From: Verrucomicrobiota bacterium
GTDB taxonomy: Bacteria > Verrucomicrobiota > Verrucomicrobiia > Palsa-1439
Length of the DNA stretch: 64,000 nucleotides
Reading direction: 5' to 3'
Assembly: GCA_003152315.1 (NCBI GenBank)
Contig: PLZV01000037.1
Coordinates: 41,679-105,678 of the forward strand
The notes beneath the pieces were generated by a model, which was given only the letters and a program-made list of their open reading frames with translations, made no database searches and was not told the origin of the DNA. How positions within the stretch are numbered: position 1 is the first letter of the stretch; the number at the start of each line of letters is the position of its first letter. Positions 1 through 64,000 of this stretch are shown piece after piece. The translations under genes and the position numbers were made by a program.

Positions 1-162
1 TCGCCCTGCGTTTGCTCCGGTTCTTTGGGATTTTGAATGGATCGCATTCCGACGAAACCACCCTTCGCTAGTGACCTCATTGACGTAGCTTTTTTGCCAG
101 GCTAGCATGGGCCTGTAGTCGCTAAATGTTCCCCACTGCCCCTTCGTTAATACCCCATCTCA

Positions 163-2004
163 ATGCCTGGCTATTTCATTTATTGCCGTAAATCATCCGA
201 AGCCGAAGACCGGCAGGTTCTTTCCATTGAATCGCAAATCCGCGAACTGGAGCAGATCGCCGCCAAGCTCAATTTACCCGTGGCTGAAATTCTGACCGAG
301 TCGAAATCGGCCAAAGACCCGGGCCGCTCGGTGTTCAATCAAATGATGCAACGCCTCTATCGAGGTGAAGCCGTCGGCATCATTTGCTGGAAACTTGACC
401 GTTTGGCGCGCAACCCGGTGGATGGCGGTTCCATCATCTGGGCCATCAAACAGCATGGCATCAAAGTTCTGACCCCAGCCCAAAGTTATGCCCGCGAGGA
501 TGACAACATCATCCTCATGTATATCGAATTCGGCATGGCTCAAAAATACGTTGATGATTTGAGCAAAAACGTGAAGCGCGGACTCAAAACCAAGATTGAA
601 AATGGCTGGTATCCGGGCGTCGCTCCGGCGGGCTACTTGAACCATACGGACAAACTGACGGGTGCAAACAACCTGATCATAGACCCCGAACGCTTTCCGT
701 TGATCCGCCGGATGTGGGACTTGATGTTGACCGGCCTCTACACCCCGCCAAAAATCCTTGAGATCGCCAATCAGCAATGGGGATTCCGCACCCGGTTAAC
801 GCGAAAAATGGGCGGCAAGTCCCTTTGCCGAAGTGCCATCTACCAGTTTTTTACCAAACCCTTCTATTACGGCAGGTTTGAATATCCAGCCGGGAGCGGC
901 CAGTGGTATCAAGGGAAGCACGAACCGATGATTACCGAAGCAGAATATGACCGTGTCCAGACACTGCTTGGGCGCAATGGCAATCCACGTCCACAATCGC
1001 AGCTTGAATTTGCCTTCACCGGCCTCATCCGTTGCGGTGACTGCAACCAGATGGTGACCGCCGAGGAGAAGCACCAGATCATGTGCGGCCATTGCCGGTT
1101 CAAGTTTGCGTATCGCCAGCGCAAGGAATGCCCGCGCTGCCAGATACCGATTGAGCAAATGACGAATCCGCTGTTTCTCCACTACACCTATTACCATTGT
1201 TCCAAAAGCAAACAGCCGGCGTGTCCGCAGAAATGTGTGAGCGTGGTTGAACTGGAAAGGCAGATCGCTGCATACCTTGCCCGTGTCCAGATTTCCGAGA
1301 AATTTAAAGATTATTGCATCAAATTCCTGCATGAGTTGCACGCGAAGGAAAGCACGACACAAAAAACCATCCTTGAAACCCAGCAGAAGGCATATCAGGA
1401 CTGCGCGCAGGAAATTGACAATCTGGTAAGCCTCAAAACATCATCCGGCAACGCTGACGGAAGCCAGCTATCAAACGAGGAGTACGGGCGACGGCGGGCA
1501 ACATTGTTGAAAGAAAAGGCAGCATTGGAGGAGTTGCTTCGGGACGCTGGGCAGCGGATTGAACAACAGTTGAGGCTGTCCGAAAAGACCTTTGATTTCG
1601 CCTGCACCGCCCAGGAGCGGTTTGCCAAAGGCAATGCCAGGACCAAAAAGAAGATGCTGGTGACATTGGGATCGAACCTAACTTTGAAGGACAAAAAGCT
1701 CTTTATTGAAGCCAGGGAACCGTTCTTCATCCTGGAAAAGTCCATGTCTGATGAAAAACCCGGAAACGAGCCTATCGAACCTGAAAATACTGGCCTGTCA
1801 CAAGGACAAAAGAGTGCATACCTCTCCGTGTATCCAAACGTGCTGGGAGGACTGGACGATGTTCGAACATTACGACACAGAAACGAGCATTTGGTTAAGT
1901 CAGTATACCACTTCTTCCAAAGCGTTTGTATGTCTCCTTCGTTCACTTTGTCCGATTGGTTTTATTTATATCACTCCGGCAGCATGGACGATTGGAAGAA
2001 TTGA
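163..2004 (+). CDS. large serine recombinase (resolvase-type catalytic domain + recombinase domain + zinc-ribbon)
   Basis: N-terminal IYCRKSSEAEDRQ motif carries the catalytic Ser in the YxRxSxxxQ context. A Cys-rich zinc ribbon (CGDCNQ...CGHC...CPRC) is followed by a C-terminal coiled-coil. ATG start at 163. Confidence 0.85.
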   Translation: MPGYFIYCRKSSEAEDRQVLSIESQIRELEQIAAKLNLPVAEILTESKSAKDPGRSVFNQMMQRLYRGEAVGIICWKLDRLARNPVDGGSIIWAIKQHGIKVLTPAQSYAREDDNIILMYIEFGMAQKYVDDLSKNVKRGLKTKIENGWYPGVAPAGYLNHTDKLTGANNLIIDPERFPLIRRMWDLMLTGLYTPPKILEIANQQWGFRTRLTRKMGGKSLCRSAIYQFFTKPFYYGRFEYPAGSGQWYQGKHEPMITEAEYDRVQTLLGRNGNPRPQSQLEFAFTGLIRCGDCNQMVTAEEKHQIMCGHCRFKFAYRQRKECPRCQIPIEQMTNPLFLHYTYYHCSKSKQPACPQKCVSVVELERQIAAYLARVQISEKFKDYCIKFLHELHAKESTTQKTILETQQKAYQDCAQEIDNLVSLKTSSGNADGSQLSNEEYGRRRATLLKEKAALEELLRDAGQRIEQQLRLSEKTFDFACTAQERFAKGNARTKKKMLVTLGSNLTLKDKKLFIEAREPFFILEKSMSDEKPGNEPIEPENTGLSQGQKSAYLSVYPNVLGGLDDVRTLRHRNEHLVKSVYHFFQSVCMSPSFTLSDWFYLYHSGSMDDWKN

Positions 2005-2078
2005 CAAAAGACGTATAAATTTGCCGGAGGCGGCAAGATAGGCCACCGGGCACGTCCAACGGCAACCACCAACCCCAT

Positions 2079-4625
2079 CTACGGGAGCAGGACACGGTAG
2101 AACCGAGCATTATAGTTTGTCCACTCAGGATCACCAAATAGGACTGTACCATTTGTATTCACGAGCAACGCGGTTGGTATCCAGTCTACTAGGTTCGTGG
2201 AGGTTTCCACGAGATAGTTATAATTGGATGCACCGGCAAACTGCAGAATTGGCGTGTTATTGGTGAGAGATATACCGAGAGTGGGCTGTGTGCTGATGCC
2301 GACAAAGCCAGTCGTCACGTTCGTCACCGTTATGCTCGACGAAGTGATATTGAACGCATCAAGGCGGAAACTGAGTGTATAAAGTCCGTTTGTGACTGTG
2401 CCGGGCAGGGCGAACCGATAGGTCTGTGAACCTGGTGTTTCCACTCTTTCATCCACGATGCCGATTTGATTGGTGTTCCAGTAAACCGTCAGCAATCCCT
2501 GCGCGGTGTTTGTGTCCGTGAAGCCAGCATCAAACTGTACGAAATTTACCGTGGTTGTAATCGTCAGACCGACAGCCAGCCAAGCTGGAGCGTTACTGGG
2601 GCCAGAACTACTGCTATCCAGTGAATGAATTGTGCTTGACTGACTCTGCGGCGAAAACCCCGAAGCAACACTGCTCAAACCTGCGCCACCATTGCCTAAG
2701 AATATTACCCCCGAGGAACTTGTGCCGTTCGGAACCAAAGAGAAATTGATGGTGGAATCAGATCGAACCGGTTGCAGGTTCTGAGACACGCACAACATCC
2801 CACAAAGTGGCAGGGGTGAGTTGTTCCGCGTCTTGGCAGCCCAGTTTCCAGCGCCATTGTCCTCAATGCTCAAAGGAAACCCATAACCTGCTGCGCAACT
2901 CTTTGCAGTGCCATTGACCGTGCTCAGATAGAAATCAATTGGCGAGCCGTGCGAAGAAGAAGGACTGGCGTTGACGTTAATAACTGGAGGGGTCGAATAT
3001 GCGATACCACTGTAATAAACCGGCAATTGCGTGGGAGCTGGGATCGTCCCACCAACATCCACATTGTAAGCCCACTGTAGCTGACCGGATGTAGAGTCAG
3101 CGAATTGTACAGGTCCGTCTATGATGCCGTACAGGACCCCTGCGAGATCCGTTGCATAATCAAATACAAAGTAATTCTCAGCCCAGTCCGCATGCCGGCC
3201 GTATTCGCTTCGGCCTTCCAGAAACTTTCCAGTGTAGGGATCAAGAAATGTCTCTTGAATGACAGGCGGATTTTGTAACTGCTTCAGTTTTTCGGCAATT
3301 GCTTCTATCACAGCCGCGCCGGCACTATGAGCAATCAGATGCACTTGTTTCCACTGGGGCTGCTGGTTCAACTGCAGCCCGTATTGGCTCCCGATATTGC
3401 CCCCTTGAATACGGGCTTGTTCAGGGTCTGGATTGGATGATTCAGATGTCCAGTCTAGCGTCCTGATCTCCCAGTTCGGAGGAACTTCGCTGCTGATCGT
3501 GTTTGCCATCTTGGTGATCCAAGAGATGTCAGAGTCAAAAAAAGACCAGCCATGCGTCACGAGAACCAAACTATCCTTACTAGGCTGTGGAGCGGGGCAA
3601 ATTGGCGCAATAATCTGAGCGGGCTGGTTACCATTCGCTCCGTCAGTCAGAACAGCTAGATACGCGATGGTGCTCGTGACGGAACCTACGGGATTCCAGA
3701 CAGTCAGGGAATAGCCGCCTGAATTAGCTGCTGTCACAGAACTCAAAGTCAACGTGGTATTTGTCGCGACGGGAATGCTCTGCCCATTGAACTGCCACTG
3801 GTAGTTGAGTGGTAGAGCGCTCACAGCGGTTACCGTGAGCGCGACACTTGTTCCAGCTTGAACGGCCTGCCCTTGTGGCTGAACGGTAATCATCGGGGCG
3901 CTTGCGCCCAGTGTATAAAGTTGTCCAATCTCCGTCGCCGACAACGCGCGATTATAGATGCGAACGTCGTCGATCTTGCCGTTAAACCACTCCCACTGCC
4001 CAGACCCGCCGTTTGGATGAGCATGTCCAATGTACAGATCCAAGGTGTTAACCGGAATGCTCCCCACGTTGCCAGTCCCGTTAACAATTCCGTCCAGATA
4101 GACCCATCCATTTGAACCTGACACGACTGCAGCGACATGATGCCACGCTAGGAGGCTGTAGGCTGTTGCCCCAAGGACATTGGGATTGTTTGTGCCCGCT
4201 CCTTGAAGACGCAATGTATGACCGCCAATGCCACTGCCCCACGTGTCAAGGGCAAATCCTCCAGGAGTGCCTGCCAACGCTTTATCTATGATCCTGTATC
4301 CACTTTGCTGTGCCGCGCTTTGGTATATCCAAGCAGATAATGTAAAATTGGAGCTAAGGTGGAGTGAAGTGCTATCGCGAACGTCAATGTATGCGGTTGT
4401 ACCATTGAAGCTGTATGCAGAATTCGTATTCCCAAATCTATCAGACGTTAGTGTTGCATTAAAGACGGTACCGTTATTGCCACTCCCACTCGCGTCGTTC
4501 ACGTTACCACTAAACGGATAGTAAGCGACCAGGCCGGTACTCAAGTCAGCATTTGTCGTTGACACTATGCTCAGGAAGATCAAAAGAGGAACACTCGCAA
4601 AATAACACGCCGTTCTACATTTCAT
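2079..4625 (-). CDS. secreted LamG (concanavalin A-like) domain protein with Ig-like region and alpha/beta-hydrolase (lipase-like) domain
   Basis: Signal peptide MKCRTACYFASVPLLIFLSIVSTTNA. Laminin_G_3-like segment YYPFSGNVNDASGSGNNG. A serine-hydrolase nucleophile-elbow pentapeptide lies within LIAHSAGAAV. Gly/Ser/Thr-rich beta-strand repeats. Confidence 0.6.
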   Translation of the reverse strand: MKCRTACYFASVPLLIFLSIVSTTNADLSTGLVAYYPFSGNVNDASGSGNNGTVFNATLTSDRFGNTNSAYSFNGTTAYIDVRDSTSLHLSSNFTLSAWIYQSAAQQSGYRIIDKALAGTPGGFALDTWGSGIGGHTLRLQGAGTNNPNVLGATAYSLLAWHHVAAVVSGSNGWVYLDGIVNGTGNVGSIPVNTLDLYIGHAHPNGGSGQWEWFNGKIDDVRIYNRALSATEIGQLYTLGASAPMITVQPQGQAVQAGTSVALTVTAVSALPLNYQWQFNGQSIPVATNTTLTLSSVTAANSGGYSLTVWNPVGSVTSTIAYLAVLTDGANGNQPAQIIAPICPAPQPSKDSLVLVTHGWSFFDSDISWITKMANTISSEVPPNWEIRTLDWTSESSNPDPEQARIQGGNIGSQYGLQLNQQPQWKQVHLIAHSAGAAVIEAIAEKLKQLQNPPVIQETFLDPYTGKFLEGRSEYGRHADWAENYFVFDYATDLAGVLYGIIDGPVQFADSTSGQLQWAYNVDVGGTIPAPTQLPVYYSGIAYSTPPVINVNASPSSSHGSPIDFYLSTVNGTAKSCAAGYGFPLSIEDNGAGNWAAKTRNNSPLPLCGMLCVSQNLQPVRSDSTINFSLVPNGTSSSGVIFLGNGGAGLSSVASGFSPQSQSSTIHSLDSSSSGPSNAPAWLAVGLTITTTVNFVQFDAGFTDTNTAQGLLTVYWNTNQIGIVDERVETPGSQTYRFALPGTVTNGLYTLSFRLDAFNITSSSITVTNVTTGFVGISTQPTLGISLTNNTPILQFAGASNYNYLVETSTNLVDWIPTALLVNTNGTVLFGDPEWTNYNARFYRVLLP

Positions 4626-4911
4626 AGTCCCCTCGCAATTGTTACTCCAACTATTCCTGGCCTCGCACAGACTTGGCGCTCTGGACCCCGAGAAGGAAGG
4701 CTCCTGAGTTTTTCAGCCTGACTGGTCGCGAGTATGCCCCGTCCGACATTGAATTCAAGTCAATTTTCCGACTGACGGCACGGAATCTCCCTTGCGCCGG
4801 CTGACTTTCCGACAGTTGTAACCTAGGGAAGGACGGCCTACATACATGGTATGTAGGGGCCAAGGCCCGTCACTACCAGACTGCCACGGCTTAACCGCCG
4901 CACCACGGGCT

Positions 4912-5065
4912 CCCCAACGTGTCGTCGGCTACCGCCCGACTTTTCTTGACGCTTTTCCCCTTCGGGCTAACCGGATAATGGACGCCTAGCCGTTGTCCCT
5001 TATCTAAAATCATCAAGAAAAGTCGGGCGGACCGGATTATCATCCTAGCCGACGACACGTTGGGG
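4912..5065. repeat. 38-bp perfect inverted repeat (arms 4912-4949 and 5013-5065, right arm interrupted by a 15-nt insertion) enclosing a 63-nt loop
   Basis: The reverse complement of ccccaacgtgtcgtcggctaccgcccgacttttcttga equals tcaagaaaagtcgggcgg + tagccgacgacacgttgggg. Flanked by ct(a/g)ccgcaccgaca direct repeats at about 5088 and 5174 and a second imperfect inverted repeat (4951-4967 / 5125-5146). Confidence 0.8.
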
Positions 5066-5331
5066 GACTGGTTTTAAGATAAGGTGCTACCGCACCGACA
5101 ACCACCCCGCTACCGCGACCGGTTCGCCCCGAAGGGCGGAGAAAAGCGTGCCGCGAACGCGGCATTTAGGACACTGCCGCACCGACAGGTGCGTCCTCGT
5201 TTCCGCCGCAACTGGCAAGTTTAGGCGTCTTCTTTTCCACCCTGCTAGTCTCGTATCCTGTCAGCACGGGATCATTCGGATCTCAAAACCAGCCACCATT
5301 ACCTCGTCGGCTGCCCCAAAACCATCTGCCG

Positions 5332-6699
5332 ATGCGACCACAACGGAAGTCCAATACACGCCGGATTTTCACTGCGGCAGGAGTGGTGACTGGTTTTGGC
5401 ACCATGAATGACCACACTATCACAATCGGTGAACGCGAGGGCTGGGGTAAACCCCAGCTTTTCGGCATATCTGCCATTGACCAGCGCCAGCACATCTACG
5501 TCATCGGAAAAACTGGTTCTGGTAAGACGACATTGCTGCGCAATTTGATTTTGCAACATATCGCCCTTGGACATGGAGTCGGTTTGATTGATCCCCACGG
5601 GGATTTGGCCGAAGAACTATTGAACCATATTCCTCCGCATCGTGCCGATCATCTAGTATATTTCAATCCGGGCGACATCGAGTTTCCCATAGGGCTTAAT
5701 TTGCTCGCCAATGTCGCCCCCGACGACCGCCATCTCGTGGCCTCGGGCATTGTGAGCGCGTTCAAGGGCATTTGGCGCGACTCATGGGGTCCGCGTCTGG
5801 AATACATCCTGTACAATGCCGTATCGGCACTTCTTGATTGCCGGAATGCCACCCTTTTGGGCGTCAACCGTATGCTTACGGATGACACATTCCGGGCCAA
5901 GGTGATTCGGCAGAGCAAAGACCCATTCATCCGAGCGTTTTGGGCAGAGGAATATGCCGGATACGACGAGCGTTTCAAACGGGAGGCCATTGCACCGATT
6001 CAGAACAAGCTCGGCCAATTCCTCTTGAATCCAGTGGTCCGCAACATTCTCGGCCAGGTCAAAGCGAAGGTGAACATTCCGTTCGTGATGGACAACCAGC
6101 GTCTTTTCATCGCCAATTTGTCCAAAGGCAGGCTTGGACACGACAAAGCAAACTTGCTCGGCTCCCTGCTTACGACTCAATTTCAACTTGGTGCCATGGC
6201 ACGAGCAAACCATCCCGAAGAAGAACGGCGTGACTTTTACCTTTTCATTGACGAGTTCCAGAACTTTTCCACCGATGCGTTTGCTTCGATTCTTGCGGAA
6301 GCGCGCAAGTATCGTCTTTGTTTGACCCTTTCGCATCAATACATAGACCAGCTCCCACTGCCGATTCGTCAGGCGGTCTTTGGCAACGTAGGGACGCTCA
6401 TTGCCTTTCGCATCGGCAGCACCGATGCCGAGGTGATGGAAAAGGAGTTTGGTAATACGATCCCCGCAAGCGTCCTTGCCGACCTTGACCGCTATGAGGC
6501 AGTGGTGAAATTGCTCGTGGAGGGAAGCAACCTCGAATCGTTCCGGGCTAAGATGCTTCCGCCATTAGAAAATCGCATCGGACGGAAGGGCAAACTCATT
6601 GCACGATCACGCGAGCGATTCTCCACTCCGCGTACCAAGATTGATGAAAAGCTGAGTCGGTGGATGGGTGGACTGATTGTACCGAAAATCGACGGGTAA
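5332..6699 (+). CDS. VirD4/TraG/TraD-like P-loop ATPase (coupling-protein-type, FtsK/HerA superfamily), no TM anchor
   Basis: Walker A VIGKTGSGKTTLL, then GLIDPHGD, and Walker B FYLFIDEFQNFST (LDEFxxL-type, as in T4SS coupling proteins). Paralogous to the core of the 20931-24035 protein. An alternative start at 5404 is possible. Confidence 0.65.
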   Translation: MRPQRKSNTRRIFTAAGVVTGFGTMNDHTITIGEREGWGKPQLFGISAIDQRQHIYVIGKTGSGKTTLLRNLILQHIALGHGVGLIDPHGDLAEELLNHIPPHRADHLVYFNPGDIEFPIGLNLLANVAPDDRHLVASGIVSAFKGIWRDSWGPRLEYILYNAVSALLDCRNATLLGVNRMLTDDTFRAKVIRQSKDPFIRAFWAEEYAGYDERFKREAIAPIQNKLGQFLLNPVVRNILGQVKAKVNIPFVMDNQRLFIANLSKGRLGHDKANLLGSLLTTQFQLGAMARANHPEEERRDFYLFIDEFQNFSTDAFASILAEARKYRLCLTLSHQYIDQLPLPIRQAVFGNVGTLIAFRIGSTDAEVMEKEFGNTIPASVLADLDRYEAVVKLLVEGSNLESFRAKMLPPLENRIGRKGKLIARSRERFSTPRTKIDEKLSRWMGGLIVPKIDG

Positions 6700-6720
6700 G
6701 GGTTGGCACGCCGCAGTCAT

Positions 6721-7266
6721 TCATACAGCAGCGCGCTGTGTGGTTTCGTCAAGGCGGCTGTATTCCGAGCCATTGTGCGCACTGACCCAGAGTTCAAGTC
6801 TTTCCATCTGATTTCCAACAATCGTCATGATAAAACAATCTAGTTCGTGCTGAGATTTACGAAAGGCATCTGCCATAGAATTCAAGTCCAACCGAGACGG
6901 TGTCGGTTTCGGTTCCGGATGAGTGTGCCATTCACCGATAAAATGCAACCCCTTATCAAAATATTGTCTAATGAGCCGTCGCTGCAAAATCCGATTCGGA
7001 ATGAACAATGTCCTCCACCGTTTATCGGCCACGTTCGGAGGAGAAGCTTCGACTACCAGAATCAACGGAAAGTCAAATTCTGCAAAGAGAAGCCCGCCAG
7101 CTTCTGGTTCGTCTTCTTTTTGGCGATATGTTGAAAAGATTTCTAATGCTTTCCTAGTCACAATAAGCTCTTGTTTGGAATGTGGAAAAGCAAAGCGGCG
7201 TGAATTTAAGAATTTTTCTGAGCGCATACGCCGCAAGTATTTGATTTGGTCCAATTTTTTCGGCAT
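6721..7266 (-). CDS. JAB/MPN (JAMM) metallopeptidase, Cap3-like deubiquitinase-type
   Basis: Complete JAMM motif: upstream Glu (EAGGLLFAEF) plus EWHTHPEPKPTPSRLD (HxHx7Sx2D). Overlaps the upstream E2-E1 gene, consistent with operon coupling. Confidence 0.8.
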   Translation of the reverse strand: MPKKLDQIKYLRRMRSEKFLNSRRFAFPHSKQELIVTRKALEIFSTYRQKEDEPEAGGLLFAEFDFPLILVVEASPPNVADKRWRTLFIPNRILQRRLIRQYFDKGLHFIGEWHTHPEPKPTPSRLDLNSMADAFRKSQHELDCFIMTIVGNQMERLELWVSAHNGSEYSRLDETTQRAAV

Positions 7267-8993
7267 ATTCTTGAATAGCCAGTACGGCTAACCTCCGGCT
7301 TCCACATTTCTGTGAGATTGGCTTCCACCGATTTAAAATGCTCAGCGCTACTGATCCAAGTATTTAGAAAAGAATCTGGAGAAGGGCTAAGGAGTGATTC
7401 AACGACAATAGACGCAATCATCGAGGCAACCGGCATTAATGCAGTCGGACCATAATGCTGATAGTGGGTGCATCCACCAGGTTCTTTCGAAAAGGGTGTT
7501 TTTCCAAAATCAGCTACTGCCTGACTGAACCGTCCGAATTCATTTGCAGCGCATTCAAAACATCCACCGTTCGGTCCGACAACCAAGCAATGTCCTGCTA
7601 CAGCATGCGGTTCGAGCCAACCCAAAACCAACGGGGACATTTGTATTTTACGTGACAATTCGTTCAACGGGCGCTCACATCGCCACTCACCAGTGGTTGA
7701 GACTACCAAATGGTATTCCGCGAAAAGATTTGGATTAGACCTGAATATATCTCTCCAATCTTTGGGAATGCCTTTAATACTCAGATGAGGCATCTCACGC
7801 GTTAATTCTTCGGCGAGGGCTTCGGCCTTCGAACGTCCTACAGACGACGCTCCCAAGATATGCCGACCAAGATTCTCCCAACCAAGATTGTCATTATCTG
7901 TCAATGTGAGATGGCCGATACCCGCACGACTTAAAAGATGAGCAACATATCCACCCAATGAACCGCATCCGATTAACAAAACAGATTTTTTGGAAAGGTC
8001 TCTGCCATCGCCCCCTCTCGAATGAATCCACTGGTGATCGACCCGACAGACAACGCGTCTTATTACGGCATTGGAGGCAAGCATTCCTACAGCACGTTTG
8101 CGCAATAGATCCGCCGGAATCTTTTCTAAGCGGAAGCCGCGAGTGATCTCAGGTGACTGTCGTAAGTGCCCAAGCACAGGAAAAATAACGCCTCCCAACG
8201 TCACCCCTTCACTTTCCTTTTGAATAAGCAGGACGAGACCTTCCTCAGAACCATTTGCGACGTGTTCTTTTATCAGGTCAGCAACTGAAGAGTCGTTAGT
8301 CCCTGCAAGGGTCAATAAGTCTCTCAGCGCGTTCGGGTAGTCGCCGGGAAGTAGTGGGGGATTCAAACTAATCGCCAAACCAAGCCTGCTCGCTTTTAGT
8401 TCAGAGGGTTTCCCTGTGTGATTTAAAATCCAGCTGTTTATTCGTTCCATCGATGAAGCGACACAAATATATTCTTTGCAGAAGACAACGACAAAACGTT
8501 TGCCAAGTTGTTCCGGTGGATCAATTAGGACAATAGATTGGTCCTGGAGTGTTGCCGAGCGATTCCAATAAGAAGTAAATTCATCACGAAAATCAAGCGG
8601 GTCTGTTCCTTTCAGAATCTTTTCGGCATCATCAAATACGTAACGAACAATGGCTGCCGGGTCCTTGCTGTTAATTGCCGCCGAATTCGGGATAGTACAG
8701 ATAAAACCACGTGCATCTATATGCGGATTTTTAAATACGAGATCTCTCGCATCGGCAATGCAGGCGATAGGGGCTTCATCGGGAAAATCCCGAGGAAGCC
8801 CCACATTTACGATCCATTCCTTATCCAAAATGCGGAACGATTTTCGCCACACAGTAGGACATTCAGCCAGGAGCTGCGGAGCATCCTTTGCTGATACCAG
8901 CTCAAATGCTGAATCCGTGGCCAAATCGGCTTGGACCGCTTCAAGGGCGTGATGAAGGCGCTCTCGCAAAAAGTTTTGCGATTCATCACCCAT
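7206..8993 (-). CDS. E2-E1 fusion protein (N-terminal UBC-like E2, C-terminal ThiF/MoeB-like E1), Cap2-like
   Basis: E2 signature FKNPHIDARGFICTIP (an HPN-like NPH followed by a catalytic Cys). E1 Rossmann LLIGCGSLGGYVAHLL plus TDNDNLGWENLGRH. Zinc motifs CFEC ... CGVC. ATG at 8993 with a GGAGG ribosome-binding site; an alternative GTG sits at 9008. Confidence 0.8.
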   Translation of the reverse strand: MGDESQNFLRERLHHALEAVQADLATDSAFELVSAKDAPQLLAECPTVWRKSFRILDKEWIVNVGLPRDFPDEAPIACIADARDLVFKNPHIDARGFICTIPNSAAINSKDPAAIVRYVFDDAEKILKGTDPLDFRDEFTSYWNRSATLQDQSIVLIDPPEQLGKRFVVVFCKEYICVASSMERINSWILNHTGKPSELKASRLGLAISLNPPLLPGDYPNALRDLLTLAGTNDSSVADLIKEHVANGSEEGLVLLIQKESEGVTLGGVIFPVLGHLRQSPEITRGFRLEKIPADLLRKRAVGMLASNAVIRRVVCRVDHQWIHSRGGDGRDLSKKSVLLIGCGSLGGYVAHLLSRAGIGHLTLTDNDNLGWENLGRHILGASSVGRSKAEALAEELTREMPHLSIKGIPKDWRDIFRSNPNLFAEYHLVVSTTGEWRCERPLNELSRKIQMSPLVLGWLEPHAVAGHCLVVGPNGGCFECAANEFGRFSQAVADFGKTPFSKEPGGCTHYQHYGPTALMPVASMIASIVVESLLSPSPDSFLNTWISSAEHFKSVEANLTEMWKPEVSRTGYSRICRKNWTKSNTCGVCAQKNS

Positions 8994-9354
8994 GCCGACC
9001 GCCTCCACGAAGATCTACCGGACTTGTAGGCGTCTGACGTGCTATGCCCGCGTCGCGGTCAGCAATTTTGCAATCAACACACTCTGGCTGTTCCAAAAGG
9101 TTGTCGTTCGGCTTCCCATCTGCGTGAGATCGAAGAAACGGAGGTTTGCCATTTTCTCGCACCACCAATACTTCGCACTCCTTGCCCGTCGTTTTGTCGA
9201 TTGTATAAAAACCCGCTTTCTGGTTTTCGATGAGAAAAATGGCGTCTTCGCGTGTAAATCGCCATTTTTCCTGGAGATTGCCGACATGCGTGATATGCTC
9301 ATGAGGACTGTGATGATGAGGCTTATTAATACAAGTTATTTGATATTTTTTCAT
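8986..9354 (-). CDS. small His-rich protein with disordered C-terminal tail ending LRGG-GRHG (candidate ubiquitin-like conjugation substrate or precursor)
   Basis: ATG at 9354 with an aggaag ribosome-binding site. Sequence MKKYQITCINKPHHHSPHEHITHVG... ends ...TSPVDLRGGGRHG. Its 3' end overlaps the E2-E1 start by 8 bp. Similarity to any DUF family is uncertain. Confidence 0.55.
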   Translation of the reverse strand: MKKYQITCINKPHHHSPHEHITHVGNLQEKWRFTREDAIFLIENQKAGFYTIDKTTGKECEVLVVRENGKPPFLRSHADGKPNDNLLEQPECVDCKIADRDAGIARQTPTSPVDLRGGGRHG

Positions 9355-9533
9355 GACGTTCGGCTTCCTATAGTTTTTGTTCGGTTGAACTACTTGCGAG
9401 CCTTGACACCTCTCGCGGTTTATTCGCGATACAGTAAGACTTCGCAAAACAGTATGTCAAGCCATCTTTTTGCGAATTTCTTCTGGACAAAACGTCCTTA
9501 GGACTTTAAAAAGCAACATGAAATTATTAAGCC
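9355..9533. promoter_or_regulatory. divergent promoter/operator region between the conjugation-like operon and the HTH-peptidase pair
   Basis: 179-bp AT-richer intergenic region. It contains a perfect 9-bp inverted repeat ttcgcaaaa-N17-ttttgcgaa (9441-9475), a ttgaca -35-like hexamer (about 9398) and short cgcgag/ctcgcg palindromes. Confidence 0.4.
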
Positions 9534-9935
9534 ATGAATTCCGTAGGTGAGCGAATTAAGGCCCGTCGGCTGGAACTGGGGTGGACCCAAGAAGAGTTGT
9601 GCAAAAAGGCAAACATCAGCACAGGCTTTTTATCAGATCTTGAAAATAGCAAGCGTAGTGTAAGCGCCGAAACACTTCTAGGCATTGCGCACGTGCTTTC
9701 GCTCAGTCTCGATTATTTAATGAAGGGCGATTCAACACAAATTCAAACAGCACAAGTTCAATTCCCTGCGAATTTGGCCGAACTTGCAAAGACAGAGAAC
9801 ATCTCGTTCGTCCAAGCCTTGACCGTTTTAGATATGAGAATGCAAATCGTTGCTCACCGAAGCGTGTCAAAATCGGATGACTTGGAGAATTTTGATTGGA
9901 AGAAGTTTTACGATTCGGTCAAAGAGTTCTTATGA
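9534..9935 (+). CDS. XRE-family helix-turn-helix transcriptional regulator (CapH/ImmR-like)
   Basis: N-terminal HTH_XRE signature GERIKARRLELGWTQEELCKKANISTGFLSDLENSKRSVSAETL. Overlaps the downstream peptidase start by ATGA. Confidence 0.8.
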   Translation: MNSVGERIKARRLELGWTQEELCKKANISTGFLSDLENSKRSVSAETLLGIAHVLSLSLDYLMKGDSTQIQTAQVQFPANLAELAKTENISFVQALTVLDMRMQIVAHRSVSKSDDLENFDWKKFYDSVKEFL

Positions 9936-10987
9936 AAAAACTGGATAGCGAATACGAGATCCACAAGCTGGCGGCAGGGCTGAAAGTCGATTGGCAGCAA
10001 AATGCTGTGCAAAATATCATTGCTCTATGCCACGACAAAATCTCTAAATGGACCAAGGGAATTTCTAAAATTCGATCTATCCAAGAACTAGAAGTGCTGG
10101 TTTGCGAAAAGGTGAAATTGGTCTTTGAAGAGATTTACAGAGAAGACGACCTAAAAGCAGTCATCCGAAAGTATGTAAGTTTGGGTGAACCGATTTTTTC
10201 CACGCTTAAAACCGACTTGGACGAGAAGACTTTTGCAACTCTAATTGAAAGACGTAGAATTGATGGCAATTCACAAGATCGATATGTGGCAGTCATTGAT
10301 TGCAGAGGAAGTAAGGCACCGCGGCGCTTTTTTTCGCGATGGCATGAAATTGCTCATTTACTAACACTTCAAGGCCAGCTTCAACTTCCTTTGCATCGTT
10401 CCACCACGGATCGAAGTCCTACGGAAAGACTGATGGATACGATTGCTGGAGAAATCGGATTTTATGATCCTCTTTTCCGCCCTATCTTACGTGATGAAAT
10501 TGCAAAGGAAGGTGGCTTCGCCTTTACCACGGTCGAAAGAGTCAGAGGCCGATTTTGCCCGGAGGCCAGCTTTCAGGCGACGTTAAATGCGTGTGTTAAT
10601 CGGCTTGATGTGCCCATGCTTCTGGTGGAAATTGGTTTGGGGTATAAGAAGGAAGAAGAAAGGCAAATATTTTCTTCCCAGACAACTCTATTTTCTGAGG
10701 CACATCCGAAACCAAAGTTGCGAGTTTCGACAATAATAGGCAATGATAGGGCTCGCGGCACTTCGTTAAAGATTCACCGAAATATGCAGGTTCCTGCCGC
10801 CTCCGTGTTACATCGTTTCTTTTTCAAAGAAGACGATCTCCCCGCAAAAGAGCTAGAGGGTTTTGAAAACCTGAACATATGGCGGCACTCGGACGGCGGA
10901 GCGCTTGCAAACCTTTCAGTTAGAATTCGAGTTCGTCGTTTCGAAAGTTCAGTAATTGCGTTAATTTCGCCGGCGAGGCTTACCTGA
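9932..10987 (+). CDS. ImmA/IrrE-family zinc metallopeptidase (COG2856; CapP/ImmA-like)
   Basis: HExxH motif within RWHEIAHLL. ATGA overlap with the upstream HTH gene gives the canonical HTH plus ImmA-peptidase two-gene module. Confidence 0.75.
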   Translation: MKKLDSEYEIHKLAAGLKVDWQQNAVQNIIALCHDKISKWTKGISKIRSIQELEVLVCEKVKLVFEEIYREDDLKAVIRKYVSLGEPIFSTLKTDLDEKTFATLIERRRIDGNSQDRYVAVIDCRGSKAPRRFFSRWHEIAHLLTLQGQLQLPLHRSTTDRSPTERLMDTIAGEIGFYDPLFRPILRDEIAKEGGFAFTTVERVRGRFCPEASFQATLNACVNRLDVPMLLVEIGLGYKKEEERQIFSSQTTLFSEAHPKPKLRVSTIIGNDRARGTSLKIHRNMQVPAASVLHRFFFKEDDLPAKELEGFENLNIWRHSDGGALANLSVRIRVRRFESSVIALISPARLT

Positions 10988-11009
10988 TATCTCTGGCGGC
11001 GAAGAAAAA

Positions 11010-11090
11010 CAGGGCGGCTGCCTCCCCAGTTTTCCTCTCGACACCTTTTCCTCTCCCGCCTCGCAGCTACCCAGATGGATCGTCTTGGGC
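11010..11090. repeat. copy 1 of an ~80-bp GC-rich imperfect direct repeat
   Basis: gggcggctgcctccccagttttcctctcgacaccttttcc...gctacccagatgg versus copy 2 gggcggctgccgccccagttttcctctagacgcctttccc...gctacgcagatgc, about 80% identity. Confidence 0.7.
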
Positions 11091-11223
11091 TGCATACGCT
11101 GGGGCTTCACCCCACCTTCGCTACGTCGACCCCCCGGACCCCTTCGACGGCGCAGGCGTTGTTCCGCCCCGCTCCTTCCGCCCAATCCGACCACCAGGGC
11201 TTAACGCTGCTACCAGAGGAACA

Positions 11224-11305
11224 CACGGGCGGCTGCCGCCCCAGTTTTCCTCTAGACGCCTTTCCCCCACCCGAGGCGCGGCTACGCAGATGCTCGCCCC
11301 GTCTG
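11224..11305. repeat. copy 2 of the ~80-bp GC-rich imperfect direct repeat
   Basis: See copy 1. The two copies are about 215 bp apart in a roughly 520-bp noncoding gap. Confidence 0.7.
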
Positions 11306-11508
11306 CGCTGGCAGGCGCTACACGACATCACCTACCGCTTGCCATGACGAGCACCCGCGCTTCACGCCGCGACGGATTGGGATGCTCCCGCCACCGGGAG
11401 CAGCAAAACAAGCTTCGACCATCCACAGACCCTTAAAATTCACTATAGACTTTAAGCTATTTAGAACGCTTTCGAGTCTTGTAAAAGTACGTAGAATAAC
11501 CAAGAAAC

Positions 11509-12585
11509 CTATGCACCGGCCATGATGGCCGCACGCGTCTTCGGACCGACAATGCCAGTCTGACTGATATGGTGACCTTTCTGATACTTCATAATCGCAG
11601 CCTCAGTTAAACTTCCAAAAAGCCCTTTCACATTACCGGTCGGTATGACCAAAAATCCTTTTTCTACAAGGAATGTCTGCACGGCGCTTACATCGCTGCC
11701 GGTATCGCCAATGTGGAGATCATGCGTCAGCACCAGCGAAGCTGAAGCGGTAGGGGCGACAACGCCTCCCGTGTCGGCAACAACGGCTGCCTCTGTCAAC
11801 GGACCGGCTGTGCCAGTAGGAGTGATCCGCCTTGTGCGCTGATAGCTCTCTACCGCCGTCCTGGTAAGCAAGCCGTAAAGACCATAGGCAATGCCGGCTG
11901 GCATGTTGAGAAGCCCTTTACTGACCAGGAACTTCTGCAATGCAGTGACATCGGGGCCACTATCGCCGACTTGGAGATTTCGAGAGTATGGGGAGCTTGG
12001 TCCACTGACGACTGGTGCAGTAGAGGGTGTGCAGGTCAATCCTGCGGGGCAATTCGACACCGAAGGAGCATTCAGGGAATTAAGATACGCCGTGGTAGAA
12101 GCCCCCGGAGCGAGAAGAGTGGCAAGCACGCTTGGCGAGACAGAGCCACCACCTATAGAAACACTTCCACCACTGGATTCTGGCGGAGGCGGCGAAGGTG
12201 GGCTTGAATTTGCACAAATCGTAGCTGATGGAGTGATCGTATTCGTGACTGTGCTACCGCCGGAATATGAAAGCGAGAGGGTCGAAGCGGAACCCGTGCA
12301 CACGTTTGAAGTGACATTAGACTGCACGTCAGTCGATAACTGGTTCAGAGTCGGAGAAGAGACGGTGATAGAGGAGCCAGAAGCAAGTGTCACTGTGAAA
12401 TTAGATGCATTGACGGTGATAGACTGGATGACGGCGCTTGAGCCGGAGATGTTCAGGGTATAGCCGCCGACGAGAATGTGGACATCCGTGGTCAGTGATA
12501 CATCGTTGAAGGCGGCAAGGGCTATAATAGGAACGAAGAACCCAACTAGGATAATCGTTGATAGTTTAGATATTTGGTGAGACAT
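11509..12585 (-). CDS. secreted protein with Ig-like Ser/Thr-rich region and two C-terminal peptidoglycan-binding (PG_binding_1) domains
   Basis: TM/signal segment, then two repeats of the type LQVGDSGPDVTALQKFLVSKGLL...GLYGLLTRTAVESYQ and LHIGDTGSDVSAVQTFLVEKGFL...GLFGSLTEAAIMKYQ. The most likely ATG is at 12585; the ORF track extends to 12648. Confidence 0.6.
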   Translation of the reverse strand: MSHQISKLSTIILVGFFVPIIALAAFNDVSLTTDVHILVGGYTLNISGSSAVIQSITVNASNFTVTLASGSSITVSSPTLNQLSTDVQSNVTSNVCTGSASTLSLSYSGGSTVTNTITPSATICANSSPPSPPPPESSGGSVSIGGGSVSPSVLATLLAPGASTTAYLNSLNAPSVSNCPAGLTCTPSTAPVVSGPSSPYSRNLQVGDSGPDVTALQKFLVSKGLLNMPAGIAYGLYGLLTRTAVESYQRTRRITPTGTAGPLTEAAVVADTGGVVAPTASASLVLTHDLHIGDTGSDVSAVQTFLVEKGFLVIPTGNVKGLFGSLTEAAIMKYQKGHHISQTGIVGPKTRAAIMAGA

Positions 12586-12598
12586 AATCTGCTTGCGG

Positions 12599-13945
12599 CT
12601 AATACGTAGGGAACCCCGACAAATCAACCGGCGTGAGCGTTTGTCCACCGAGACTCGTTATGGCGGCGTTGATAGCCGATATATTACCCACTATATCCGA
12701 CGCTCCGTCAGGAAAATAACCCGATTTGTAATACCATGTCCCCAACGCAACGGCCTGTCCATTGATGACCATCAAAATAGGAGAGCCACTGTCCCCCGAG
12801 GCTATGGGCAAGTACCAACCCGCATACTGGCTCGTATTCGGGGAATAGATGTACTGCCCCGGCTGAATGATGGCAACAACGTCGCTGTCGAATGCCACAG
12901 CCGATCCTATGCTCAGACTTCTGTATTGATTCGTGAAAAGAACGAGCGGATGTGCGTAAGAAATGGCAGCTTTCGTCATCTTTGTCCCGTCTGTTCCATC
13001 AGAAATGCCGACACTACCCGAGGCGAATACTTTCGCCGGTGTGATTCCAGAAGGAACGGCTGACGAGAGCTTCATCACTTGTATGTCCACGCCGACATGA
13101 GCGCTTGCAGTGATGGTCCTTGAAACGGTCGTGTTGTCATTCTTGACGAAATAAACCGTGGTGCCATTCGGTATATACGCGTGATTGGATTGGATCAAAA
13201 TATCAGGAGTCACGAGGATCCCATTAAATCTGGCACCCCCATACGGATTGCTTCCGGTCGGTGGAGGGCTGTCCCAATCGCTCCAAACGGGAATAGCGGT
13301 CAGGTCGACGGCACCAGTAAAGATGTTTGGATTTCTGGTATATACGTGATTGACATCATCGGTCGAGGAGTAGATGTTCTGCGTGCTTGCCGACGGCGTC
13401 TTGCCTGAGATCATGGCACTGATCTCGCTGAAGATGTCGCTTCCGAGCGATCCCGATACCAGGCTGTTAAAAATCGTGTTGTACGAATTATGGGTGTGCA
13501 ACATCGGGCATTCGATGCCGCGTGTAAGCCGGCCAATCGTAACCCCGAATGTTGCAGTGCCGTCGCCGACATACGACACTACGCCATTGAAATCCACGGT
13601 GCCGTAGGACGGATCTTTGGCGCTGAAAATAGGCGTGACATTATCAGCGCCAAGCACGGTTAAGACGCATGAATATATGACGCTGCCCGAATTATAGAAA
13701 TTATATACGACATCATTTGTGTTGATCGTACCGTTTGATGAACCCATGGTGATCGTACTTGACGATGTGCTGGCAATAGAGAAATCCTCTATTTGCGCTC
13801 CGCTCAAAGCAGAACCGAAAAGCTGCGGGGCAGTGGTTGTCGCAACGCTCGTATAGTGTATCGTAAAATAAGCCTGCGCATTGCCATGAACCAACAGTGA
13901 GAAACCGACTGCGACAACACATCTTATTATGGTCTTCATTCTCAT
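12599..13945 (-). CDS. secreted trypsin-like (S1 family) serine peptidase
   Basis: Signal peptide MRMKTIIRCVVAVGFSLLVHGNAQA. Canonical GDSGSP active-site serine motif in the C-terminal domain. Confidence 0.65.
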   Translation of the reverse strand: MRMKTIIRCVVAVGFSLLVHGNAQAYFTIHYTSVATTTAPQLFGSALSGAQIEDFSIASTSSSTITMGSSNGTINTNDVVYNFYNSGSVIYSCVLTVLGADNVTPIFSAKDPSYGTVDFNGVVSYVGDGTATFGVTIGRLTRGIECPMLHTHNSYNTIFNSLVSGSLGSDIFSEISAMISGKTPSASTQNIYSSTDDVNHVYTRNPNIFTGAVDLTAIPVWSDWDSPPPTGSNPYGGARFNGILVTPDILIQSNHAYIPNGTTVYFVKNDNTTVSRTITASAHVGVDIQVMKLSSAVPSGITPAKVFASGSVGISDGTDGTKMTKAAISYAHPLVLFTNQYRSLSIGSAVAFDSDVVAIIQPGQYIYSPNTSQYAGWYLPIASGDSGSPILMVINGQAVALGTWYYKSGYFPDGASDIVGNISAINAAITSLGGQTLTPVDLSGFPTY

Positions 13946-13946
13946 G

Positions 13947-15578
13947 CTATTTTATGAGAGTCCACGGTTCGGAACCCATGCACAACCACAAATGATGGTT
14001 CGCTTTGTTATAGACGCTCGTCCCTTCAAGCGTCGAATTGCAGGTGAATCCGGTGGATGTTGACGTAACGGCTCCGCGATAACCGCCGTTTATATCGACG
14101 CCAACTGAAGGCGCGGGATTACCAACGCCTATTTTGCCGCCATCAAATACAATGATATTGGGAATATCACCAGATTGTTGATCTCCAGTGACAACGCTAT
14201 TGGTAAATATGAAGTCACCGCCTTCTCCATTCTGGAATAGCATTATTCCATCCCCAAGTTGGAGATCACCAGAACTATCTTCGGACGCTATCCTTTGCGT
14301 GTCAGCGAAACCACTACTGGGAGTGAGATGGTCAAATACTATTCCACTACTATCACTGCTCAAATTTATACTACCTGTGCTTGTCAAAGTAGTTCCAGTA
14401 ACTGTATCTGCCGACGTAGTTCCATTATATGTCGCCGTCGTTCCACTCAATGACCACAGTCCGAGCGGATTCAGATTTGCAACTGTCTGCGAGCCATCGC
14501 CTATTTTCCCGTGTTTCGTGTCAGTCTCATAAACCATCTCGCCTGCTGCGGGTATTATGCCGGATAAGGCTGAGGCGGTTCCTTCTCGCGGAATAACAGC
14601 GGCATTCAAGTTTCCGCTGCTATCAAGGAGCGTATTGTTGCCGATTTTGATCGTGCCACCCGGCGCAAGGGTGAGGCTCGGCGCAGTCAGCACAGTCCCG
14701 TCAAATGTGAAGCCGGCATTACTGCCAAAAGAACCGCTTGCATTGAACTGCACCGTGCCCGAAGCCGCGGCAGGGCTAGTCGCGCCGCCCCCGCCGCTCG
14801 ACAGACATGTTCCATTTACGGCAAAGCATCCGGCGGCGATATTGATGCCGTTCCCGACCGTGGAGGTCGCGGAGGAACCGGTCAGATTGAGATAGGTTCC
14901 TTGTATTCCACCAGAAAACGTCGTTGTGCCGGTGTTGGAGAATGCCTGCAAGCCGGTAAATGTATTCGCGGTGTATGCCTTCGGGATAGTCGATGAACCA
15001 TTGATATATGAATTGACATCAGCGTTTGTGTAATTTGCTGATCCACCGCCGACGCACGAACCGTTTATCGAGAAACACCCTCCGGTCAGATTGATACCGT
15101 TCGCAAAGGTGGAACTGGCTAATGAGGACGTGATATTGAGCAGAAGCGTCTGGAGCCCTCCGGCAAATGTCGAAGTAGCTGTCGATGAAGTAGCCGTGTA
15201 GGATGCGGCTGTGGGAGTCCCTGTGGCAGTCAGCGTCGAAGAGTTGATCCACGAAGAGAGCATGCCGGCCACGCCGCCCGACAGACTACCGCCTCCGCTT
15301 CCTCCGACGCACGAACCGTTTATGGAGAAACAGCCGGAAGTAAGATTCAATCCGCCGGCAAAGGTCGAGGTAGATACATTGGTTGATGCCAGATTCGTCA
15401 CCGTGGTCGTACCGGCTGAGAGCGTGCTTCCAAGCGTTGCCGCTCCGGAAACATTGAGCGCACCGCCGGTGACGATGTCGGTGCTGATCGTGGTCGCGGC
15501 AAAAGCACTGTGAACAACCAAGATAGAGAATACGACAACTACAAAGGTTGTCGAGATGACCTGTGTATATGGCTTCAT
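13947..15578 (-). CDS. secreted Gly/Thr-rich repetitive protein with recurring Cys-containing motif (fiber/adhesin-like)
   Basis: Signal/TM segment, then at least four repeats containing G(C)F(S/A)(I/V)NG(S/T)C(V/L)(G/S)G embedded in T/S/G-rich beta-repeat sequence. Confidence 0.55.
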   Translation of the reverse strand: MKPYTQVISTTFVVVVFSILVVHSAFAATTISTDIVTGGALNVSGAATLGSTLSAGTTTVTNLASTNVSTSTFAGGLNLTSGCFSINGSCVGGSGGGSLSGGVAGMLSSWINSSTLTATGTPTAASYTATSSTATSTFAGGLQTLLLNITSSLASSTFANGINLTGGCFSINGSCVGGGSANYTNADVNSYINGSSTIPKAYTANTFTGLQAFSNTGTTTFSGGIQGTYLNLTGSSATSTVGNGINIAAGCFAVNGTCLSSGGGGATSPAAASGTVQFNASGSFGSNAGFTFDGTVLTAPSLTLAPGGTIKIGNNTLLDSSGNLNAAVIPREGTASALSGIIPAAGEMVYETDTKHGKIGDGSQTVANLNPLGLWSLSGTTATYNGTTSADTVTGTTLTSTGSINLSSDSSGIVFDHLTPSSGFADTQRIASEDSSGDLQLGDGIMLFQNGEGGDFIFTNSVVTGDQQSGDIPNIIVFDGGKIGVGNPAPSVGVDINGGYRGAVTSTSTGFTCNSTLEGTSVYNKANHHLWLCMGSEPWTLIK

Positions 15579-15877
15579 TGGTCTTATAGGGTACGATTAA
15601 AGAAACGACTGATTTGTAAGAAACGTACCAGTTATTGTAGCACTTCTTGTGTTGTGTATTATCCCCAGATTTGATGCGGTGTAAGCGGGTGCCTCCCTTC
15701 AATATCATCACGGATAGCGAGATACGCATAAGCAAAGGAGGAAGTCATTCTCACAACGGCCAGCGACTTGCATTAAAGCGCAAACCTTGACGCCTTCTTC
15801 GTTTGCTCCCTCTCCGGCAAGGTGGAGCGATGGATTCCCGTCTTCCACGTTTCAAACGCACCACCACCGTTGCTCGC

Positions 15878-16735
15878 ATGGCACTGACGGAGCGCGACCG
15901 CCAAATCATCCGGCTCGTTCACCGGCATCGTTTTCTCCGTTCTCCGCAAATTGTCGCCTTGATCGGCGGCAGTTCGCAGCAGCTTTTGCGACGATTACAA
16001 TTGCTGTATCACCATGGATATTTGGAACGCCCACGCGCCCAGATTGATTATTACCACCAGGGCGGCTCCCGCCACATCATCTACGGTTTAGGGAATAAGG
16101 GAGGGGGGATGTTGTTGAAACAAGAACTTGGTGTTGCTTTTCGTGAATTCTCATGGGGCGAGAAGAACCGCGCCGTTGGCCGGATGTTCCTTGAACATGC
16201 GCTCTTAGTCTCGGATGTGATGGTGACGATTGAACTTGCTTGCCGTGAGCGTGGAATTCGGCTCGTTACCGAGAGAGAACTTGTGCTTCCCGGCAAGCAC
16301 CAACCGTTCCGGTGGAGAGTGAACATACACAACCACGTGAAACTTGGCGTCATCCCGGATCGCGTGTTCGCCTTGGAACTTCTCGATGCCAGCGGCTCAA
16401 GCCGGCGGGCATATTTCTTTCTTGAAGCTGACCGGGGCACGATGCCGGTCACGCGTCGAAATCTTTCCCAGACTTCCTTCTACCGCAAGCTCCTCGCCTA
16501 TGAAGCAACCTGGACGCAAAACTTGCATCGCATACGTTTTGGTTTCCATCGCTTCCGCGTGCTCACCGTCACCACCAGTACCGCGCGGGTGAAGTCACTT
16601 GTAGATGCCTGTTCACAATTGGAACGCGGGCATGGACTCTTTCTGTTTGCCGACCGGACAATTTTGTCTGGTGATATGTTTTCCTCGATATGGCAGACCG
16701 GCAAGCCGGGCGAAACCGGCAGTTTGTTGGATTAG
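15878..16735 (+). CDS. replication-relaxation family protein (plasmid/ICE type)
   Basis: N-terminal winged-HTH-like LTERDRQIIRLVHRHRFLRSPQIVAL typical of the replication-relaxation family. The ORF track extends to an upstream ATG at 15803. Confidence 0.6.
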   Translation: MALTERDRQIIRLVHRHRFLRSPQIVALIGGSSQQLLRRLQLLYHHGYLERPRAQIDYYHQGGSRHIIYGLGNKGGGMLLKQELGVAFREFSWGEKNRAVGRMFLEHALLVSDVMVTIELACRERGIRLVTERELVLPGKHQPFRWRVNIHNHVKLGVIPDRVFALELLDASGSSRRAYFFLEADRGTMPVTRRNLSQTSFYRKLLAYEATWTQNLHRIRFGFHRFRVLTVTTSTARVKSLVDACSQLERGHGLFLFADRTILSGDMFSSIWQTGKPGETGSLLD

Positions 16736-16865
16736 GCCTCTTGCCGCAAACGGCAAATCTTCCCGTCTAGTGGGTTTGGGCAGGAGCCGTAGGATGCTCT
16801 CTGGATGCGGTTCTACTTCGTGAGCCGCAAATAGTTCATCACAACCAAATAACCATAGGAGTAAT

Positions 16866-17894
16866 ATGCCAAAATCAAAATTCGTTGACTTCAAAGCCGT
16901 GAAAGAGGCCATCACCATAGAACAGGTGCTTGAGCACTACGGCTTGCTTGACCAGTTCAAACGGAGCGGAGACAGCCTCAGTGGGCCATGCCCGATCCAC
17001 AAGGGAGAGAACTCGACTCAGTTCCGTGTCAGCATTTCCAAAAACTGCTGGAACTGTTTCGGGGAATGCAAACGCGGTGGCAACATCCTCGACTTTGTCA
17101 GTCTCACGGAGGACGTAAGCATCCGAGAAGCGGCCATCCGCATTTCGGATTGGTTCAAGCCCACCTTCGACAAGCCAGCGCCGAAACCAGAGTCGCCGAA
17201 CGCGGATCAGAAACCGAAGCAGGGCAAAGCACCTCGCGCAAAGAGCACACCGAAGCCGAGCAGCGACGCGCAAGAAACCGGGCCAAATAAGCCACTGGGT
17301 TTCGAGCTTCGCAACTTGGACGCCGAGCATCCGTATTTGCTAGGGCGTGGCCTCACCGAGGAAGGCATCGCGGAGTTTGGCCTGGGTTACTGCGACAACG
17401 GCAGCATGCTGGGTCGCATCGTCATTCCGATCCAGAACGTGGCCGGTCAGATTGTGGCGTACGCAGGCCGTTGGCCGGGCGATCCACCCGAAGACACGCC
17501 AAAGTACAAGTTCCCCGCCGGGTTCAGGAAGTCGATGGAGGTATTCAACCTTCATCGTGCGCAACAGGTTGGCACCACCGTGCCGCTGGTGATCGTCGAA
17601 GGTTTCTTCGACTGCATTCATCTCTGGGAAATTGGTTTGGAGCGAGTGGTTGGCCTCATGGGCAGCCAATTGTCGAAGCCCCAGGAAGAGTTGATTGTCA
17701 AATCACTTCACGAGGATGACCACATAATCGTGATGCTCGACGAGGACGAAGCGGGCCGCACCGGACGCGAGCAGGTGTTGCAACGACTTGCGATACGAGC
17801 GTTCGTAAAAGTCTTCCAATTCCCGCAGGAAGGTCAACAGCCCACCGACTTGTCGGGCGATGAATTGCGGGAATTGGTCGGAGGTGCGGAGTGA
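16866..17894 (+). CDS. DNA primase, CHC2 zinc finger + Toprim domain (DnaG/TraC-like)
   Basis: CHC2 finger GPCPIHKGENSTQFRVSISKNCWNCFGEC. Toprim signature VIVEGFFDCIH ... MLDEDEAG. AGGAG ribosome-binding site. Confidence 0.8.
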   Translation: MPKSKFVDFKAVKEAITIEQVLEHYGLLDQFKRSGDSLSGPCPIHKGENSTQFRVSISKNCWNCFGECKRGGNILDFVSLTEDVSIREAAIRISDWFKPTFDKPAPKPESPNADQKPKQGKAPRAKSTPKPSSDAQETGPNKPLGFELRNLDAEHPYLLGRGLTEEGIAEFGLGYCDNGSMLGRIVIPIQNVAGQIVAYAGRWPGDPPEDTPKYKFPAGFRKSMEVFNLHRAQQVGTTVPLVIVEGFFDCIHLWEIGLERVVGLMGSQLSKPQEELIVKSLHEDDHIIVMLDEDEAGRTGREQVLQRLAIRAFVKVFQFPQEGQQPTDLSGDELRELVGGAE

Positions 17895-18205
17895 AGACCT
17901 ACGAAGGAAGACGTTTCCCCCTCGGATTGGAAGTCACGGTCAACGGTCAGTCGCTCGATCCTCGTTTCGACTTGTGGGATCATAGTCCCACGGGTTTCGA
18001 GTGGGGTTACGCTGGTAGCGGCCCCGCGCAACTGGCACTGGCGTTACTCGCAGACCATCTCGACGATGACGAGCGGGCAATCACCCTACACCAGGACTTC
18101 AAATGGGCTGTGGTGACGAAGTTGCCACACTCCTGGACACTTACGACCGACGACATTGAGCGGACGTTGCAATCGCTTGTCGGAAAAGTGGGCAGTCATG
18201 TCTGA
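17891..18205 (+). CDS. hypothetical protein (mobile-element associated)
   Basis: GTGA overlap with the primase stop and ATGTCTGA overlap with the next gene. No recognizable motif. Confidence 0.4.
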   Translation: MKTYEGRRFPLGLEVTVNGQSLDPRFDLWDHSPTGFEWGYAGSGPAQLALALLADHLDDDERAITLHQDFKWAVVTKLPHSWTLTTDDIERTLQSLVGKVGSHV

Positions 18206-18485
18206 CACACTCGTGACCACGCCCAAGTTCCTCTTGGGTCAGACCGTCATCACCGCAAACGCGAACGCGGTCTTGCCCGAGTTGGACGTGATAGTGGCCC
18301 TGCAACGTCACCAAAGCGGTGACTGGGGCGACGTGGACAACCACGACCGCCAGATAAACGAGGACGACCTTCGTAGCGGAGGCAGGCTCTTCTCCGTGTA
18401 TCACACCACCGGTGGCACCAAGTTCTGGATCATCACCGAATGGGATCACTCAGTAACCACGGTCCTGATGCCGAAAGATTACTAA
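18198..18485 (+). CDS. hypothetical protein
   Basis: Translationally coupled to the upstream ORF and followed by a terminator. No recognizable motif. Confidence 0.4.
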   Translation: MSDTLVTTPKFLLGQTVITANANAVLPELDVIVALQRHQSGDWGDVDNHDRQINEDDLRSGGRLFSVYHTTGGTKFWIITEWDHSVTTVLMPKDY

Positions 18486-18492
18486 TCAAAAG

Positions 18493-18518
18493 GGCGATCC
18501 ATTCGGGTCGCCTTTTTT
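18493..18518 (+). terminator. rho-independent terminator
   Basis: Hairpin ggcga-tccattcggg-tcgcc followed by TTTTTT. Confidence 0.5.
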
Positions 18519-18631
18519 CATGCTTGCCGCGCCCGGCAAGACTGCACGTCTTTGTTGAAACTGCCCCGGGCCATACGCTTCAGAGTGGGTTCACAGGGTT
18601 CTTTCCAAAACAACAACCACAGGAGAAGTGT

Positions 18632-19489
18632 ATGAAAAATCAAGCGTATGAACGTATCACCGAACGGATTGTTTCCTTGCTCGCGCAAGGCACCGTTCCT
18701 TGGCACAAGCCATGGCAGGCAAAAACTGGTTGGCCGCGAAACTATGTCTCTCAAAAAACGTATCGCGGTATCAATGTGTTCTTGCTCTCCGCCATGAGCT
18801 ACGAATCACCTTGCTGGCTCACGTTCCGTCAGGCATCACAGCTTGGCGGCACCGTCCGCAAGGGCGAGAAGGCGTGTCCCGTCGTCTTCTGGAAATCCCT
18901 GAAGATTGCGGACAAGGAATCTGGCGAGGACAAGAAAATTCCCCTGCTTCGCATCTATCACGTCTTCAATGCAGCCCAATGTGACGGATTGAATGATGCT
19001 CCACCCGTGACGGATGAAATCACCACGGTCAAACCGGCAGAGATTGTGGCGCACATGCCAGAGCCACCCGTCATCAAACACGGCATGGCCTGTGCCTTCT
19101 ATTCACCGCTCGAAGATTCCATCGGGATGCCCTTGCTGGAACGGTTCGATTCTGAGGAATGTTACTACGCCACCTTGTTCCACGAACTCATTCATTCCAC
19201 CGGCCACGAGAAGCGGTTGAAGCGGGCAACACTCGCTGAAAACAGGGGCTTCGGTTCCGATCCCTACTGTAAAGAGGAATTGATTGCCGAAATGGGCGCA
19301 GCGTTTCTGTGCGGGCAGGCCGAGATTGCCGAGCGGACGATTGATAGTTCTGCTGCGTATATCAAAGGTTGGCTTGAGCGGTTGCGTAATGACAAGACGC
19401 TGATTATACAGGCGGCAGCGCAGGCGCAGAAGGCGGCAGACTTAATTCTTGGCCGTACGTTTCAAGAAAGCGAGGCCGCCCATGACTGA
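18632..19489 (+). CDS. ardC: ArdC-like antirestriction protein (N-terminal ssDNA-binding DUF1738-type domain + C-terminal zincin metalloprotease)
   Basis: N-terminal TVPWHKPW...YRGINVFLL typical of ArdC. C-terminal HExxH motif within LFHELIHSTGHEKRL. AGGAG ribosome-binding site before the ATG at 18632. Confidence 0.8.
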   Translation: MKNQAYERITERIVSLLAQGTVPWHKPWQAKTGWPRNYVSQKTYRGINVFLLSAMSYESPCWLTFRQASQLGGTVRKGEKACPVVFWKSLKIADKESGEDKKIPLLRIYHVFNAAQCDGLNDAPPVTDEITTVKPAEIVAHMPEPPVIKHGMACAFYSPLEDSIGMPLLERFDSEECYYATLFHELIHSTGHEKRLKRATLAENRGFGSDPYCKEELIAEMGAAFLCGQAEIAERTIDSSAAYIKGWLERLRNDKTLIIQAAAQAQKAADLILGRTFQESEAAHD

Positions 19490-19558
19490 TTTAGAAAATC
19501 CAGTCAGACGGCGCATGGCTCTTCCTTTTTTGGCGTGTAGTGGATAATGCCGATCATA

Positions 19559-19596
19559 GGAGCGATTCTTCAATAAATGAAGGGTCGCTCCTTTTT
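19559..19596 (+). terminator. rho-independent terminator
   Basis: ggagcga...tcgctcc stem with an extended inner stem, followed by TTTTT. Confidence 0.55.
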
Positions 19597-19767
19597 CCAT
19601 TCACAACTCAGCATATTTTCAAAATCTTCACTTTCACTATTAGGTTGCGTTGATGGTGCCAGGCCCTAGACTTTCTTTGTTCCGCAGCTTTAACAAATGG
19701 GCAAGTTTCCGTGAATACCCACGGGGCTTTATTACATGGCACACAACACATACGAAAGGACATCGCT

Positions 19768-20199
19768 ATGCCCGACGAAATTACCATCACACCGAAATCG
19801 GAATCCACATCCGCCACTTCCGGGCAGGCAAATCAAAATGTCACTTTAGGCCGGACGCAGTTGGTCAGCCTTTGCGCCGCTGGTTTGGGCGTCAGCTTCT
19901 TTTTGCCGTGGGCGCATTTCTTTGGAGCCAATCCATCCGGCTTTGACCTGCAAAAATTGGGCGACGAGCAACGGCTGCTCTGGCTCATTCCCATTTTGTG
20001 CGCGATTACCATTTTTGCCGGTGTCACCAAGAGCAGGCAAAAACATGTCGGGCAACTGACCGGCGCACTTCCATTCTTCGTCGGAATTTACTGGTACTGC
20101 AAACTCGGCAGCGACCTGACGAACATCCTCGCTGCCGGTGCATACCTTTCGTTGATCTTCGGGGCAGCACTGTTTATCCTTGCGCGTAAGTCGAAATAA
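19768..20199 (+). CDS. hypothetical small membrane protein
   Basis: Predicted TM helices (LVSLCAAGLGVSFFL, LWLIPILCAITIFAGV, AAGAYLSLIFGAALFIL). AAGGA ribosome-binding site before the ATG at 19768. Confidence 0.45.
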   Translation: MPDEITITPKSESTSATSGQANQNVTLGRTQLVSLCAAGLGVSFFLPWAHFFGANPSGFDLQKLGDEQRLLWLIPILCAITIFAGVTKSRQKHVGQLTGALPFFVGIYWYCKLGSDLTNILAAGAYLSLIFGAALFILARKSK

Positions 20200-20210
20200 C
20201 CGCCAACCAC

Positions 20211-20924
20211 ATGGGACATATGTTTGGATTTTTTGAAAAGAAAAAGGCGGATGTTTTAAGTCACTGGTATTCACTCGTTCCCGGTTTCAACACTTCCACC
20301 AAGGAGTTTTATGAAGCCGTTGAGAAGGAGTTGAAACAGCGTGAAGTCCCCGGCCTGGAAATATTCCACGTTGATTTTGCCGAAGGCGGCATTTTATCCA
20401 GCAAGCGCGAGTATTTACGAATGACCCGCGAGCGATTGGTGTTCGATGTGTGCGCTGCGCCCTTCGGCACCAGCTACTTCTTCAGTTGCCGGTTTGCGGA
20501 AATTCCGGCTGTTATCAGACTGTGGCAGTTGTTCGTGGTGTTGATAGCTGCATTGCTGACCGTGGCATTGGCGTTCAAACTTTTAGGATTCATCCTTGGC
20601 GTTGTCGTGCTTCTTGCCGGTTTTGTGTTCCTGATGTACACGCTCCGCAATGCGGTCGCCATGGGGTTGCAAGACCTCGATGCCACGCTCATCAAATCTC
20701 CTGTGGTTGGTCCGATTTATGAAAACTGGTTTCGCAAAGAGACATACTACCGTCACGACACCCGTCTCATGTATTGCGACACGGTGAACGCTGTCGCCAA
20801 AGCCAAGGTGGAAGAAACCACCGGCGCAAAGGGCATCAAATTAGTTCGGTTCAACGAATACAGCCCCATTTTTGGCGAACTCTACAAACCAACCATTGTG
20901 CCACTGCCCAAGGAACCATCCTGA
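20211..20924 (+). CDS. hypothetical membrane protein
   Basis: Central hydrophobic hairpin (LWQLFVVLIAALLTVALAFKLLGFILGVVVLLAGFVFLMY). Tightly spaced with its neighbours, consistent with an operon. Confidence 0.5.
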   Translation: MGHMFGFFEKKKADVLSHWYSLVPGFNTSTKEFYEAVEKELKQREVPGLEIFHVDFAEGGILSSKREYLRMTRERLVFDVCAAPFGTSYFFSCRFAEIPAVIRLWQLFVVLIAALLTVALAFKLLGFILGVVVLLAGFVFLMYTLRNAVAMGLQDLDATLIKSPVVGPIYENWFRKETYYRHDTRLMYCDTVNAVAKAKVEETTGAKGIKLVRFNEYSPIFGELYKPTIVPLPKEPS

Positions 20925-20930
20925 CGCCTT

Positions 20931-23900
20931 ATGTCCCAGCTCGACGAACAATTGAGCGCAGAGTTTCACCGCTGGGAACAACGTGGACGCGGCTGGCAGG
21001 TGTTTTCCGAACCCGTTCAACCCGAACCGGCTTTTGTCCCTTTCAATGGCCATTATCTCCCTGCCACAGCGCCCATTGATGACGGAGCCAGGCCGACCTT
21101 TTTGAGTTCGCTGGTGCAAAAAGTGAGCCGAAGGTTAAGCACCGAAACGGTAGCACCACCGGCTATGCCCGAACCCGAAGAAGAGCTAGAACCGACCGCA
21201 CTCATCCGTGAATCACTGGTGGAATTACAGGCATCGCTCCCGGACAAGCTCGATATTTCCAAGGAAACGTTCGAGCAGTTTCTTCTGAATCTTTCATTGT
21301 GCCGCGAACCCATCGCCTTTGAACTGCTTGGCACGCATACAAAGGTTGCGGCGCAGTTTGTTGCCAGTAAGAGCGACGTTGCGTTGCTCCGCCGCCAGTT
21401 GCAGGCGTATTTTCCAGAGGCCGTGTTTGTCACCCGTGAAGGCGGCTTGGATCAAGCATGGGATACGAGCCAGGGCGATGAAGTCTTGGCGGTGGAATTC
21501 GGCCTTAAACACGAATTCATGCTGCCGCTTGCCAGTGGGAGACTTGACCCGTTCATTGGGATCGTGGGCGCGCTCTCAGAGTTGCAGCCGGGTGAACTAG
21601 GGCTTTTCCAAGTCCTGTTCCAGCCGGTGCAGCATCCGTGGGCGGAAAACATTGTGTTTTCCGTAACGCATGCTGACGGCAAGCCGTTTTTCATCAATTC
21701 ACCGGAACTGGCCGGGGCAGCGGAAAACAAAGTCGCCCACCCACTATATGCCGCCGTTGTCCGCATTCTGCTTCGCGTAGGTGAGTTTGACCGCCTGTTG
21801 CAACTGGCCCGCGACCTGGCCGGATCACTGCGCGTCTTCGCGCACCAGAACGGCAACGAACTCATCCCGCTTCATAACGACGATTACCCGTTCGAGGAAC
21901 ACATTGAGGACGTGTTGCGCCGCCAGACCCGGCGAACGGGAATGTTGTTGAACAGCGACGAGCTTACCGGCTTTGTCCATCTGCCGTCGAGTGCCGTTCG
22001 CTCGCCCGTTTTTCAACGGCAAACGACCAAGACCAAGGCGGCACCCGCCATAGTCCGCAAGCGGGGCCTGTTGCTCGGCACTAATGACCATGCAGGCGAA
22101 ATAGTTGAAGTCAGATTGTCCGCCGAACAGCGCACACGGCACACGCACGTGATCGGTGCAAGCGGCACGGGCAAGTCCACACTGCTTTTCAATCTCATCC
22201 GGCAGGACATTGAAAACGGTGAAGGCGTGGCCGTGCTTGACCCTCACGGTGATTTGATTGACCGCATTTGCGGCATCATCCCGCCGGAGAGGATTGACGA
22301 CGTGGTATTGCTCGACCCGGCGGACGATCAATTTTCAATCGGATTCAATATTCTCTCGGCCCATTCCGATTTGGAGAAAAATCTTTTGGCGTCCGACTTG
22401 GTTGCCGTCTTCCAACGTCTCTCGACCAGTTGGGGCGACCAGATGAACAGCGTGCTACAAAATGCGATTCTTGCGTTTCTGGAAAGCGACCGGCGCGGCA
22501 CCATTGCTGACGTGCGCCGATTCCTGATTGAACCCGCCTTTCGGAATGAATTCCTGAAATCCGTCAAAGACTCCGAAGTCGTCTATTACTGGCAGAAAAG
22601 TTTTCCCCACCTCTCCGGCAACAAATCCATTGGCTCGATTTTGACGAGGCTCGACACATTCCTTGCCCAAAAGCCCATCCGCCACATGGTCTCCCAGCGG
22701 GAGAACCGGCTGGATTTCGCGCACATCATGGATACTGGCAAAATCTTTCTGGCGAAACTGCCGGAGGGACTTTTGGGCCGGGAAAACTCATATTTGCTCG
22801 GCACATTGATGGTGTCAAAGTTCCAGCAGATTGCCATGAGCCGGCAGGCGCAGCAGATCGCCGCCCGGCGGGACTACTGGCTTTACATCGACGAGTTCGC
22901 CAATTTCATCACGCCCTCTATGGCGGAGATTTTGAGCGGGGCGCGAAAGTATCGCATCGGCCTGACGCTGGCACATCACGAGTTGCATCAGTTGCAGCGC
23001 AATCCCGAAGTGGCGAGCGCCGTCATGTCGCATCCCTACACGCGAATCGTGTTTCGTGTTGGCGATGACGACGCTAAGAAACTTGCCGAAAGTTTTTCAT
23101 ATTTCGAGGCGAAGGATTTGCGGAACTTGGAGACCGGACAAGCCATTGTGAGGGTAGAGCGTGGCGATTTTGATTTTAACCTCACCGTTCCTTTGCCGGA
23201 GAAACCGGACGAAGCGGCAGCCACCGCACGACGGCAGGAAGTCATAACGTGTTCGAGAAAAAAATATGGCACAGCACGGGCGGACATTGAGACCCAGCTT
23301 GCACAGTCGCGGGCAACACTTGATGGGCAGCCTGTCAGTCGCACCATTTCCAATCCGCCACTGGCGTTGAAGACATCCGTTCCCGACCGCACGCCAGCAC
23401 ATTCGGAAATGCCGGAACCTGCGGGACCACCGAAGGCGGCAGTGCCGCCCGACAAGGATGAAGCCACGCCGTCGAAAGCGCCACAGACGGTTACTGGTGG
23501 CCGTCCGCAAGGATCACCACGCGATTTAGGCCGGGGCGGGGCGCAGCACCAAGCCACTCAGAAACGCATCAAAGAGGCAGCGGAAGGCCTTGGTTTCCGC
23601 AGTATCATTGAAAAGCCGGTGTTGGATGGTCAGGGGAGCGTGGACTTGTGGTTGGAGCGCACCGGCCAGGAAATCGCCTGTGAAATCTCCATTACAACGA
23701 CCATTGACCATGAAGTAGGCAATGTCGCCAAGTGCTTGAAGGCCGGGCTTCCGAAAGTGGCCGTGATTTGTCTGGACGAGGAACGCTTGCAGAAGATCAG
23801 CAATGCCGTTTCCGGCAGTCTTGGCGCAACATTAGCGGCGCAGGTTGAGTATTTCCAGCCCGCCGCGTTCATCGCGCATTTGAAGGCGTTGCCGCCGCCA

Positions 23901-24035
23901 GCACCAGAGACTCCCGAAACCACATATGGCGGTTACAAGGTCAAACGCTCGGTGCCAAAATTGTCCGCAACGGAGCAGAAGCAGAAAGAGGACGTTGCCA
24001 ACCGCATCATGGCCGAGACGATGCGCCGAAAGTAA
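20931..24035 (+). CDS. large multidomain VirD4/TraG-like P-loop ATPase (about 380-aa N-terminal unknown domain + ATPase core + Pro-rich linker + C-terminal possible PD-(D/E)xK-like domain)
   Basis: Walker A HVIGASGTGKSTLL, then AVLDPHGD, and Walker B WLYIDEFANFIT. The core is clearly paralogous to the 5332-6699 product. The C-terminal region reads ...VDLWLERTGQEIACEIS...K. Confidence 0.7.
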   Translation: MSQLDEQLSAEFHRWEQRGRGWQVFSEPVQPEPAFVPFNGHYLPATAPIDDGARPTFLSSLVQKVSRRLSTETVAPPAMPEPEEELEPTALIRESLVELQASLPDKLDISKETFEQFLLNLSLCREPIAFELLGTHTKVAAQFVASKSDVALLRRQLQAYFPEAVFVTREGGLDQAWDTSQGDEVLAVEFGLKHEFMLPLASGRLDPFIGIVGALSELQPGELGLFQVLFQPVQHPWAENIVFSVTHADGKPFFINSPELAGAAENKVAHPLYAAVVRILLRVGEFDRLLQLARDLAGSLRVFAHQNGNELIPLHNDDYPFEEHIEDVLRRQTRRTGMLLNSDELTGFVHLPSSAVRSPVFQRQTTKTKAAPAIVRKRGLLLGTNDHAGEIVEVRLSAEQRTRHTHVIGASGTGKSTLLFNLIRQDIENGEGVAVLDPHGDLIDRICGIIPPERIDDVVLLDPADDQFSIGFNILSAHSDLEKNLLASDLVAVFQRLSTSWGDQMNSVLQNAILAFLESDRRGTIADVRRFLIEPAFRNEFLKSVKDSEVVYYWQKSFPHLSGNKSIGSILTRLDTFLAQKPIRHMVSQRENRLDFAHIMDTGKIFLAKLPEGLLGRENSYLLGTLMVSKFQQIAMSRQAQQIAARRDYWLYIDEFANFITPSMAEILSGARKYRIGLTLAHHELHQLQRNPEVASAVMSHPYTRIVFRVGDDDAKKLAESFSYFEAKDLRNLETGQAIVRVERGDFDFNLTVPLPEKPDEAAATARRQEVITCSRKKYGTARADIETQLAQSRATLDGQPVSRTISNPPLALKTSVPDRTPAHSEMPEPAGPPKAAVPPDKDEATPSKAPQTVTGGRPQGSPRDLGRGGAQHQATQKRIKEAAEGLGFRSIIEKPVLDGQGSVDLWLERTGQEIACEISITTTIDHEVGNVAKCLKAGLPKVAVICLDEERLQKISNAVSGSLGATLAAQVEYFQPAAFIAHLKALPPPAPETPETTYGGYKVKRSVPKLSATEQKQKEDVANRIMAETMRRK

Positions 24036-24053
24036 TTCCGCACCGTACAAGCG

Positions 24054-24290
24054 TCATTTCTTTTCCAGATAAAAGACCGGTCCAACCACCTTGAACGGCG
24101 AGTAGGCTTCAATCATCCGCGTGCGAAGCTTTGCCAGACTCTGCTCAGGGCTTTCTTCCGCATGGAAAATGGATGTCTGTGACACGCCCATGTCTCGCGC
24201 AACTTGCGCCCGTGTTTTTCCGGCTTTTTTTCGCATCCGTTTGGCGAACGCCGCCAATTCCACTTCGGATAAGAATTCTTTTTTCGACAT
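24054..24290 (-). CDS. small HTH DNA-binding protein (XRE/excisionase-like)
   Basis: HTH-like segment RAQVARDMGVSQTSIFHAEE. ATG at 24290. Divergent from the recombinase gene. Confidence 0.5.
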   Translation of the reverse strand: MSKKEFLSEVELAAFAKRMRKKAGKTRAQVARDMGVSQTSIFHAEESPEQSLAKLRTRMIEAYSPFKVVGPVFYLEKK

Positions 24291-24373
24291 GCGAAAGATG
24301 TAGCCTGTTATAGGCAATATAGCTACACTTTTTTCTTGCGTTGCCCCGGTGATCTTTGATATGAAGTTATGCT

Positions 24374-25864
24374 GTGAAGGACAACAGTGTTTTGAACAAA
24401 CCGGTTGGCATCTGGATTCGGGTTTCCACCGAAGACCAAGCCAAGGGCGAGAGCCCAGAACACCATGAGGATCGCGCCCGCAGCTACGTTAAAAGCCGTG
24501 GCTGGCAGGTCAAAGAGGTCTATGATTTGGCCGGGCAAAGCGGCAAGGCCGTCATGCAGCATCCCGAAGCCAAGCGGATGATGAAAGATGTAGAGCGCGG
24601 CCACATCACCGGCTTGGTGTTTTCCAAGCTCGCCCGCCTGTCCCGCAACCGGCGCGAACTGGAGGACTTCGCCGACTATTTCAACAAACACAACGCTGAC
24701 CTCATTTCGTTAAGCGAAGCTATTGACACCAGCACCGCCGGAGGCCGGATGTTCTTCCATTTGCTAGGCGTGTTCGCACAGTGGGAACGCGAGGAGATCA
24801 CCGAGCGCGTCAATGCGTCGGTGTTGACTCGCGCCAAGCTGGGCAAGTCCATCAATGGCAGCGCCCCCTACGGCTACCAATGGAAAGACCGCAAGCTGGT
24901 CATCCAACCAGAGGAAGCAGCCATCCGCCGCAAAGCCTATGAACTGTTTGTGCAGTTCCGGCGCAAAGGTCAGGTTGCCAAGCAACTAAACGCCGCTGGC
25001 TATCGCACTCGCGACGGCAACATCTGGCGTGACACCGGGATTGTGCGAATCTTGGATGAATCCAGCGCCAAAGGCGTTTATTTGTTCAATACCATGCGCC
25101 AGACAGGAACATGGCGCACCGAAGCCAAGCCAGAAGGCGAGTGGGGCAAGGTCGAATGCCAACCGATTGTGTCCGAAGACCTGTGGAATCAGGTGAATCA
25201 GATCATTGAGGAGCAGTTGAAGGCCTGGAAGAAGCCCGGCAAACCGCCGGTGCATCTGTTCAGCGGACTCGCGACTTGTTCCTGCGGTCACAGAATGTAT
25301 GTCGCCGCCAACAGCCCGAAATACTTCTGCCGGAAGTGTTGCAACAAGATTCCAATTGTGGACTTGGAAAACATAGTCCGGGACGAGTTAAAGGCGTTTT
25401 TCGGCCAGCCGGAGCGGATTGCCAACCACTTGCAGGAGGCCGACCGGAACTTGGTCGAAAAGTCCGCCTTGCTGGAGGCCCACCAGCGCGAGATTCAAAA
25501 GGTGCGGGATGAAATGACCCGGACGCACCGACTCTACATTCAGGAGCAAATCACCGCCCAAGGCTTTGGCGACTTCTACAAACCGGCAGAGCAGCGATTG
25601 AACCAGCTTATGGCAGAACTACCCAAGCTGGAGGCCGAGGTGGATTTCTTGAAGGTCAACAAGCTGTCTGCGGACGACGTGGTGCATGAAGCCCATTCCC
25701 TGCACGAACGGTGGCCGAAAATGGCCGTGGTGGACAAACGGAAGATCGTTGAAGCCATCATCGAAAAGATCGTGATCGGTGACGGTGAAATTGACATAAC
25801 CTTCTCGCATGGGCCTACTTCTATAGAACAATGCAAAAACCAGCAGGGGTTAGGATTGAGGTGA
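24374..25864 (+). CDS. large serine recombinase
   Basis: VGIWIRVSTEDQ catalytic Ser motif. Zinc ribbon CSCGH...CRKCC. C-terminal coiled-coil. GTG start at 24374. Confidence 0.85.
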   Translation: MKDNSVLNKPVGIWIRVSTEDQAKGESPEHHEDRARSYVKSRGWQVKEVYDLAGQSGKAVMQHPEAKRMMKDVERGHITGLVFSKLARLSRNRRELEDFADYFNKHNADLISLSEAIDTSTAGGRMFFHLLGVFAQWEREEITERVNASVLTRAKLGKSINGSAPYGYQWKDRKLVIQPEEAAIRRKAYELFVQFRRKGQVAKQLNAAGYRTRDGNIWRDTGIVRILDESSAKGVYLFNTMRQTGTWRTEAKPEGEWGKVECQPIVSEDLWNQVNQIIEEQLKAWKKPGKPPVHLFSGLATCSCGHRMYVAANSPKYFCRKCCNKIPIVDLENIVRDELKAFFGQPERIANHLQEADRNLVEKSALLEAHQREIQKVRDEMTRTHRLYIQEQITAQGFGDFYKPAEQRLNQLMAELPKLEAEVDFLKVNKLSADDVVHEAHSLHERWPKMAVVDKRKIVEAIIEKIVIGDGEIDITFSHGPTSIEQCKNQQGLGLR

Positions 25865-26342
25865 GGGGTATTTTAGCACCTCTGTCGCGCCATGGCACGA
25901 GGTGCGATGGCGGATCCCAGTCCCCCTTGAAATTTGGACGTTGTGCGTTCATTTGTTTCCTGTTTCCCCGGACTATACCCATCCCATCACACCATGTCCA
26001 GTAAAAAAATCGAATAACGATAGATAATTGCAGCATGGGCTGCGCGAATTCACCAGATCTATGCATCACCTTGAAAATCGAAAGGCCGAAAATGATAATC
26101 AAAGGGCCGAAAAACGAACGATTCCTGATTGACACACGTTCCGAAGTCTTGTATTTGGAAACTATGGTGACACGGTGACGTGGCCGTGTCGGGTTGAGTT
26201 CGGCAACGGGTTTGGAAGGTGAAAAAACAAGCTGGCGAAAGCATGTAATGTTACTGTGGACCCGCAGTAAAACGTTTTTACTTTACTTCTCATTTCAGTT
26301 GTGGTTAGTTTGAAACACGGCATTGGACGGAGGCCTCTCAAT

Positions 26343-27161
26343 ATGCGGAAAAATCTATGGTTTGCCAGTCGTGAAACAACGGCACGAAGAGCCGCCTTCA
26401 CCTTGATCGAACTCCTTGTCGTCATCGCCATCATCGGCATTCTCGCCGCGATGCTCCTGCCCGCTCTCAACAAGGCGAGAGAAAAGGGACGGCGTGCCGT
26501 TTGCATCAGCAACCTGCACCAGATCGGCTTGGGAATGCTGTCTTATGCGGACGATTTCGATGGCTCCTTCCCGAACGGTCCGGCCGGCACAGACCTGAGC
26601 AGTTCTACCGCGTTCATCCTGAATTCCGAAGTCGGTACAACTGCGACGCCAACGATTGGCAATGGCAATGTGGGAGGACTCAACGCTTTCGCCCGTTATC
26701 TCGTGAAGAAGAAGTATCTTCCATCCGCAGGGGTATGGGTCTGTCCCAGTGACAAGATCAGCGGCAGCAGCAAAAGCCCGGTTTACGTTGCGCAGGGGAC
26801 TGCAGTCTATCCCCAGCCGTGGCAGACAATCGGCAAGTACAATGGTGGGTTCAATATCAGCTATTTCTATATCGCGAGAATGACCACAAAACTGCCCACC
26901 AAAGGTTCGAGCACAGGTGGCCTCTACATGTTGATGGCTGACCGCGCCAATGAGTCTAGCCATGAGACACCCGATCTGAAATCAGACGACAATCATGGCA
27001 CCGATGGGCGTAACGTTCTATACAATGACGGTCATATTGAATGGAAGAACGGCCCGGTAATCAGCGACCTTTACACCATCATCCAACAGGATTGGGGCCA
27101 ATACGGTACGTCGGATGTGTGTCCGGGAGGGTGTCCTCAAACCACCGGACAGGATACCTGA
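26343..27161 (+). CDS. prepilin-type N-terminal cleavage/methylation domain protein (DUF1559-like pseudopilin)
   Basis: [37 protein letters not shown]...[15 protein letters not shown]. Confidence 0.7.
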
Positions 27162-27257
27162 TTTCTGACATCATCTTTGAGGCTTAAATCCTTATAGATC
27201 CACCTCATAAGCCCGAGGCTCACCTCGGCTGACAATCCCTCGGTCAGGGCGCTTCAG

Positions 27258-28028
27258 ATGCGAATTAAGTCATCCCTCTCGAACACCACCGGTTTTACGC
27301 TCATTGAGTTGCTGGTCGTTATTGCGATCATCGGGATCCTCGCGGCGATGTTGCTCCCCGCGCTCAACAAGGCGCGGGAAAAGGGACGGCGTGCCGTTTG
27401 CCTCAGCAACCTGCACCAGATCGGCCTGGGAATGCTGTCTTATGCGGACGATTTCGATGGCTGGTTCCCCACCGGTTCAGCGGGAGACGTGAATGCTGGG
27501 TCGGGGCAGCAGTTGAATTCCGAAATCGGTTCGCCGGCTGGCGGTGCGGGTGATGTGGGGCAGTTCGCCTGCTATGCCCGGTACCTCGTGAAGAAGCACT
27601 ATGTACCGAGCACCGGCGTATTCGTCTGCCCCAGCCATAGGGTCACTGCGGGCGGGAAGGCAGTCTCCATCGCGCAAGCCGGCACGGCACTTCATCCATT
27701 ACCGTGGGAGAACATCCAGTGGTACAATCTCAGTTACTTCTATATCGTAAAGTTGACCACGAAATTGCCCCGTAAAGGTAGCAGCACGGGCGGGCTGTAC
27801 ATGTTGATGGCCGACCGATCCAATGCGGTGGCCGGCGACACACCTCTTCTTACAGCCGACAGTCCTCACGGCATGGACGGGCGCAATGTTCTCTACAACG
27901 ATGGCCATCTTGAATGGGCGAACGGCCCAAACATCAGCGATCTGTACCTGCTGATCCAGAACGATTGGGGTGATTTCAACGTCGACGGTTCTGCGTCACC
28001 CCAAACCGAAGGCCAGCAGAACTATTGA
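27258..28028 (+). CDS. prepilin-type N-terminal cleavage/methylation domain protein (tandem paralog)
   Basis: [57 protein letters not shown]. Same architecture as the upstream gene. Confidence 0.7.
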
Positions 28029-28464
28029 TTTTCAGGGCTAATCATCCTGCCGGATGATAGAGCTCTTTACTGCCCTTGTCAGCGTTACCTTCCCCATGTC
28101 GAGTCTAAGCTGCGAAGTTCTCCCTAATCCAGAAGGCCAATGGCGCATTTTGCAACACGTCTCAAGAGGCATAGTGGTGCATCACAGTTCATTTGATAGA
28201 TAGGCGCGACCCCCGTAGTGGGAGGTTGTCCCCAACGGGGACTCACGTCCGGGCGCGCCGAATGCGCGGCCATCTCTGCGGGGCCAGGGTTAATCTGCCC
28301 TCCAACCTTCCTTCGGCGAAAGAAAGTTGCTAAAAAGTGTTGACACCCGGTTGCGAAACCGATATACCCGATACTGACGTTTGGAGCGCTTTACCAGTAT
28401 GGCAAAGCGAAACGTCAAGCGACGAGGCGAGGGTAAACATTCTAAGACGAGGGAGATTAGGCAT

Positions 28465-29199
28465 ATGAAGCGAGTATCGAGTAGTATTCTTTTTGCAAGC
28501 ATTCTGGCGGCGATTGCCATTGCCGCGCCAGCTATGGCCCAGACTTATCCGCTGTATGTGACGGGTGCGTTCGACGGTTGGACTGGCAGTGGCCCTGTGA
28601 TGACCCTGGTAAGTGGGGTGCCCGGTAGTACCGCTATCTGGCAGGCGACCGTGAACATGCCCGTCGGACGAAACGAGTTCAAGATCACCGAAGGGGATTG
28701 GGGTTGGGCCGCACCGGGCAGCGGTAACGGTTGGACCTATACGGACGGCGCTGGAAACACCACGATCACCTACGACCAGAATACGTACGCCGACGGTTGG
28801 AGCCCCGCTAGCGGGCGCCTCAGCAGTAATATTGATCCGGGCACTTGGACAGCTGTGGGAGACTGGCAGACCTCGCCTTGGAACAATGCGGACGCCACCA
28901 CGTCAATGACGTCACTTGGCGGCGGCATTTATGAGTACGCGGCAACGATCGCCACCCCGGGCACGTGGCAATACAAAGCGGTGGATACCGGCTCGTGGGA
29001 TGCCATCGGCGCGGATGGGCTCAGCATCAATGCGAACAACCTCGCGTTCACGACCGTGAACCCAAACCAGCAAGTTGACATGCTTGTGAACGCGTCGAAC
29101 GGAACCATCGAGACGGTTCTTGTTCCTGAGCCATCTACGATCGGTCTCGTAGTGGTCGGATTGTTCGGCGCATTGACCATCCGCCGTCGCAAAGCCTAA
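28465..29199 (+). CDS. PEP-CTERM sorting-domain secreted protein
   Basis: Signal peptide MKRVSSSILFASILAAIAIAAPAMA. C-terminal VPEPSTIGLVVVGLFGALTIRRRKA (PEP + TM + basic tail). Confidence 0.7.
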   Translation: MKRVSSSILFASILAAIAIAAPAMAQTYPLYVTGAFDGWTGSGPVMTLVSGVPGSTAIWQATVNMPVGRNEFKITEGDWGWAAPGSGNGWTYTDGAGNTTITYDQNTYADGWSPASGRLSSNIDPGTWTAVGDWQTSPWNNADATTSMTSLGGGIYEYAATIATPGTWQYKAVDTGSWDAIGADGLSINANNLAFTTVNPNQQVDMLVNASNGTIETVLVPEPSTIGLVVVGLFGALTIRRRKA

Positions 29200-29585
29200 T
29201 CGACCTTCGTCCGACCTATCGGACATTCAAACGAGCCCCGCAAAGTTGCGGGGCTCGTTCATTTTGGTGGCGTAAACAGGGGCGAGATCGCCCCTTGACT
29301 GGCTCTGTCCCCGTCAGCTCTGCCTCTCTGCCATGGGCAAGGCGCAAATGGCCATCCGCACCGGAAGGGCTGGCACGCTTTGTGGTCGTATTCTTGAAGC
29401 CGGAGGGCCAAATTCCGCGTCAAACCAAGGTACATCAATCAAGGACCAACGCGGCAACGCTTTTTGAGGCGTTTAGTAGTTGACAAGAGATCGGACCATG
29501 TGATAGGGGTAAGTGGTAAAGCGCTTCAACTGATTTGGTAGCGTTGTGTGTAAAACCGGCGAGAGAAATTAGGAGCCCAAGTGTT

Positions 29586-31922
29586 ATGAAATCCACTTTT
29601 GCAATCTTCGTTGCGGCCTTGTTAGCAGTCCCCACCATCACGAAAGCCTTTAATATCGACGGCCTGCTGGACGCCCAATATGGGTCCGCGATTGTCACCC
29701 AACAACTCAATACATCAACCTCCGACAACACCGAGGGACTCATTGGCCAGGCGAACGGCACGGAGTTGGATGCCGCGTATGGCACCATCTCCAACGGCGT
29801 CTTGTATCTGTTTTTGGCGGGAAACCTGGATTCGGACGATGTCGCCGACAACATCACTTTTGACAAGCTCCATATCTTTTTCATGACGGGCCCCGGCGGA
29901 GATCACACACTCGGGACCAATTACAATGGAGCGGCTGATTACGGTCACCTGAACCGCATGGGCGTGGGTGGCAATGGCGACCCGAACGCGGTCGGCACCG
30001 CCGGACTGACGTTCGATACGGGTTTCGCACCGAATTATTGGATCGGCGTGGCCCTCGGCGGTTTCGGTGCGGCTCCGACAAATTACTACAACTACGAAGT
30101 CGTCTGCTCCAACTGCGCCGGCGCATTTCTGGGCCAAACATGCCCCAGCAATGGCCCACCGAATAACGTCTTGCTCGCTGTCTTGAATACTAACACGAGC
30201 ATTCTGGCCGCCATGTCTGACATTAACACCAACGGCGTCACGATCGACCCATCCGGATGCGGCGCAAGCGCTACGAGCCACCCAGAAAGCGTCACGACGG
30301 GCGTTGAATTGGCCATTCCGCTGGCCGCGATTGGCAGTCCGACCGGCCAGGTTTCCATTTGCGCGTTCGTCACGGATGATCAATATGTGACCATCTACAA
30401 TCAGGTTCTTGGCGCCATCACCAGCAACGTCTGCCAGGGCAGTTTTGGCGAGTCCAGCGCGGTGGATTTCAGCACGATTCCGGGCAAGCATTCTTTCACG
30501 TTCTCGGTACCTCCGTGCGCCGCCCTCCTGGTGGCTCCGTTGACCACTTCGTTCGATACGACCGGTGGCGTGGGTAGTGTGTCGGTGGCCGATGTGGGTG
30601 GCTGCTCGTGGACCGCGTCGAGCGGCGCGCCTTGGGTCACGATTACGGGAAGCCCGAGCGGCTCGGGCAATGGCACCTTCAACTATTCCGTCGCCTCTAA
30701 TACGACGGTTGACGCCCGCACTACATTTTTGACGATTGGCGGACTGGTCGCGACATCGACCGTGTTCATTACCGAAAGCGGGAAATTTCTTCCTCCATTC
30801 AGTAACATCATTATCGATGGCATCGCGGACGAGGCTTATGGCTGCCCGGTTGCTGTTCAGCAGATCGCCACGCAATTCGGCAACAACGTCCAGACGAACC
30901 TCCAGAATAATGCCGGTGGGTCCGAGCTTGATGCGGCGTACGGGCTCGTCAAGGACGGGGTGTTGTACCTGGTGTTCGCGGGAAATTTGGAGAACAACTT
31001 TAACCGGCTTGATATGTTCTTCATGACCGGTCCGGGCGGGCTGAACTCGCTCACCAACGTCAACCCGGGTGCTAATGGTGTGGATTTCAATCACCTGAAT
31101 AATCCCATGGGAGCGACGACCAATGGACACGGCCCCGGTCTTACCTTCGATCCCGGCTTTGCGCCGAATTACTTTATGGACGCAAACAATGGCGGGACTC
31201 CGTTCAAGCTCTACGTCGACTACGCCCAATTGTGGCCCGGCGGTACAAACAGCCTTGGTGTCGCAACCAACGGCTACCAGTTGGGTACGACCGGATCGAC
31301 CAATGGCACACTCTCGGGTGGTACAAATCCATTCGGCATTCAAGCCACGATCAACAACAGCAATACGAATGGTGTCGACGGCGGGACCTGCAACACCAAT
31401 GCGGCAGCCCTGCCGGAAGCCCCACTGGCGGCAACCGTCCGCAGCGGTTTTGAATTGGCGATCCCGCTGACTGCGCTCGGCAGTCCGACTGGTGCGATAG
31501 CCATCTGCGCGTTCATCAGCAGCGGGGACGACACGTTCCTGTCGAACCAAATCCTCGGCCCCGTCGGGAGCAATACTCCGACGGTGTTCTGCGAAGGCAA
31601 TTTGGGCGGTGTCACCAACACCGCCGCCATGAACCTCGGCAATTTCCCCGGCCAGCATTTCTTCCTCGTCGGTCCGGAGATGGCCGTTAAGAGCGTGACG
31701 GTTTCCAACAGCAACGCCACCGTCATCTACCAGACGGAAGCCAATACGAACCTGCTGTACCGGGTGGAGCGCGCGTCGGGTAACTACTCGACCAACTTGG
31801 TTTGGACGCCGCTCTCGAGTTTCTTCGCTGGCACTGGCGGGACTCTCACACAAATTGATAACAGTGTGACTTCCAAGACAAACGTGTACTATCGCGTCCG
31901 GCAGACTCCGAACTGCCAGTAA
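29586..31922 (+). CDS. secreted protein with internal ~400-aa tandem duplication and a BACON-like domain
   Basis: Signal peptide. Repeat 1 (IDGLLDAQYG...GTELDAAYGTISNGVLYLFLAGNL...FFMTGPGG) and repeat 2 (IDGIADEAYG...GSELDAAYGLVKDGVLYLVFAGNL...FFMTGPGG). BACON-like stretch VGGCSWTASSGAPWVTITGS. Confidence 0.6.
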   Translation: MKSTFAIFVAALLAVPTITKAFNIDGLLDAQYGSAIVTQQLNTSTSDNTEGLIGQANGTELDAAYGTISNGVLYLFLAGNLDSDDVADNITFDKLHIFFMTGPGGDHTLGTNYNGAADYGHLNRMGVGGNGDPNAVGTAGLTFDTGFAPNYWIGVALGGFGAAPTNYYNYEVVCSNCAGAFLGQTCPSNGPPNNVLLAVLNTNTSILAAMSDINTNGVTIDPSGCGASATSHPESVTTGVELAIPLAAIGSPTGQVSICAFVTDDQYVTIYNQVLGAITSNVCQGSFGESSAVDFSTIPGKHSFTFSVPPCAALLVAPLTTSFDTTGGVGSVSVADVGGCSWTASSGAPWVTITGSPSGSGNGTFNYSVASNTTVDARTTFLTIGGLVATSTVFITESGKFLPPFSNIIIDGIADEAYGCPVAVQQIATQFGNNVQTNLQNNAGGSELDAAYGLVKDGVLYLVFAGNLENNFNRLDMFFMTGPGGLNSLTNVNPGANGVDFNHLNNPMGATTNGHGPGLTFDPGFAPNYFMDANNGGTPFKLYVDYAQLWPGGTNSLGVATNGYQLGTTGSTNGTLSGGTNPFGIQATINNSNTNGVDGGTCNTNAAALPEAPLAATVRSGFELAIPLTALGSPTGAIAICAFISSGDDTFLSNQILGPVGSNTPTVFCEGNLGGVTNTAAMNLGNFPGQHFFLVGPEMAVKSVTVSNSNATVIYQTEANTNLLYRVERASGNYSTNLVWTPLSSFFAGTGGTLTQIDNSVTSKTNVYYRVRQTPNCQ

Positions 31923-32850
31923 GTTCACGCGTTTCGCTAGAGAATGGTCGATTGGATTAGATCGAGCGCCCGGCCGTAAGAATGGGCCGATCGGCTGCGT
32001 TGTTCACAACTCAGTGAACGAGAACTCAGTGAGTTGAGAGCCTGGTAGGTCACGGTTGGGCTGAAAGAGAATCCGCAACGGACGTTCTTGCGGATCACCC
32101 GAGAGATTGAGGGTCGCCGTAACGTAATCGTTGTTCCCACAACTGATCTTGAGCTGTGTCGCGGTATACGGAACGCGGTGATTGAGTTCAACAAGACCCT
32201 TACAACAACAATAATATGCCGATGACCGGAAACCGTAACATTCGTACTCAGTCAGTGAAGAGAAACCAAAACGCCGCCAGTGCGCCGAATGTTATCGGCT
32301 CCTCCAGTACAACCATCAACGCACCGACACGACGACCGATGTCCGCCAAGCACCGGCAGAACTTATCCAAGTCCATGAAAGAATGGGCCAGGAGAAGGAA
32401 AGCGCAAGCGGGTCAGTAGACCCGCTTGGTTGGAACGCCCTGGACTCCGGGCCGCGTTGCAAGGGATCCGGTCTGGCTGCTGCGCCAACAATTCTGGTGG
32501 GCTGAGAAGCCCGAAATTACTGGACTTTCGGGCGCTGCTTTGGTCTAACTCCTCTGTTGGAGAGGTAACGAGGCTGGCGTCTCGAAGCGTTCGCTCCTTC
32601 TACCTTTCCAGAGTCGCAGGGCACACTGATGTTCAACGCATCGCGCGGGTCGCACCGAGCAGCGGTTCAGCAGGATCGTGTTCTACCGTTATTCTCACTT
32701 GTCGGGATCAAATTCACTACCGCAACACCGGGGTTCTGCCAGCCTCCCGCAGGCACCGGGATATGGCGGCGAGATGCCCGGACAGCGCGGCCAGGGACAA
32801 GGTCGCCACATGCTCCGCGTCCCTTACGGAAGCAAGGAGCAACAGAAAGA

Positions 32851-35800
32851 GTGAGGAAACACCTCCTGACAACCTTCCGCATTCTCGGTGTCATGGTCCT
32901 GGTAATTCTCGCTGGCCGACCTGACAGCGCCAACGCGCAAGTGGTGACGACCGTGATTCACCGATTTAGGGGCGACAGTGATGGCGGCTACCCATTCGGG
33001 CAGGTTGTCCGTGACACCTACGGCAATCTTTACGGGACCACCTCGACGGGGGGGGACGAACATTTGTTTCGATGGTGGCTGCAGTTCGGATTTTGGAACG
33101 GTCTTCCAGATCAACTACGCGGGTACATTTGCGACGCTCCACCGCTTCAGCGGGCAGGATGGCCAGAACCCATACACGGGCCTCGTCCAGGGTCAGGACG
33201 GCAATTTCTACGGCATGACCTTCTCGGGCGGGACGAACGGCTCGGGGACGGTGTTCCAGATCACCTCGTCCGGCGCGCTCACGAAGCTGCATGACTTTAC
33301 CGACACCCCGGAAGGGGCCAACCCCCGAGACCGGCTGTACCAGGATGCGGACGGCAACTTCTACGGGACAACCGTGCACGGAGGCACCAACGACCTCGGC
33401 ACCGTCTTTCAAATGACCTCGGCGGGCACGGTTACGACGGTGTATCAATTCAACGGCGTCACTGACGGCTACAGACCCTTTGCGGGACTTGCTCTGGGCA
33501 GCGACGGCAATTTCTACGGGACGACCCAGGAAGGAAGGGGGAGCACAAATTGCAACGGCGGCTGCGGCACCGTGTTTGTCCTCAATCTCAACCCGGGCAT
33601 GATAGCGGTGAGTTCGATTACTGGTTTGGGCTCGAGTGGTGTGGCGTCCGGACCGTTCGCTCCTGCGAGCCAGGTCTACACAGTAACCAATACCGGCACG
33701 TTGAGCCTGAACTGGTCGGCGAGCAATGGCCAGAACTGGGTGAGTCTGAGTGCCACCAACGGATCGTTGCCGGGCAATGAGAGTACGAACGTGACGGTCA
33801 GTATCAACAGCGCAGCCAACACGCTGGACGCGGGCAGTTACAGTGACACAGTGACGTTCAACAACGATACCGACGGCAACGGAACCACCTATCGGACCGT
33901 GAGCCTGATGGTCTTGGGGACACGCATTATATCCATCCAGCGCAGCGGCGACGACATGGTCCTCAACATTTCGACGTTGGCAAACGAGTGGTATTGCGTG
34001 GAGTTCACCGACGATCTGGTTACCGGAACATGGGGCGTGCTGGCCGGCAACGTTCAAGGCACGGGAGACATCATGCAGTTCGTGGATGCCGGGCGCGCGA
34101 TTCTCTCGCAAGGATTCTACCGTCTGCGGCTTGCACCATCGGCAGACGATGCCTGCGGTGGCATTTGTCCGACATTTATTCAACCCCCGCCCGGTTCAGC
34201 GTTCATCAACCCGCTCAAGACCGCATTCACACAGACAGCGACCGGATTGTACGGGAAAATCGTGGTTCCAGTTGCCAATGCCCTCCTGCGTTCAGACATT
34301 CCGATTTACGGCGTGGCCGGCGGCAGGAATTTCCGGAAGTTCCGCGTCGAATACGGTCCGGGACGAAATCCCACGGAGTGGCATCCGCTGGCCTCTTCCA
34401 ACAAGCCACAGATCTCTTGTCCTGAGTTCAAGGACATCTCGTGGATGCAAGGGGACCTGGATTTGCGCGGAAACTTGGCGACCTGGAACACCGGTCTGAA
34501 GAACTGGGAACACCTGCCGTGGCATCCCGCTGACGATCCGACCGATTTCAACGGGGTTTACACCATTCGGCTGGTCGTCGAGGGCGAAGACGGCAAGACT
34601 GTGGAAGACAGGGTCACTTGCGAGGTGGGGCGCGCCATTGCGCAGTGCCTGCCGGGGATCGCAATCAGCCCGGACAAGCGGGCGGTGATGCGATTCCCGG
34701 AACAATCCCTGATGCATCCATTCCGGGTCTATACGATTTTGCCGTTGTCCTCGGTGGGCGAAGAGACTCCCCTTGCGCCGCCTGGAAGCGAGTATCTCGG
34801 GCCTGTTTACCGGATTCGTGAGCCCGGCGACAAGTTCATCAAGGATGTGGCGCTGGAGTTTACGCCAGCGTCCTCCGAGTTGGAAACGAGGCAACTTGAT
34901 CGAATCGGAGTTGGCCAATATGATACTGAGGCCAAGAAATGGGTCTGGCTTAATATGACTCGGACGACGGATGGCGCAAAGTTCCGTACCGTATTGACTG
35001 AATTGCCGACACCCCAAGCGATCTACGCCCTGTTGGTTGATGCCACAGAGTCCCGCTCGATGGTAACCAATGAGGCTGGTGTTGCCGTGGCAGAAATCAA
35101 ACCGGTCAGCGCGAGTGTTTTGGTGGAAAACACGTTCCAACATGACCTGGGAACGTTCAAATCCCGGGACCGCATCGTCGGTGTAAGCTTGTCACGGGCG
35201 AAGCGAAATGACAAAGACATTTCTTTCTGCATCCAACTTCGTAATGATTATTCCGGTGGGAACTCCTCTTGCACAGTTCTTGATCGGTCGTTCGATGTCC
35301 GCCAGTACCCGGTGATGTCGTTCGATTACCGGGTCGGTCCGGATTTCAACACCGACTTCTTCTTGAAAGTGAACGGACGTTGGTACGATCTCCAGTTTAC
35401 CGGTGAGGCGACGGATTATCATGATCGGGACGTAAACATCGGTAACTTGGGCAAAATCGAGGGAGTTGTGACCGATGGTCAGTGGCATTCGGTCACCGTT
35501 GACCTCGAACGGATGTTGCGTCAGAAGACCGGGCATACCCGGATCGAGGAAATCGCGTTGGGTAACTGGAAGGTCGGCGGATACATGAAACTGGAGTTTG
35601 GGCAGAACCCGCAGGGAGCAATGCTTTGGCTCGACAGCTTCAAGATCCACAACCCGCGCCCCGGGACGGAACAGACCGCCGCCCCACCTGTTCTGTGGAT
35701 CGACCGGTTTGACAGCAACCGAGCCCTGAATGACTTGGGGCAGAACTCCGGGGTTTTCTCAAGTTCTGGGCCGAGTCGTTGTGTTGTGAAACGGGTCTCA

Positions 35801-36736
35801 GACGGCAACCCCAACGCACAAGCACTCCAAGTCGATTACGAAGTCCCGGTTCCAGGGGCCTACGGTGGCTATTGGACTCTGTTGGGAGATTTGGATGGCC
35901 ACAACTACCGGGCATTGCGCGCTTGACCTGAAATGCGATGCTGGACGGTTGCCTCCGACTGCGCTCATCAGTTTGGCCGATACTCGCGGAGGGGAGGGGA
36001 AACTCCGCCTCGACAGGTACCTGAGGACGACGAATACTGACGGATGGTTCGCCGTGAATATCCCGCTGGTCGCGTTCGCCGGTTCGGTTGACCTTGAACA
36101 TCTTAAGGCACTCGCGCTGGGCTTCCAGAACTCCGCCGTGCTGAATCGTGGCCGAGTCTATGTGGATAACATCCGGTTGGAAGCCGGAACACCTTCACGC
36201 CTTCTGGTTGATGATTTTGAGGTAAACATCCAACGTGGTGATCACGCGAGGGCTGTAGGCATTCACGAGTTTGAGAATCTCCTGAATCAAAGGACGTACG
36301 AATTCGCCAATGGTGCTGCCGCGATACGCATGGATATTGATCAGAACCGACAAATGGATGACGGTGGCCGATCGCTTATTCTCTCCTACGGGGGAAGCAT
36401 TGGGTTGGACCTGAAAGAAGCTGGCTTTAGTTTTTCCGGATGGCACACGGGACTGGCGGGTATAAACGTGTCACCGTATACGTTAATGAAACTGAGGGTC
36501 AGGGGGAAAAGGGTGGCGAAACTCCACGGGTATATCTGAGTGATGGGACGCGCCGGAAGGGCGTTGCACTGGCAACGTACACCACTGTCGGGACCGACTG
36601 GAAAGAAGTGAAGATTCCCCTCGCGGATTTCGCAGACAAGGGAATAGACCTGACCCATCTCGAAGGTTTGGAAGTCATTTTTGAATGGGCGGCAATGTCT
36701 GGAACGATCTGGCTGGACGACATTGCCTTCGAATAA
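32851..36736 (+). pseudogene. frameshifted gene for a secreted GloVer-repeat (Gloeobacter/Verrucomicrobia repeat) protein with C-terminal CBM-like domains
   Basis: GTG start with an AAGGAG ribosome-binding site, then signal peptide and GloVer repeats (GNLYGTTSTGG / GTVFQI...LHxF). The reading frame breaks at about 33048-33055 (G8 run), about 35905 (one extra C) and about 36470 (one missing T). The frames covered are 32851-33050, 32978-35926, 35865-36539 and 36440-36736. Confidence 0.6.
33048..33055. repeat. poly-G (G8) homopolymer at the first frameshift
   Basis: acctcgacGGGGGGGGacgaac. Seven Gs would restore ...TSTGGTNICFDGGC.... Confidence 0.8.
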
Positions 36737-36780
36737 TCGGGGTCGCAGATCGCCATTGGAATGAAAGGCACTTAGCGTTT

Positions 36781-38361
36781 ATGCACGTAGAACAGAGCCG
36801 GCGGGACCAGGGATGGCTCTATGTCTCAGCAGTCGTCGGCTTGTCCGTCCTGATGACGGCATGGTTGGCGAGCATGATCCGGTGGGGAGAGTCAAATCGC
36901 GTGATTGCCACCATTTGGACCCTGGGTTTTTTCTGCATTGTTCTTAACCTGAGCTACAACTTCGTGATCACGTTGTGTTCGTTCTTTGTCAAACCGAAGT
37001 CGGTGCCGGAAGCCGCATTGTCCGAAGTGCCAGTTACGGCAATTCTCTACGTTGTGAAGAACGAGGAAGCGGGCCTTTTGAAGCTGATGGAGGAAACGTT
37101 TGCAGGCAATTCTGCTGAGAATGTCGATCTTTGGCTGATCTCCAACTCGGACAGTGCTCAACACAGGGAGCAAGAACGACTGATGGTCAGTTCCTTGAAA
37201 AGGCGATTCGGAGAGCAATGTGTTCACTACTATGTTCCCCCGAATAACCCAACCGGCAGAAAGCACCTGGCCCTTCAGAAGTGGAGTATAGATCATCAAG
37301 AATACCGTTACATCATGGTGTGTGATGCGGACACGGTTCTGCATTCGGGTATGCTCCTCAAGCTGATAGCGAAGGCGGAACACCCGCTCAACAAAGATAT
37401 AATGTTGTTCCAGAATCACATGGAGATGAGAAGGTCGGTCACGAGGTTTGCCAGATTCATTGAACCCGGGCAAAACCTGGTTGAAAGGGCCTTCCGGCGG
37501 GTAAATTCACACGTATTTGGACGGTCGCCTTATTATGGCCACAGCGCTTTAATTCGACGCAAAGAGTTCGCAGAACTGGTGGTGCCAGATTACGCACTCA
37601 GCCATGACCTATGGGAAACGGCTGCTATTGACCTTGCCAGGACCAGGGCTGTTCTATGCGAAGATGCGACAAGTGAGGAAATGCTCCCGGTAAATTACCT
37701 GGAGGATCGCGCTCGGACCCGCCGGTGGATTTTGGGCACCTTGGAGGCGACACCGCTTTTGTTCAAGCGTGGATTATCACTGGGAACGCGGTTTTATTTG
37801 TTTCTTCCGCTCTGCATGTATTATGTGCAGCCGGTTTTCCTGTGCTGGATTCTGCTGGGGCTTTTGGCGCACAATTCAATTTCGGGCTCCGCCATTGCTG
37901 TGCAACCCTTGTTCATTGGCGGCGCGACCGGTTTGGACTTGGAAATGGGGGGCATGTGCCTGGCAACGCTTTCCGTTGTCTGGCTCTATCGACTACCGTT
38001 TGCGCGCAGCGTTCCCGAATTCTTCGCCCTGGCCCGTGAAATCCTCTTGGGGACAGGGGTGATCGTCAACAACATCCTTTATGTGAGTTGGTACGTCGTC
38101 GCCAGCCCTTGGTCCCAGAGAGGGTGGAGACCCATGAAGAAGCAGGAGGTGGAAGACATATCGTTCCGTGTCTGCTGGAAGGGCATGTTGCCCAGCACTC
38201 TGATAGGAGGGGCCCTGTTAGCCGTTGGCGTATGCGTCGCTCCGGCGTGGAGTTTGCTTGCCAGCCCGATTCTCGTGAGCTTCTTACTGGGCAGTGTGGC
38301 GGTTTACTGGACCTCCAAGTCTGCGTTGACGCCGCAGGCCATTGTCCCGTTGTCGCCATGA
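36781..38361 (+). CDS. polytopic membrane glycosyltransferase family 2 protein (OpgH/MdoH- or cellulose-synthase-like)
   Basis: N-terminal TM helices. Cytoplasmic GT-A domain with a DxD-like motif (MVCDADTVLH). C-terminal multi-TM region. Confidence 0.55.
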   Translation: MHVEQSRRDQGWLYVSAVVGLSVLMTAWLASMIRWGESNRVIATIWTLGFFCIVLNLSYNFVITLCSFFVKPKSVPEAALSEVPVTAILYVVKNEEAGLLKLMEETFAGNSAENVDLWLISNSDSAQHREQERLMVSSLKRRFGEQCVHYYVPPNNPTGRKHLALQKWSIDHQEYRYIMVCDADTVLHSGMLLKLIAKAEHPLNKDIMLFQNHMEMRRSVTRFARFIEPGQNLVERAFRRVNSHVFGRSPYYGHSALIRRKEFAELVVPDYALSHDLWETAAIDLARTRAVLCEDATSEEMLPVNYLEDRARTRRWILGTLEATPLLFKRGLSLGTRFYLFLPLCMYYVQPVFLCWILLGLLAHNSISGSAIAVQPLFIGGATGLDLEMGGMCLATLSVVWLYRLPFARSVPEFFALAREILLGTGVIVNNILYVSWYVVASPWSQRGWRPMKKQEVEDISFRVCWKGMLPSTLIGGALLAVGVCVAPAWSLLASPILVSFLLGSVAVYWTSKSALTPQAIVPLSP

Positions 38362-38518
38362 CGAAATCGACTGCCGCAGTCGTGAGGACTCAACGGCAAC
38401 GACATGGCACAAAAACCGCATCCACGAATCGGTAAACCAACCGGCAGCTGCGCTCTTCCTCATCTTCCGTCAGCTTGGACGGCCCCGCGACCACCGCGTG
38501 CGGCTGGCCGTAGCTGGT

Positions 38519-38761
38519 TTAAACGCTGTCTAGCGATTGGTAATGCCAAGCAGCGCGGCTCAGTTCCCAATGCTTCTTTGCCACCGCTCCCAGTACCGGT
38601 CGGCGATAATGGGCACGGATGACCTCAACGCTATTGCCCATCAGTTCAGCGACCGTTTTATCTGTTTACCGTGACGCTTGACTAGGGCATAGTACATGCT
38701 CGAAGGATGCAACCGATACAGGCATTCAGCAACTCGGTTTAATGACAGGCCTTGTCTCATG
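38519..38761 (-). pseudogene. truncated, frameshifted C-terminal remnant of a tyrosine recombinase (phage-type integrase)
   Basis: The minus-strand translation reads ...TVAELMGNSVEVIRAHYRRPV..., which is the LGHSS...RYAH(L)-type catalytic-Tyr terminus. Upstream, ...LYRLHPSSMYYALVKRHGKQIK sits in another frame (shift in an AAAA run). There is no N-terminal half, and the remnant lies about 120 bp from tRNA-Leu. Confidence 0.55.
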
Positions 38762-38882
38762 GTGTGGAGAACTCAATATGGCTCCCGTGGGACACTAAAT
38801 TCTACCGGCTTACGAAAAAGGGTTACATCACAAAGTTTGCGCAGTTTTATTTTGCCTCTAAGCTATTAGAAGCGCATCAATT

Positions 38883-38964
38883 GCGGACGTGGCGGAATTG
38901 GCAGACGCGCAGGTCTTAGGAGCCTGTGGAGAAATCCGTGTGGGTTCGAGTCCCTCCGTCCGCA
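38883..38964 (+). tRNA. tRNA-Leu (anticodon TAG)
   Basis: Acceptor stem gcggacg/cgtccgc. Anticodon stem-loop caggt-cTTAGga-gcctg. Long variable arm. T-arm ggttcgagtccc. Confidence 0.85.
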
Positions 38965-39151
38965 CTCTCCTTCGCTTTTCGGGCTACGCGAGTGAGCGGG
39001 AAGTGCCACAATAGAGAAGCGCGTTCGTTGTTTCTCTCAGGAACAGCCTCGAAGATCTTACACAGCGTGCCGCGGAACGCAATTGCCCGGTCGATTTTGG
39101 GTCTTGCAGTCGGTTGGGGATTTGCTATTTTCTCACTTGTCTCCAACGGAA

Positions 39152-39225
39152 GCGAGCGTAGCTCAGTCTGGTAGAGCGTCACGTTGCCAACGTGAATGTC
39201 GAGGGTTCAAATCCCTTCGCTCGCT
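39152..39225 (+). tRNA. tRNA-Gly (anticodon GCC)
   Basis: gcgagcgtagctcagtctggtagagcg D-arm. Anticodon loop ttGCCaa. T-arm gagggttcaaatccctt. Acceptor stem cgctcgc followed by tcca. Confidence 0.85.
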
Positions 39226-39260
39226 CCATTTTCATCTGTTTGTCAGCAAGGGAGGTCAGC

Positions 39261-42200
39261 ATGGAACCGAGTATCATTCTGTTGCTGCTGCTGCTGGTTG
39301 TCATCGGAGGACCCATCGCCCTGTTTGTCTGGCTCGGGACCAAAGCCTCTCGCGCGGACCGTGGCGTGCGCCAACTCGAAGCGCGTGTTGATTCCCTGCA
39401 AATTGAAGTGCGCACCTTGCGGGATGTGCTCCGGAGCTATGCAGGCGCCAGTACCGGCCCGCCTCCAGTCGCCAGCCCGCCGCCGAAACCGGTTCCGATA
39501 CCATTCGTCCCGCCGGTCCGGGTCACGCCTTTGCCGCCTCCGATGGGGGAGCGTCCGCCACAAGATGTGCCTCCAATTGTACCGGCGGTGGAAGAGACAG
39601 TCGCTGCGCCTCCACCGATTGTTCCACCGCCATCAGAGGCTCCGGCATCGGCTTGGGAGGATGTTCCTCCGATGAGTGGGCGGCCCGCGCCGCGTCCGGT
39701 GCCGGTGACCCTGCCGTCCATCAACTGGGAGCAGTTCATGGGGGTGAAGTTGTTCGCGTGGATCGGCGGGTTGGCGCTGTTCCTCGGCCTCGCGTTCTTT
39801 GTGAAGTACTCCTTCGATAATAATTGGGTCAGCCCGGAACTCCGCGTAGCCATGGGGTACTTAATTGGGGCGGGCCTTCTGGTCGGTGGCTTGGTATTGA
39901 CGGGTCGCAAGTATTCCGTCCTGGGGCAGACCTTGTGTGCAACGGGCGTGCTGGTGCTGTACGCTAACATCTTCGCTTCGCACGCCTATTACCATCTCAT
40001 TGATGTCATCCCGGCGTTCGGCCTGATGGTGCTGGTAACAGCGGTGGCCTTTCTGTTGGCGGTCCGGCTCGACGCGCAGGTGGTGGCGATTCTCGGGTTG
40101 CTGGGCGGTTTCCTGACTCCGGTACTGCTTTCGACCGGCCAGGACAATCCCCTGGGTCTTTTCGGTTATCTCGCGCTGCTCGACGCCGGCCTTATTGCCG
40201 TCGTTACGCGCAAACGGTGGAACTATCTCGTCCTACTGGCTGCGGCCGGCACGCTGTTGATGCAGATCGCATGGACCGCCAAGTTCTTTGCGGTAACGAA
40301 AGTGTTCATCGCCATGGGCGTCTTCCTTGGGTTTGAAGCGCTCTTCCTGCTGGCATTCGTGGTAACCGACCGCGACGACCTATTGATTAGCGCCTCGACG
40401 ATCGGCATGGCATTCGCCCCGCTGGCGTTCACGCTTTATCTGCTGTCGTTTGGCGAGCTGGGAGCCAAACCATGGATCATTTTCACGTTTGTGCTCGTGG
40501 CCGATCTCGGGTTGCTGACCCTGGCCGTCTTGCGGAACGAGCTGGCGCCGGCACATTTGGCGGCAGGCCTCGCGGCGTTCTTCCTGCTTTCGATCTGGAC
40601 GGTCAGTTACGTATCCGGCGCGTTGCTAAATTGGGCGCTGGGGTTCTACCTGCTGTTTGCCATCCTCCACACAGCTTTTCCCATCGTCCTGCAACGCTTG
40701 CGGCCCGGGGCCATGCCGGTGTGGTGGGGCCATTTGTTCCCGCTGCTGGCGTTGGTGCTGGTCATGATCCCGGTGATGAAACTGCCTGACCTGGGTTGGC
40801 TGGTTTGGTTGTGCGTGCTGGCACTGGATGTCGTCGTCTTCGCGCTGGCGCTCGTGACGTCGTCGGTGCTGGCAATCATCGGCGCGCTGGTGCTGACGCT
40901 CGGAGCGACGGTGGTGTGGTTGTTCAAGCTGCCGGCGGAGGTGAGCGGCGTGCCGGACCTGTTGGTCGTGATCGGCGGATTTGCGCTGGTGTTCTTTGCG
41001 GTCGGCGTCTTTGCGGCGCGACGGCTGGCGCTCAAACCAGCGGGAAGCGGGGGCGACATGCCAGAGTTCCCATCGCTGCCGTTTCTGTCCGATAACGTAC
41101 AGGCGCAGGTCCCGTCGCTCTCCGCCATTCTGCCATTTCTGCTGTTGATCATGGTGGTACTGCGGATGCCGTTGACAAATCCGTCTCCCGTGTTTGGATT
41201 GGCGATGCTGTTGGTGGTGTTGCTGTTGGGCGTGGCGCGGTGGACCGCAGCGGAATGGCTCACAGCAATTGGCCTCGTGTGCAGTGTCGCGCTGGAATAC
41301 GCGTGGCATCAACAACGATTCAAGGTGGAAGCCCCCGTCGTGCCGCTGATTTGGTATCTGGCGTTCACTGCGGTGTTCACAATCTTTCCGTTTATTTTTC
41401 GGAAGGAATTTGAAAACGTTGTCGTACCTTGGGCGGTGTCGGCGCTGGCCGGGCCGGCGCACTTCACGTTGGTGTATCGGCTGGTGAAAGCGGCCTGGCC
41501 GAACCCGATGATGGGACTGTTGCCGGCGGCATTCGCGCTGCCGCCGTTGATCGGATTGTTGGTGCTCTTGCGCGTTCAAGGGGCGCAACGCTTGGCGTTG
41601 CTGGCGTGGTTTGGCGGGGCCACGTTGTTTTTCATCACGCTGATTTTCCCAATTCAGTTCGACCGACAATGGATCACCATCGGCTGGGCCCTGGAAGGGA
41701 CGGCGTTACTCTGGCTGTTCCATCGGGTGCCGCATCCCGGGCTGCGGTTGGTGGGCGTGGGATTGTTGTGCGCGGCGTTTGCGCGGCTGGCGTTGAACCC
41801 CGCGGTGTTGGAGTATCATGTTCGCACCGCGACGCCGATCCTGAACTGGTTTCTTTATGCCTATGGCCTTACAGCCATCTGCCTCTTTATGGGGTCGCGA
41901 CTGCTCGCGCCGCCACGACAGGAGGTACTGGGTGGTAATGCCCGCGCCCTGCTCGCGACATTGGGCACCGTGCTGGCGTTCCTGCTGTTGAACATCGAAA
42001 TTGCCGACTATTTCACGGCTCAAGGGTCCCACGTATTGACCTTTGAGTTCTCCGGCAATTTCACCCGCGACATGACCTACTCGATTGCCTGGGCGTTGTT
42101 TGGGTTGGTGCTGCTGGTCTTCGGCATCGCGAAGAAAGTGCCGATGGTGCGCTACGCCAGTTTGGCTTTGATCGGCGTCACGTTACTGAAACTCTTCCTG

Positions 42201-42323
42201 CACGACCTGAGCCAACTGGGTCAACTGCAGCGGATCGGCGCGTTCGTCGGCGTGGCGGTGGTCCTGTTGGTGTCGTCGTTCCTGTATCAGCGGTTCGTGG
42301 CCGCAGAAGTGAAAGCAAAATGA
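39261..42323 (+). CDS. DUF2339-family large polytopic membrane protein
   Basis: N-terminal TM, short coiled-coil, Pro-rich linker, then more than 25 predicted TM helices. ATG at 39261 with a GGGAGG ribosome-binding site; the longer ORF (from 39192) would overlap the tRNA-Gly gene (39152..39225). Confidence 0.7.
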   Translation: MEPSIILLLLLLVVIGGPIALFVWLGTKASRADRGVRQLEARVDSLQIEVRTLRDVLRSYAGASTGPPPVASPPPKPVPIPFVPPVRVTPLPPPMGERPPQDVPPIVPAVEETVAAPPPIVPPPSEAPASAWEDVPPMSGRPAPRPVPVTLPSINWEQFMGVKLFAWIGGLALFLGLAFFVKYSFDNNWVSPELRVAMGYLIGAGLLVGGLVLTGRKYSVLGQTLCATGVLVLYANIFASHAYYHLIDVIPAFGLMVLVTAVAFLLAVRLDAQVVAILGLLGGFLTPVLLSTGQDNPLGLFGYLALLDAGLIAVVTRKRWNYLVLLAAAGTLLMQIAWTAKFFAVTKVFIAMGVFLGFEALFLLAFVVTDRDDLLISASTIGMAFAPLAFTLYLLSFGELGAKPWIIFTFVLVADLGLLTLAVLRNELAPAHLAAGLAAFFLLSIWTVSYVSGALLNWALGFYLLFAILHTAFPIVLQRLRPGAMPVWWGHLFPLLALVLVMIPVMKLPDLGWLVWLCVLALDVVVFALALVTSSVLAIIGALVLTLGATVVWLFKLPAEVSGVPDLLVVIGGFALVFFAVGVFAARRLALKPAGSGGDMPEFPSLPFLSDNVQAQVPSLSAILPFLLLIMVVLRMPLTNPSPVFGLAMLLVVLLLGVARWTAAEWLTAIGLVCSVALEYAWHQQRFKVEAPVVPLIWYLAFTAVFTIFPFIFRKEFENVVVPWAVSALAGPAHFTLVYRLVKAAWPNPMMGLLPAAFALPPLIGLLVLLRVQGAQRLALLAWFGGATLFFITLIFPIQFDRQWITIGWALEGTALLWLFHRVPHPGLRLVGVGLLCAAFARLALNPAVLEYHVRTATPILNWFLYAYGLTAICLFMGSRLLAPPRQEVLGGNARALLATLGTVLAFLLLNIEIADYFTAQGSHVLTFEFSGNFTRDMTYSIAWALFGLVLLVFGIAKKVPMVRYASLALIGVTLLKLFLHDLSQLGQLQRIGAFVGVAVVLLVSSFLYQRFVAAEVKAK

Positions 42324-44359
42324 GAATACTCCTCGTTTATTTCCTGTCCACGCTCACGGTTTTCGGCGAGTTGCCGGCCGACTGGAAGAATGCGCAACAA
42401 TTCGACGTGGCGCGCACGGGATTGATCAAATTAAGTTTACCGGCCGGAACTGTTGACGCAGCGCGCCCCGGGCTGGAGGACTTGCGCATTTTCGACAGCG
42501 CGGGACGGGAGGTGCCGTACCTCATCGAGCGCCCGGTCCGGAGCACAGCGGCGGTAGTCAGCCCCAGGAAATTCAGTGTCAGCCTCAGCGGACAGGCCAC
42601 GGTCATCACGCTGGAGACCGGTTCATCGCAGACGCTCGATGCCCTCGTCCTCGAAACTCCCGCTGTCGGGTTCATCAAGGCGGTGACGGTCGAAGGCTCG
42701 AACGATCAGGACACGTGGCGACCGCTGGCCAGTGGCCAACCGATCTTTAAGCAACCGAATGGCGCCAACCAATTGCGGGTGGAGTTTCCGGAAGGTTCGT
42801 GGCCCTTCCTGCGAGTGACCGTGGACGATCGCCGCGCGGAAGCCACCCCGTTCACTGGCGCGACGCTGCACGCCGTGACCGAGGGAGCCGCACCCAGTGA
42901 GCCTTTGCCCGTCACGATCACGGATCGCACGGAAAGCGACGGCCAGACGCGGTTGACGCTTGATCTTGGCGCGGCGCATCTCACCCTGGCATCATTACGC
43001 TTTGAGACGGCTGAGCCATTGTTCACGCGTTCCGTCACGCTGGCGGTGCGGCAAGTGGCGGAGAACGCCATCACGGAACGCGAGCTGGCGCGCGACACGA
43101 TTTACCGGGTGGATATTGAAGGTTTCAAACGAGCGGAGCGGCTGGATCTGCCGCTCGATCTGGCGGTGGAAGGGCGTGAACTGTTGGTCTTGATTGACAA
43201 TGTGGACAGTCAACCGTTGCAGATTTCCGCCATGCGAGCGACACGGCGACCGGTGTTCGCCGTGTTTTTGGCGCAACAAGCCGGCCCGTACCAGGTGGTC
43301 ACCGGCAATCCGCGTTGCGCCGCGCCGCGGTACGATCTGACGGGCCTGCGCGAGACACTCGCCTCGGCGCCGAGTGTCCCGATTGCGGCGTTGTCACTCA
43401 GCGCGCTGGCGGCCAACCCGTCGTACCACCCCACCGAATCACTCCCGGAGATTCAGGATTTGGGAACTGCCCTGGACACAGCGGAGTGGGGGTATCGCAA
43501 GACCGTCAAATTGGCCCGTGCGGGGGTTCAGCAGCTTGATCTGGATCTGGATGTGTTGGCGCGCGCCGACGCAACGTTCCGCGATCTGCGATTGCTGCGC
43601 GACGGCAAACAGCGTCCGTATATTCTGGAGCGCACTTCGATTTCCCGGAAGCTCGTTCCGGAAATATCGTCGGCGAATGACCCGAAACGCCCCACAGTCA
43701 GCCGCTGGCGGATCAAGTTGCCGCACACGGATCTGCCGATCACGCGGTTGACGGCCGAATCAACGAGTACGCTGTTCCGTCGCCAGGTCACGCTCTACGA
43801 GCAGCCGGCGGACGATCGGGGCGAGAAATACGACCGTCAACTCGGCCAGGCCACCTGGGTGCGCACGCCGCCGGCGACGAGAACGCCGTTCCAACTCGAT
43901 CCACGGAACGTCGGCTTGGCTTGGGTACACACGCCGCCCGCCACGAAGGCGCCGCTGGAATTGATCGTGAACGTCCGGTCGTTGACGGACGCCTTGATTC
44001 TGGAAACGGACAACGGCGACAATCCGCCGATTGACCTAGCCAACTTTCAGTTCTTTTACCCGGTGACGCGTGTGCTCTTCAAGGCGCCGCTGGAGCCGCC
44101 AACGTACCTGTATTACGACAACCACGACGCTGGTTTCCCACAGTACGACCTCGACCTGATTGCGCCGCGATTGCTGGCGGAAGAGAAGTCGGTCGCCTCG
44201 TTAACGGCGGAGGAACCCTTGAAGAAGTCGGGAGTGGGTGAACTTTTCCAGATTTCCAGCACCAAGAACGTCATCTTCTGGGTGGCGCTCACCGTGGTGG
44301 TGCTGGTGTTGCTCGTGGTGATCGCCAAACTCCTGCCGAAGAGTCCACCAGCGAACTGA
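42320..44359 (+). CDS. DUF3999-like secreted/membrane-anchored protein (conserved partner of DUF2339)
   Basis: ATGA overlap with the upstream gene. Signal peptide. C-terminal TM (VIFWVALTVVVLVLLVVIA). Confidence 0.5.
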   Translation: MRILLVYFLSTLTVFGELPADWKNAQQFDVARTGLIKLSLPAGTVDAARPGLEDLRIFDSAGREVPYLIERPVRSTAAVVSPRKFSVSLSGQATVITLETGSSQTLDALVLETPAVGFIKAVTVEGSNDQDTWRPLASGQPIFKQPNGANQLRVEFPEGSWPFLRVTVDDRRAEATPFTGATLHAVTEGAAPSEPLPVTITDRTESDGQTRLTLDLGAAHLTLASLRFETAEPLFTRSVTLAVRQVAENAITERELARDTIYRVDIEGFKRAERLDLPLDLAVEGRELLVLIDNVDSQPLQISAMRATRRPVFAVFLAQQAGPYQVVTGNPRCAAPRYDLTGLRETLASAPSVPIAALSLSALAANPSYHPTESLPEIQDLGTALDTAEWGYRKTVKLARAGVQQLDLDLDVLARADATFRDLRLLRDGKQRPYILERTSISRKLVPEISSANDPKRPTVSRWRIKLPHTDLPITRLTAESTSTLFRRQVTLYEQPADDRGEKYDRQLGQATWVRTPPATRTPFQLDPRNVGLAWVHTPPATKAPLELIVNVRSLTDALILETDNGDNPPIDLANFQFFYPVTRVLFKAPLEPPTYLYYDNHDAGFPQYDLDLIAPRLLAEEKSVASLTAEEPLKKSGVGELFQISSTKNVIFWVALTVVVLVLLVVIAKLLPKSPPAN

Positions 44360-44362
44360 CAG

Positions 44363-47300
44363 CTAAACCGTCGAAAACTTCGTGGCGGCTTCCCGCACCC
44401 TGCGCAAATCCAGTTTGCCGGTGCCCAGGTAGGGGAGGGTGTCGATGTGGAAGAATTGGTCGGGGCGCGGTTTCCAGAGGTTGGGGAGATCGGAGGCGGC
44501 GAGTTTTTCGAGGACGGGTTGGAGCTGGCTGTCGCCGAGAGTGTGCAGCACGACGAGGCGTTCGCCTTTCTTTTCGTCGGGCACGCCGGTGACGGCGAAG
44601 GTTTGCTCGGTGACACCCGCGAGTTCGTGGAGCTTCTCCTCGATTTTGATGTGCGGGACCATTTCGCCGCCGATTTTGCTGAAACGGGTGAGACGATCCG
44701 TGATCATCAGGAAGCCGTCCTCATCGAGCGTGGCAATGTCACCCGTGACGTACCAGCCATCGCGCAAGACCTCCGCCGTCTTCTCGGGCCTGCCGAGATA
44801 ACCCTTCATTACGTTGGGTCCACGGATCAGTAGGAGGCCGGGCTGGCCGACGGGCAACGGTTGGAATGTGTCGGGGTCGACGATGCGCACACTGATGGCG
44901 GGCAGTGGATGCCCGATTTTGCCGCGCTTGGCGCCGACCTGGCGGAAACCCGCGGCGCGAAAGTCGCGCGTATTCACCGTCACGGCCGGCGAACATTCGG
45001 TGAGGCCGTAGGCTTCCAGCGGGCGGATGCCGAATTTGTCCTCGAACGACTGCGCCACGCGGTCGGGCAATTTCTCCGCGCCCGTCATCACGAATTGCAG
45101 GCTGCCGAAGTCCTCGGGCTCGCAACCGCGGTTGTACATTTGCAGGAACGTCGGCGTCGCGAGCAGGAATGTCACCTTGTACTGCCTCACCAACGCGCCA
45201 ATGACCTTGGCGTCGAGCGGGCTGACGTGATAAACCACGCCGACGCCGAGCACGGCGGGCACGATCAGTGTTCCCGTGAATCCGAACGAGTGGAAAAACG
45301 GCAGGACGCCGAGGACGCGGTCCTGTCCGCTGAACGCGAAGGTTTGCCCCATCTGCTCGGCGTTGGAGACGATGTTGTAATGCGTGAGCATCACGCCTTT
45401 GGGATCGCCCGTGCTGCCGCTGGAGAAAATGACCGTGGCCAGGTCGTCGAGTGCGCTTCTCTTTTCGCGACCGAGCGCCCGCCCCAATAAACGGGCGGGC
45501 AACAGCCACGTCATCAACGCAGCCATCAACTTCTCGCCGAGTCGCGGTTTGTGGGCGAGTTCCTCCAGCAGGATGGTTTTGCCGGGGACGGTGACTTTCA
45601 GTTTGTCGAGAAACTCCCGCGACGTGACAACGGTTTGCAGGCCGCACTGGCGCGCGCAGGAGGCAATGACTTCGTCGTTGGCGGTGTAATTGAGGTTCAC
45701 GGGCACTTTGCCCATGAGCAACGCCGCGTAATTCACGAGCGCGCCAGCCACCGACGGCGGCATGAGAATGCCGACCATTTCCTGTCCCGCCCACACGGAG
45801 CGAAGGCGTCGGGCGAGCAGGATCGTGCGGGTGAGTGCCGGGCCAAAACACAGTTTCGGGACGCGCGCGTCGGCCATGAAGAAGCGGCGCGGATGATGCC
45901 GGGCTTTGCGCACAAACGCGCGCGGGACGGTCATCATCAATTTCTTACGGTGTTGCCAGGCATCGGTGTTGAGTTCCTGCACGCGTTGGCGCACCTCGAA
46001 CGGGGTCGAGGTGGGTGGCATCGGCTTGCCGAAACTGACGGTCACGGGATACGGAATGTAGCGGGGCACTTTCCAGAGGAAGCGTTTCTTTTCATAGCTG
46101 AAGATGCTGCCCCAGACGTGGTCGAGACAAATCGGGATGATCGGCGCATCCACGTCCTTCATGATGCGTTCGAAGCCACGGCGGAAGGGAAGCAATTGGC
46201 CAATGCGGGTGATTTGTCCCTCGGCGAAGATGCAGACGACGTCGCCGTTCTTGATCGCCTCGCTGGCTTCGCGGAGGGATTTGATCATCTCGCGCGGACG
46301 AAGATGCGATGAGATGGAGATCGCCTTCATCGCCTTGGCGAACGGCTTGACCAACCAATGATCGTAGATGTCCTTGAACATGATCGCGCGGATCATCCGG
46401 TCGGTGGAACCGATCAGCAGCAGCGCGTCGACGAACGAAACGTGATTGCAGACGAACAAGGCGCCGCCTTTTTCCGGAATGTTGTCCCGCCCCTCGACGC
46501 GCAGCCGATAGATCGAATGCGTGAACGCCCACACGAACAGGCGCAGCAGTGAATCGGGCAACAACCACACCACATACGTGGTGGCGATTAGCGTCATAAC
46601 CGCGGTCACGACGAACATGTGGTGTGGCGTGAGGTTGAGCGGCGAGGTCAGCACCCAGTACACGCCCGCCGCCGCGAAAATGCCGACAAAGGAAAGCAGG
46701 TTGCTGGCGGCGAGGACCGCGCCCCGTTGTTCCTTGCTGGGGCGGTGCTGCAGCAGCGCGGAGATCGGCACGATGAAAAAGCCGCCGAAGAATCCGAGCG
46801 CGCCGAGCAGCGGCCAGAGGGAGTGGAACGTTTGGTTGGGCCGCCCGAGAACGAAGCTGAAGGCTGTCAGGCCAAGCGCGCCGAGCGGCACCAGGCCATA
46901 CTCGATCTTGCCGCCGGACAGCCAACCCGCCGCGAAACTACCCACGCCAATACCGAGCGCGAGCGCGACAACGAGCAGGCTGGTGCTCTTTTCGGTGAGA
47001 TGCATCCGATCGCCGACATCGAACACGCCCTGGAAGACGAGTTGGCCAACAAACGAGAAATAAATGTTACCGAGGCAGGCCAGCCAGAGCACGCGATCCT
47101 GTCGCATCAACTGAATCTGCGAGAACAAGTCGCCGAGGAAGTTCCCCTTGAACTTTTGCGTCGGGGCCGCTGCGGGCACCCGCGTGATGCCGAGGCTGGT
47201 CGCCAGTCCGAGAACCGCCAGGGCGATCAGGATGAACCCGATCCAGATCAGTCGTGACTTGAATGAGTCGAATAGAAACCCGCCAGCCGCCGCTCCCAGA

Positions 47301-47770
47301 ATGATGGCGAGGAATGTGCCCAACTCCAGGATGCCGTTGCCCCACGACAGTTGTTTCTCGGGCAATAGCTCCGGCAGCGAGCCGTACTTCGAAGGCCCGA
47401 AGATGGCGCTGTGCGTGCCCATCAGGAAAATTGCGGTCATCCCCATCCAGAGATTATTCGTGAAGAAAGCGGCGGTCGCAAAGGACATGATCGCGATTTC
47501 GAAAACTTTCACGCCGATGGTGACCGTGCGTTTGCTGTAACGGTCGGCGAGGAACCCGCCCGTCATCGAAAAGAGTATGAAAGGCAGGGAGAACACACCG
47601 GTCGCGATTGGCAGCAGCGACTTGTGCCAGAAAGGCGGCAGCGCAAGGCTCAAGCCGAAAAACGTGACCACAGTCTTCAGCGCGTTATCGCTGAACGCGC
47701 CTTGAAACTGTGTGACGATCAAACTCCAGAAACCGCGCCGCCACGGTTGTTCGGAAGTGCTCGGGGTCAC
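44363..47770 (-). CDS. aas: triple-fusion lysophospholipid transporter (MFS, LplT-like) / 2-acylglycerophosphoethanolamine acyltransferase (PlsC) / acyl-ACP synthetase (Aas)
   Basis: N-terminal 12-TM MFS region. PlsC HxxxxD motif within CNHVSFVDALLL. AMP-binding motif within IFSSGSTGDPKGVMLTHYN. GTG start. Confidence 0.8.
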   Translation of the reverse strand: MTPSTSEQPWRRGFWSLIVTQFQGAFSDNALKTVVTFFGLSLALPPFWHKSLLPIATGVFSLPFILFSMTGGFLADRYSKRTVTIGVKVFEIAIMSFATAAFFTNNLWMGMTAIFLMGTHSAIFGPSKYGSLPELLPEKQLSWGNGILELGTFLAIILGAAAGGFLFDSFKSRLIWIGFILIALAVLGLATSLGITRVPAAAPTQKFKGNFLGDLFSQIQLMRQDRVLWLACLGNIYFSFVGQLVFQGVFDVGDRMHLTEKSTSLLVVALALGIGVGSFAAGWLSGGKIEYGLVPLGALGLTAFSFVLGRPNQTFHSLWPLLGALGFFGGFFIVPISALLQHRPSKEQRGAVLAASNLLSFVGIFAAAGVYWVLTSPLNLTPHHMFVVTAVMTLIATTYVVWLLPDSLLRLFVWAFTHSIYRLRVEGRDNIPEKGGALFVCNHVSFVDALLLIGSTDRMIRAIMFKDIYDHWLVKPFAKAMKAISISSHLRPREMIKSLREASEAIKNGDVVCIFAEGQITRIGQLLPFRRGFERIMKDVDAPIIPICLDHVWGSIFSYEKKRFLWKVPRYIPYPVTVSFGKPMPPTSTPFEVRQRVQELNTDAWQHRKKLMMTVPRAFVRKARHHPRRFFMADARVPKLCFGPALTRTILLARRLRSVWAGQEMVGILMPPSVAGALVNYAALLMGKVPVNLNYTANDEVIASCARQCGLQTVVTSREFLDKLKVTVPGKTILLEELAHKPRLGEKLMAALMTWLLPARLLGRALGREKRSALDDLATVIFSSGSTGDPKGVMLTHYNIVSNAEQMGQTFAFSGQDRVLGVLPFFHSFGFTGTLIVPAVLGVGVVYHVSPLDAKVIGALVRQYKVTFLLATPTFLQMYNRGCEPEDFGSLQFVMTGAEKLPDRVAQSFEDKFGIRPLEAYGLTECSPAVTVNTRDFRAAGFRQVGAKRGKIGHPLPAISVRIVDPDTFQPLPVGQPGLLLIRGPNVMKGYLGRPEKTAEVLRDGWYVTGDIATLDEDGFLMITDRLTRFSKIGGEMVPHIKIEEKLHELAGVTEQTFAVTGVPDEKKGERLVVLHTLGDSQLQPVLEKLAASDLPNLWKPRPDQFFHIDTLPYLGTGKLDLRRVREAATKFSTV

Positions 47771-47882
47771 AAGCCGCGGAGTCTATCGACGACCGCCGCC
47801 CGATTCAAGCCGCCAACGAGACTTGTAGTCTTGAAACCCTTTCGCGGCGTTAGTTACCGCGAATAAGATTCGCGGCTACAAT

Positions 47883-50800
47883 TCATTGCTGTGGGACGGG
47901 TTCGAGCGGCAATTCGCCGAGATCGAGCGGCGCGTCGCTATGACCACCGGGCAGGTCAGGGATGGTGAATTCGTGGACCAGGGAGGCGATGGGTTGACGG
48001 ACGATGGCTGCGCCATTGGTGTGCGGTTCGCCCCCCAAGGTAATGTGCAATTGGTATATGCCGGGTAATACATCCTCCACCCGGAACGATCCGTCGGCGC
48101 GAACTGCAAAGGGGTAGTTGCGGGCTGCCTTGGATGCCTCGTCGTACGCTCTACCCTCGTCGGAGTTGTCCCACGTTTCCTGCCATTGTTTGCCGAAGGC
48201 GCGTTTCTGGTCGTCGGTCATCGCTTGCCAATTGTTTGGTAGCGTTGGTTGGGGCAGTTCGGGCAGTTTTGTGCGCAGTTCGCTGAAATCACACGCGGTC
48301 CAATCAACGTTCCGTTCGAACCCAGCGGGAACTACGAGCTGGCCGATCACCGGCTGTCCCGTGCCGCCGATGGTCACATGCGCGATTTGGCCGCGTTCGG
48401 TCCGGAGGTAAACGTTGTGGGTCGTGGTATAGGAACGGTCATTGATGCAAATCGATCGTCCGACAGAAACGTTACCACTGGGCACACGATCCATCACGAA
48501 GTGGCCGGTGTCGTCAGTCATGGTGTAGCCCTCGAACATAACGCTGGGACGGTCGGATTGCCGCGACCAATCGCCCCAGAGCTCAACCCTCTGTTTGACG
48601 GCAGGCCGGCTGCCGATATACATATCGCCTTCGATGCGCGCCCAAGGTTCAAGACGCAGGTCGGGGAGTACGCCGGGGTGTTCGCAGGCGGCTTGGGCGT
48701 AACCGGTGTCATGCAGCGCGGTCACCAGAAACGGCTTGTTGGTCGGGGCAAACTTGAAGCGACCTTCCGCATCGGTGCGAGTAATCCGAGGGTCGCTGCC
48801 TCCGATTGGTCGCATGGGCTTGCCGTCACCGCTCTGGTCCACGCGTCTGTTCACGACGTCGAGTGGCGGACCGGGCAGGACGAGAAGGACATCGGCGTTC
48901 GTGGCGGGTTGTCCATTCGGGGTTCGGACAACCCCTTGAATCCAGGCGGCCCGTGTGAGTTTGAAGTTGTGCACAAAAGACTCGCTATCCTGGTCGAAAG
49001 GCGGAGAAATCTCCCCAGCGTAACCCTCCGCGTCGGCTCGAAGGAAGTATAAGTATTCGCCTGGGAACGCCACGTTCCACTGGTACTGGCCACCCGAAAA
49101 GCTGTGTTGCTCGTTTTCCATCCAGTACGGCTCTTCTCCCTCTGCGAAGAATCGGCCAGGCGTGACTGTAAACGACGCGATGGGTTGTCCCGTGTCCGCA
49201 TCCGTGACCGAACCACGCGCGCTCAACGGTGGTCGGAGCGTCACCACGTTGTTCGTGGAGTTGGGAGACAGATCGAGGTCGTTCACTACTCTGTAGCCCT
49301 CCTTGAGAAAGTCGCACTGCACATTGTCGGCAGGCGCATCGGTCCATTCGAAAACGCCATTGGTGCCCGTAGTCGTGTGCCAGCTCAAGAACTGCATGGT
49401 GCGCCAGGTGTCGACGGACACATCCACGCCGGGCAGGGGATTCCCCTGCGTATCGACCACGAGACCGCGGATGACGTGGCCGGATTCGAGGCGAAAATTG
49501 AACGGCCCACTGTCGGTGCCCGCCTCAATGCTCTTCAAATCCGGAGCGAAACCGCGGGCCTGAACAAACAAAAACGTATTCCCGCTCTTCGCGTTGTTGA
49601 ATCGAAACGCTCCCGCGGGGTCCGTGGTGGTCTTGAGCGAGTCACTAATGGACCGGTGTGATCCCAGCCCGACGAACGCCCCGGCTATGGGCCGACCTTG
49701 CATATCAAACACTCCGCCGGACACGGTGAATCCCTTCTTCATCACCAGTTCCGCCGTCATGTCACGCAGCTTTTCATCCGGCAATCTGTCGTTGTCCGGA
49801 GAACCGGGGCGCCGCGTCACCACATAATCCGGGTGGCTCAGAAGAACTCCCACACCACTCAAGTCGGCTGGCGCCTGGTCAAATCGCCACCTTCCGAAAC
49901 CGTCGGTTATGGCCTGCTTGAAAAACCACTGGTCAACAAAGATCTGTCCATTCTTGCCATAGGAGTCGTCGTTCAAATACACGGAAACCTTTGCGCCCGC
50001 GATCGGTCTGCCTTGCTCATCTTGAACAACACCCCCGATGGACCCGGCAGGTTCCAGCGCGAACGTAAATTCCTCCGGTATTTGGAATCCTCTAAATTGC
50101 GCATCCCACATTACCTCCAACGGCACGAAATCATCTTTGTCTGCCGATATTGTCAGCCGCGACGGATCTTTCTCGGGAAGTTCAGTGTGAAAGCGACCGT
50201 CCTTGTCTGTGCTTCCGACAGACTTCTGGTAGTCGCGTTGCACGACGATCTGAACGCCGGCCAACGGCTGTTTTGTTCGTTGCTCCAGCACATGGATGTT
50301 GATGACGCGTTTGGACAGGGCTTCGTTTGTGGCGGTCACACTGCTGCCAACGGCCGGCGAGGACGGCGTGATGACCCGGGCCCGTGCGGCCACACCGGTC
50401 TCCGCAAGCATGGGTGGAGCCACCTCGGGCCGGGGACGGGAGACTGTGTTGACAGCCAGAATCGCTGCGGCAACGGTCGCGGCAGAAATGCCGGCAACAA
50501 GGTTCACTTTTGCCCACCGCCAGGCTCTGAGGGTCTCGCGCGCCAGTTGCGGCAGGATGGCTGCGGGAGAGGTGCTGGCGATGGAGACCTTCAACACGCT
50601 GGCAGCCAGAGTCGTGGGGGCCGCATTCACAGTTTGTTCGGCCAGGACCCCAACCAGGGCCACGCCTCCAAGGATCACACCACGTTTGGTCAGGAATCCC
50701 CGCATTTTCTCGACGGCGCGTAGGACACGTTTCTTGGCGGCTTCCTCGCTCAGGCCGAGACGTTCTCCCACTTCGCGCAACGGCTTCTTTTCATAAAACC

Positions 50801-51221
50801 GCAACAAGATTGCGGAACGGTCGGTCTCCGAAAGGGCGGCCACCGCCTGATCGAGGTGCGGCGTGAGTTGGTTCCAAAGTATCTCGTTGTCGTCGGATGA
50901 AGTGGTGGAGCTCATGGTCAAAGCAATTTGTTCACGGGCTTTGCGACGGTATTCGGTACGGAGGGCACGAGAGGCTACAAAACGAGTCGTGCGGAAGAGC
51001 CAGCCGGCCAGGATCGTGCCAGGGCGTAGGTTGCCGGCCTTGTGGGCCAGTAGGACGAAAACAGATTGGGCCACGTCCTCGGCCAGATGCGGATCCCGCA
51101 CCTGGCGCAGAGCCGCCGAATGAACCCAGTTGAGGTGGCGTTGTACGAGTTCGGCGAACGCCGTTTCCGAACGGTCCTTTGCGTAGGCCTGAAGCAATTC
51201 CCAATCGCTCATCGTGTGCAT
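47883..51221 (-). CDS. ECF sigma-70 family factor fused to TM segments and a large extracytoplasmic domain with carboxypeptidase-regulatory-like beta-sandwich repeats
   Basis: First about 185 aa carry sigma70 regions 2 and 4 (DVAQSVFVLL...; LSETDRSAILLRFYEKKPLREVGERLGLSEEAAKKRV). Two TM helices follow, then repeats such as GVQIVVQRD...DGRFH, GAKVSVYLND, GAFVGLGSHRS...AGAFRF. Confidence 0.65.
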   Translation of the reverse strand: MHTMSDWELLQAYAKDRSETAFAELVQRHLNWVHSAALRQVRDPHLAEDVAQSVFVLLAHKAGNLRPGTILAGWLFRTTRFVASRALRTEYRRKAREQIALTMSSTTSSDDNEILWNQLTPHLDQAVAALSETDRSAILLRFYEKKPLREVGERLGLSEEAAKKRVLRAVEKMRGFLTKRGVILGGVALVGVLAEQTVNAAPTTLAASVLKVSIASTSPAAILPQLARETLRAWRWAKVNLVAGISAATVAAAILAVNTVSRPRPEVAPPMLAETGVAARARVITPSSPAVGSSVTATNEALSKRVINIHVLEQRTKQPLAGVQIVVQRDYQKSVGSTDKDGRFHTELPEKDPSRLTISADKDDFVPLEVMWDAQFRGFQIPEEFTFALEPAGSIGGVVQDEQGRPIAGAKVSVYLNDDSYGKNGQIFVDQWFFKQAITDGFGRWRFDQAPADLSGVGVLLSHPDYVVTRRPGSPDNDRLPDEKLRDMTAELVMKKGFTVSGGVFDMQGRPIAGAFVGLGSHRSISDSLKTTTDPAGAFRFNNAKSGNTFLFVQARGFAPDLKSIEAGTDSGPFNFRLESGHVIRGLVVDTQGNPLPGVDVSVDTWRTMQFLSWHTTTGTNGVFEWTDAPADNVQCDFLKEGYRVVNDLDLSPNSTNNVVTLRPPLSARGSVTDADTGQPIASFTVTPGRFFAEGEEPYWMENEQHSFSGGQYQWNVAFPGEYLYFLRADAEGYAGEISPPFDQDSESFVHNFKLTRAAWIQGVVRTPNGQPATNADVLLVLPGPPLDVVNRRVDQSGDGKPMRPIGGSDPRITRTDAEGRFKFAPTNKPFLVTALHDTGYAQAACEHPGVLPDLRLEPWARIEGDMYIGSRPAVKQRVELWGDWSRQSDRPSVMFEGYTMTDDTGHFVMDRVPSGNVSVGRSICINDRSYTTTHNVYLRTERGQIAHVTIGGTGQPVIGQLVVPAGFERNVDWTACDFSELRTKLPELPQPTLPNNWQAMTDDQKRAFGKQWQETWDNSDEGRAYDEASKAARNYPFAVRADGSFRVEDVLPGIYQLHITLGGEPHTNGAAIVRQPIASLVHEFTIPDLPGGHSDAPLDLGELPLEPVPQQ

Positions 51222-51329
51222 TGTCCTCTACCTATAAGTCCCCGCCAATGCCAAAAGGGGACAACGCTTTGGCTGGAATGTTCGACCGAGTTCGGGCAGA
51301 GTACGGTCGAGTGAATTCGGGAGGTGCTC

Positions 51330-52373
51330 ATGGACGAAGCGAAACGCGCGCGGCATTTTGCCAGTGACAACAACTCTGGGATTTGTCCCGAGGTGTGGGC
51401 GGCGCTGGCGGAGGCCAATACGGGACATGTTACCGGTTACGGCGACGACCCGTGGACCGAGAAGGCGAAGCAATACGTCCGCGACCTTTTCGAGGTTGAC
51501 TGCGAAGTGTTCTTTGTTTTCAACGGCACGGCAGCCAACTCGTTGGCGCTCGCCAGCATGTGCGATTCCTACCACAGCGTGATTTCCTTCGATTACTCGC
51601 ATGTGGTGACCGACGAGTGCAATGCGCCGGGGTTTTTCGCGCCCGGCGTGAAGATGCAGCCCGTCAGCGGCGAAAATGGCAAGATCGAGCCCGACGCCAT
51701 CGATCGCGCAGCGCGATCGCGGCGCGATGTGCACGCGTCGATGCCGCGCGCGGTGAGTCTCACGCAAGCGACGGAACTCGGCACGGTGTACACGCCTGAT
51801 GAGTTGGCCGGGATTACGAAGACGGCGCGCGATTTGGGTCTGTACGTGCACATGGACGGCGCGCGGTTCGCGAACGCTGTGGCGAGTTTAGGTGTGAAAC
51901 CGCGCGAGATTTCATGGGAGATGGGCGTGGACGTTCTCAGCCTCGGTGGCACCAAAAACGGAGGAGTGGGGGGCGACGCCGTCGTGTTCTTCAATGAGAA
52001 TCTCCCGCAGAACTTTCTCTACCGCTGCAAACAATCGGGTCAACTCGCCTCAAAGATGCGTTTTCTCGCGGCACAATGGATCGGGTTGCTGCAGGATGGC
52101 GCGTGGTTGCGAAACGCGAAGAACGCGAACAGGGCCGCGGCGCTCCTCGATACGCAACTGCGCGGCCTGCCGGGCGTGCGCATCCTTTACCCGCGCCAAG
52201 CGAATGCGGTGTTCGTGGACATGCCGGGGCCCGTGTTGGATGGTTTGCACGAGCGCGGCTGGCATTTCTACGCGGACGTCGGTCCGGGGGGCGCGCGCTT
52301 GATGTGTTCGTGGGACTCGATGGCGGAAGATGTCGAGGCGTTCGTGCGCGACGTGGTCGATTTGTCGAAGTAA
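51330..52373 (+). CDS. threonine aldolase / beta-eliminating lyase family PLP enzyme (low-specificity L-threonine aldolase-like)
   Basis: N-terminal FASDNNSGICPEV. Overall fold-type I PLP pattern. GGGAGG ribosome-binding site before the ATG at 51330. Confidence 0.7.
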   Translation: MDEAKRARHFASDNNSGICPEVWAALAEANTGHVTGYGDDPWTEKAKQYVRDLFEVDCEVFFVFNGTAANSLALASMCDSYHSVISFDYSHVVTDECNAPGFFAPGVKMQPVSGENGKIEPDAIDRAARSRRDVHASMPRAVSLTQATELGTVYTPDELAGITKTARDLGLYVHMDGARFANAVASLGVKPREISWEMGVDVLSLGGTKNGGVGGDAVVFFNENLPQNFLYRCKQSGQLASKMRFLAAQWIGLLQDGAWLRNAKNANRAAALLDTQLRGLPGVRILYPRQANAVFVDMPGPVLDGLHERGWHFYADVGPGGARLMCSWDSMAEDVEAFVRDVVDLSK

Positions 52374-52395
52374 GGCAACGCGGTTACTCTGAATC

Positions 52396-54486
52396 ATGAG
52401 CGGGCTTACGCAACGGAAGTCAGTTCGCGTCCTCTTCGACGAATACCACAGCGAAAGCTGGTCGATCTCCGAGGCGCGGGCCCGCGAGATGCAGCCGGAG
52501 TATCCGCTTAATTCATCGTATCAAATCGCCGCCGACACACTTGCCGCGAGCGATTTCACGATCCACCGCAACCTCAACAAGCCGTTGCAGCGCGACGTGC
52601 TCGGCGGAGCGGATGTGTTAGTGCTCCTGCATCCCTGCGACCCGAAGTGGGAACGCACCACCTCGGCGAATTCGCCACGGCTGTCAGAGCAGGAAATTAC
52701 CGACATCCAGGAATTTGTCCGCGCGGGCGGCGGCTTGCTCGTCATTTCCGAGTACGAGCACGACAAGTACGGCGACAATCTCAACGACCTGCTCGTGCCG
52801 TGTGGGCTGCGCATTGAGAATGCAACCGTGTTTGACACCGTGGCGCGTGTCCACGACAACCCGGCCTGGTTCTTTGCCGAGCCGGTGGCGGAGGACACGC
52901 AGCTCGCGCACTTCGTCAAGCGCGCGTGCTTCTATCAGGCAGGCACGTGCACGGCTTCCGGAGACGCGCGCATCGCCTGGCGCACCGGCGCGACCGCGGT
53001 GCCGCGACACGCGGGTGTGATTGGGACGGCGGAATTCGGTAACGGGCGCGTGGTGGTGGTGACGGATTCACTGCTCTTCGGCGATAACCACATTCGTGAG
53101 TTCGATCACCAGCAACTGTGGCGCAACGTCATGTATTGGTGTTCCGCGCCGACGTTTGCGCGCAGTGTCGTGCCAGCGACGCCATCGGTCGCCACGAAAT
53201 CGGGCGCATGGTCGTCACTGAAGGGGGCGGTCAACGCGTTGCGCATGCTCCAAGACCCGGACGGAAGCATCACCTTCGAGAAGCACGAGGAAGCGGGGCA
53301 TCTTGCGCAGGCGGCGGCGGGGGCGGTGCAAGCGTTGGCGCCGTCATTCCCGCATGAGGCGGATCACCTCAACCAAGTGGTGCTCGATTTCGACACGTGG
53401 ATGGGTGGAGGTTTCAAGAAGCCTGATTTTGGGAAGTCGCTGGCGTTGTTCAATCCGCAACTGCAGCGGCGCGACAGGGTTGAGCACCTGTGGGTGATGC
53501 CGATGTACACGCCGAATGCGTCGATGGATTGGCGTTTCGAGGCGATGATCTACCGCGTCCCGTGGCCCGACTGGCTCGCGGAGCTGGAGCGAACGCAATA
53601 CCAGAACGGAAAGATCGTGCCCGGTCATTTCGTGGATTTTACCGAGGGTTACAATAGCGAATGCGCCGTACTGTTTCCCGAGACGGTGTCGGTGGCGGGG
53701 AAGGGGACGAACAATTTCGCGACGATCTTTTGCGACCGTGAGGCGAAGCGTTATCAACGGATAGTTATCAGGGCGGCGGGTCTCACGCGGCTCGAAATGC
53801 ATCCGCAGTTGGAATGTTTTTTCAATTCGCCGCCGCTCATCATAGATACTTACGCGTTGTGGGACCTGATTCACGACAAATCGCACAGTGTCGGCGAACT
53901 GCCGTTCGACCCGTTCATGATCCGCCAGCGCGCCCCGTTTTGGATGTACGGGCTGGAAGAGTTACGGGTGGATTTGCGTGCGTTCTGCGAAGCGACGCGG
54001 CTGGCACAGGAAGGTTTCCCGTTCGCGCATTACGTGACCTACGCGGTGCTCTTTGACCGCATCTTCCGCTTCCCGATCACAGGCACACGTGTGCGTAATT
54101 ACGATGGCTTGGGCGGGCAACTTCTGTTCGCCTACCTGCACCAACACGACATTCTTATCTGGCACGACAACCGTCTCGCGGTCCGCTGGGACAAGCTTTA
54201 CGAGGGCATCGACGGCTTGCGTCAGGAACTGCTGGCGCTCTACAAATTCGGCTCCGACGCCTCGAAGATGAGTTTCTGGCTCGCCGCACACGATTTGATT
54301 TCGCGATACGTCCCGCCGAACGTTGCCTCGAAGTGGAAGAAAGACTCCCGCGCCATCACCGACGAGAGTGATCCCAAGAAATGGATCGACCTCGTCCACC
54401 CCGACGAATTCCCGCTCGGGAACTTCCACGCGAATTTGCAGAAGAAGATGGCGAGTGGGAAGGGATTGTATCCTCCGTTCGCATAA
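52396..54486 (+). CDS. hypothetical cytoplasmic protein; N-terminal region possibly class-I glutamine amidotransferase-like (ThuA-like)
   Basis: No signal peptide. Conserved-looking N-terminal VLVLLHPCDP...GGGLLVISEYEHD. Function not assignable. Confidence 0.5.
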   Translation: MSGLTQRKSVRVLFDEYHSESWSISEARAREMQPEYPLNSSYQIAADTLAASDFTIHRNLNKPLQRDVLGGADVLVLLHPCDPKWERTTSANSPRLSEQEITDIQEFVRAGGGLLVISEYEHDKYGDNLNDLLVPCGLRIENATVFDTVARVHDNPAWFFAEPVAEDTQLAHFVKRACFYQAGTCTASGDARIAWRTGATAVPRHAGVIGTAEFGNGRVVVVTDSLLFGDNHIREFDHQQLWRNVMYWCSAPTFARSVVPATPSVATKSGAWSSLKGAVNALRMLQDPDGSITFEKHEEAGHLAQAAAGAVQALAPSFPHEADHLNQVVLDFDTWMGGGFKKPDFGKSLALFNPQLQRRDRVEHLWVMPMYTPNASMDWRFEAMIYRVPWPDWLAELERTQYQNGKIVPGHFVDFTEGYNSECAVLFPETVSVAGKGTNNFATIFCDREAKRYQRIVIRAAGLTRLEMHPQLECFFNSPPLIIDTYALWDLIHDKSHSVGELPFDPFMIRQRAPFWMYGLEELRVDLRAFCEATRLAQEGFPFAHYVTYAVLFDRIFRFPITGTRVRNYDGLGGQLLFAYLHQHDILIWHDNRLAVRWDKLYEGIDGLRQELLALYKFGSDASKMSFWLAAHDLISRYVPPNVASKWKKDSRAITDESDPKKWIDLVHPDEFPLGNFHANLQKKMASGKGLYPPFA

Positions 54487-54577
54487 TAAATAGACCTGCG
54501 GTATTCCGGCTAGAATACGGAACATCTAACTGCTCTGGTACGGAGTGCCGCTAAAGTTCGAAGCCAAAAATTAGGCA

Positions 54578-55828
54578 ATGAGCGAACTGCTTGAGCAAAG
54601 TATCGAGCGAAAACGTCAGGAGGCGATTAGAACTGGTGTCGCTCTCGCGAAGTTGCTGACGCCCGACGAAGCTGCTTTTTGGAAAGAACAGCGACGGCAG
54701 AGGGCAAACGCCAACCTTAGACTTTCGTATGCACGCAATCGCGATAAAGAAATCGCTAATCAAGTCCGCAAACAACGAACACCAGAAGGTAAAGCAGTTA
54801 AAGTTTACTTTAACACGCTAGCCCGCGCTCGCCGGTGGCACGATAAAGAACTGGAAGCGGCACTGCTTGAAGAAAAGATATTAAAGGGAAAGGCTGCGCT
54901 TGTAGATGTCCCGGCAATCATGCGCCGACTCGGACGCGGTCGCAAATGGCGGATCAAACCTCCTGTACAGCCAGAACTGCCCAAAGAGGAGCGGCGATCA
55001 AAATTCAGTCGGCTGACACGCGAAACGATATTTGAACGAACCAAGGGCGGCGAAACGGCGCTTCACCGCGCCGTAAAGTCCGGGAAGCTCGCGGATGTGC
55101 CACGTGGAGCTTTTTCTCTGGAAATCTTCCTAGCACAAAACGATTTTGGTAGAACGCCGCTTCATTATGCTGCCCATTTCGGTTGTTTGAGTCAGATTCC
55201 GCGAGAGTATTTAACTAACCAGACTCTTTCAGTGAAGAATCGGTATGGAAGCACTCCAGTACATATCGCCGCAGAGGACGGACACCTAGACCAGATTCCA
55301 TCCGAACTTTTAACGCAAGAGTTAATGGAGATCTCGAATATTGGTCTCGCAACGCCGCAATTTATTGCGGACTGGAAGAGGCAGAACCCAGGAGTGCCGG
55401 TCCCATACAGGGAATGGCGATACGTCGGCGGTGAACGGAAGGCAGTAGATGTATCTGAATTTGATGCAGGCAACGGGTGGTGGCGTGAAGATGCGATTTC
55501 TCTTAGGCAGAAGGCCGTGCTGCTGTTCTTCGGGCGGTCAATCCAAGGGCTTACGAAGGGACAGGCAGCCGATGTCATTAATGAAATCTATGTTGCTCCC
55601 GGGAAGAAAGAACAGTGGGAGTCGGCCAAGCGCGCCGACATCAGTCAGTTCAAGGGCACGAAACTATACGCCTTCATTCGTCGAAAAGCCGAAGAGGATT
55701 GGGAGGACTTTGAGGGGGAGACACTTGACGAAGCATTACGGCGAATCGATGACTTTGAACCATCCGAACAAGAAGAAGAACTAGCGGAGCTTGAGCGATG
55801 GCTTAACTCAGAAGATACCCGCTGGTAG
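54578..55828 (+). CDS. ankyrin-repeat protein with N-terminal basic coiled-coil region
   Basis: GETALHRAVKSG..., GRTPLHYAAHFGCLSQIP..., GSTPVHIAAEDGHLDQIP ankyrin consensus repeats. Confidence 0.65.
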   Translation: MSELLEQSIERKRQEAIRTGVALAKLLTPDEAAFWKEQRRQRANANLRLSYARNRDKEIANQVRKQRTPEGKAVKVYFNTLARARRWHDKELEAALLEEKILKGKAALVDVPAIMRRLGRGRKWRIKPPVQPELPKEERRSKFSRLTRETIFERTKGGETALHRAVKSGKLADVPRGAFSLEIFLAQNDFGRTPLHYAAHFGCLSQIPREYLTNQTLSVKNRYGSTPVHIAAEDGHLDQIPSELLTQELMEISNIGLATPQFIADWKRQNPGVPVPYREWRYVGGERKAVDVSEFDAGNGWWREDAISLRQKAVLLFFGRSIQGLTKGQAADVINEIYVAPGKKEQWESAKRADISQFKGTKLYAFIRRKAEEDWEDFEGETLDEALRRIDDFEPSEQEEELAELERWLNSEDTRW

Positions 55829-55872
55829 CCAAACACAGCTTCACTAGCAAAATTGAACTAACCCGTGATCCT

Positions 55873-56382
55873 TCAATGACGTTGCTGCCCAAGGTGACAA
55901 ATCTGTTTCTTCAAATCGTTACACAGTGCTTCAAACTCCAAGAGTGCTTTGTCAAAAGGCTGTGAGAACTGCCGCGTTGGCACGTTCATTTCGTATGCTT
56001 GCTTAAAATTCCTCTGCATGTCGCTGACGGCTTCACGTGACTTCAAGATGGTTTGGAACCTCCCAAGAAGGTGGGGAAAATAGATACTGATGAGCATCTG
56101 CATAATCTCATAGTGCCCGGGCGTCGGGTGTTTGTCAGCCGCGTTAATGTCGAGCACTTTGTCGTATTTCATCTCGCCATTCATTACCCGTGGCCAGAGC
56201 ATATTTCGCGATACGAAAGTTGTGCAGTACCCGTGAGCCGCCAGAAATAACTCTTCAAGTTTTTTGCGTCTAAACTCGCGCTCCTGCCTTCGTTCAGTAA
56301 ATTTGTGGGCCACGAATGCGGCTATAACTCCACTGCCTAAAACGGTCGCTAATGACAACGCAATTTGTGTTTGCGGATTCAT
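55873..56382 (-). CDS. hypothetical single-pass membrane protein
   Basis: N-terminal TM (IALSLATVLGSGVIAAFVAH). ATG at 56382 with a GAGGA ribosome-binding site. Confidence 0.4.
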   Translation of the reverse strand: MNPQTQIALSLATVLGSGVIAAFVAHKFTERRQEREFRRKKLEELFLAAHGYCTTFVSRNMLWPRVMNGEMKYDKVLDINAADKHPTPGHYEIMQMLISIYFPHLLGRFQTILKSREAVSDMQRNFKQAYEMNVPTRQFSQPFDKALLEFEALCNDLKKQICHLGQQRH

Positions 56383-57173
56383 TGAGTCCTCATACAACCG
56401 TGCCGTCCGGGAAGACTTTTGTGTCGCGCAGCCATTTGAGGTTATCGCCAAAGAGCAGCCGGTTCATGCAGGCTTTGTAGCACGGTACGGTTGGTCGTGG
56501 CAATCCGAAACCCAGTAAGGCACGCTCTTAGTTAAGTATCTGTAATAGATAATTTGGCTGGACATCGCCTGGTAGAATGGGTATAGTCGCCACGGTTCTT
56601 TGACATCCGCCTTTGCCGAGGCCGTGGCGGACAAGAGGGCAAACACCCCTCACCTTAATCCTTTGCCGTATACGACAACGGGTTTGCTGCGGGAATACGA
56701 CGTGCAGCGTGTCGTCAGACTCCGCTCCGTCCAACTCGGCTCCCCCCAAGGGGAGAGGAGATGTTCTGTGTGGATAAGGGGCCAAGAGAGGGCGAAGTTT
56801 TTCGGGGAGGGAGGGGGCGCGAAAACATGCGTTTCTGCGAAACGAAGCCAATTGGGAAATGCTCTAGATCGTATGTAGTACTTTGTGGCAGAATAAGTTA
56901 ACAACATTACAGAATTCTGACAAATGGCTTCGTTTTCCGTGAAAACCACGTCATGGTGTCCACTCCCGCTGGTGCTGCGCCAGTCTTCATTTGGCATGTA
57001 GTCGTACCGTTTAGAGTGCGCAGGCTGAAGCCTGCGGCTACAAGGCCTACCCCCAAATGAACTGTGATGAAGCACCAGTACCGCGCCCGTTCTTTTCACA
57101 CTTGGCAGGTTGTTGTCACGTGGCTGTTGCTTTGGTTTAGGAAACTAATTGGCAAGGAGGCGGGGAACGGGAC

Positions 57174-57425
57174 ATGAACTACGTGAGCCAGGTATGCGAG
57201 GTCGGGATGATGAGATTTACATTGCGAGAGGATAATGAGCCGGAATTCCTGGGGCGCGCTGCCGAGGAGATTCTTCAATTGCCCAGCGTGTTGCGGGTCC
57301 GCACGAATCCCGCGCGGCAGGAGATTGAGATCACGTTCAAACAGCCGGCCGAGGGGCTGTTGCGGCAGGTGAACAATGCGCTGCGGTTGGTCGGCACGGA
57401 GATGACGGCGTCGAAGGTGCGTTAA
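57174..57425 (+). CDS. hypothetical small protein
   Basis: AAGGAGG ribosome-binding site upstream. 83 aa, no motif. Confidence 0.35.
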   Translation: MNYVSQVCEVGMMRFTLREDNEPEFLGRAAEEILQLPSVLRVRTNPARQEIEITFKQPAEGLLRQVNNALRLVGTEMTASKVR

Positions 57426-57446
57426 CGCGCGCCGTGGCGTTTTGGG

Positions 57447-57734
57447 TCACTTCAAGTCGGGGTTCTGTTTGATGAACTCGCAGAGCTTTTCCTTGAGCGC
57501 GGGCGGCATGGGCGCCTCGGGCAGGCCGTGATGATGCGTGACCATGATCGTGCGCCGATAGCTATTCACGTAGTCGAGACAGGGGGAGCAATTGCCGATG
57601 TGCTTCTCCAGTTTGCGATGAGTCTCGGGGGTGAGTTCGCCTTCGACGAACTCGAAGAGCAGTTGCTTGGTGTGCGAGCAGGCGTCCGGGCGCAAGAGAC
57701 GCTTCCAGAGACTCGTGATTAGTTTCATGCTCAT
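57447..57734 (-). CDS. zf-HC2-type anti-sigma factor (ChrR-like, cytoplasmic zinc finger)
   Basis: HIGNCSPCLDYVNSYRRT...HH, the Hx3Cx2C zinc-finger signature. ATGA-coupled to the upstream ECF sigma gene. Confidence 0.6.
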   Translation of the reverse strand: MSMKLITSLWKRLLRPDACSHTKQLLFEFVEGELTPETHRKLEKHIGNCSPCLDYVNSYRRTIMVTHHHGLPEAPMPPALKEKLCEFIKQNPDLK

Positions 57735-58366
57735 GATTTCTGTATGTCCTGCCCATTTAGGTATGGCAGCAATGCTTCACGAAGCGCCAAGCGTGCCCGA
57801 TGCAGGCGGCTTTTCAACGCGGGCTCGCTGAGGCCGGTTTCCTGCATGACTTCCGCCATCGGCAATTCCTCCACGTCGCGCAGGAGGACGGCGACACGGT
57901 AGGGTTCCGGCAGTTGGTCGATCGCGGCGCGGACCTGCTCGCCGAGTTCACCGGTCATCGCCACCTTGTCGGGAAGCGGTCTCTTGTCGCTCAACTGCAA
58001 CGCGGGCAGGGGCGCGTCATCATCGTCGGACCCGACGGCGTCGAGCGAGATGTCGTTCTCGCGCCGTTTCTTCTTACGCAACGCCATCAGGCCCGCGTTG
58101 GCGGTGACGCGATAGATCCAGGAGGTGAAGGCGGATTTGCCCTCGAACGAGCCGATCTTGTTCCAGATGGAAACGAGAGCATCCTGCATGACCTCGCGCG
58201 CGTCGGACTCATTGCGCATGAACTGGAGGGCAACGCCATACATCTTCGCGCCGTGGACATGGACCAACTCCTCCAAAGCAGATTTATCACGCTGCTTGAG
58301 GCGCGCGACCAACTGAACGTCATCGATTTGTGTGTCTGGTTTCGACATGAGAATGGGCACGACCAC
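57731..58366 (-). CDS. ECF-type RNA polymerase sigma-70 factor
   Basis: Region 2 (DALVSIWNKIGSFEGKSAFTSWIYRVTANAGL) and region 4 (YRVAVLLRDVEELPMAEVMQETGLSEPALKSRLHRAR). Confidence 0.8.
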   Translation of the reverse strand: MVVPILMSKPDTQIDDVQLVARLKQRDKSALEELVHVHGAKMYGVALQFMRNESDAREVMQDALVSIWNKIGSFEGKSAFTSWIYRVTANAGLMALRKKKRRENDISLDAVGSDDDDAPLPALQLSDKRPLPDKVAMTGELGEQVRAAIDQLPEPYRVAVLLRDVEELPMAEVMQETGLSEPALKSRLHRARLALREALLPYLNGQDIQKS

Positions 58367-58430
58367 GCTGCCAGAACACTTGATGCACTAAAATGCGCGC
58401 AGTTTCAAGTCTGATAAGCGTTCGCCAATC

Positions 58431-58694
58431 CTAAAACTCAGCGTGAATGAACTCCTCCAGTTTCGTGCGTACGGTCGGCGGAATCTCCACCCGGTTACAA
58501 CAGAACCGCCGGGTGACGTCGATGGTTTGACGGTAGGTGCGCAGGAACTCAATGCATGGCGGGCAATCGCGAAAATGGTCGTCGAGACGGTGCTTTACCT
58601 CCGGCTCGAGGGTCCCTTGCACATAATCAAACAACAGCCTTTCGACGTCGCAACAGCCGAGCACCGATCCAAGGAACTTCTCAAGAGGATTCAC
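58431..58694 (-). CDS. second zf-HC2-type anti-sigma factor paralog
   Basis: HFRDCPPCIEFLRTYRQT, the same Hx3Cx2C architecture as 57447-57734. Confidence 0.55.
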   Translation of the reverse strand: MNPLEKFLGSVLGCCDVERLLFDYVQGTLEPEVKHRLDDHFRDCPPCIEFLRTYRQTIDVTRRFCCNRVEIPPTVRTKLEEFIHAEF

Positions 58695-58754
58695 TTACAA
58701 GTTAGATGCCGTGGCATCGAGGAACGATTCACATGAAGCAAATATCTCAAGCGC

Positions 58755-60962
58755 ATGTATAGTGGGAGGGTAATGACGAAAGTTTTGCACCGCAGACTAC
58801 TCTTTACCGGTCTGGCGGGTGTGGTATCTTGCGTCGTCATGGCTGGCGACACCACCTCGCGCAAACCGAATCGTTTGATTCATGAGAAGAGCCCGTATCT
58901 GTTGCAGCACGCCTACAATCCTGTGGATTGGTATCCGTGGGGGGAAGAGGCGTTTGCCCGGGCGCGCAAGGAGGACAAGCCGATCTTTCTGTCCATCGGC
59001 TATTCGACCTGCCACTGGTGCCATGTCATGGAGCGCGAGTCGTTTGAGAATGAGGACATCGCCGCCGTGATGAACCAATACTTCGTTTGCATCAAGGTGG
59101 ACCGCGAAGAACGTCCGGACATCGACAAGGTTTACATGACGGCGGTGCAGGCCACGACCGGCAGCGGTGGCTGGCCGATGAGTGTGTGGCTGACGCCGGA
59201 GCTGAAGCCGTTTTTTTGCGGCACGTACTTTCCGCCGGACTCGCGCTACGGGCGCCCCGGTTTCAAGGATTTGCTCCAGCGCGTGCACGACGTCTGGGAG
59301 GGGAACCACGATGGCGTGCTCGCCCAAGCCGGCAAGATTGTGGAAACAATCAACCAATACTCGAGCATCGGTACGAATGGCTCTCCGAACCTACCACTCG
59401 ATGACACGCCGCTCAGCGCGGGCTTTGATCAGTTCCGGACCTCCTACGACGCCGTGCACGGCGGATTCAGCATGGCGCCGAAGTTCCCGCGACCGGTCGC
59501 TTTGAATTTTCTCTTTCGCTATCAGGCGCGAACGAATGAAGTCACGGCGCGCGAGATGGCGCTGCACACGTTGCGAGCGATGGGTGAAGGCGGACTATTC
59601 GATCAACTTGGCGGCGGTTTTCATCGTTACAGCGTCGACCAGAAATGGCTGGTGTCGCATTTTGAAAAGATGCTCTACGACCAGGCGCAGCTCGTCTCCA
59701 GCTACATCGACGCGTATCAGATCACACATGATCCGTTTTATGCCGAGATCGCGCGACGCACATGCGATTACGTGCTGCGCGACATGACGAGTCCCGAAGG
59801 CGGGTTCTATTCGGCGGAGGATGCCGACAGTGAAGGGGTGGAAGGGAAATTCTACGTTTGGACGCGTGACGAGATCGACAAGATCATTGGCGACAAGGAC
59901 AAGGCCGAGATCTTCTGCCGCTACTACGGCGTCGAGGCTGACGGTAATTGGGAGCACGGCAACAATGTGCTGCACGTCGCGCTCACGCTCGCGGAAACCG
60001 CCAAGCAGTTCCACAAGTCGGAGAAAGAGATTGCGGCGGTCCTGGACGGGGGCCGGGCGAAGCTGTTTGCTGCCCGCGAAAAACGGGTGCGACCGCACCG
60101 TGATGAGAAAACCCTGACAGCGTGGAATGGGCTGATGATTTCCGCGTTCGCGCGGGCTGCGCAGGTACTCGATGAGCCCAAATACAGCGCCGCCGCCGAG
60201 CATGCCGCGCATTACATGCTCACCAATCGTCTCAAGGACGGCAAGCTGACCCGCACGGCGACGGTACCAGCGATGGTCGAAGACTATGCGTTCTTTAGTA
60301 ACGGCCTGGTGAATCTCTATGAAGCGGACTTCGATCCACAGTGGTTGGGGAAGGCCACGGAACTCGCTGACGCCATGCTCGCGCAATTCTACGATGCGAA
60401 GGCAGGTGGGTTCTACCAGACGGATGGACGCGACCCAAGCGTTATTGTTCGCTCCAAGGAGGACTACGACGGTGCGGAGCCCAGCGGCAATTCGATGGCG
60501 ACACTGCTACTACTGCGGCTCGCGCAGTTTACCGATCGGGCCGATTATCGTAACGCCGCGGAGAAGACGCTGCAGCTTTTTAGCGGTCATCTGGGCCAGG
60601 CGCCACGGGTTGTGCCGCAGATGCTTTGCGCTCTGGATTTCTACCTCAGCCAGCCGAAGCAGATTGTCGTCGCGGGCAAGGCCGACGCTGCCGACACCCG
60701 CGCCATGCTGCGCACGCTCCACGAGCGATATCTCCCGAACGCGATCGTGATTCTTGCCGAGGGTGGTGAATCGCAGATGGCGCTGGTGAAACTCCTGCCG
60801 TTTCTGGAGACGATCAAGCCAAAGGACGGCAAGACCACCGCCTACGTCTGTGTCAATTACGCCTGCCAGTTACCCACGAGCGACCTGAGCAAGATGCTCG
60901 CGCTGCTACTGCCCGTGCATCCACAGGATCAGCCAGATGGTAGTAAACACCAGCGGCAGTAA
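58755..60962 (+). CDS. thioredoxin-domain protein of the DUF255/YyaL family (N-terminal thioredoxin-like + (alpha/alpha)6 barrel)
   Basis: [44 protein letters not shown], the DUF255 signature. N-terminal signal/TM. Length is typical of the family. Confidence 0.8.
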
Positions 60963-61382
60963 CAGGGGAGCGACGAGGCCGAACCAGCGGGTCGGTGCAG
61001 CGGTCATGATTGGCGGCAAGGCGTCTTCTTCCGGACCAAAACGGGAACGGTAGTCGTTGCGCAGACGGCGCATGGTTAGCACTGCTGCCAGGATGCTGAT
61101 GTAGATGAGAACGCATGTCAGCATGGCCACGATAGGAATCAGCTGAAACACCAGTTGCAGTTGTTCTCCGAAGTGCAGGCGGGCGGGTTGCGGCGGCTGC
61201 GTCATCAGGCCGTTCGACACAATGGCGTAGGCGGTGAAGAGAAATGATTGTGACGCTACAAGCCACGAGAGCCGCTGCACGATCAGGTTGTCCTCATGTT
61301 CGATGCGCTCGCGGACGAGGTTGTAATACTCCAGCGCCGAGAGCGGGGTATTCATCAGGGGCGCATTCATGATTACGACCAT
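60906..61382 (-). CDS. hypothetical 4-TM membrane protein
   Basis: Four hydrophobic helices. Its 3' end overlaps the convergent DUF255 gene by 57 bp, which lowers confidence. Confidence 0.35.
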
Positions 61383-61477
61383 TACACGGATTTCGGGCCG
61401 TGCGCCAGCTTAAGCTGAACCCTGCGTCGCGTGCGGAACTGCTTGCCGGGCGGCGGGCGCGTCGTTAGGATGCGCGC

Positions 61478-62152
61478 ATGTTTCGCGCGGAAAACTTCGT
61501 CGACCTGAAGCAGTTCTCCTTCCCGGAGTTATTCGACGGCTGCGAACACGTGTGGGTCGCGCTGAAGAAGCTGCCCGACTTTATCAAGCAACGCCTCAAG
61601 CCCGCGCGATTGTGCACGACCATCGGCGTACCGTACATCGCCGACGATGTATTTGTCGGCAAGGGGACGGTCATCGAGCATGGCGCGGTGATCAAAGGGC
61701 CGGCGATCATCGGCGAGAACTGCCAGATTCGCTCCAGCGCGTATATTCGGGGCGATGTGATCGTGGGCAATGATTGCGTGCTCGGCAATGCGTGCGAATT
61801 CAAGAACGCTGTACTCTTCAACGGCGTGCAAGTTCCCCATTTTAGTTACGTCGGCGATTCCATCCTGGGTTTCAAAACCCACCTCGGCGCAGGTGTGATT
61901 TTGTCGAACGCCAAGTCGATGAAAGGCAACGTCACGGTCAAGTATGGTAACAACATCGACACGGGCTTGCGCAAGTTCGGGGCGATCATCGGCGACGGCT
62001 GCGACATCGGCTGCAACTGCGTGCTGAATCCCGGCTCGATCATCGGGCGCAACTCGGTGCTCTACCCGAACATTCTTTGGCGCGGTGTCTGTCCGGCTGA
62101 CAGCATCGTCAAGTTGCGACAGCAGCTCGAGACCATCGTGCGTCGGAAATGA
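61478..62152 (+). CDS. hexapeptide-repeat (left-handed beta-helix) transferase-family protein
   Basis: Tandem [LIV]-G-x-x-x-x hexads (IGENCQIRSSAYIRGDVIVGNDCVLGNACEFKNAVLFNGVQV...IGDGCDIGCNCVLNPGSIIGRNSVL). Confidence 0.6.
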   Translation: MFRAENFVDLKQFSFPELFDGCEHVWVALKKLPDFIKQRLKPARLCTTIGVPYIADDVFVGKGTVIEHGAVIKGPAIIGENCQIRSSAYIRGDVIVGNDCVLGNACEFKNAVLFNGVQVPHFSYVGDSILGFKTHLGAGVILSNAKSMKGNVTVKYGNNIDTGLRKFGAIIGDGCDIGCNCVLNPGSIIGRNSVLYPNILWRGVCPADSIVKLRQQLETIVRRK

Positions 62153-62862
62153 ACCGCGCGTTGTTGATGTTGCTGATGGTCACGTCGACCGCCGCCGCGC
62201 AGACACAATTCCCTCCGCAGTCGTTCGCGCTTCTTCCGCAAAAGACTGATGGTGGCGTCCTTTTTCAGTGTTACGCGCCCGAGGCGCACGTTGTTTACCT
62301 GGCGGGTGATTTCAATGGTTGGGCCAACAATGTGGATGGTCGCATTACCAATTCCTCGTTCGCCATGAGCGGGCCCGACACCAACGGTGTCTGGCGCAAG
62401 ACCGTGAAGCTCGACGCGGGCGTGTATCGTTTCAAATTCAACGTGAACGGCGAGGGGAATGGATGGTTTGCGCCCGATTCAATTGACGAGCTGGATGGCG
62501 ACAAGAATGCCATTCTCCACATCAGTGCCTCCGGTGACGTGCTCATTCCCAGCGCGCGCAACCCGAAGTGGAAACCGCAACGCACCGCAGGGGGCGTGCT
62601 CTTCACGTGCTACGCGCCGAAGGCGCACCTGGTCTATCTCGCGGGCGATTTCAATGACTGGGGCCACAATCGCGACGGTCTCGTTTTTGACCCGCAGTTC
62701 ATCATGCACGGCCCGGAGGGCGACGGCGTTTGGCGCACGGAAGTCGAGTTGAAGCCGGGCCGACACCGCTACCAATTTGTCATCGACGGCGACCATTGGA
62801 TTGCCGATCCAAACGCCTACGAGACCGACAAGGAAAACCGTTCCGTGGTGGAGGTGAAATGA
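62149..62862 (+). CDS. secreted protein with two tandem CBM48 / AMPK-beta glycogen-binding-type domains
   Basis: Two repeats (VLFQCYAPEAHVVYLAGDFNGW...VWRKTVKLDAGVYRFKFNVNGE and VLFTCYAPKAHLVYLAGDFNDW...VWRTEVELKPGRHRYQFVIDGDHW). Confidence 0.65.
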   Translation: MNRALLMLLMVTSTAAAQTQFPPQSFALLPQKTDGGVLFQCYAPEAHVVYLAGDFNGWANNVDGRITNSSFAMSGPDTNGVWRKTVKLDAGVYRFKFNVNGEGNGWFAPDSIDELDGDKNAILHISASGDVLIPSARNPKWKPQRTAGGVLFTCYAPKAHLVYLAGDFNDWGHNRDGLVFDPQFIMHGPEGDGVWRTEVELKPGRHRYQFVIDGDHWIADPNAYETDKENRSVVEVK

Positions 62863-64000
62863 TGAGGTCGCGTTTCGCTTCGCTACGAGTGACAGTCCTG
62901 GTGCTGGCGCTCGTTGGTTGCGCGCAGACTGGCCGACGGCAAGGCGAAGCTCCGTCCCAACCGCCGGTTGCGTCACGCGTCGTGCGCCTTATCTACGCCG
63001 ACCCATCCCACGGTTATCCACTCGCGGATACCAACGGTGTGACGCCGCTCATTGTCGAATTCAGGGACAACGTGCTGCACAGGAAATTGGCAGGCGGCGA
63101 AGCGCTTTGGGGTTTCGGTGAACGCTTCGATGCGCTGAACATGCGCGGGCGAACGATGGAAAGCTGGATTGTGGACGCATGGGGCGGAGGAAGCCGCTCG
63201 TACATTTGCGCACCGTTTCTTATCAGTAGTGCGGGATACGGGTTATTCGTGAATTGCACGGGCAAGGTGCGATTTGACTGCGGCGCAACGAGCACGAATG
63301 AACTGCGTATCGAGGTTCCCGAGGCGGGACTGGATGTGTTCGTATTCAAAGGCACGCCGCGCGAGATCCTGGCCGAGTACACGAAACTCGTGGGTCGACC
63401 ACGGCCGGTGCCGGATTGGGTGTTCGAGCCGTGGATTTCGCGCAACTCGTACCTCTCGGAGTATGAGATCGACCGCGTGATCGACAAGATGGAAGCGCTC
63501 GGGCTCAAGGCGAGCGCGGTGGTGCTGGAAGCGTGGGCGGAAGGTTTGCAGGATTTCCGTTTCGAACAAGGACGATATCCGAATCCGAAAGAGTGGATCG
63601 AGAAACTGCACGGGCGCGGCTATCACGTTGTCTGCTGGGAGACGCCAAGTCTCTGGGATAGCGCGAGCACCTACCCGGAGGCCAGCACGAATGGCTATCT
63701 CGTGTTGAAGCCCGACGGCAGCGAATTGCGAGTGGACTGGCTGGAGAATGCGGTGAAGATCGATTTCCGCAAGGAGGCGGCGCGATTGTGGTGGCAGAAA
63801 TTGCAGGAGCCGCTGATTGCGATGGGTGTGGACGGCTTCAAGACCGACGGCGGCGAACGGATGCCCGACCCGTGGTTTCATAATCTGCATCCGTTTTATT
63901 ATCAGCGGGCCATGTTGGATGCGTTCCAGGACCTCGGCAAGGTGGGTGTGACGTTTGCGCGGTCTGGCACACCGCCCTGCGCGGGAGACTCGACGTTCTG
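62859..64000 (+). CDS. lipoprotein glycoside hydrolase (TIM-barrel; GH31-like or related), 3'-truncated by window end
   Basis: ATGA overlap with the CBM48 gene. Lipobox LALVGC. GVDGFKTDGGE-type motif. The ORF continues past position 64000. Confidence 0.5.
   Translation, partial: MMRSRFASLRVTVLVLALVGCAQTGRRQGEAPSQPPVASRVVRLIYADPSHGYPLADTNGVTPLIVEFRDNVLHRKLAGGEALWGFGERFDALNMRGRTMESWIVDAWGGGSRSYICAPFLISSAGYGLFVNCTGKVRFDCGATSTNELRIEVPEAGLDVFVFKGTPREILAEYTKLVGRPRPVPDWVFEPWISRNSYLSEYEIDRVIDKMEALGLKASAVVLEAWAEGLQDFRFEQGRYPNPKEWIEKLHGRGYHVVCWETPSLWDSASTYPEASTNGYLVLKPDGSELRVDWLENAVKIDFRKEAARLWWQKLQEPLIAMGVDGFKTDGGERMPDPWFHNLHPFYYQRAMLDAFQDLGKVGVTFARSGTPPCAGDSTF

What the first reader, a model, noticed from the sequence alone, without database searches (positions are those of the whole stretch)
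9355..10987. Divergent XRE-HTH + ImmA/IrrE metallopeptidase pair with palindromic operator; CapH/CapP-like or ImmR/ImmA-like damage-responsive switch
An HTH repressor is translationally coupled (ATGA) to an HExxH peptidase. The pair is transcribed divergently from the E2-E1/JAB operon across a 179-bp region containing a perfect 9-bp inverted repeat (ttcgcaaaa-N17-ttttgcgaa). This layout is how CapH/CapP place CBASS under DNA-damage control, and how ImmR/ImmA control ICE excision. It predicts that the conjugation-like operon, or the element as a whole, is induced by DNA damage or phage infection.
Basis: partly seen in the sequence, partly recalled or inferred. Interest (0 to 1): 0.6.

Follow-up and report, generated by a model that had tools for sequence, protein, structure and literature searches.

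The report
Damage-type repressor–peptidase switch on defence cassette
A DNA-binding repressor gene is fused head-to-tail with a zinc-peptidase gene that probably cuts the repressor. The pair sits back-to-back with a ubiquitin-like conjugation operon, a known kind of stress or phage-responsive on-switch, here in a highly diverged and so far unannotated form.

Summary
A 133-aa XRE repressor gene (9534-9935) overlaps by ATGA a 351-aa HExxH protein gene (9932-10987). The pair lies 179 bp from, and divergent to, a DUF3892 / Cap2-like E2-E1 / Cap3-like JAB operon. The 9-bp inverted repeat exists at 9441-9449 and 9468-9476, but its spacer is 18 nt, not 17.

The peptidase matches no Pfam, NCBIfam, PADLOC or PDB sequence model. 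Its AlphaFold model nevertheless hits only PprI/IrrE and CapP (Foldseek probability 1.0). H138, E139, H142 and E165 are invariant in 91 relatives. The repressor is DdrO-like along its full length, including a three-helix C-terminal domain and an invariant Arg109.

The pair is a portable module. In more than 100 loci from Planctomycetota, Verrucomicrobiota, Acidobacteriota and others it sits divergent to Pycsar, CBASS, 6e ubiquitin-like, short pAgo or Cap2-like operons. A conserved GTTCGC-type motif always lies about 115 nt upstream of the repressor gene and overlaps a sigma-70-like divergent promoter. The palindrome's left arm is one such site.

Verdict: this is a CapH/CapP- and DdrO/IrrE-class switch, a new, sequence-diverged variant of a known kind. 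Induction by ssDNA or DNA damage is inferred, not shown. Interest is moderate. The regulated DUF3892 protein has an invariant PVDLRGGGRHG tail and is the more intriguing lead.

The parts
9534..9935 (+). Repressor gene (133 aa): N-terminal XRE helix-turn-helix (residues 4-64), flexible linker (65-78), three-helix C-terminal domain (79-132) with invariant P78, L81, A85, A107, R109, W122
   Evidence: Pfam HTH_3 at 1.5e-14 and PADLOC capH at 9.8e-9. The family profile matches DdrO end to end. The AF2 model has pLDDT 82.6, and its top Foldseek hit is DdrO 6jq1. Conservation is shown.
9932..10987 (+). Zinc metallopeptidase gene (351 aa), IrrE/PprI/CapP-type: peptidase domain, helical linker domain and a GAF-like C-terminal domain. 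Catalytic H138, E139, H142, and E165 as the likely third zinc ligand.
   Evidence: No Pfam, NCBIfam, PADLOC or PDB sequence hit. The AF2 model has pLDDT 88.7. Foldseek finds only PprI, IrrE and CapP at E<=2.3e-6; the next hit is at 0.056. W137, H138, E139, H142, E165 and D169 are invariant in 91/91 relatives, and R131 in 90/91. hhalign places HEIAH on CapP HELGH and R131 on CapP R89.
9932..9935 (+). ATGA start/stop overlap (translational coupling of repressor and peptidase)
   Evidence: Read directly from the sequence. The same overlap occurs in 59/85 related loci, and the others have tight junctions. It is also present in Thauera capH/capP.
9355..9533 (.). 179-bp divergent control region
   Evidence: The only block conserved among relatives is 9422-9476; the rest has diverged.
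9423..9436 (+). Operator-like repeat 1: TTCGCGATACAGTA
   Evidence: Direct repeat family D1. TTCGC and ACAGTA are invariant in close relatives. A first TTCGC lies at about -115 from the repressor start across the family.
9441..9454 (+). Operator-like repeat 2: TTCGCAAAACAGTA (18 nt after repeat 1). Its first 9 nt form the left arm of the palindrome.
   Evidence: Twenty-five loci have two TTCGC 17-19 nt apart, and 23 of them are followed by GTCAA 15-16 nt later.
9468..9476 (+). Inverted third copy, TTTTGCGAA (right arm of the 9-bp palindrome)
   Evidence: It is kept 31-32 nt after repeat 2 in 8 of the 25 loci with the direct pair. It is identical in L111 and L107.
9431..9460 (-). Predicted promoter of the divergent operon: -35 TTGACA (9460-9455), 18-nt spacer containing repeat 2, -10 TACTGT (9436-9431). 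Inferred, not mapped.
   Evidence: GTCAA (TTGAC on the minus strand) is enriched 5.3-fold and present in 62/85 loci. Of 64 such sites, 49 have TAnnnT 16-19 nt downstream. The consensus scan did not call it, because the -10 matches only 3 of 6 positions.
9484..9512 (+). Predicted repressor-gene promoter: -35 TGGACA (9484-9489), 17-nt spacer, -10 TAAAAA (9507-9512). Inferred.
   Evidence: Relatives have CTTGCA/TTGAC and TAnAAA at the aligned positions. The consensus scan did not call it.
8986..9354 (-). First regulated gene: DUF3892 protein (122 aa) with a C-terminal tail PVDLRGGGRHG
   Evidence: Pfam DUF3892 at 9.2e-16. The tail is invariant in 14/14 homologues of 122-125 aa and absent from the shorter DUF3892 proteins.
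7206..9008 (-). Cap2-like E2-E1 fusion (600 aa)
   Evidence: Pfam Prok-E2_B plus ThiF. PADLOC E1-E2 at 2.1e-138.
6721..7266 (-). Cap3-like JAB isopeptidase (181 aa)
   Evidence: Pfam Prok-JAB. PADLOC JAB at 2.8e-50. NCBIfam Cap3 at 2.9e-17, below its cut-off.
6745..10969 (.). Extent of the portable five-gene cassette (JAB, E2-E1, DUF3892, then divergently the repressor and peptidase)
   Evidence: blastn against L111 gives 77.7% identity over 4237 bp, ending within 25 bp of the outer gene ends. The flanks are unrelated.

Best explanation
The two genes form a self-contained transcriptional switch of the COG2856/XRE class, the class that includes IrrE(PprI)/DdrO and CapP/CapH.

Shown by sequence, structure prediction and comparative analysis:
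- The repressor has an XRE DNA-binding domain, a flexible linker and a DdrO-like three-helix C-terminal domain.
- The peptidase has the IrrE/CapP three-domain fold and a fully conserved zinc site.
- The two genes are translationally coupled and always travel together.
- A conserved GTTCGC-type DNA motif accompanies the pair whatever the neighbouring operon is. In this window it occurs three times (9423, 9441 and, inverted, 9472), overlapping a sigma-70-like promoter that points into the DUF3892 / Cap2-like / JAB operon.

Inferred from characterised relatives:
- Repressor dimers or tetramers occupy these sites and shut off the divergent operon, and probably dampen their own promoter.
- When DNA damage or phage replication produces single-stranded DNA, it binds the groove between the peptidase and GAF-like domains. 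Arg131, the counterpart of the ssDNA-binding Arg90 of E. coli CapP (Arg89 in the Thauera protein), is conserved in 90 of 91 relatives.
- The activated peptidase cuts free repressor in the loop after helix 92-108, at or near the invariant A107-H108-R109. Oligomerisation and DNA binding are lost, and the ubiquitin-like conjugation operon is expressed.

The module acts locally on its adjacent cargo. It is not a global regulator.
For: - Fold of the peptidase: the top five PDB hits are PprI 8slm/8sln, CapP 7t5t and IrrE 3dte/3dti, at probability 1.0 and E from 7.7e-8 to 2.3e-6. The sixth hit is at 0.056.
- Active site: W137, H138, E139, H142, E165 and D169 are invariant in 91/91 relatives and R131 in 90/91. 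The spacing E165-x3-D169-x2-A172 mirrors CapP E129-x3-D-x-F-A. The HExxH region and R131 align with CapP.
- Repressor: the family profile aligns with DdrO over residues 4-134 against 6-131. A C-terminal-domain-only HMM scores DdrO at 7.3 bits, reached by 1 of 2000 shuffles, and scores the CapH C-terminal domain at -1.4 bits.
- Repressor model: it shows HTH, linker and three helices, with a low-confidence loop at 109-121. Its best PDB match is full-length DdrO. DdrO is cut in the loop between its last two helices at L106|R107 (PMC6868357). CapH is cut at F82|R83.
- Linkage: the HTH gene lies directly upstream of the peptidase gene in 74/80 genome loci, and four of the other six are cut by contig ends. 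The same holds in the metagenome loci.
- Operator: phylogenetic footprints, k-mer enrichment and fixed position, and uniqueness within the window.
- Cargo is independent of the module: Pycsar, CBASS, 6e ubiquitin-like, short pAgo, Cap2-like and BREX-adjacent contexts.
- Recurrent pairing: the same DUF3892-Cap2-JAB operon occurs with this pair in L111 and L118, and with an unrelated classical HTH+PF06114 fusion in L115/L116. Regulators of this class have therefore been recruited to it at least twice.
- Published mechanism of relatives.
Against: - No experiment bears on this protein pair. DNA binding, cleavage and the inducing signal are all inferred.
- Sequence models of the family (PF06114, the NCBIfam library and PADLOC-DB, in which only the HTH hit a capH model) do not recognise the peptidase. 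A family profile finds no IrrE or CapP in PDB sequences. hhalign against CapP aligns only 49 columns at E=0.079.
- Homology therefore rests on a predicted structure, with TM-scores of only 0.43-0.46 on the query and 0.56-0.60 on the targets.
- The CapP cysteine-switch residue has no conserved counterpart: position 155 is H, Y, R or F. The CapH Trp35 that contacts CapP is Ser34 here. Details of activation and recognition may therefore differ.
- The predicted promoters fall below the consensus-scan thresholds.
- Sites spaced 18 nt apart in direct orientation are unusual for a simple HTH dimer.
Confidence: 0.67

Rival explanations
1. ImmR/ImmA-type immunity switch of the surrounding mobile element. 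In this reading the pair controls excision or transfer of the ICE-like element in which it lies, and the ubiquitin-like operon is incidental.
For: The window around the cassette carries two large serine recombinases, a Replic_Relax protein, a DnaG-like primase, ArdC and two TrwB/TraD-like ATPases. ImmR/ImmA belong to the same COG2856/XRE class. The N-terminal domain of ICEBs1 ImmR is among the repressor's HTH hits.
Against: The five-gene cassette occurs in L111 and L118 with unrelated flanks, and homology ends at the cassette's gene ends. No further operator-like intergenic site exists in the 64-kb window; the only extra match lies inside the E2-E1 gene. [quoted passage not shown] In about 40 related loci the divergent partner is a defence operon, not int/xis.
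Confidence: 0.08
2. The peptidase-like protein antagonises the repressor without cutting it, as in Rir/Crh-type competitive disruption of oligomers. Or the pair acts as a stand-alone XRE/COG2856 toxin-antitoxin or abortive-infection module rather than as a regulator of the neighbouring operon.
For: Both behaviours are described or predicted for COG2856/XRE pairs (PMC6868357). The HTH protein gives hits to antitoxin-type families such as HipB, Y4mF and HigA below their cut-offs. PADLOC RmrA and PDC-M69A models also match it.
Against: HExxH plus Glu is 100% invariant across sequences as low as 30% identical, which argues for catalysis. The repressor keeps an invariant Arg at the end of its penultimate helix, next to the loop between its last two helices, which is where DdrO is cut. 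The conserved operator overlaps the promoter of the divergent cargo in most loci.
Confidence: 0.1
3. Same switch, different trigger. This diverged clade has about 40 extra N-terminal residues, no cysteine switch and a conserved Cys124. It might sense something other than ssDNA, for example a phage protein, a nucleotide bound by the GAF-like domain, or redox or metal status.
For: The clade is divergent enough to escape all sequence models. Position 155 is variable and C124 is conserved in 84/91 relatives. Two additional N-terminal helices precede the CapP-equivalent core. In a distant subgroup (L066-L080) the partner genes are Ysc84 and a secretin rather than defence genes.
Against: The ssDNA-contacting Arg (CapP R90, IrrE R85) is conserved as R131. 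IrrE also lacks the cysteine switch and is nevertheless activated by ssDNA.
Confidence: 0.12
4. The inverted repeat is a chance feature or merely part of the promoter, and the repressor binds elsewhere.
For: On its own the 9-bp inverted repeat has p about 0.03. Its right arm is missing from 17 of the 25 loci that keep the direct repeats. The TTCGC sites abut -10-like and -35-like hexamers.
Against: The palindrome is conserved exactly in diverged relatives. The GTTCGC motif tracks the repressor gene across phyla and across different cargo operons. A GTTCG-containing dyad also lies in the Thauera capH control region.
Confidence: 0.03

Closest known systems
CapH/CapP (Lau et al. 2022, bioRxiv 10.1101/2022.04.27.489752; Calloji et al. 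2026, bioRxiv 10.64898/2026.05.16.725639)
   Same: - The HTH gene overlaps the downstream Zn-peptidase gene.
- The pair is divergent from, and shares a control region with, a defence operon (199 bp in Thauera pTX1, 179 bp here).
- The peptidase has the three-domain peptidase / linker / GAF fold with HExxH plus Glu.
- The ssDNA-binding Arg is conserved.
- The HTH domains are related (hhalign probability 97.5%).
- The control regions share a GTTCG core.
- The range of cargo is the same: CBASS, cyclase plus cNMP-binding/TIR (Pycsar-type) operons, 6a/6e ubiquitin-like systems and DUF3892 operons.

   Different: - The peptidase is not recognised by PF06114/DUF955 or by any PADLOC-DB peptidase model.
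- It has about 40 extra N-terminal residues and no cysteine switch.
- The repressor is 133 aa with a three-helix DdrO-like C-terminal domain, instead of the 107-aa CapH with its two-helix V-shaped domain.
- CapH Trp35 is replaced by Ser.
- The operator consists of repeats 18 nt apart that overlap the promoter, rather than a single 22-bp site upstream of -35.

DdrO/IrrE (PprI) of Deinococcus (PMC6868357; PMC10904395)
   Same: - These are the best structural matches for both proteins (8slm, 3dte and 3dti for the peptidase; 6jq1 and 6rnx for the repressor).
[quoted passage not shown]
- It shares the motifs (I/L)P..LA and DW..(F/I)Y...K..L, and the recognition helix (F/Y)LSDLE.
- The operators lie around the transcription start.

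   Different: - In Deinococcus the pair controls a chromosomal regulon of 14-24 genes through a 17-bp RDRM.
- Here the two genes are fused into one portable operon that acts on a single adjacent cargo operon, and no other site was found in 64 kb.
- The hosts are PVC, Acidobacteriota and others.
- Sequence identity is only 11-12% for the peptidase and 22-25% for the repressor.

ImmR/ImmA of ICEBs1 and phage phi105
   Same: This is the same COG2856/XRE logic: a repressor cleaved by an adjacent HExxH peptidase on DNA damage. The present cassette also lies in an ICE-like region.
   Different: ImmA is a short, single-domain protein without a GAF-like domain. ImmR/ImmA control int/xis and transfer genes, whereas this pair faces a ubiquitin-like conjugation operon and moves together with it.

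Membership tests
CapH/CapP regulators | HTH gene immediately upstream of, and overlapping, a Zn-metallopeptidase gene | tested here: met
   ATGA overlap at 9932-9935. Conserved in relatives. The junction is identical in Thauera capH/capP.
CapH/CapP regulators | Pair encoded upstream of, and on the opposite strand to, a defence or stress operon | tested here: met
   The window has a DUF3892 / E2-E1 / JAB operon 179 bp away. Relatives face Pycsar, CBASS, 6e and pAgo operons.
CapH/CapP regulators | CapP: HExxH plus a downstream Glu as zinc ligands, in a peptidase / HTH-like / GAF three-domain fold | tested here: met
CapH/CapP regulators | CapP annotated as PF06114 / DUF955 (how the published set was collected) | tested here: not met
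   No Pfam hit for the window protein, and 1 of 27 relatives at E=0.0021. No PADLOC or NCBIfam peptidase hit.
CapH/CapP regulators | Cysteine-switch loop (present in 33% of CapPs, so optional) | tested here: not met
   The residue 13 positions after the second His is H, Y, R or F, never Cys.
CapH/CapP regulators | CapH C-terminal two-helix V-shaped dimerisation/tetramerisation domain with an F|R cleavage site | tested here: not met
   The C-terminal-domain HMM scores the CapH C-terminal domain at -1.4 bits. The model has three helices. hhalign matches only the HTH part.
CapH/CapP regulators | ssDNA-stimulated cleavage of the repressor; induction by DNA damage | not testable with these tools
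   Only indirect evidence: R131 aligns with the ssDNA-binding R89/R90 of CapP.
DdrO/IrrE (PprI) | [quoted passage not shown] | tested here: met
   Profile alignment to DdrO over the full length. C-terminal-domain similarity at p about 0.001. The model has helices 79-87, 92-108 and 122-132, and R109 is invariant. The top fold hit is DdrO. The cleavage itself was not tested.
DdrO/IrrE (PprI) | IrrE fold (COG2856 peptidase plus GAF-like domain) | tested here: met
   8slm, 8sln, 3dte and 3dti at probability 1.0.
DdrO/IrrE (PprI) | Global regulon: operator motif upstream of many dispersed DNA-repair genes | tested here: not met
   Operator patterns are found only in the 9423-9476 region, plus one intragenic match, in 64 kb. 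The module is portable together with its adjacent cargo. The whole genome is not available.
ImmR/ImmA | Short single-domain ImmA; pair adjacent to int and divergent from xis/conjugation genes | tested here: not met
   The protein is 351 aa with a GAF-like C-terminal domain. Its neighbours are DUF3892 / E2-E1 / JAB. ICE genes lie outside the conserved cassette.
Type II CBASS (Cap2/Cap3 context of the regulated operon) | CD-NTase and effector genes alongside Cap2 and Cap3 | tested here: not met
   Neither the window cassette nor L111, L115 or L118 has a cyclase or effector. DUF3892 occupies the position upstream of the E2-E1 gene.

The most novel reading that the evidence does not exclude
Two linked claims remain open.

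(1) The switch gates a cyclase-less Cap2/Cap3 system in which the conjugated moiety is the DUF3892 protein itself. Its 122-125-aa subfamily ends in an absolutely conserved, ubiquitin-like tail, PVDLRGGGRHG, and is found only directly upstream of Cap2-like E2-E1 and JAB genes. That would make it a previously undescribed bacterial ubiquitin-like modifier, produced only after DNA damage or phage attack.

(2) The regulator itself would be a Pfam-invisible, cross-phylum 'universal adaptor' clade that carries one operator code (GTTCGC) to at least five different defence system types.
Probability: 0.35. Interest if true: 0.7.

Novelty: new variant of a known kind. Interest (0 to 1): 0.4.

Why it matters
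- Coverage of defence regulation. If the reading is right, a large clade of DNA-damage/ssDNA-type switches has been overlooked. It comprises more than 700 cluster representatives for the peptidase and more than 480 for the repressor. The repressors are annotated only as generic XRE-family regulators and the peptidases as 'hypothetical protein' where they are named at all. The clade controls Pycsar, CBASS, short pAgo and ubiquitin-like defence operons in Planctomycetota, Verrucomicrobiota, Acidobacteriota and other phyla. Present defence-finder models have no entry for this peptidase.
- A testable operator. The conserved GTTCGC operator gives a simple, testable DNA code. It could also serve as a handle for finding new cargo operons, and so candidate new defence systems, next to the module.
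- Evolutionary link. The pair joins the Deinococcus DdrO/IrrE repressor architecture to the portable CapH/CapP use.
- What this instance controls. Here the switch implies that an uncharacterised DUF3892 / Cap2 / Cap3 conjugation system is expressed only under genotoxic or phage stress.

Tried and rejected
- Sequence-level identification of the peptidase failed everywhere. Pfam, NCBIfam and PADLOC gave only a spurious Cas12a hit, and PDB phmmer and profile searches gave nothing.
- hhalign of the family profile against the single Thauera CapP sequence aligned only the HExxH region, at E=0.079.
- I considered a 'histidine switch': H155 lies at the same offset as the CapP Cys-switch. I rejected it because position 155 varies (H 42, Y 18, R 12, F 12 of 91).
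- I considered that the pair is a global DdrO-like regulator. There are no further operator sites in the window.
- The built-in promoter/terminator scan found no promoter in the intergenic region. The promoters proposed here come from cross-locus conservation and are weaker than that tool's thresholds.
- Rfam and tRNA scans of 4500-11600 and 1-20000 found nothing.
- The published CapH 22-bp operator sequence is not given in the text of Lau et al.. The GTTCG similarity to the Thauera control region is therefore my own reading of the DNA, not a confirmed shared operator.
Full report
**1. What is in the sequence**

- The plus-strand ORF 9534-9935 encodes a 133-aa protein with an XRE-type helix-turn-helix (PF01381, E=1.5e-14; PADLOC capH model, 9.8e-9).
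- Its TGA stop (9933-9935) overlaps the ATG (9932-9934) of a 351-aa ORF that ends at 10987 and contains HEIAH at residues 138-142.
- On the minus strand, starting at 9354, lie three genes. The first is a DUF3892 gene (8986-9354). The second is a 600-aa E2-E1 fusion (7206-9008; Prok-E2_B plus ThiF; PADLOC E1-E2, 2.1e-138). The third is a JAB gene (6721-7266).
- The divergent intergenic region, 9355-9533, is 179 bp.
- The perfect 9-bp inverted repeat is TTCGCAAAA (9441-9449) and TTTTGCGAA (9468-9476). The spacer is 18 nt, not the 17 reported.

**2. Is the repeat more than chance?**

On its own it is marginal. In 5000 dinucleotide-preserving shuffles of the 179-bp region, a perfect inverted repeat of at least 9 bp appears in 3.2%.

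Conservation settles it. Five close relatives were compared; their peptidases are 62-81% identical where that gene is complete. Their intergenic regions have otherwise diverged. The block ATTCGC-N3-ACAGTA-N4-CTTCGCAAAACAGTA-(A/T)GTCAA ... TTTTGCGAA is kept. The palindrome is identical in L111 and L107 and carries one mismatch in L110 and L089.

**3. What the peptidase is**

*Sequence searches.* No sequence library recognises it: Pfam, NCBIfam, PADLOC, and PDB by phmmer or by family profile. It does have 713 homologues at E<=0.001. All 120 listed are full-length, carry no Pfam domain, and are annotated 'hypothetical protein' where a name is given. Among 27 diverse members only one gives a weak PF06114 hit, at E=0.002.

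*Structure.* An AlphaFold2 model built on that alignment is confident (pLDDT 88.7, pTM 0.84). Foldseek against the PDB returns exactly five significant hits:
- PprI 8slm and 8sln;
- CapP 7t5t;
- IrrE 3dte and 3dti.

These have E from 7.7e-8 to 2.3e-6 and probability 1.0. The next hit is at E=0.056, and the weak tail of the list is mostly PAS/GAF domains, which fits a GAF-like C-terminal domain.

*Conserved residues.* In 91 unique relatives, down to about 30% identity, W137, H138, E139, H142, E165 and D169 are invariant. R131 is conserved in 90 of 91.

*Alignment to authentic CapP.* I retrieved Thauera CapP from plasmid pTX1. hhalign aligns RRFFSRWHEIAH with RMRFTQAHELGH. This puts H138, E139 and H142 on CapP H96, E97 and H100. 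It puts R131 on Thauera CapP R89, which corresponds to the experimentally defined ssDNA-binding R90 of E. coli CapP and R85 of IrrE.

*Differences from CapP.*
- About 40 extra N-terminal residues.
- No cysteine switch. The residue at the equivalent offset is variable, so I dropped my initial 'His-switch' idea.

**4. What the repressor is**

*Conservation.* Orthologues from 86 loci conserve the HTH domain. After a variable linker they also conserve a C-terminal region, v.IP..La.fA..e.Lsf.qtl.LLdm..QIvAhRs..k...le..DW.kFYe.vKefl. P78, L81, A85, A107, R109 and W122 are invariant.

*Sequence similarity to DdrO.* A family profile aligns with Deinococcus DdrO from end to end (4-134 against 6-131). 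A profile of the C-terminal part alone scores the DdrO C-terminal domain at 7.3 bits. Only 1 of 2000 composition-matched shuffles reaches that score. The same profile scores the CapH C-terminal domain at -1.4 bits.

*Structure.* The AlphaFold2 model (pLDDT 82.6) shows a five-helix HTH, a disordered linker and three helices (79-87, 92-108, 122-132). [quoted passage not shown] The best PDB match is full-length DdrO 6jq1.

*Comparison with published cleavage sites.* DdrO has exactly this plan. IrrE cuts it between L106 and R107, in the loop between its last two helices, which abolishes dimerisation and DNA binding (PMC6868357). CapP cuts CapH at F82|R83. The invariant A107-H108-R109 at the end of helix 92-108 is therefore the obvious candidate cleavage site. 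This is an inference.

The HTH domain is also related to that of CapH (hhalign probability 97.5%).

**5. The pair is a portable module with its own operator**

*Linkage.* A scan of 185,579 species genomes gave 80 loci. They come from Planctomycetota, Verrucomicrobiota, Lentisphaerae, Kiritimatiellales, Acidobacteriota, and a few Firmicutes and Desulfobacterota MAGs. A metagenome scan gave 30 more loci. The repressor gene lies directly upstream of the peptidase gene in 74 of the 80 genome loci, and four of the other six are cut by contig ends. The ATGA overlap is kept in 59 of 85 loci, with tight junctions in nearly all the rest.

*Cargo.* The divergent neighbours differ from locus to locus:

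| Divergent neighbour | Loci |
|---|---|
| Pycsar (PycC, E2, PycTIR) | 9 |
| CBASS (CD-NTase with patatin or SAVED-HNH, some with Cap2/Cap3) | 12 |
| 6e-type multi-ubiquitin/E2 plus E1 | 11 |
| Short pAgo plus APAZ partner | 4-6 |
| Cap2-like E2-E1(-JAB) without a cyclase | 2 (plus the window) |
| DnaB-like helicase | 3-6 |
| Ysc84 plus secretin (a distant subgroup) | 7 |

BREX-type BrxC genes lie downstream of the pair in 5 loci.

*Operator motif.* Despite this variety, TTCGC occurs 60-150 nt upstream of the repressor start in 74 of 85 non-redundant loci, typically near -115. There are 125 occurrences against 22.6 expected. TCGCTA is enriched 27-fold. The anchored consensus is tGTTCGC(T/A)A(T/A)ACA(G/A)GAA.
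- Twenty-five loci have two direct copies 17-19 nt apart.
- In 23 of those 25, GTCAA follows 15-16 nt after the second copy.
- Eight of the 25, including the window, have a third, inverted GCGAA 31-32 nt further on.
- Acidobacterial and Firmicute loci instead carry a perfect dyad, GTTCGCTATA-N16-18-TATAGCGAAC.

*Promoter overlap.* Read on the minus strand, GTCAA is TTGAC. Of 64 such sites, 49 have TAnnnT 16-19 nt downstream. The repeats therefore sit in the spacer and around the start site of a sigma-70-like promoter that fires into the cargo operon. In the window these elements are:
- -35 TTGACA at 9460-9455;
- -10 TACTGT at 9436-9431;
- repeat 2 inside the spacer;
- repeat 1 just downstream of the -10;
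- the inverted copy between the two divergent -35 elements.

The consensus scan did not call these promoters. They are inferred from conservation.

*Link to canonical CapH.* The Thauera CBASS-capH control region contains GTTCGGAATAGCGAAC and GTTCGGTAT, which have the same GTTCG core. Whether this is the published 22-bp CapH site cannot be verified from the paper's text.

**6. The cassette and its surroundings**

*Extent.* Window 6745-10969 aligns with L111 at 77.7% identity over 4237 bp. The alignment stops within 25 bp of the outer gene ends, and the flanks are unrelated. The five genes therefore move as one unit.

*Recurrence of the operon with this class of regulator.*
- In L118 the same DUF3892 / Cap2 / JAB operon again sits with this repressor and peptidase family (148 and 121 bits).
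- In L115 and L116 the operon sits with an unrelated, classical HTH+PF06114 fusion.
- In L117 no regulator is adjacent.

Recruitment of two different members of the same regulator class to one operon type is independent support for a regulatory relationship.

*Local action.* No other operator-like intergenic site occurs in the 64-kb window. This argues for local rather than regulon-wide action.

*Context.* The surrounding region looks like an integrative conjugative element. It carries serine recombinases, Replic_Relax, a primase, ArdC and TrwB-like ATPases. That keeps an ImmR/ImmA-type reading alive, at low probability.

**7. Mechanism**

*Shown:* the anatomy, the conservation, the fold assignments and the association with defence operons.

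*Inferred from IrrE/DdrO and CapP/CapH:*
- Oligomeric repressor binds the GTTCGC sites and blocks the divergent promoter.
- ssDNA generated by DNA damage or phage replication activates the peptidase.
- Free repressor is cut near R109 and loses oligomerisation.
- The DUF3892 / Cap2 / Cap3 operon is transcribed.

My confidence is about 0.7 that this is a repressor/peptidase switch for the adjacent operon. It is about 0.5 that ssDNA is the trigger.

**8. Comparison with what is known, and novelty**

Lau et al. 2022 already listed CapH/CapP-like pairs next to DUF3892 operons, 6a (E2-E1-JAB) systems and 6e systems. The logic and the context are therefore known.

What is new:
- This is a large clade that is invisible to current sequence models.
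- It combines a DdrO-type repressor with an IrrE/CapP-type peptidase in the portable, defence-linked configuration.
- It carries a conserved operator code across phyla.

I rate it a new variant of a known kind, of moderate interest (0.4).

The most novel reading left open concerns the cargo. The DUF3892 subfamily next to Cap2-like enzymes ends in an invariant PVDLRGGGRHG (14 of 14), and shorter DUF3892 proteins lack this tail. This echoes the C-terminal Gly of cGAS that Cap2 activates (PMC10097602). It suggests that DUF3892 is itself the conjugated, ubiquitin-like moiety.

Noticed in passing
window 8986-9354 (-); also L111 5725-6096, L115/L116 5001-5375, L117 5001-5378, L118 5001-5372: The DUF3892 protein next to the Cap2-like E2-E1 ends in an invariant tail, PVDLRGGGRHG. 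The tail contains LRGG and a terminal Gly, and is present in 14/14 homologues of 122-125 aa. DUF3892 proteins of 91-108 aa lack it. Tail-bearing genes always sit directly upstream of E2-E1 (+JAB) genes, with no cyclase or effector. DUF3892 is therefore a candidate conjugated, ubiquitin-like moiety of a cyclase-less Cap2/Cap3 system.
   Followed up: partly
L115/L116 3767-4780: The same DUF3892 / Cap2 / JAB operon is preceded, on the same strand, by a 337-aa fusion of an HTH with a classical PF06114 peptidase. This is a second, unrelated regulator of the same class recruited to this operon type.
   Followed up: partly
window 4880-5090: A long, near-perfect hairpin of about 200 nt (MFE -106.6 kcal/mol, z = -9.2, no shuffle as stable). 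A 74%-identical copy lies in L111 at 11608-11906, on the other side of the cassette. There is no Rfam match. It may be a MITE-like element or a structured RNA.
   Followed up: partly
window 163-2004, 5332-6699, 15803-25864: The cassette lies in an ICE-like region. This carries two large serine recombinases (163-2004 and 24374-25864), Replic_Relax (15803-16735) and a DnaG-like primase (16866-17894). It also has an ArdC anti-restriction protein (18440-19489), a 1034-aa TrwB-like protein (20931-24035) and a 455-aa TraD/HerA-like ATPase (5332-6699; PADLOC mad8, 2e-19). A DUF87/TrwB-like ATPase also lies near the DUF3892 operon in L117.
   Followed up: partly
window 11012-11048 and 11227-11263: A 37-nt direct repeat (92% identical) lies in the non-coding stretch downstream of the peptidase gene. 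The second copy includes the only terminator-like hairpin called in the region, at 11227-11241.
   Followed up: no
L114 28252-28450 (Thauera sp. K11 plasmid pTX1, CBASS-capH control region): The region contains GTTCGGAATAGCGAAC and GTTCGGTAT, which share the GTTCG core with the operator motif of the family studied here. This suggests a half-site code shared between canonical CapH and this clade.
   Followed up: partly
peptidase residue C124 (window 10301-10303): A Cys in the motif DCRG, 14 residues before HExxH at the end of the strand that precedes the active-site helix, is conserved in 84 of 91 relatives. Its role is unknown; it might be a redox or metal-related control.
   Followed up: no
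L066-L080 (Pirellulaceae/Planctomycetaceae MAGs): A distant subgroup of the module matches only residues 1-235 of the peptidase well. It is divergent to Ysc84-domain and secretin genes rather than defence genes, yet keeps the GGTTCGCTAAAT motif at about -116. The module may therefore be used outside immunity.
   Followed up: partly
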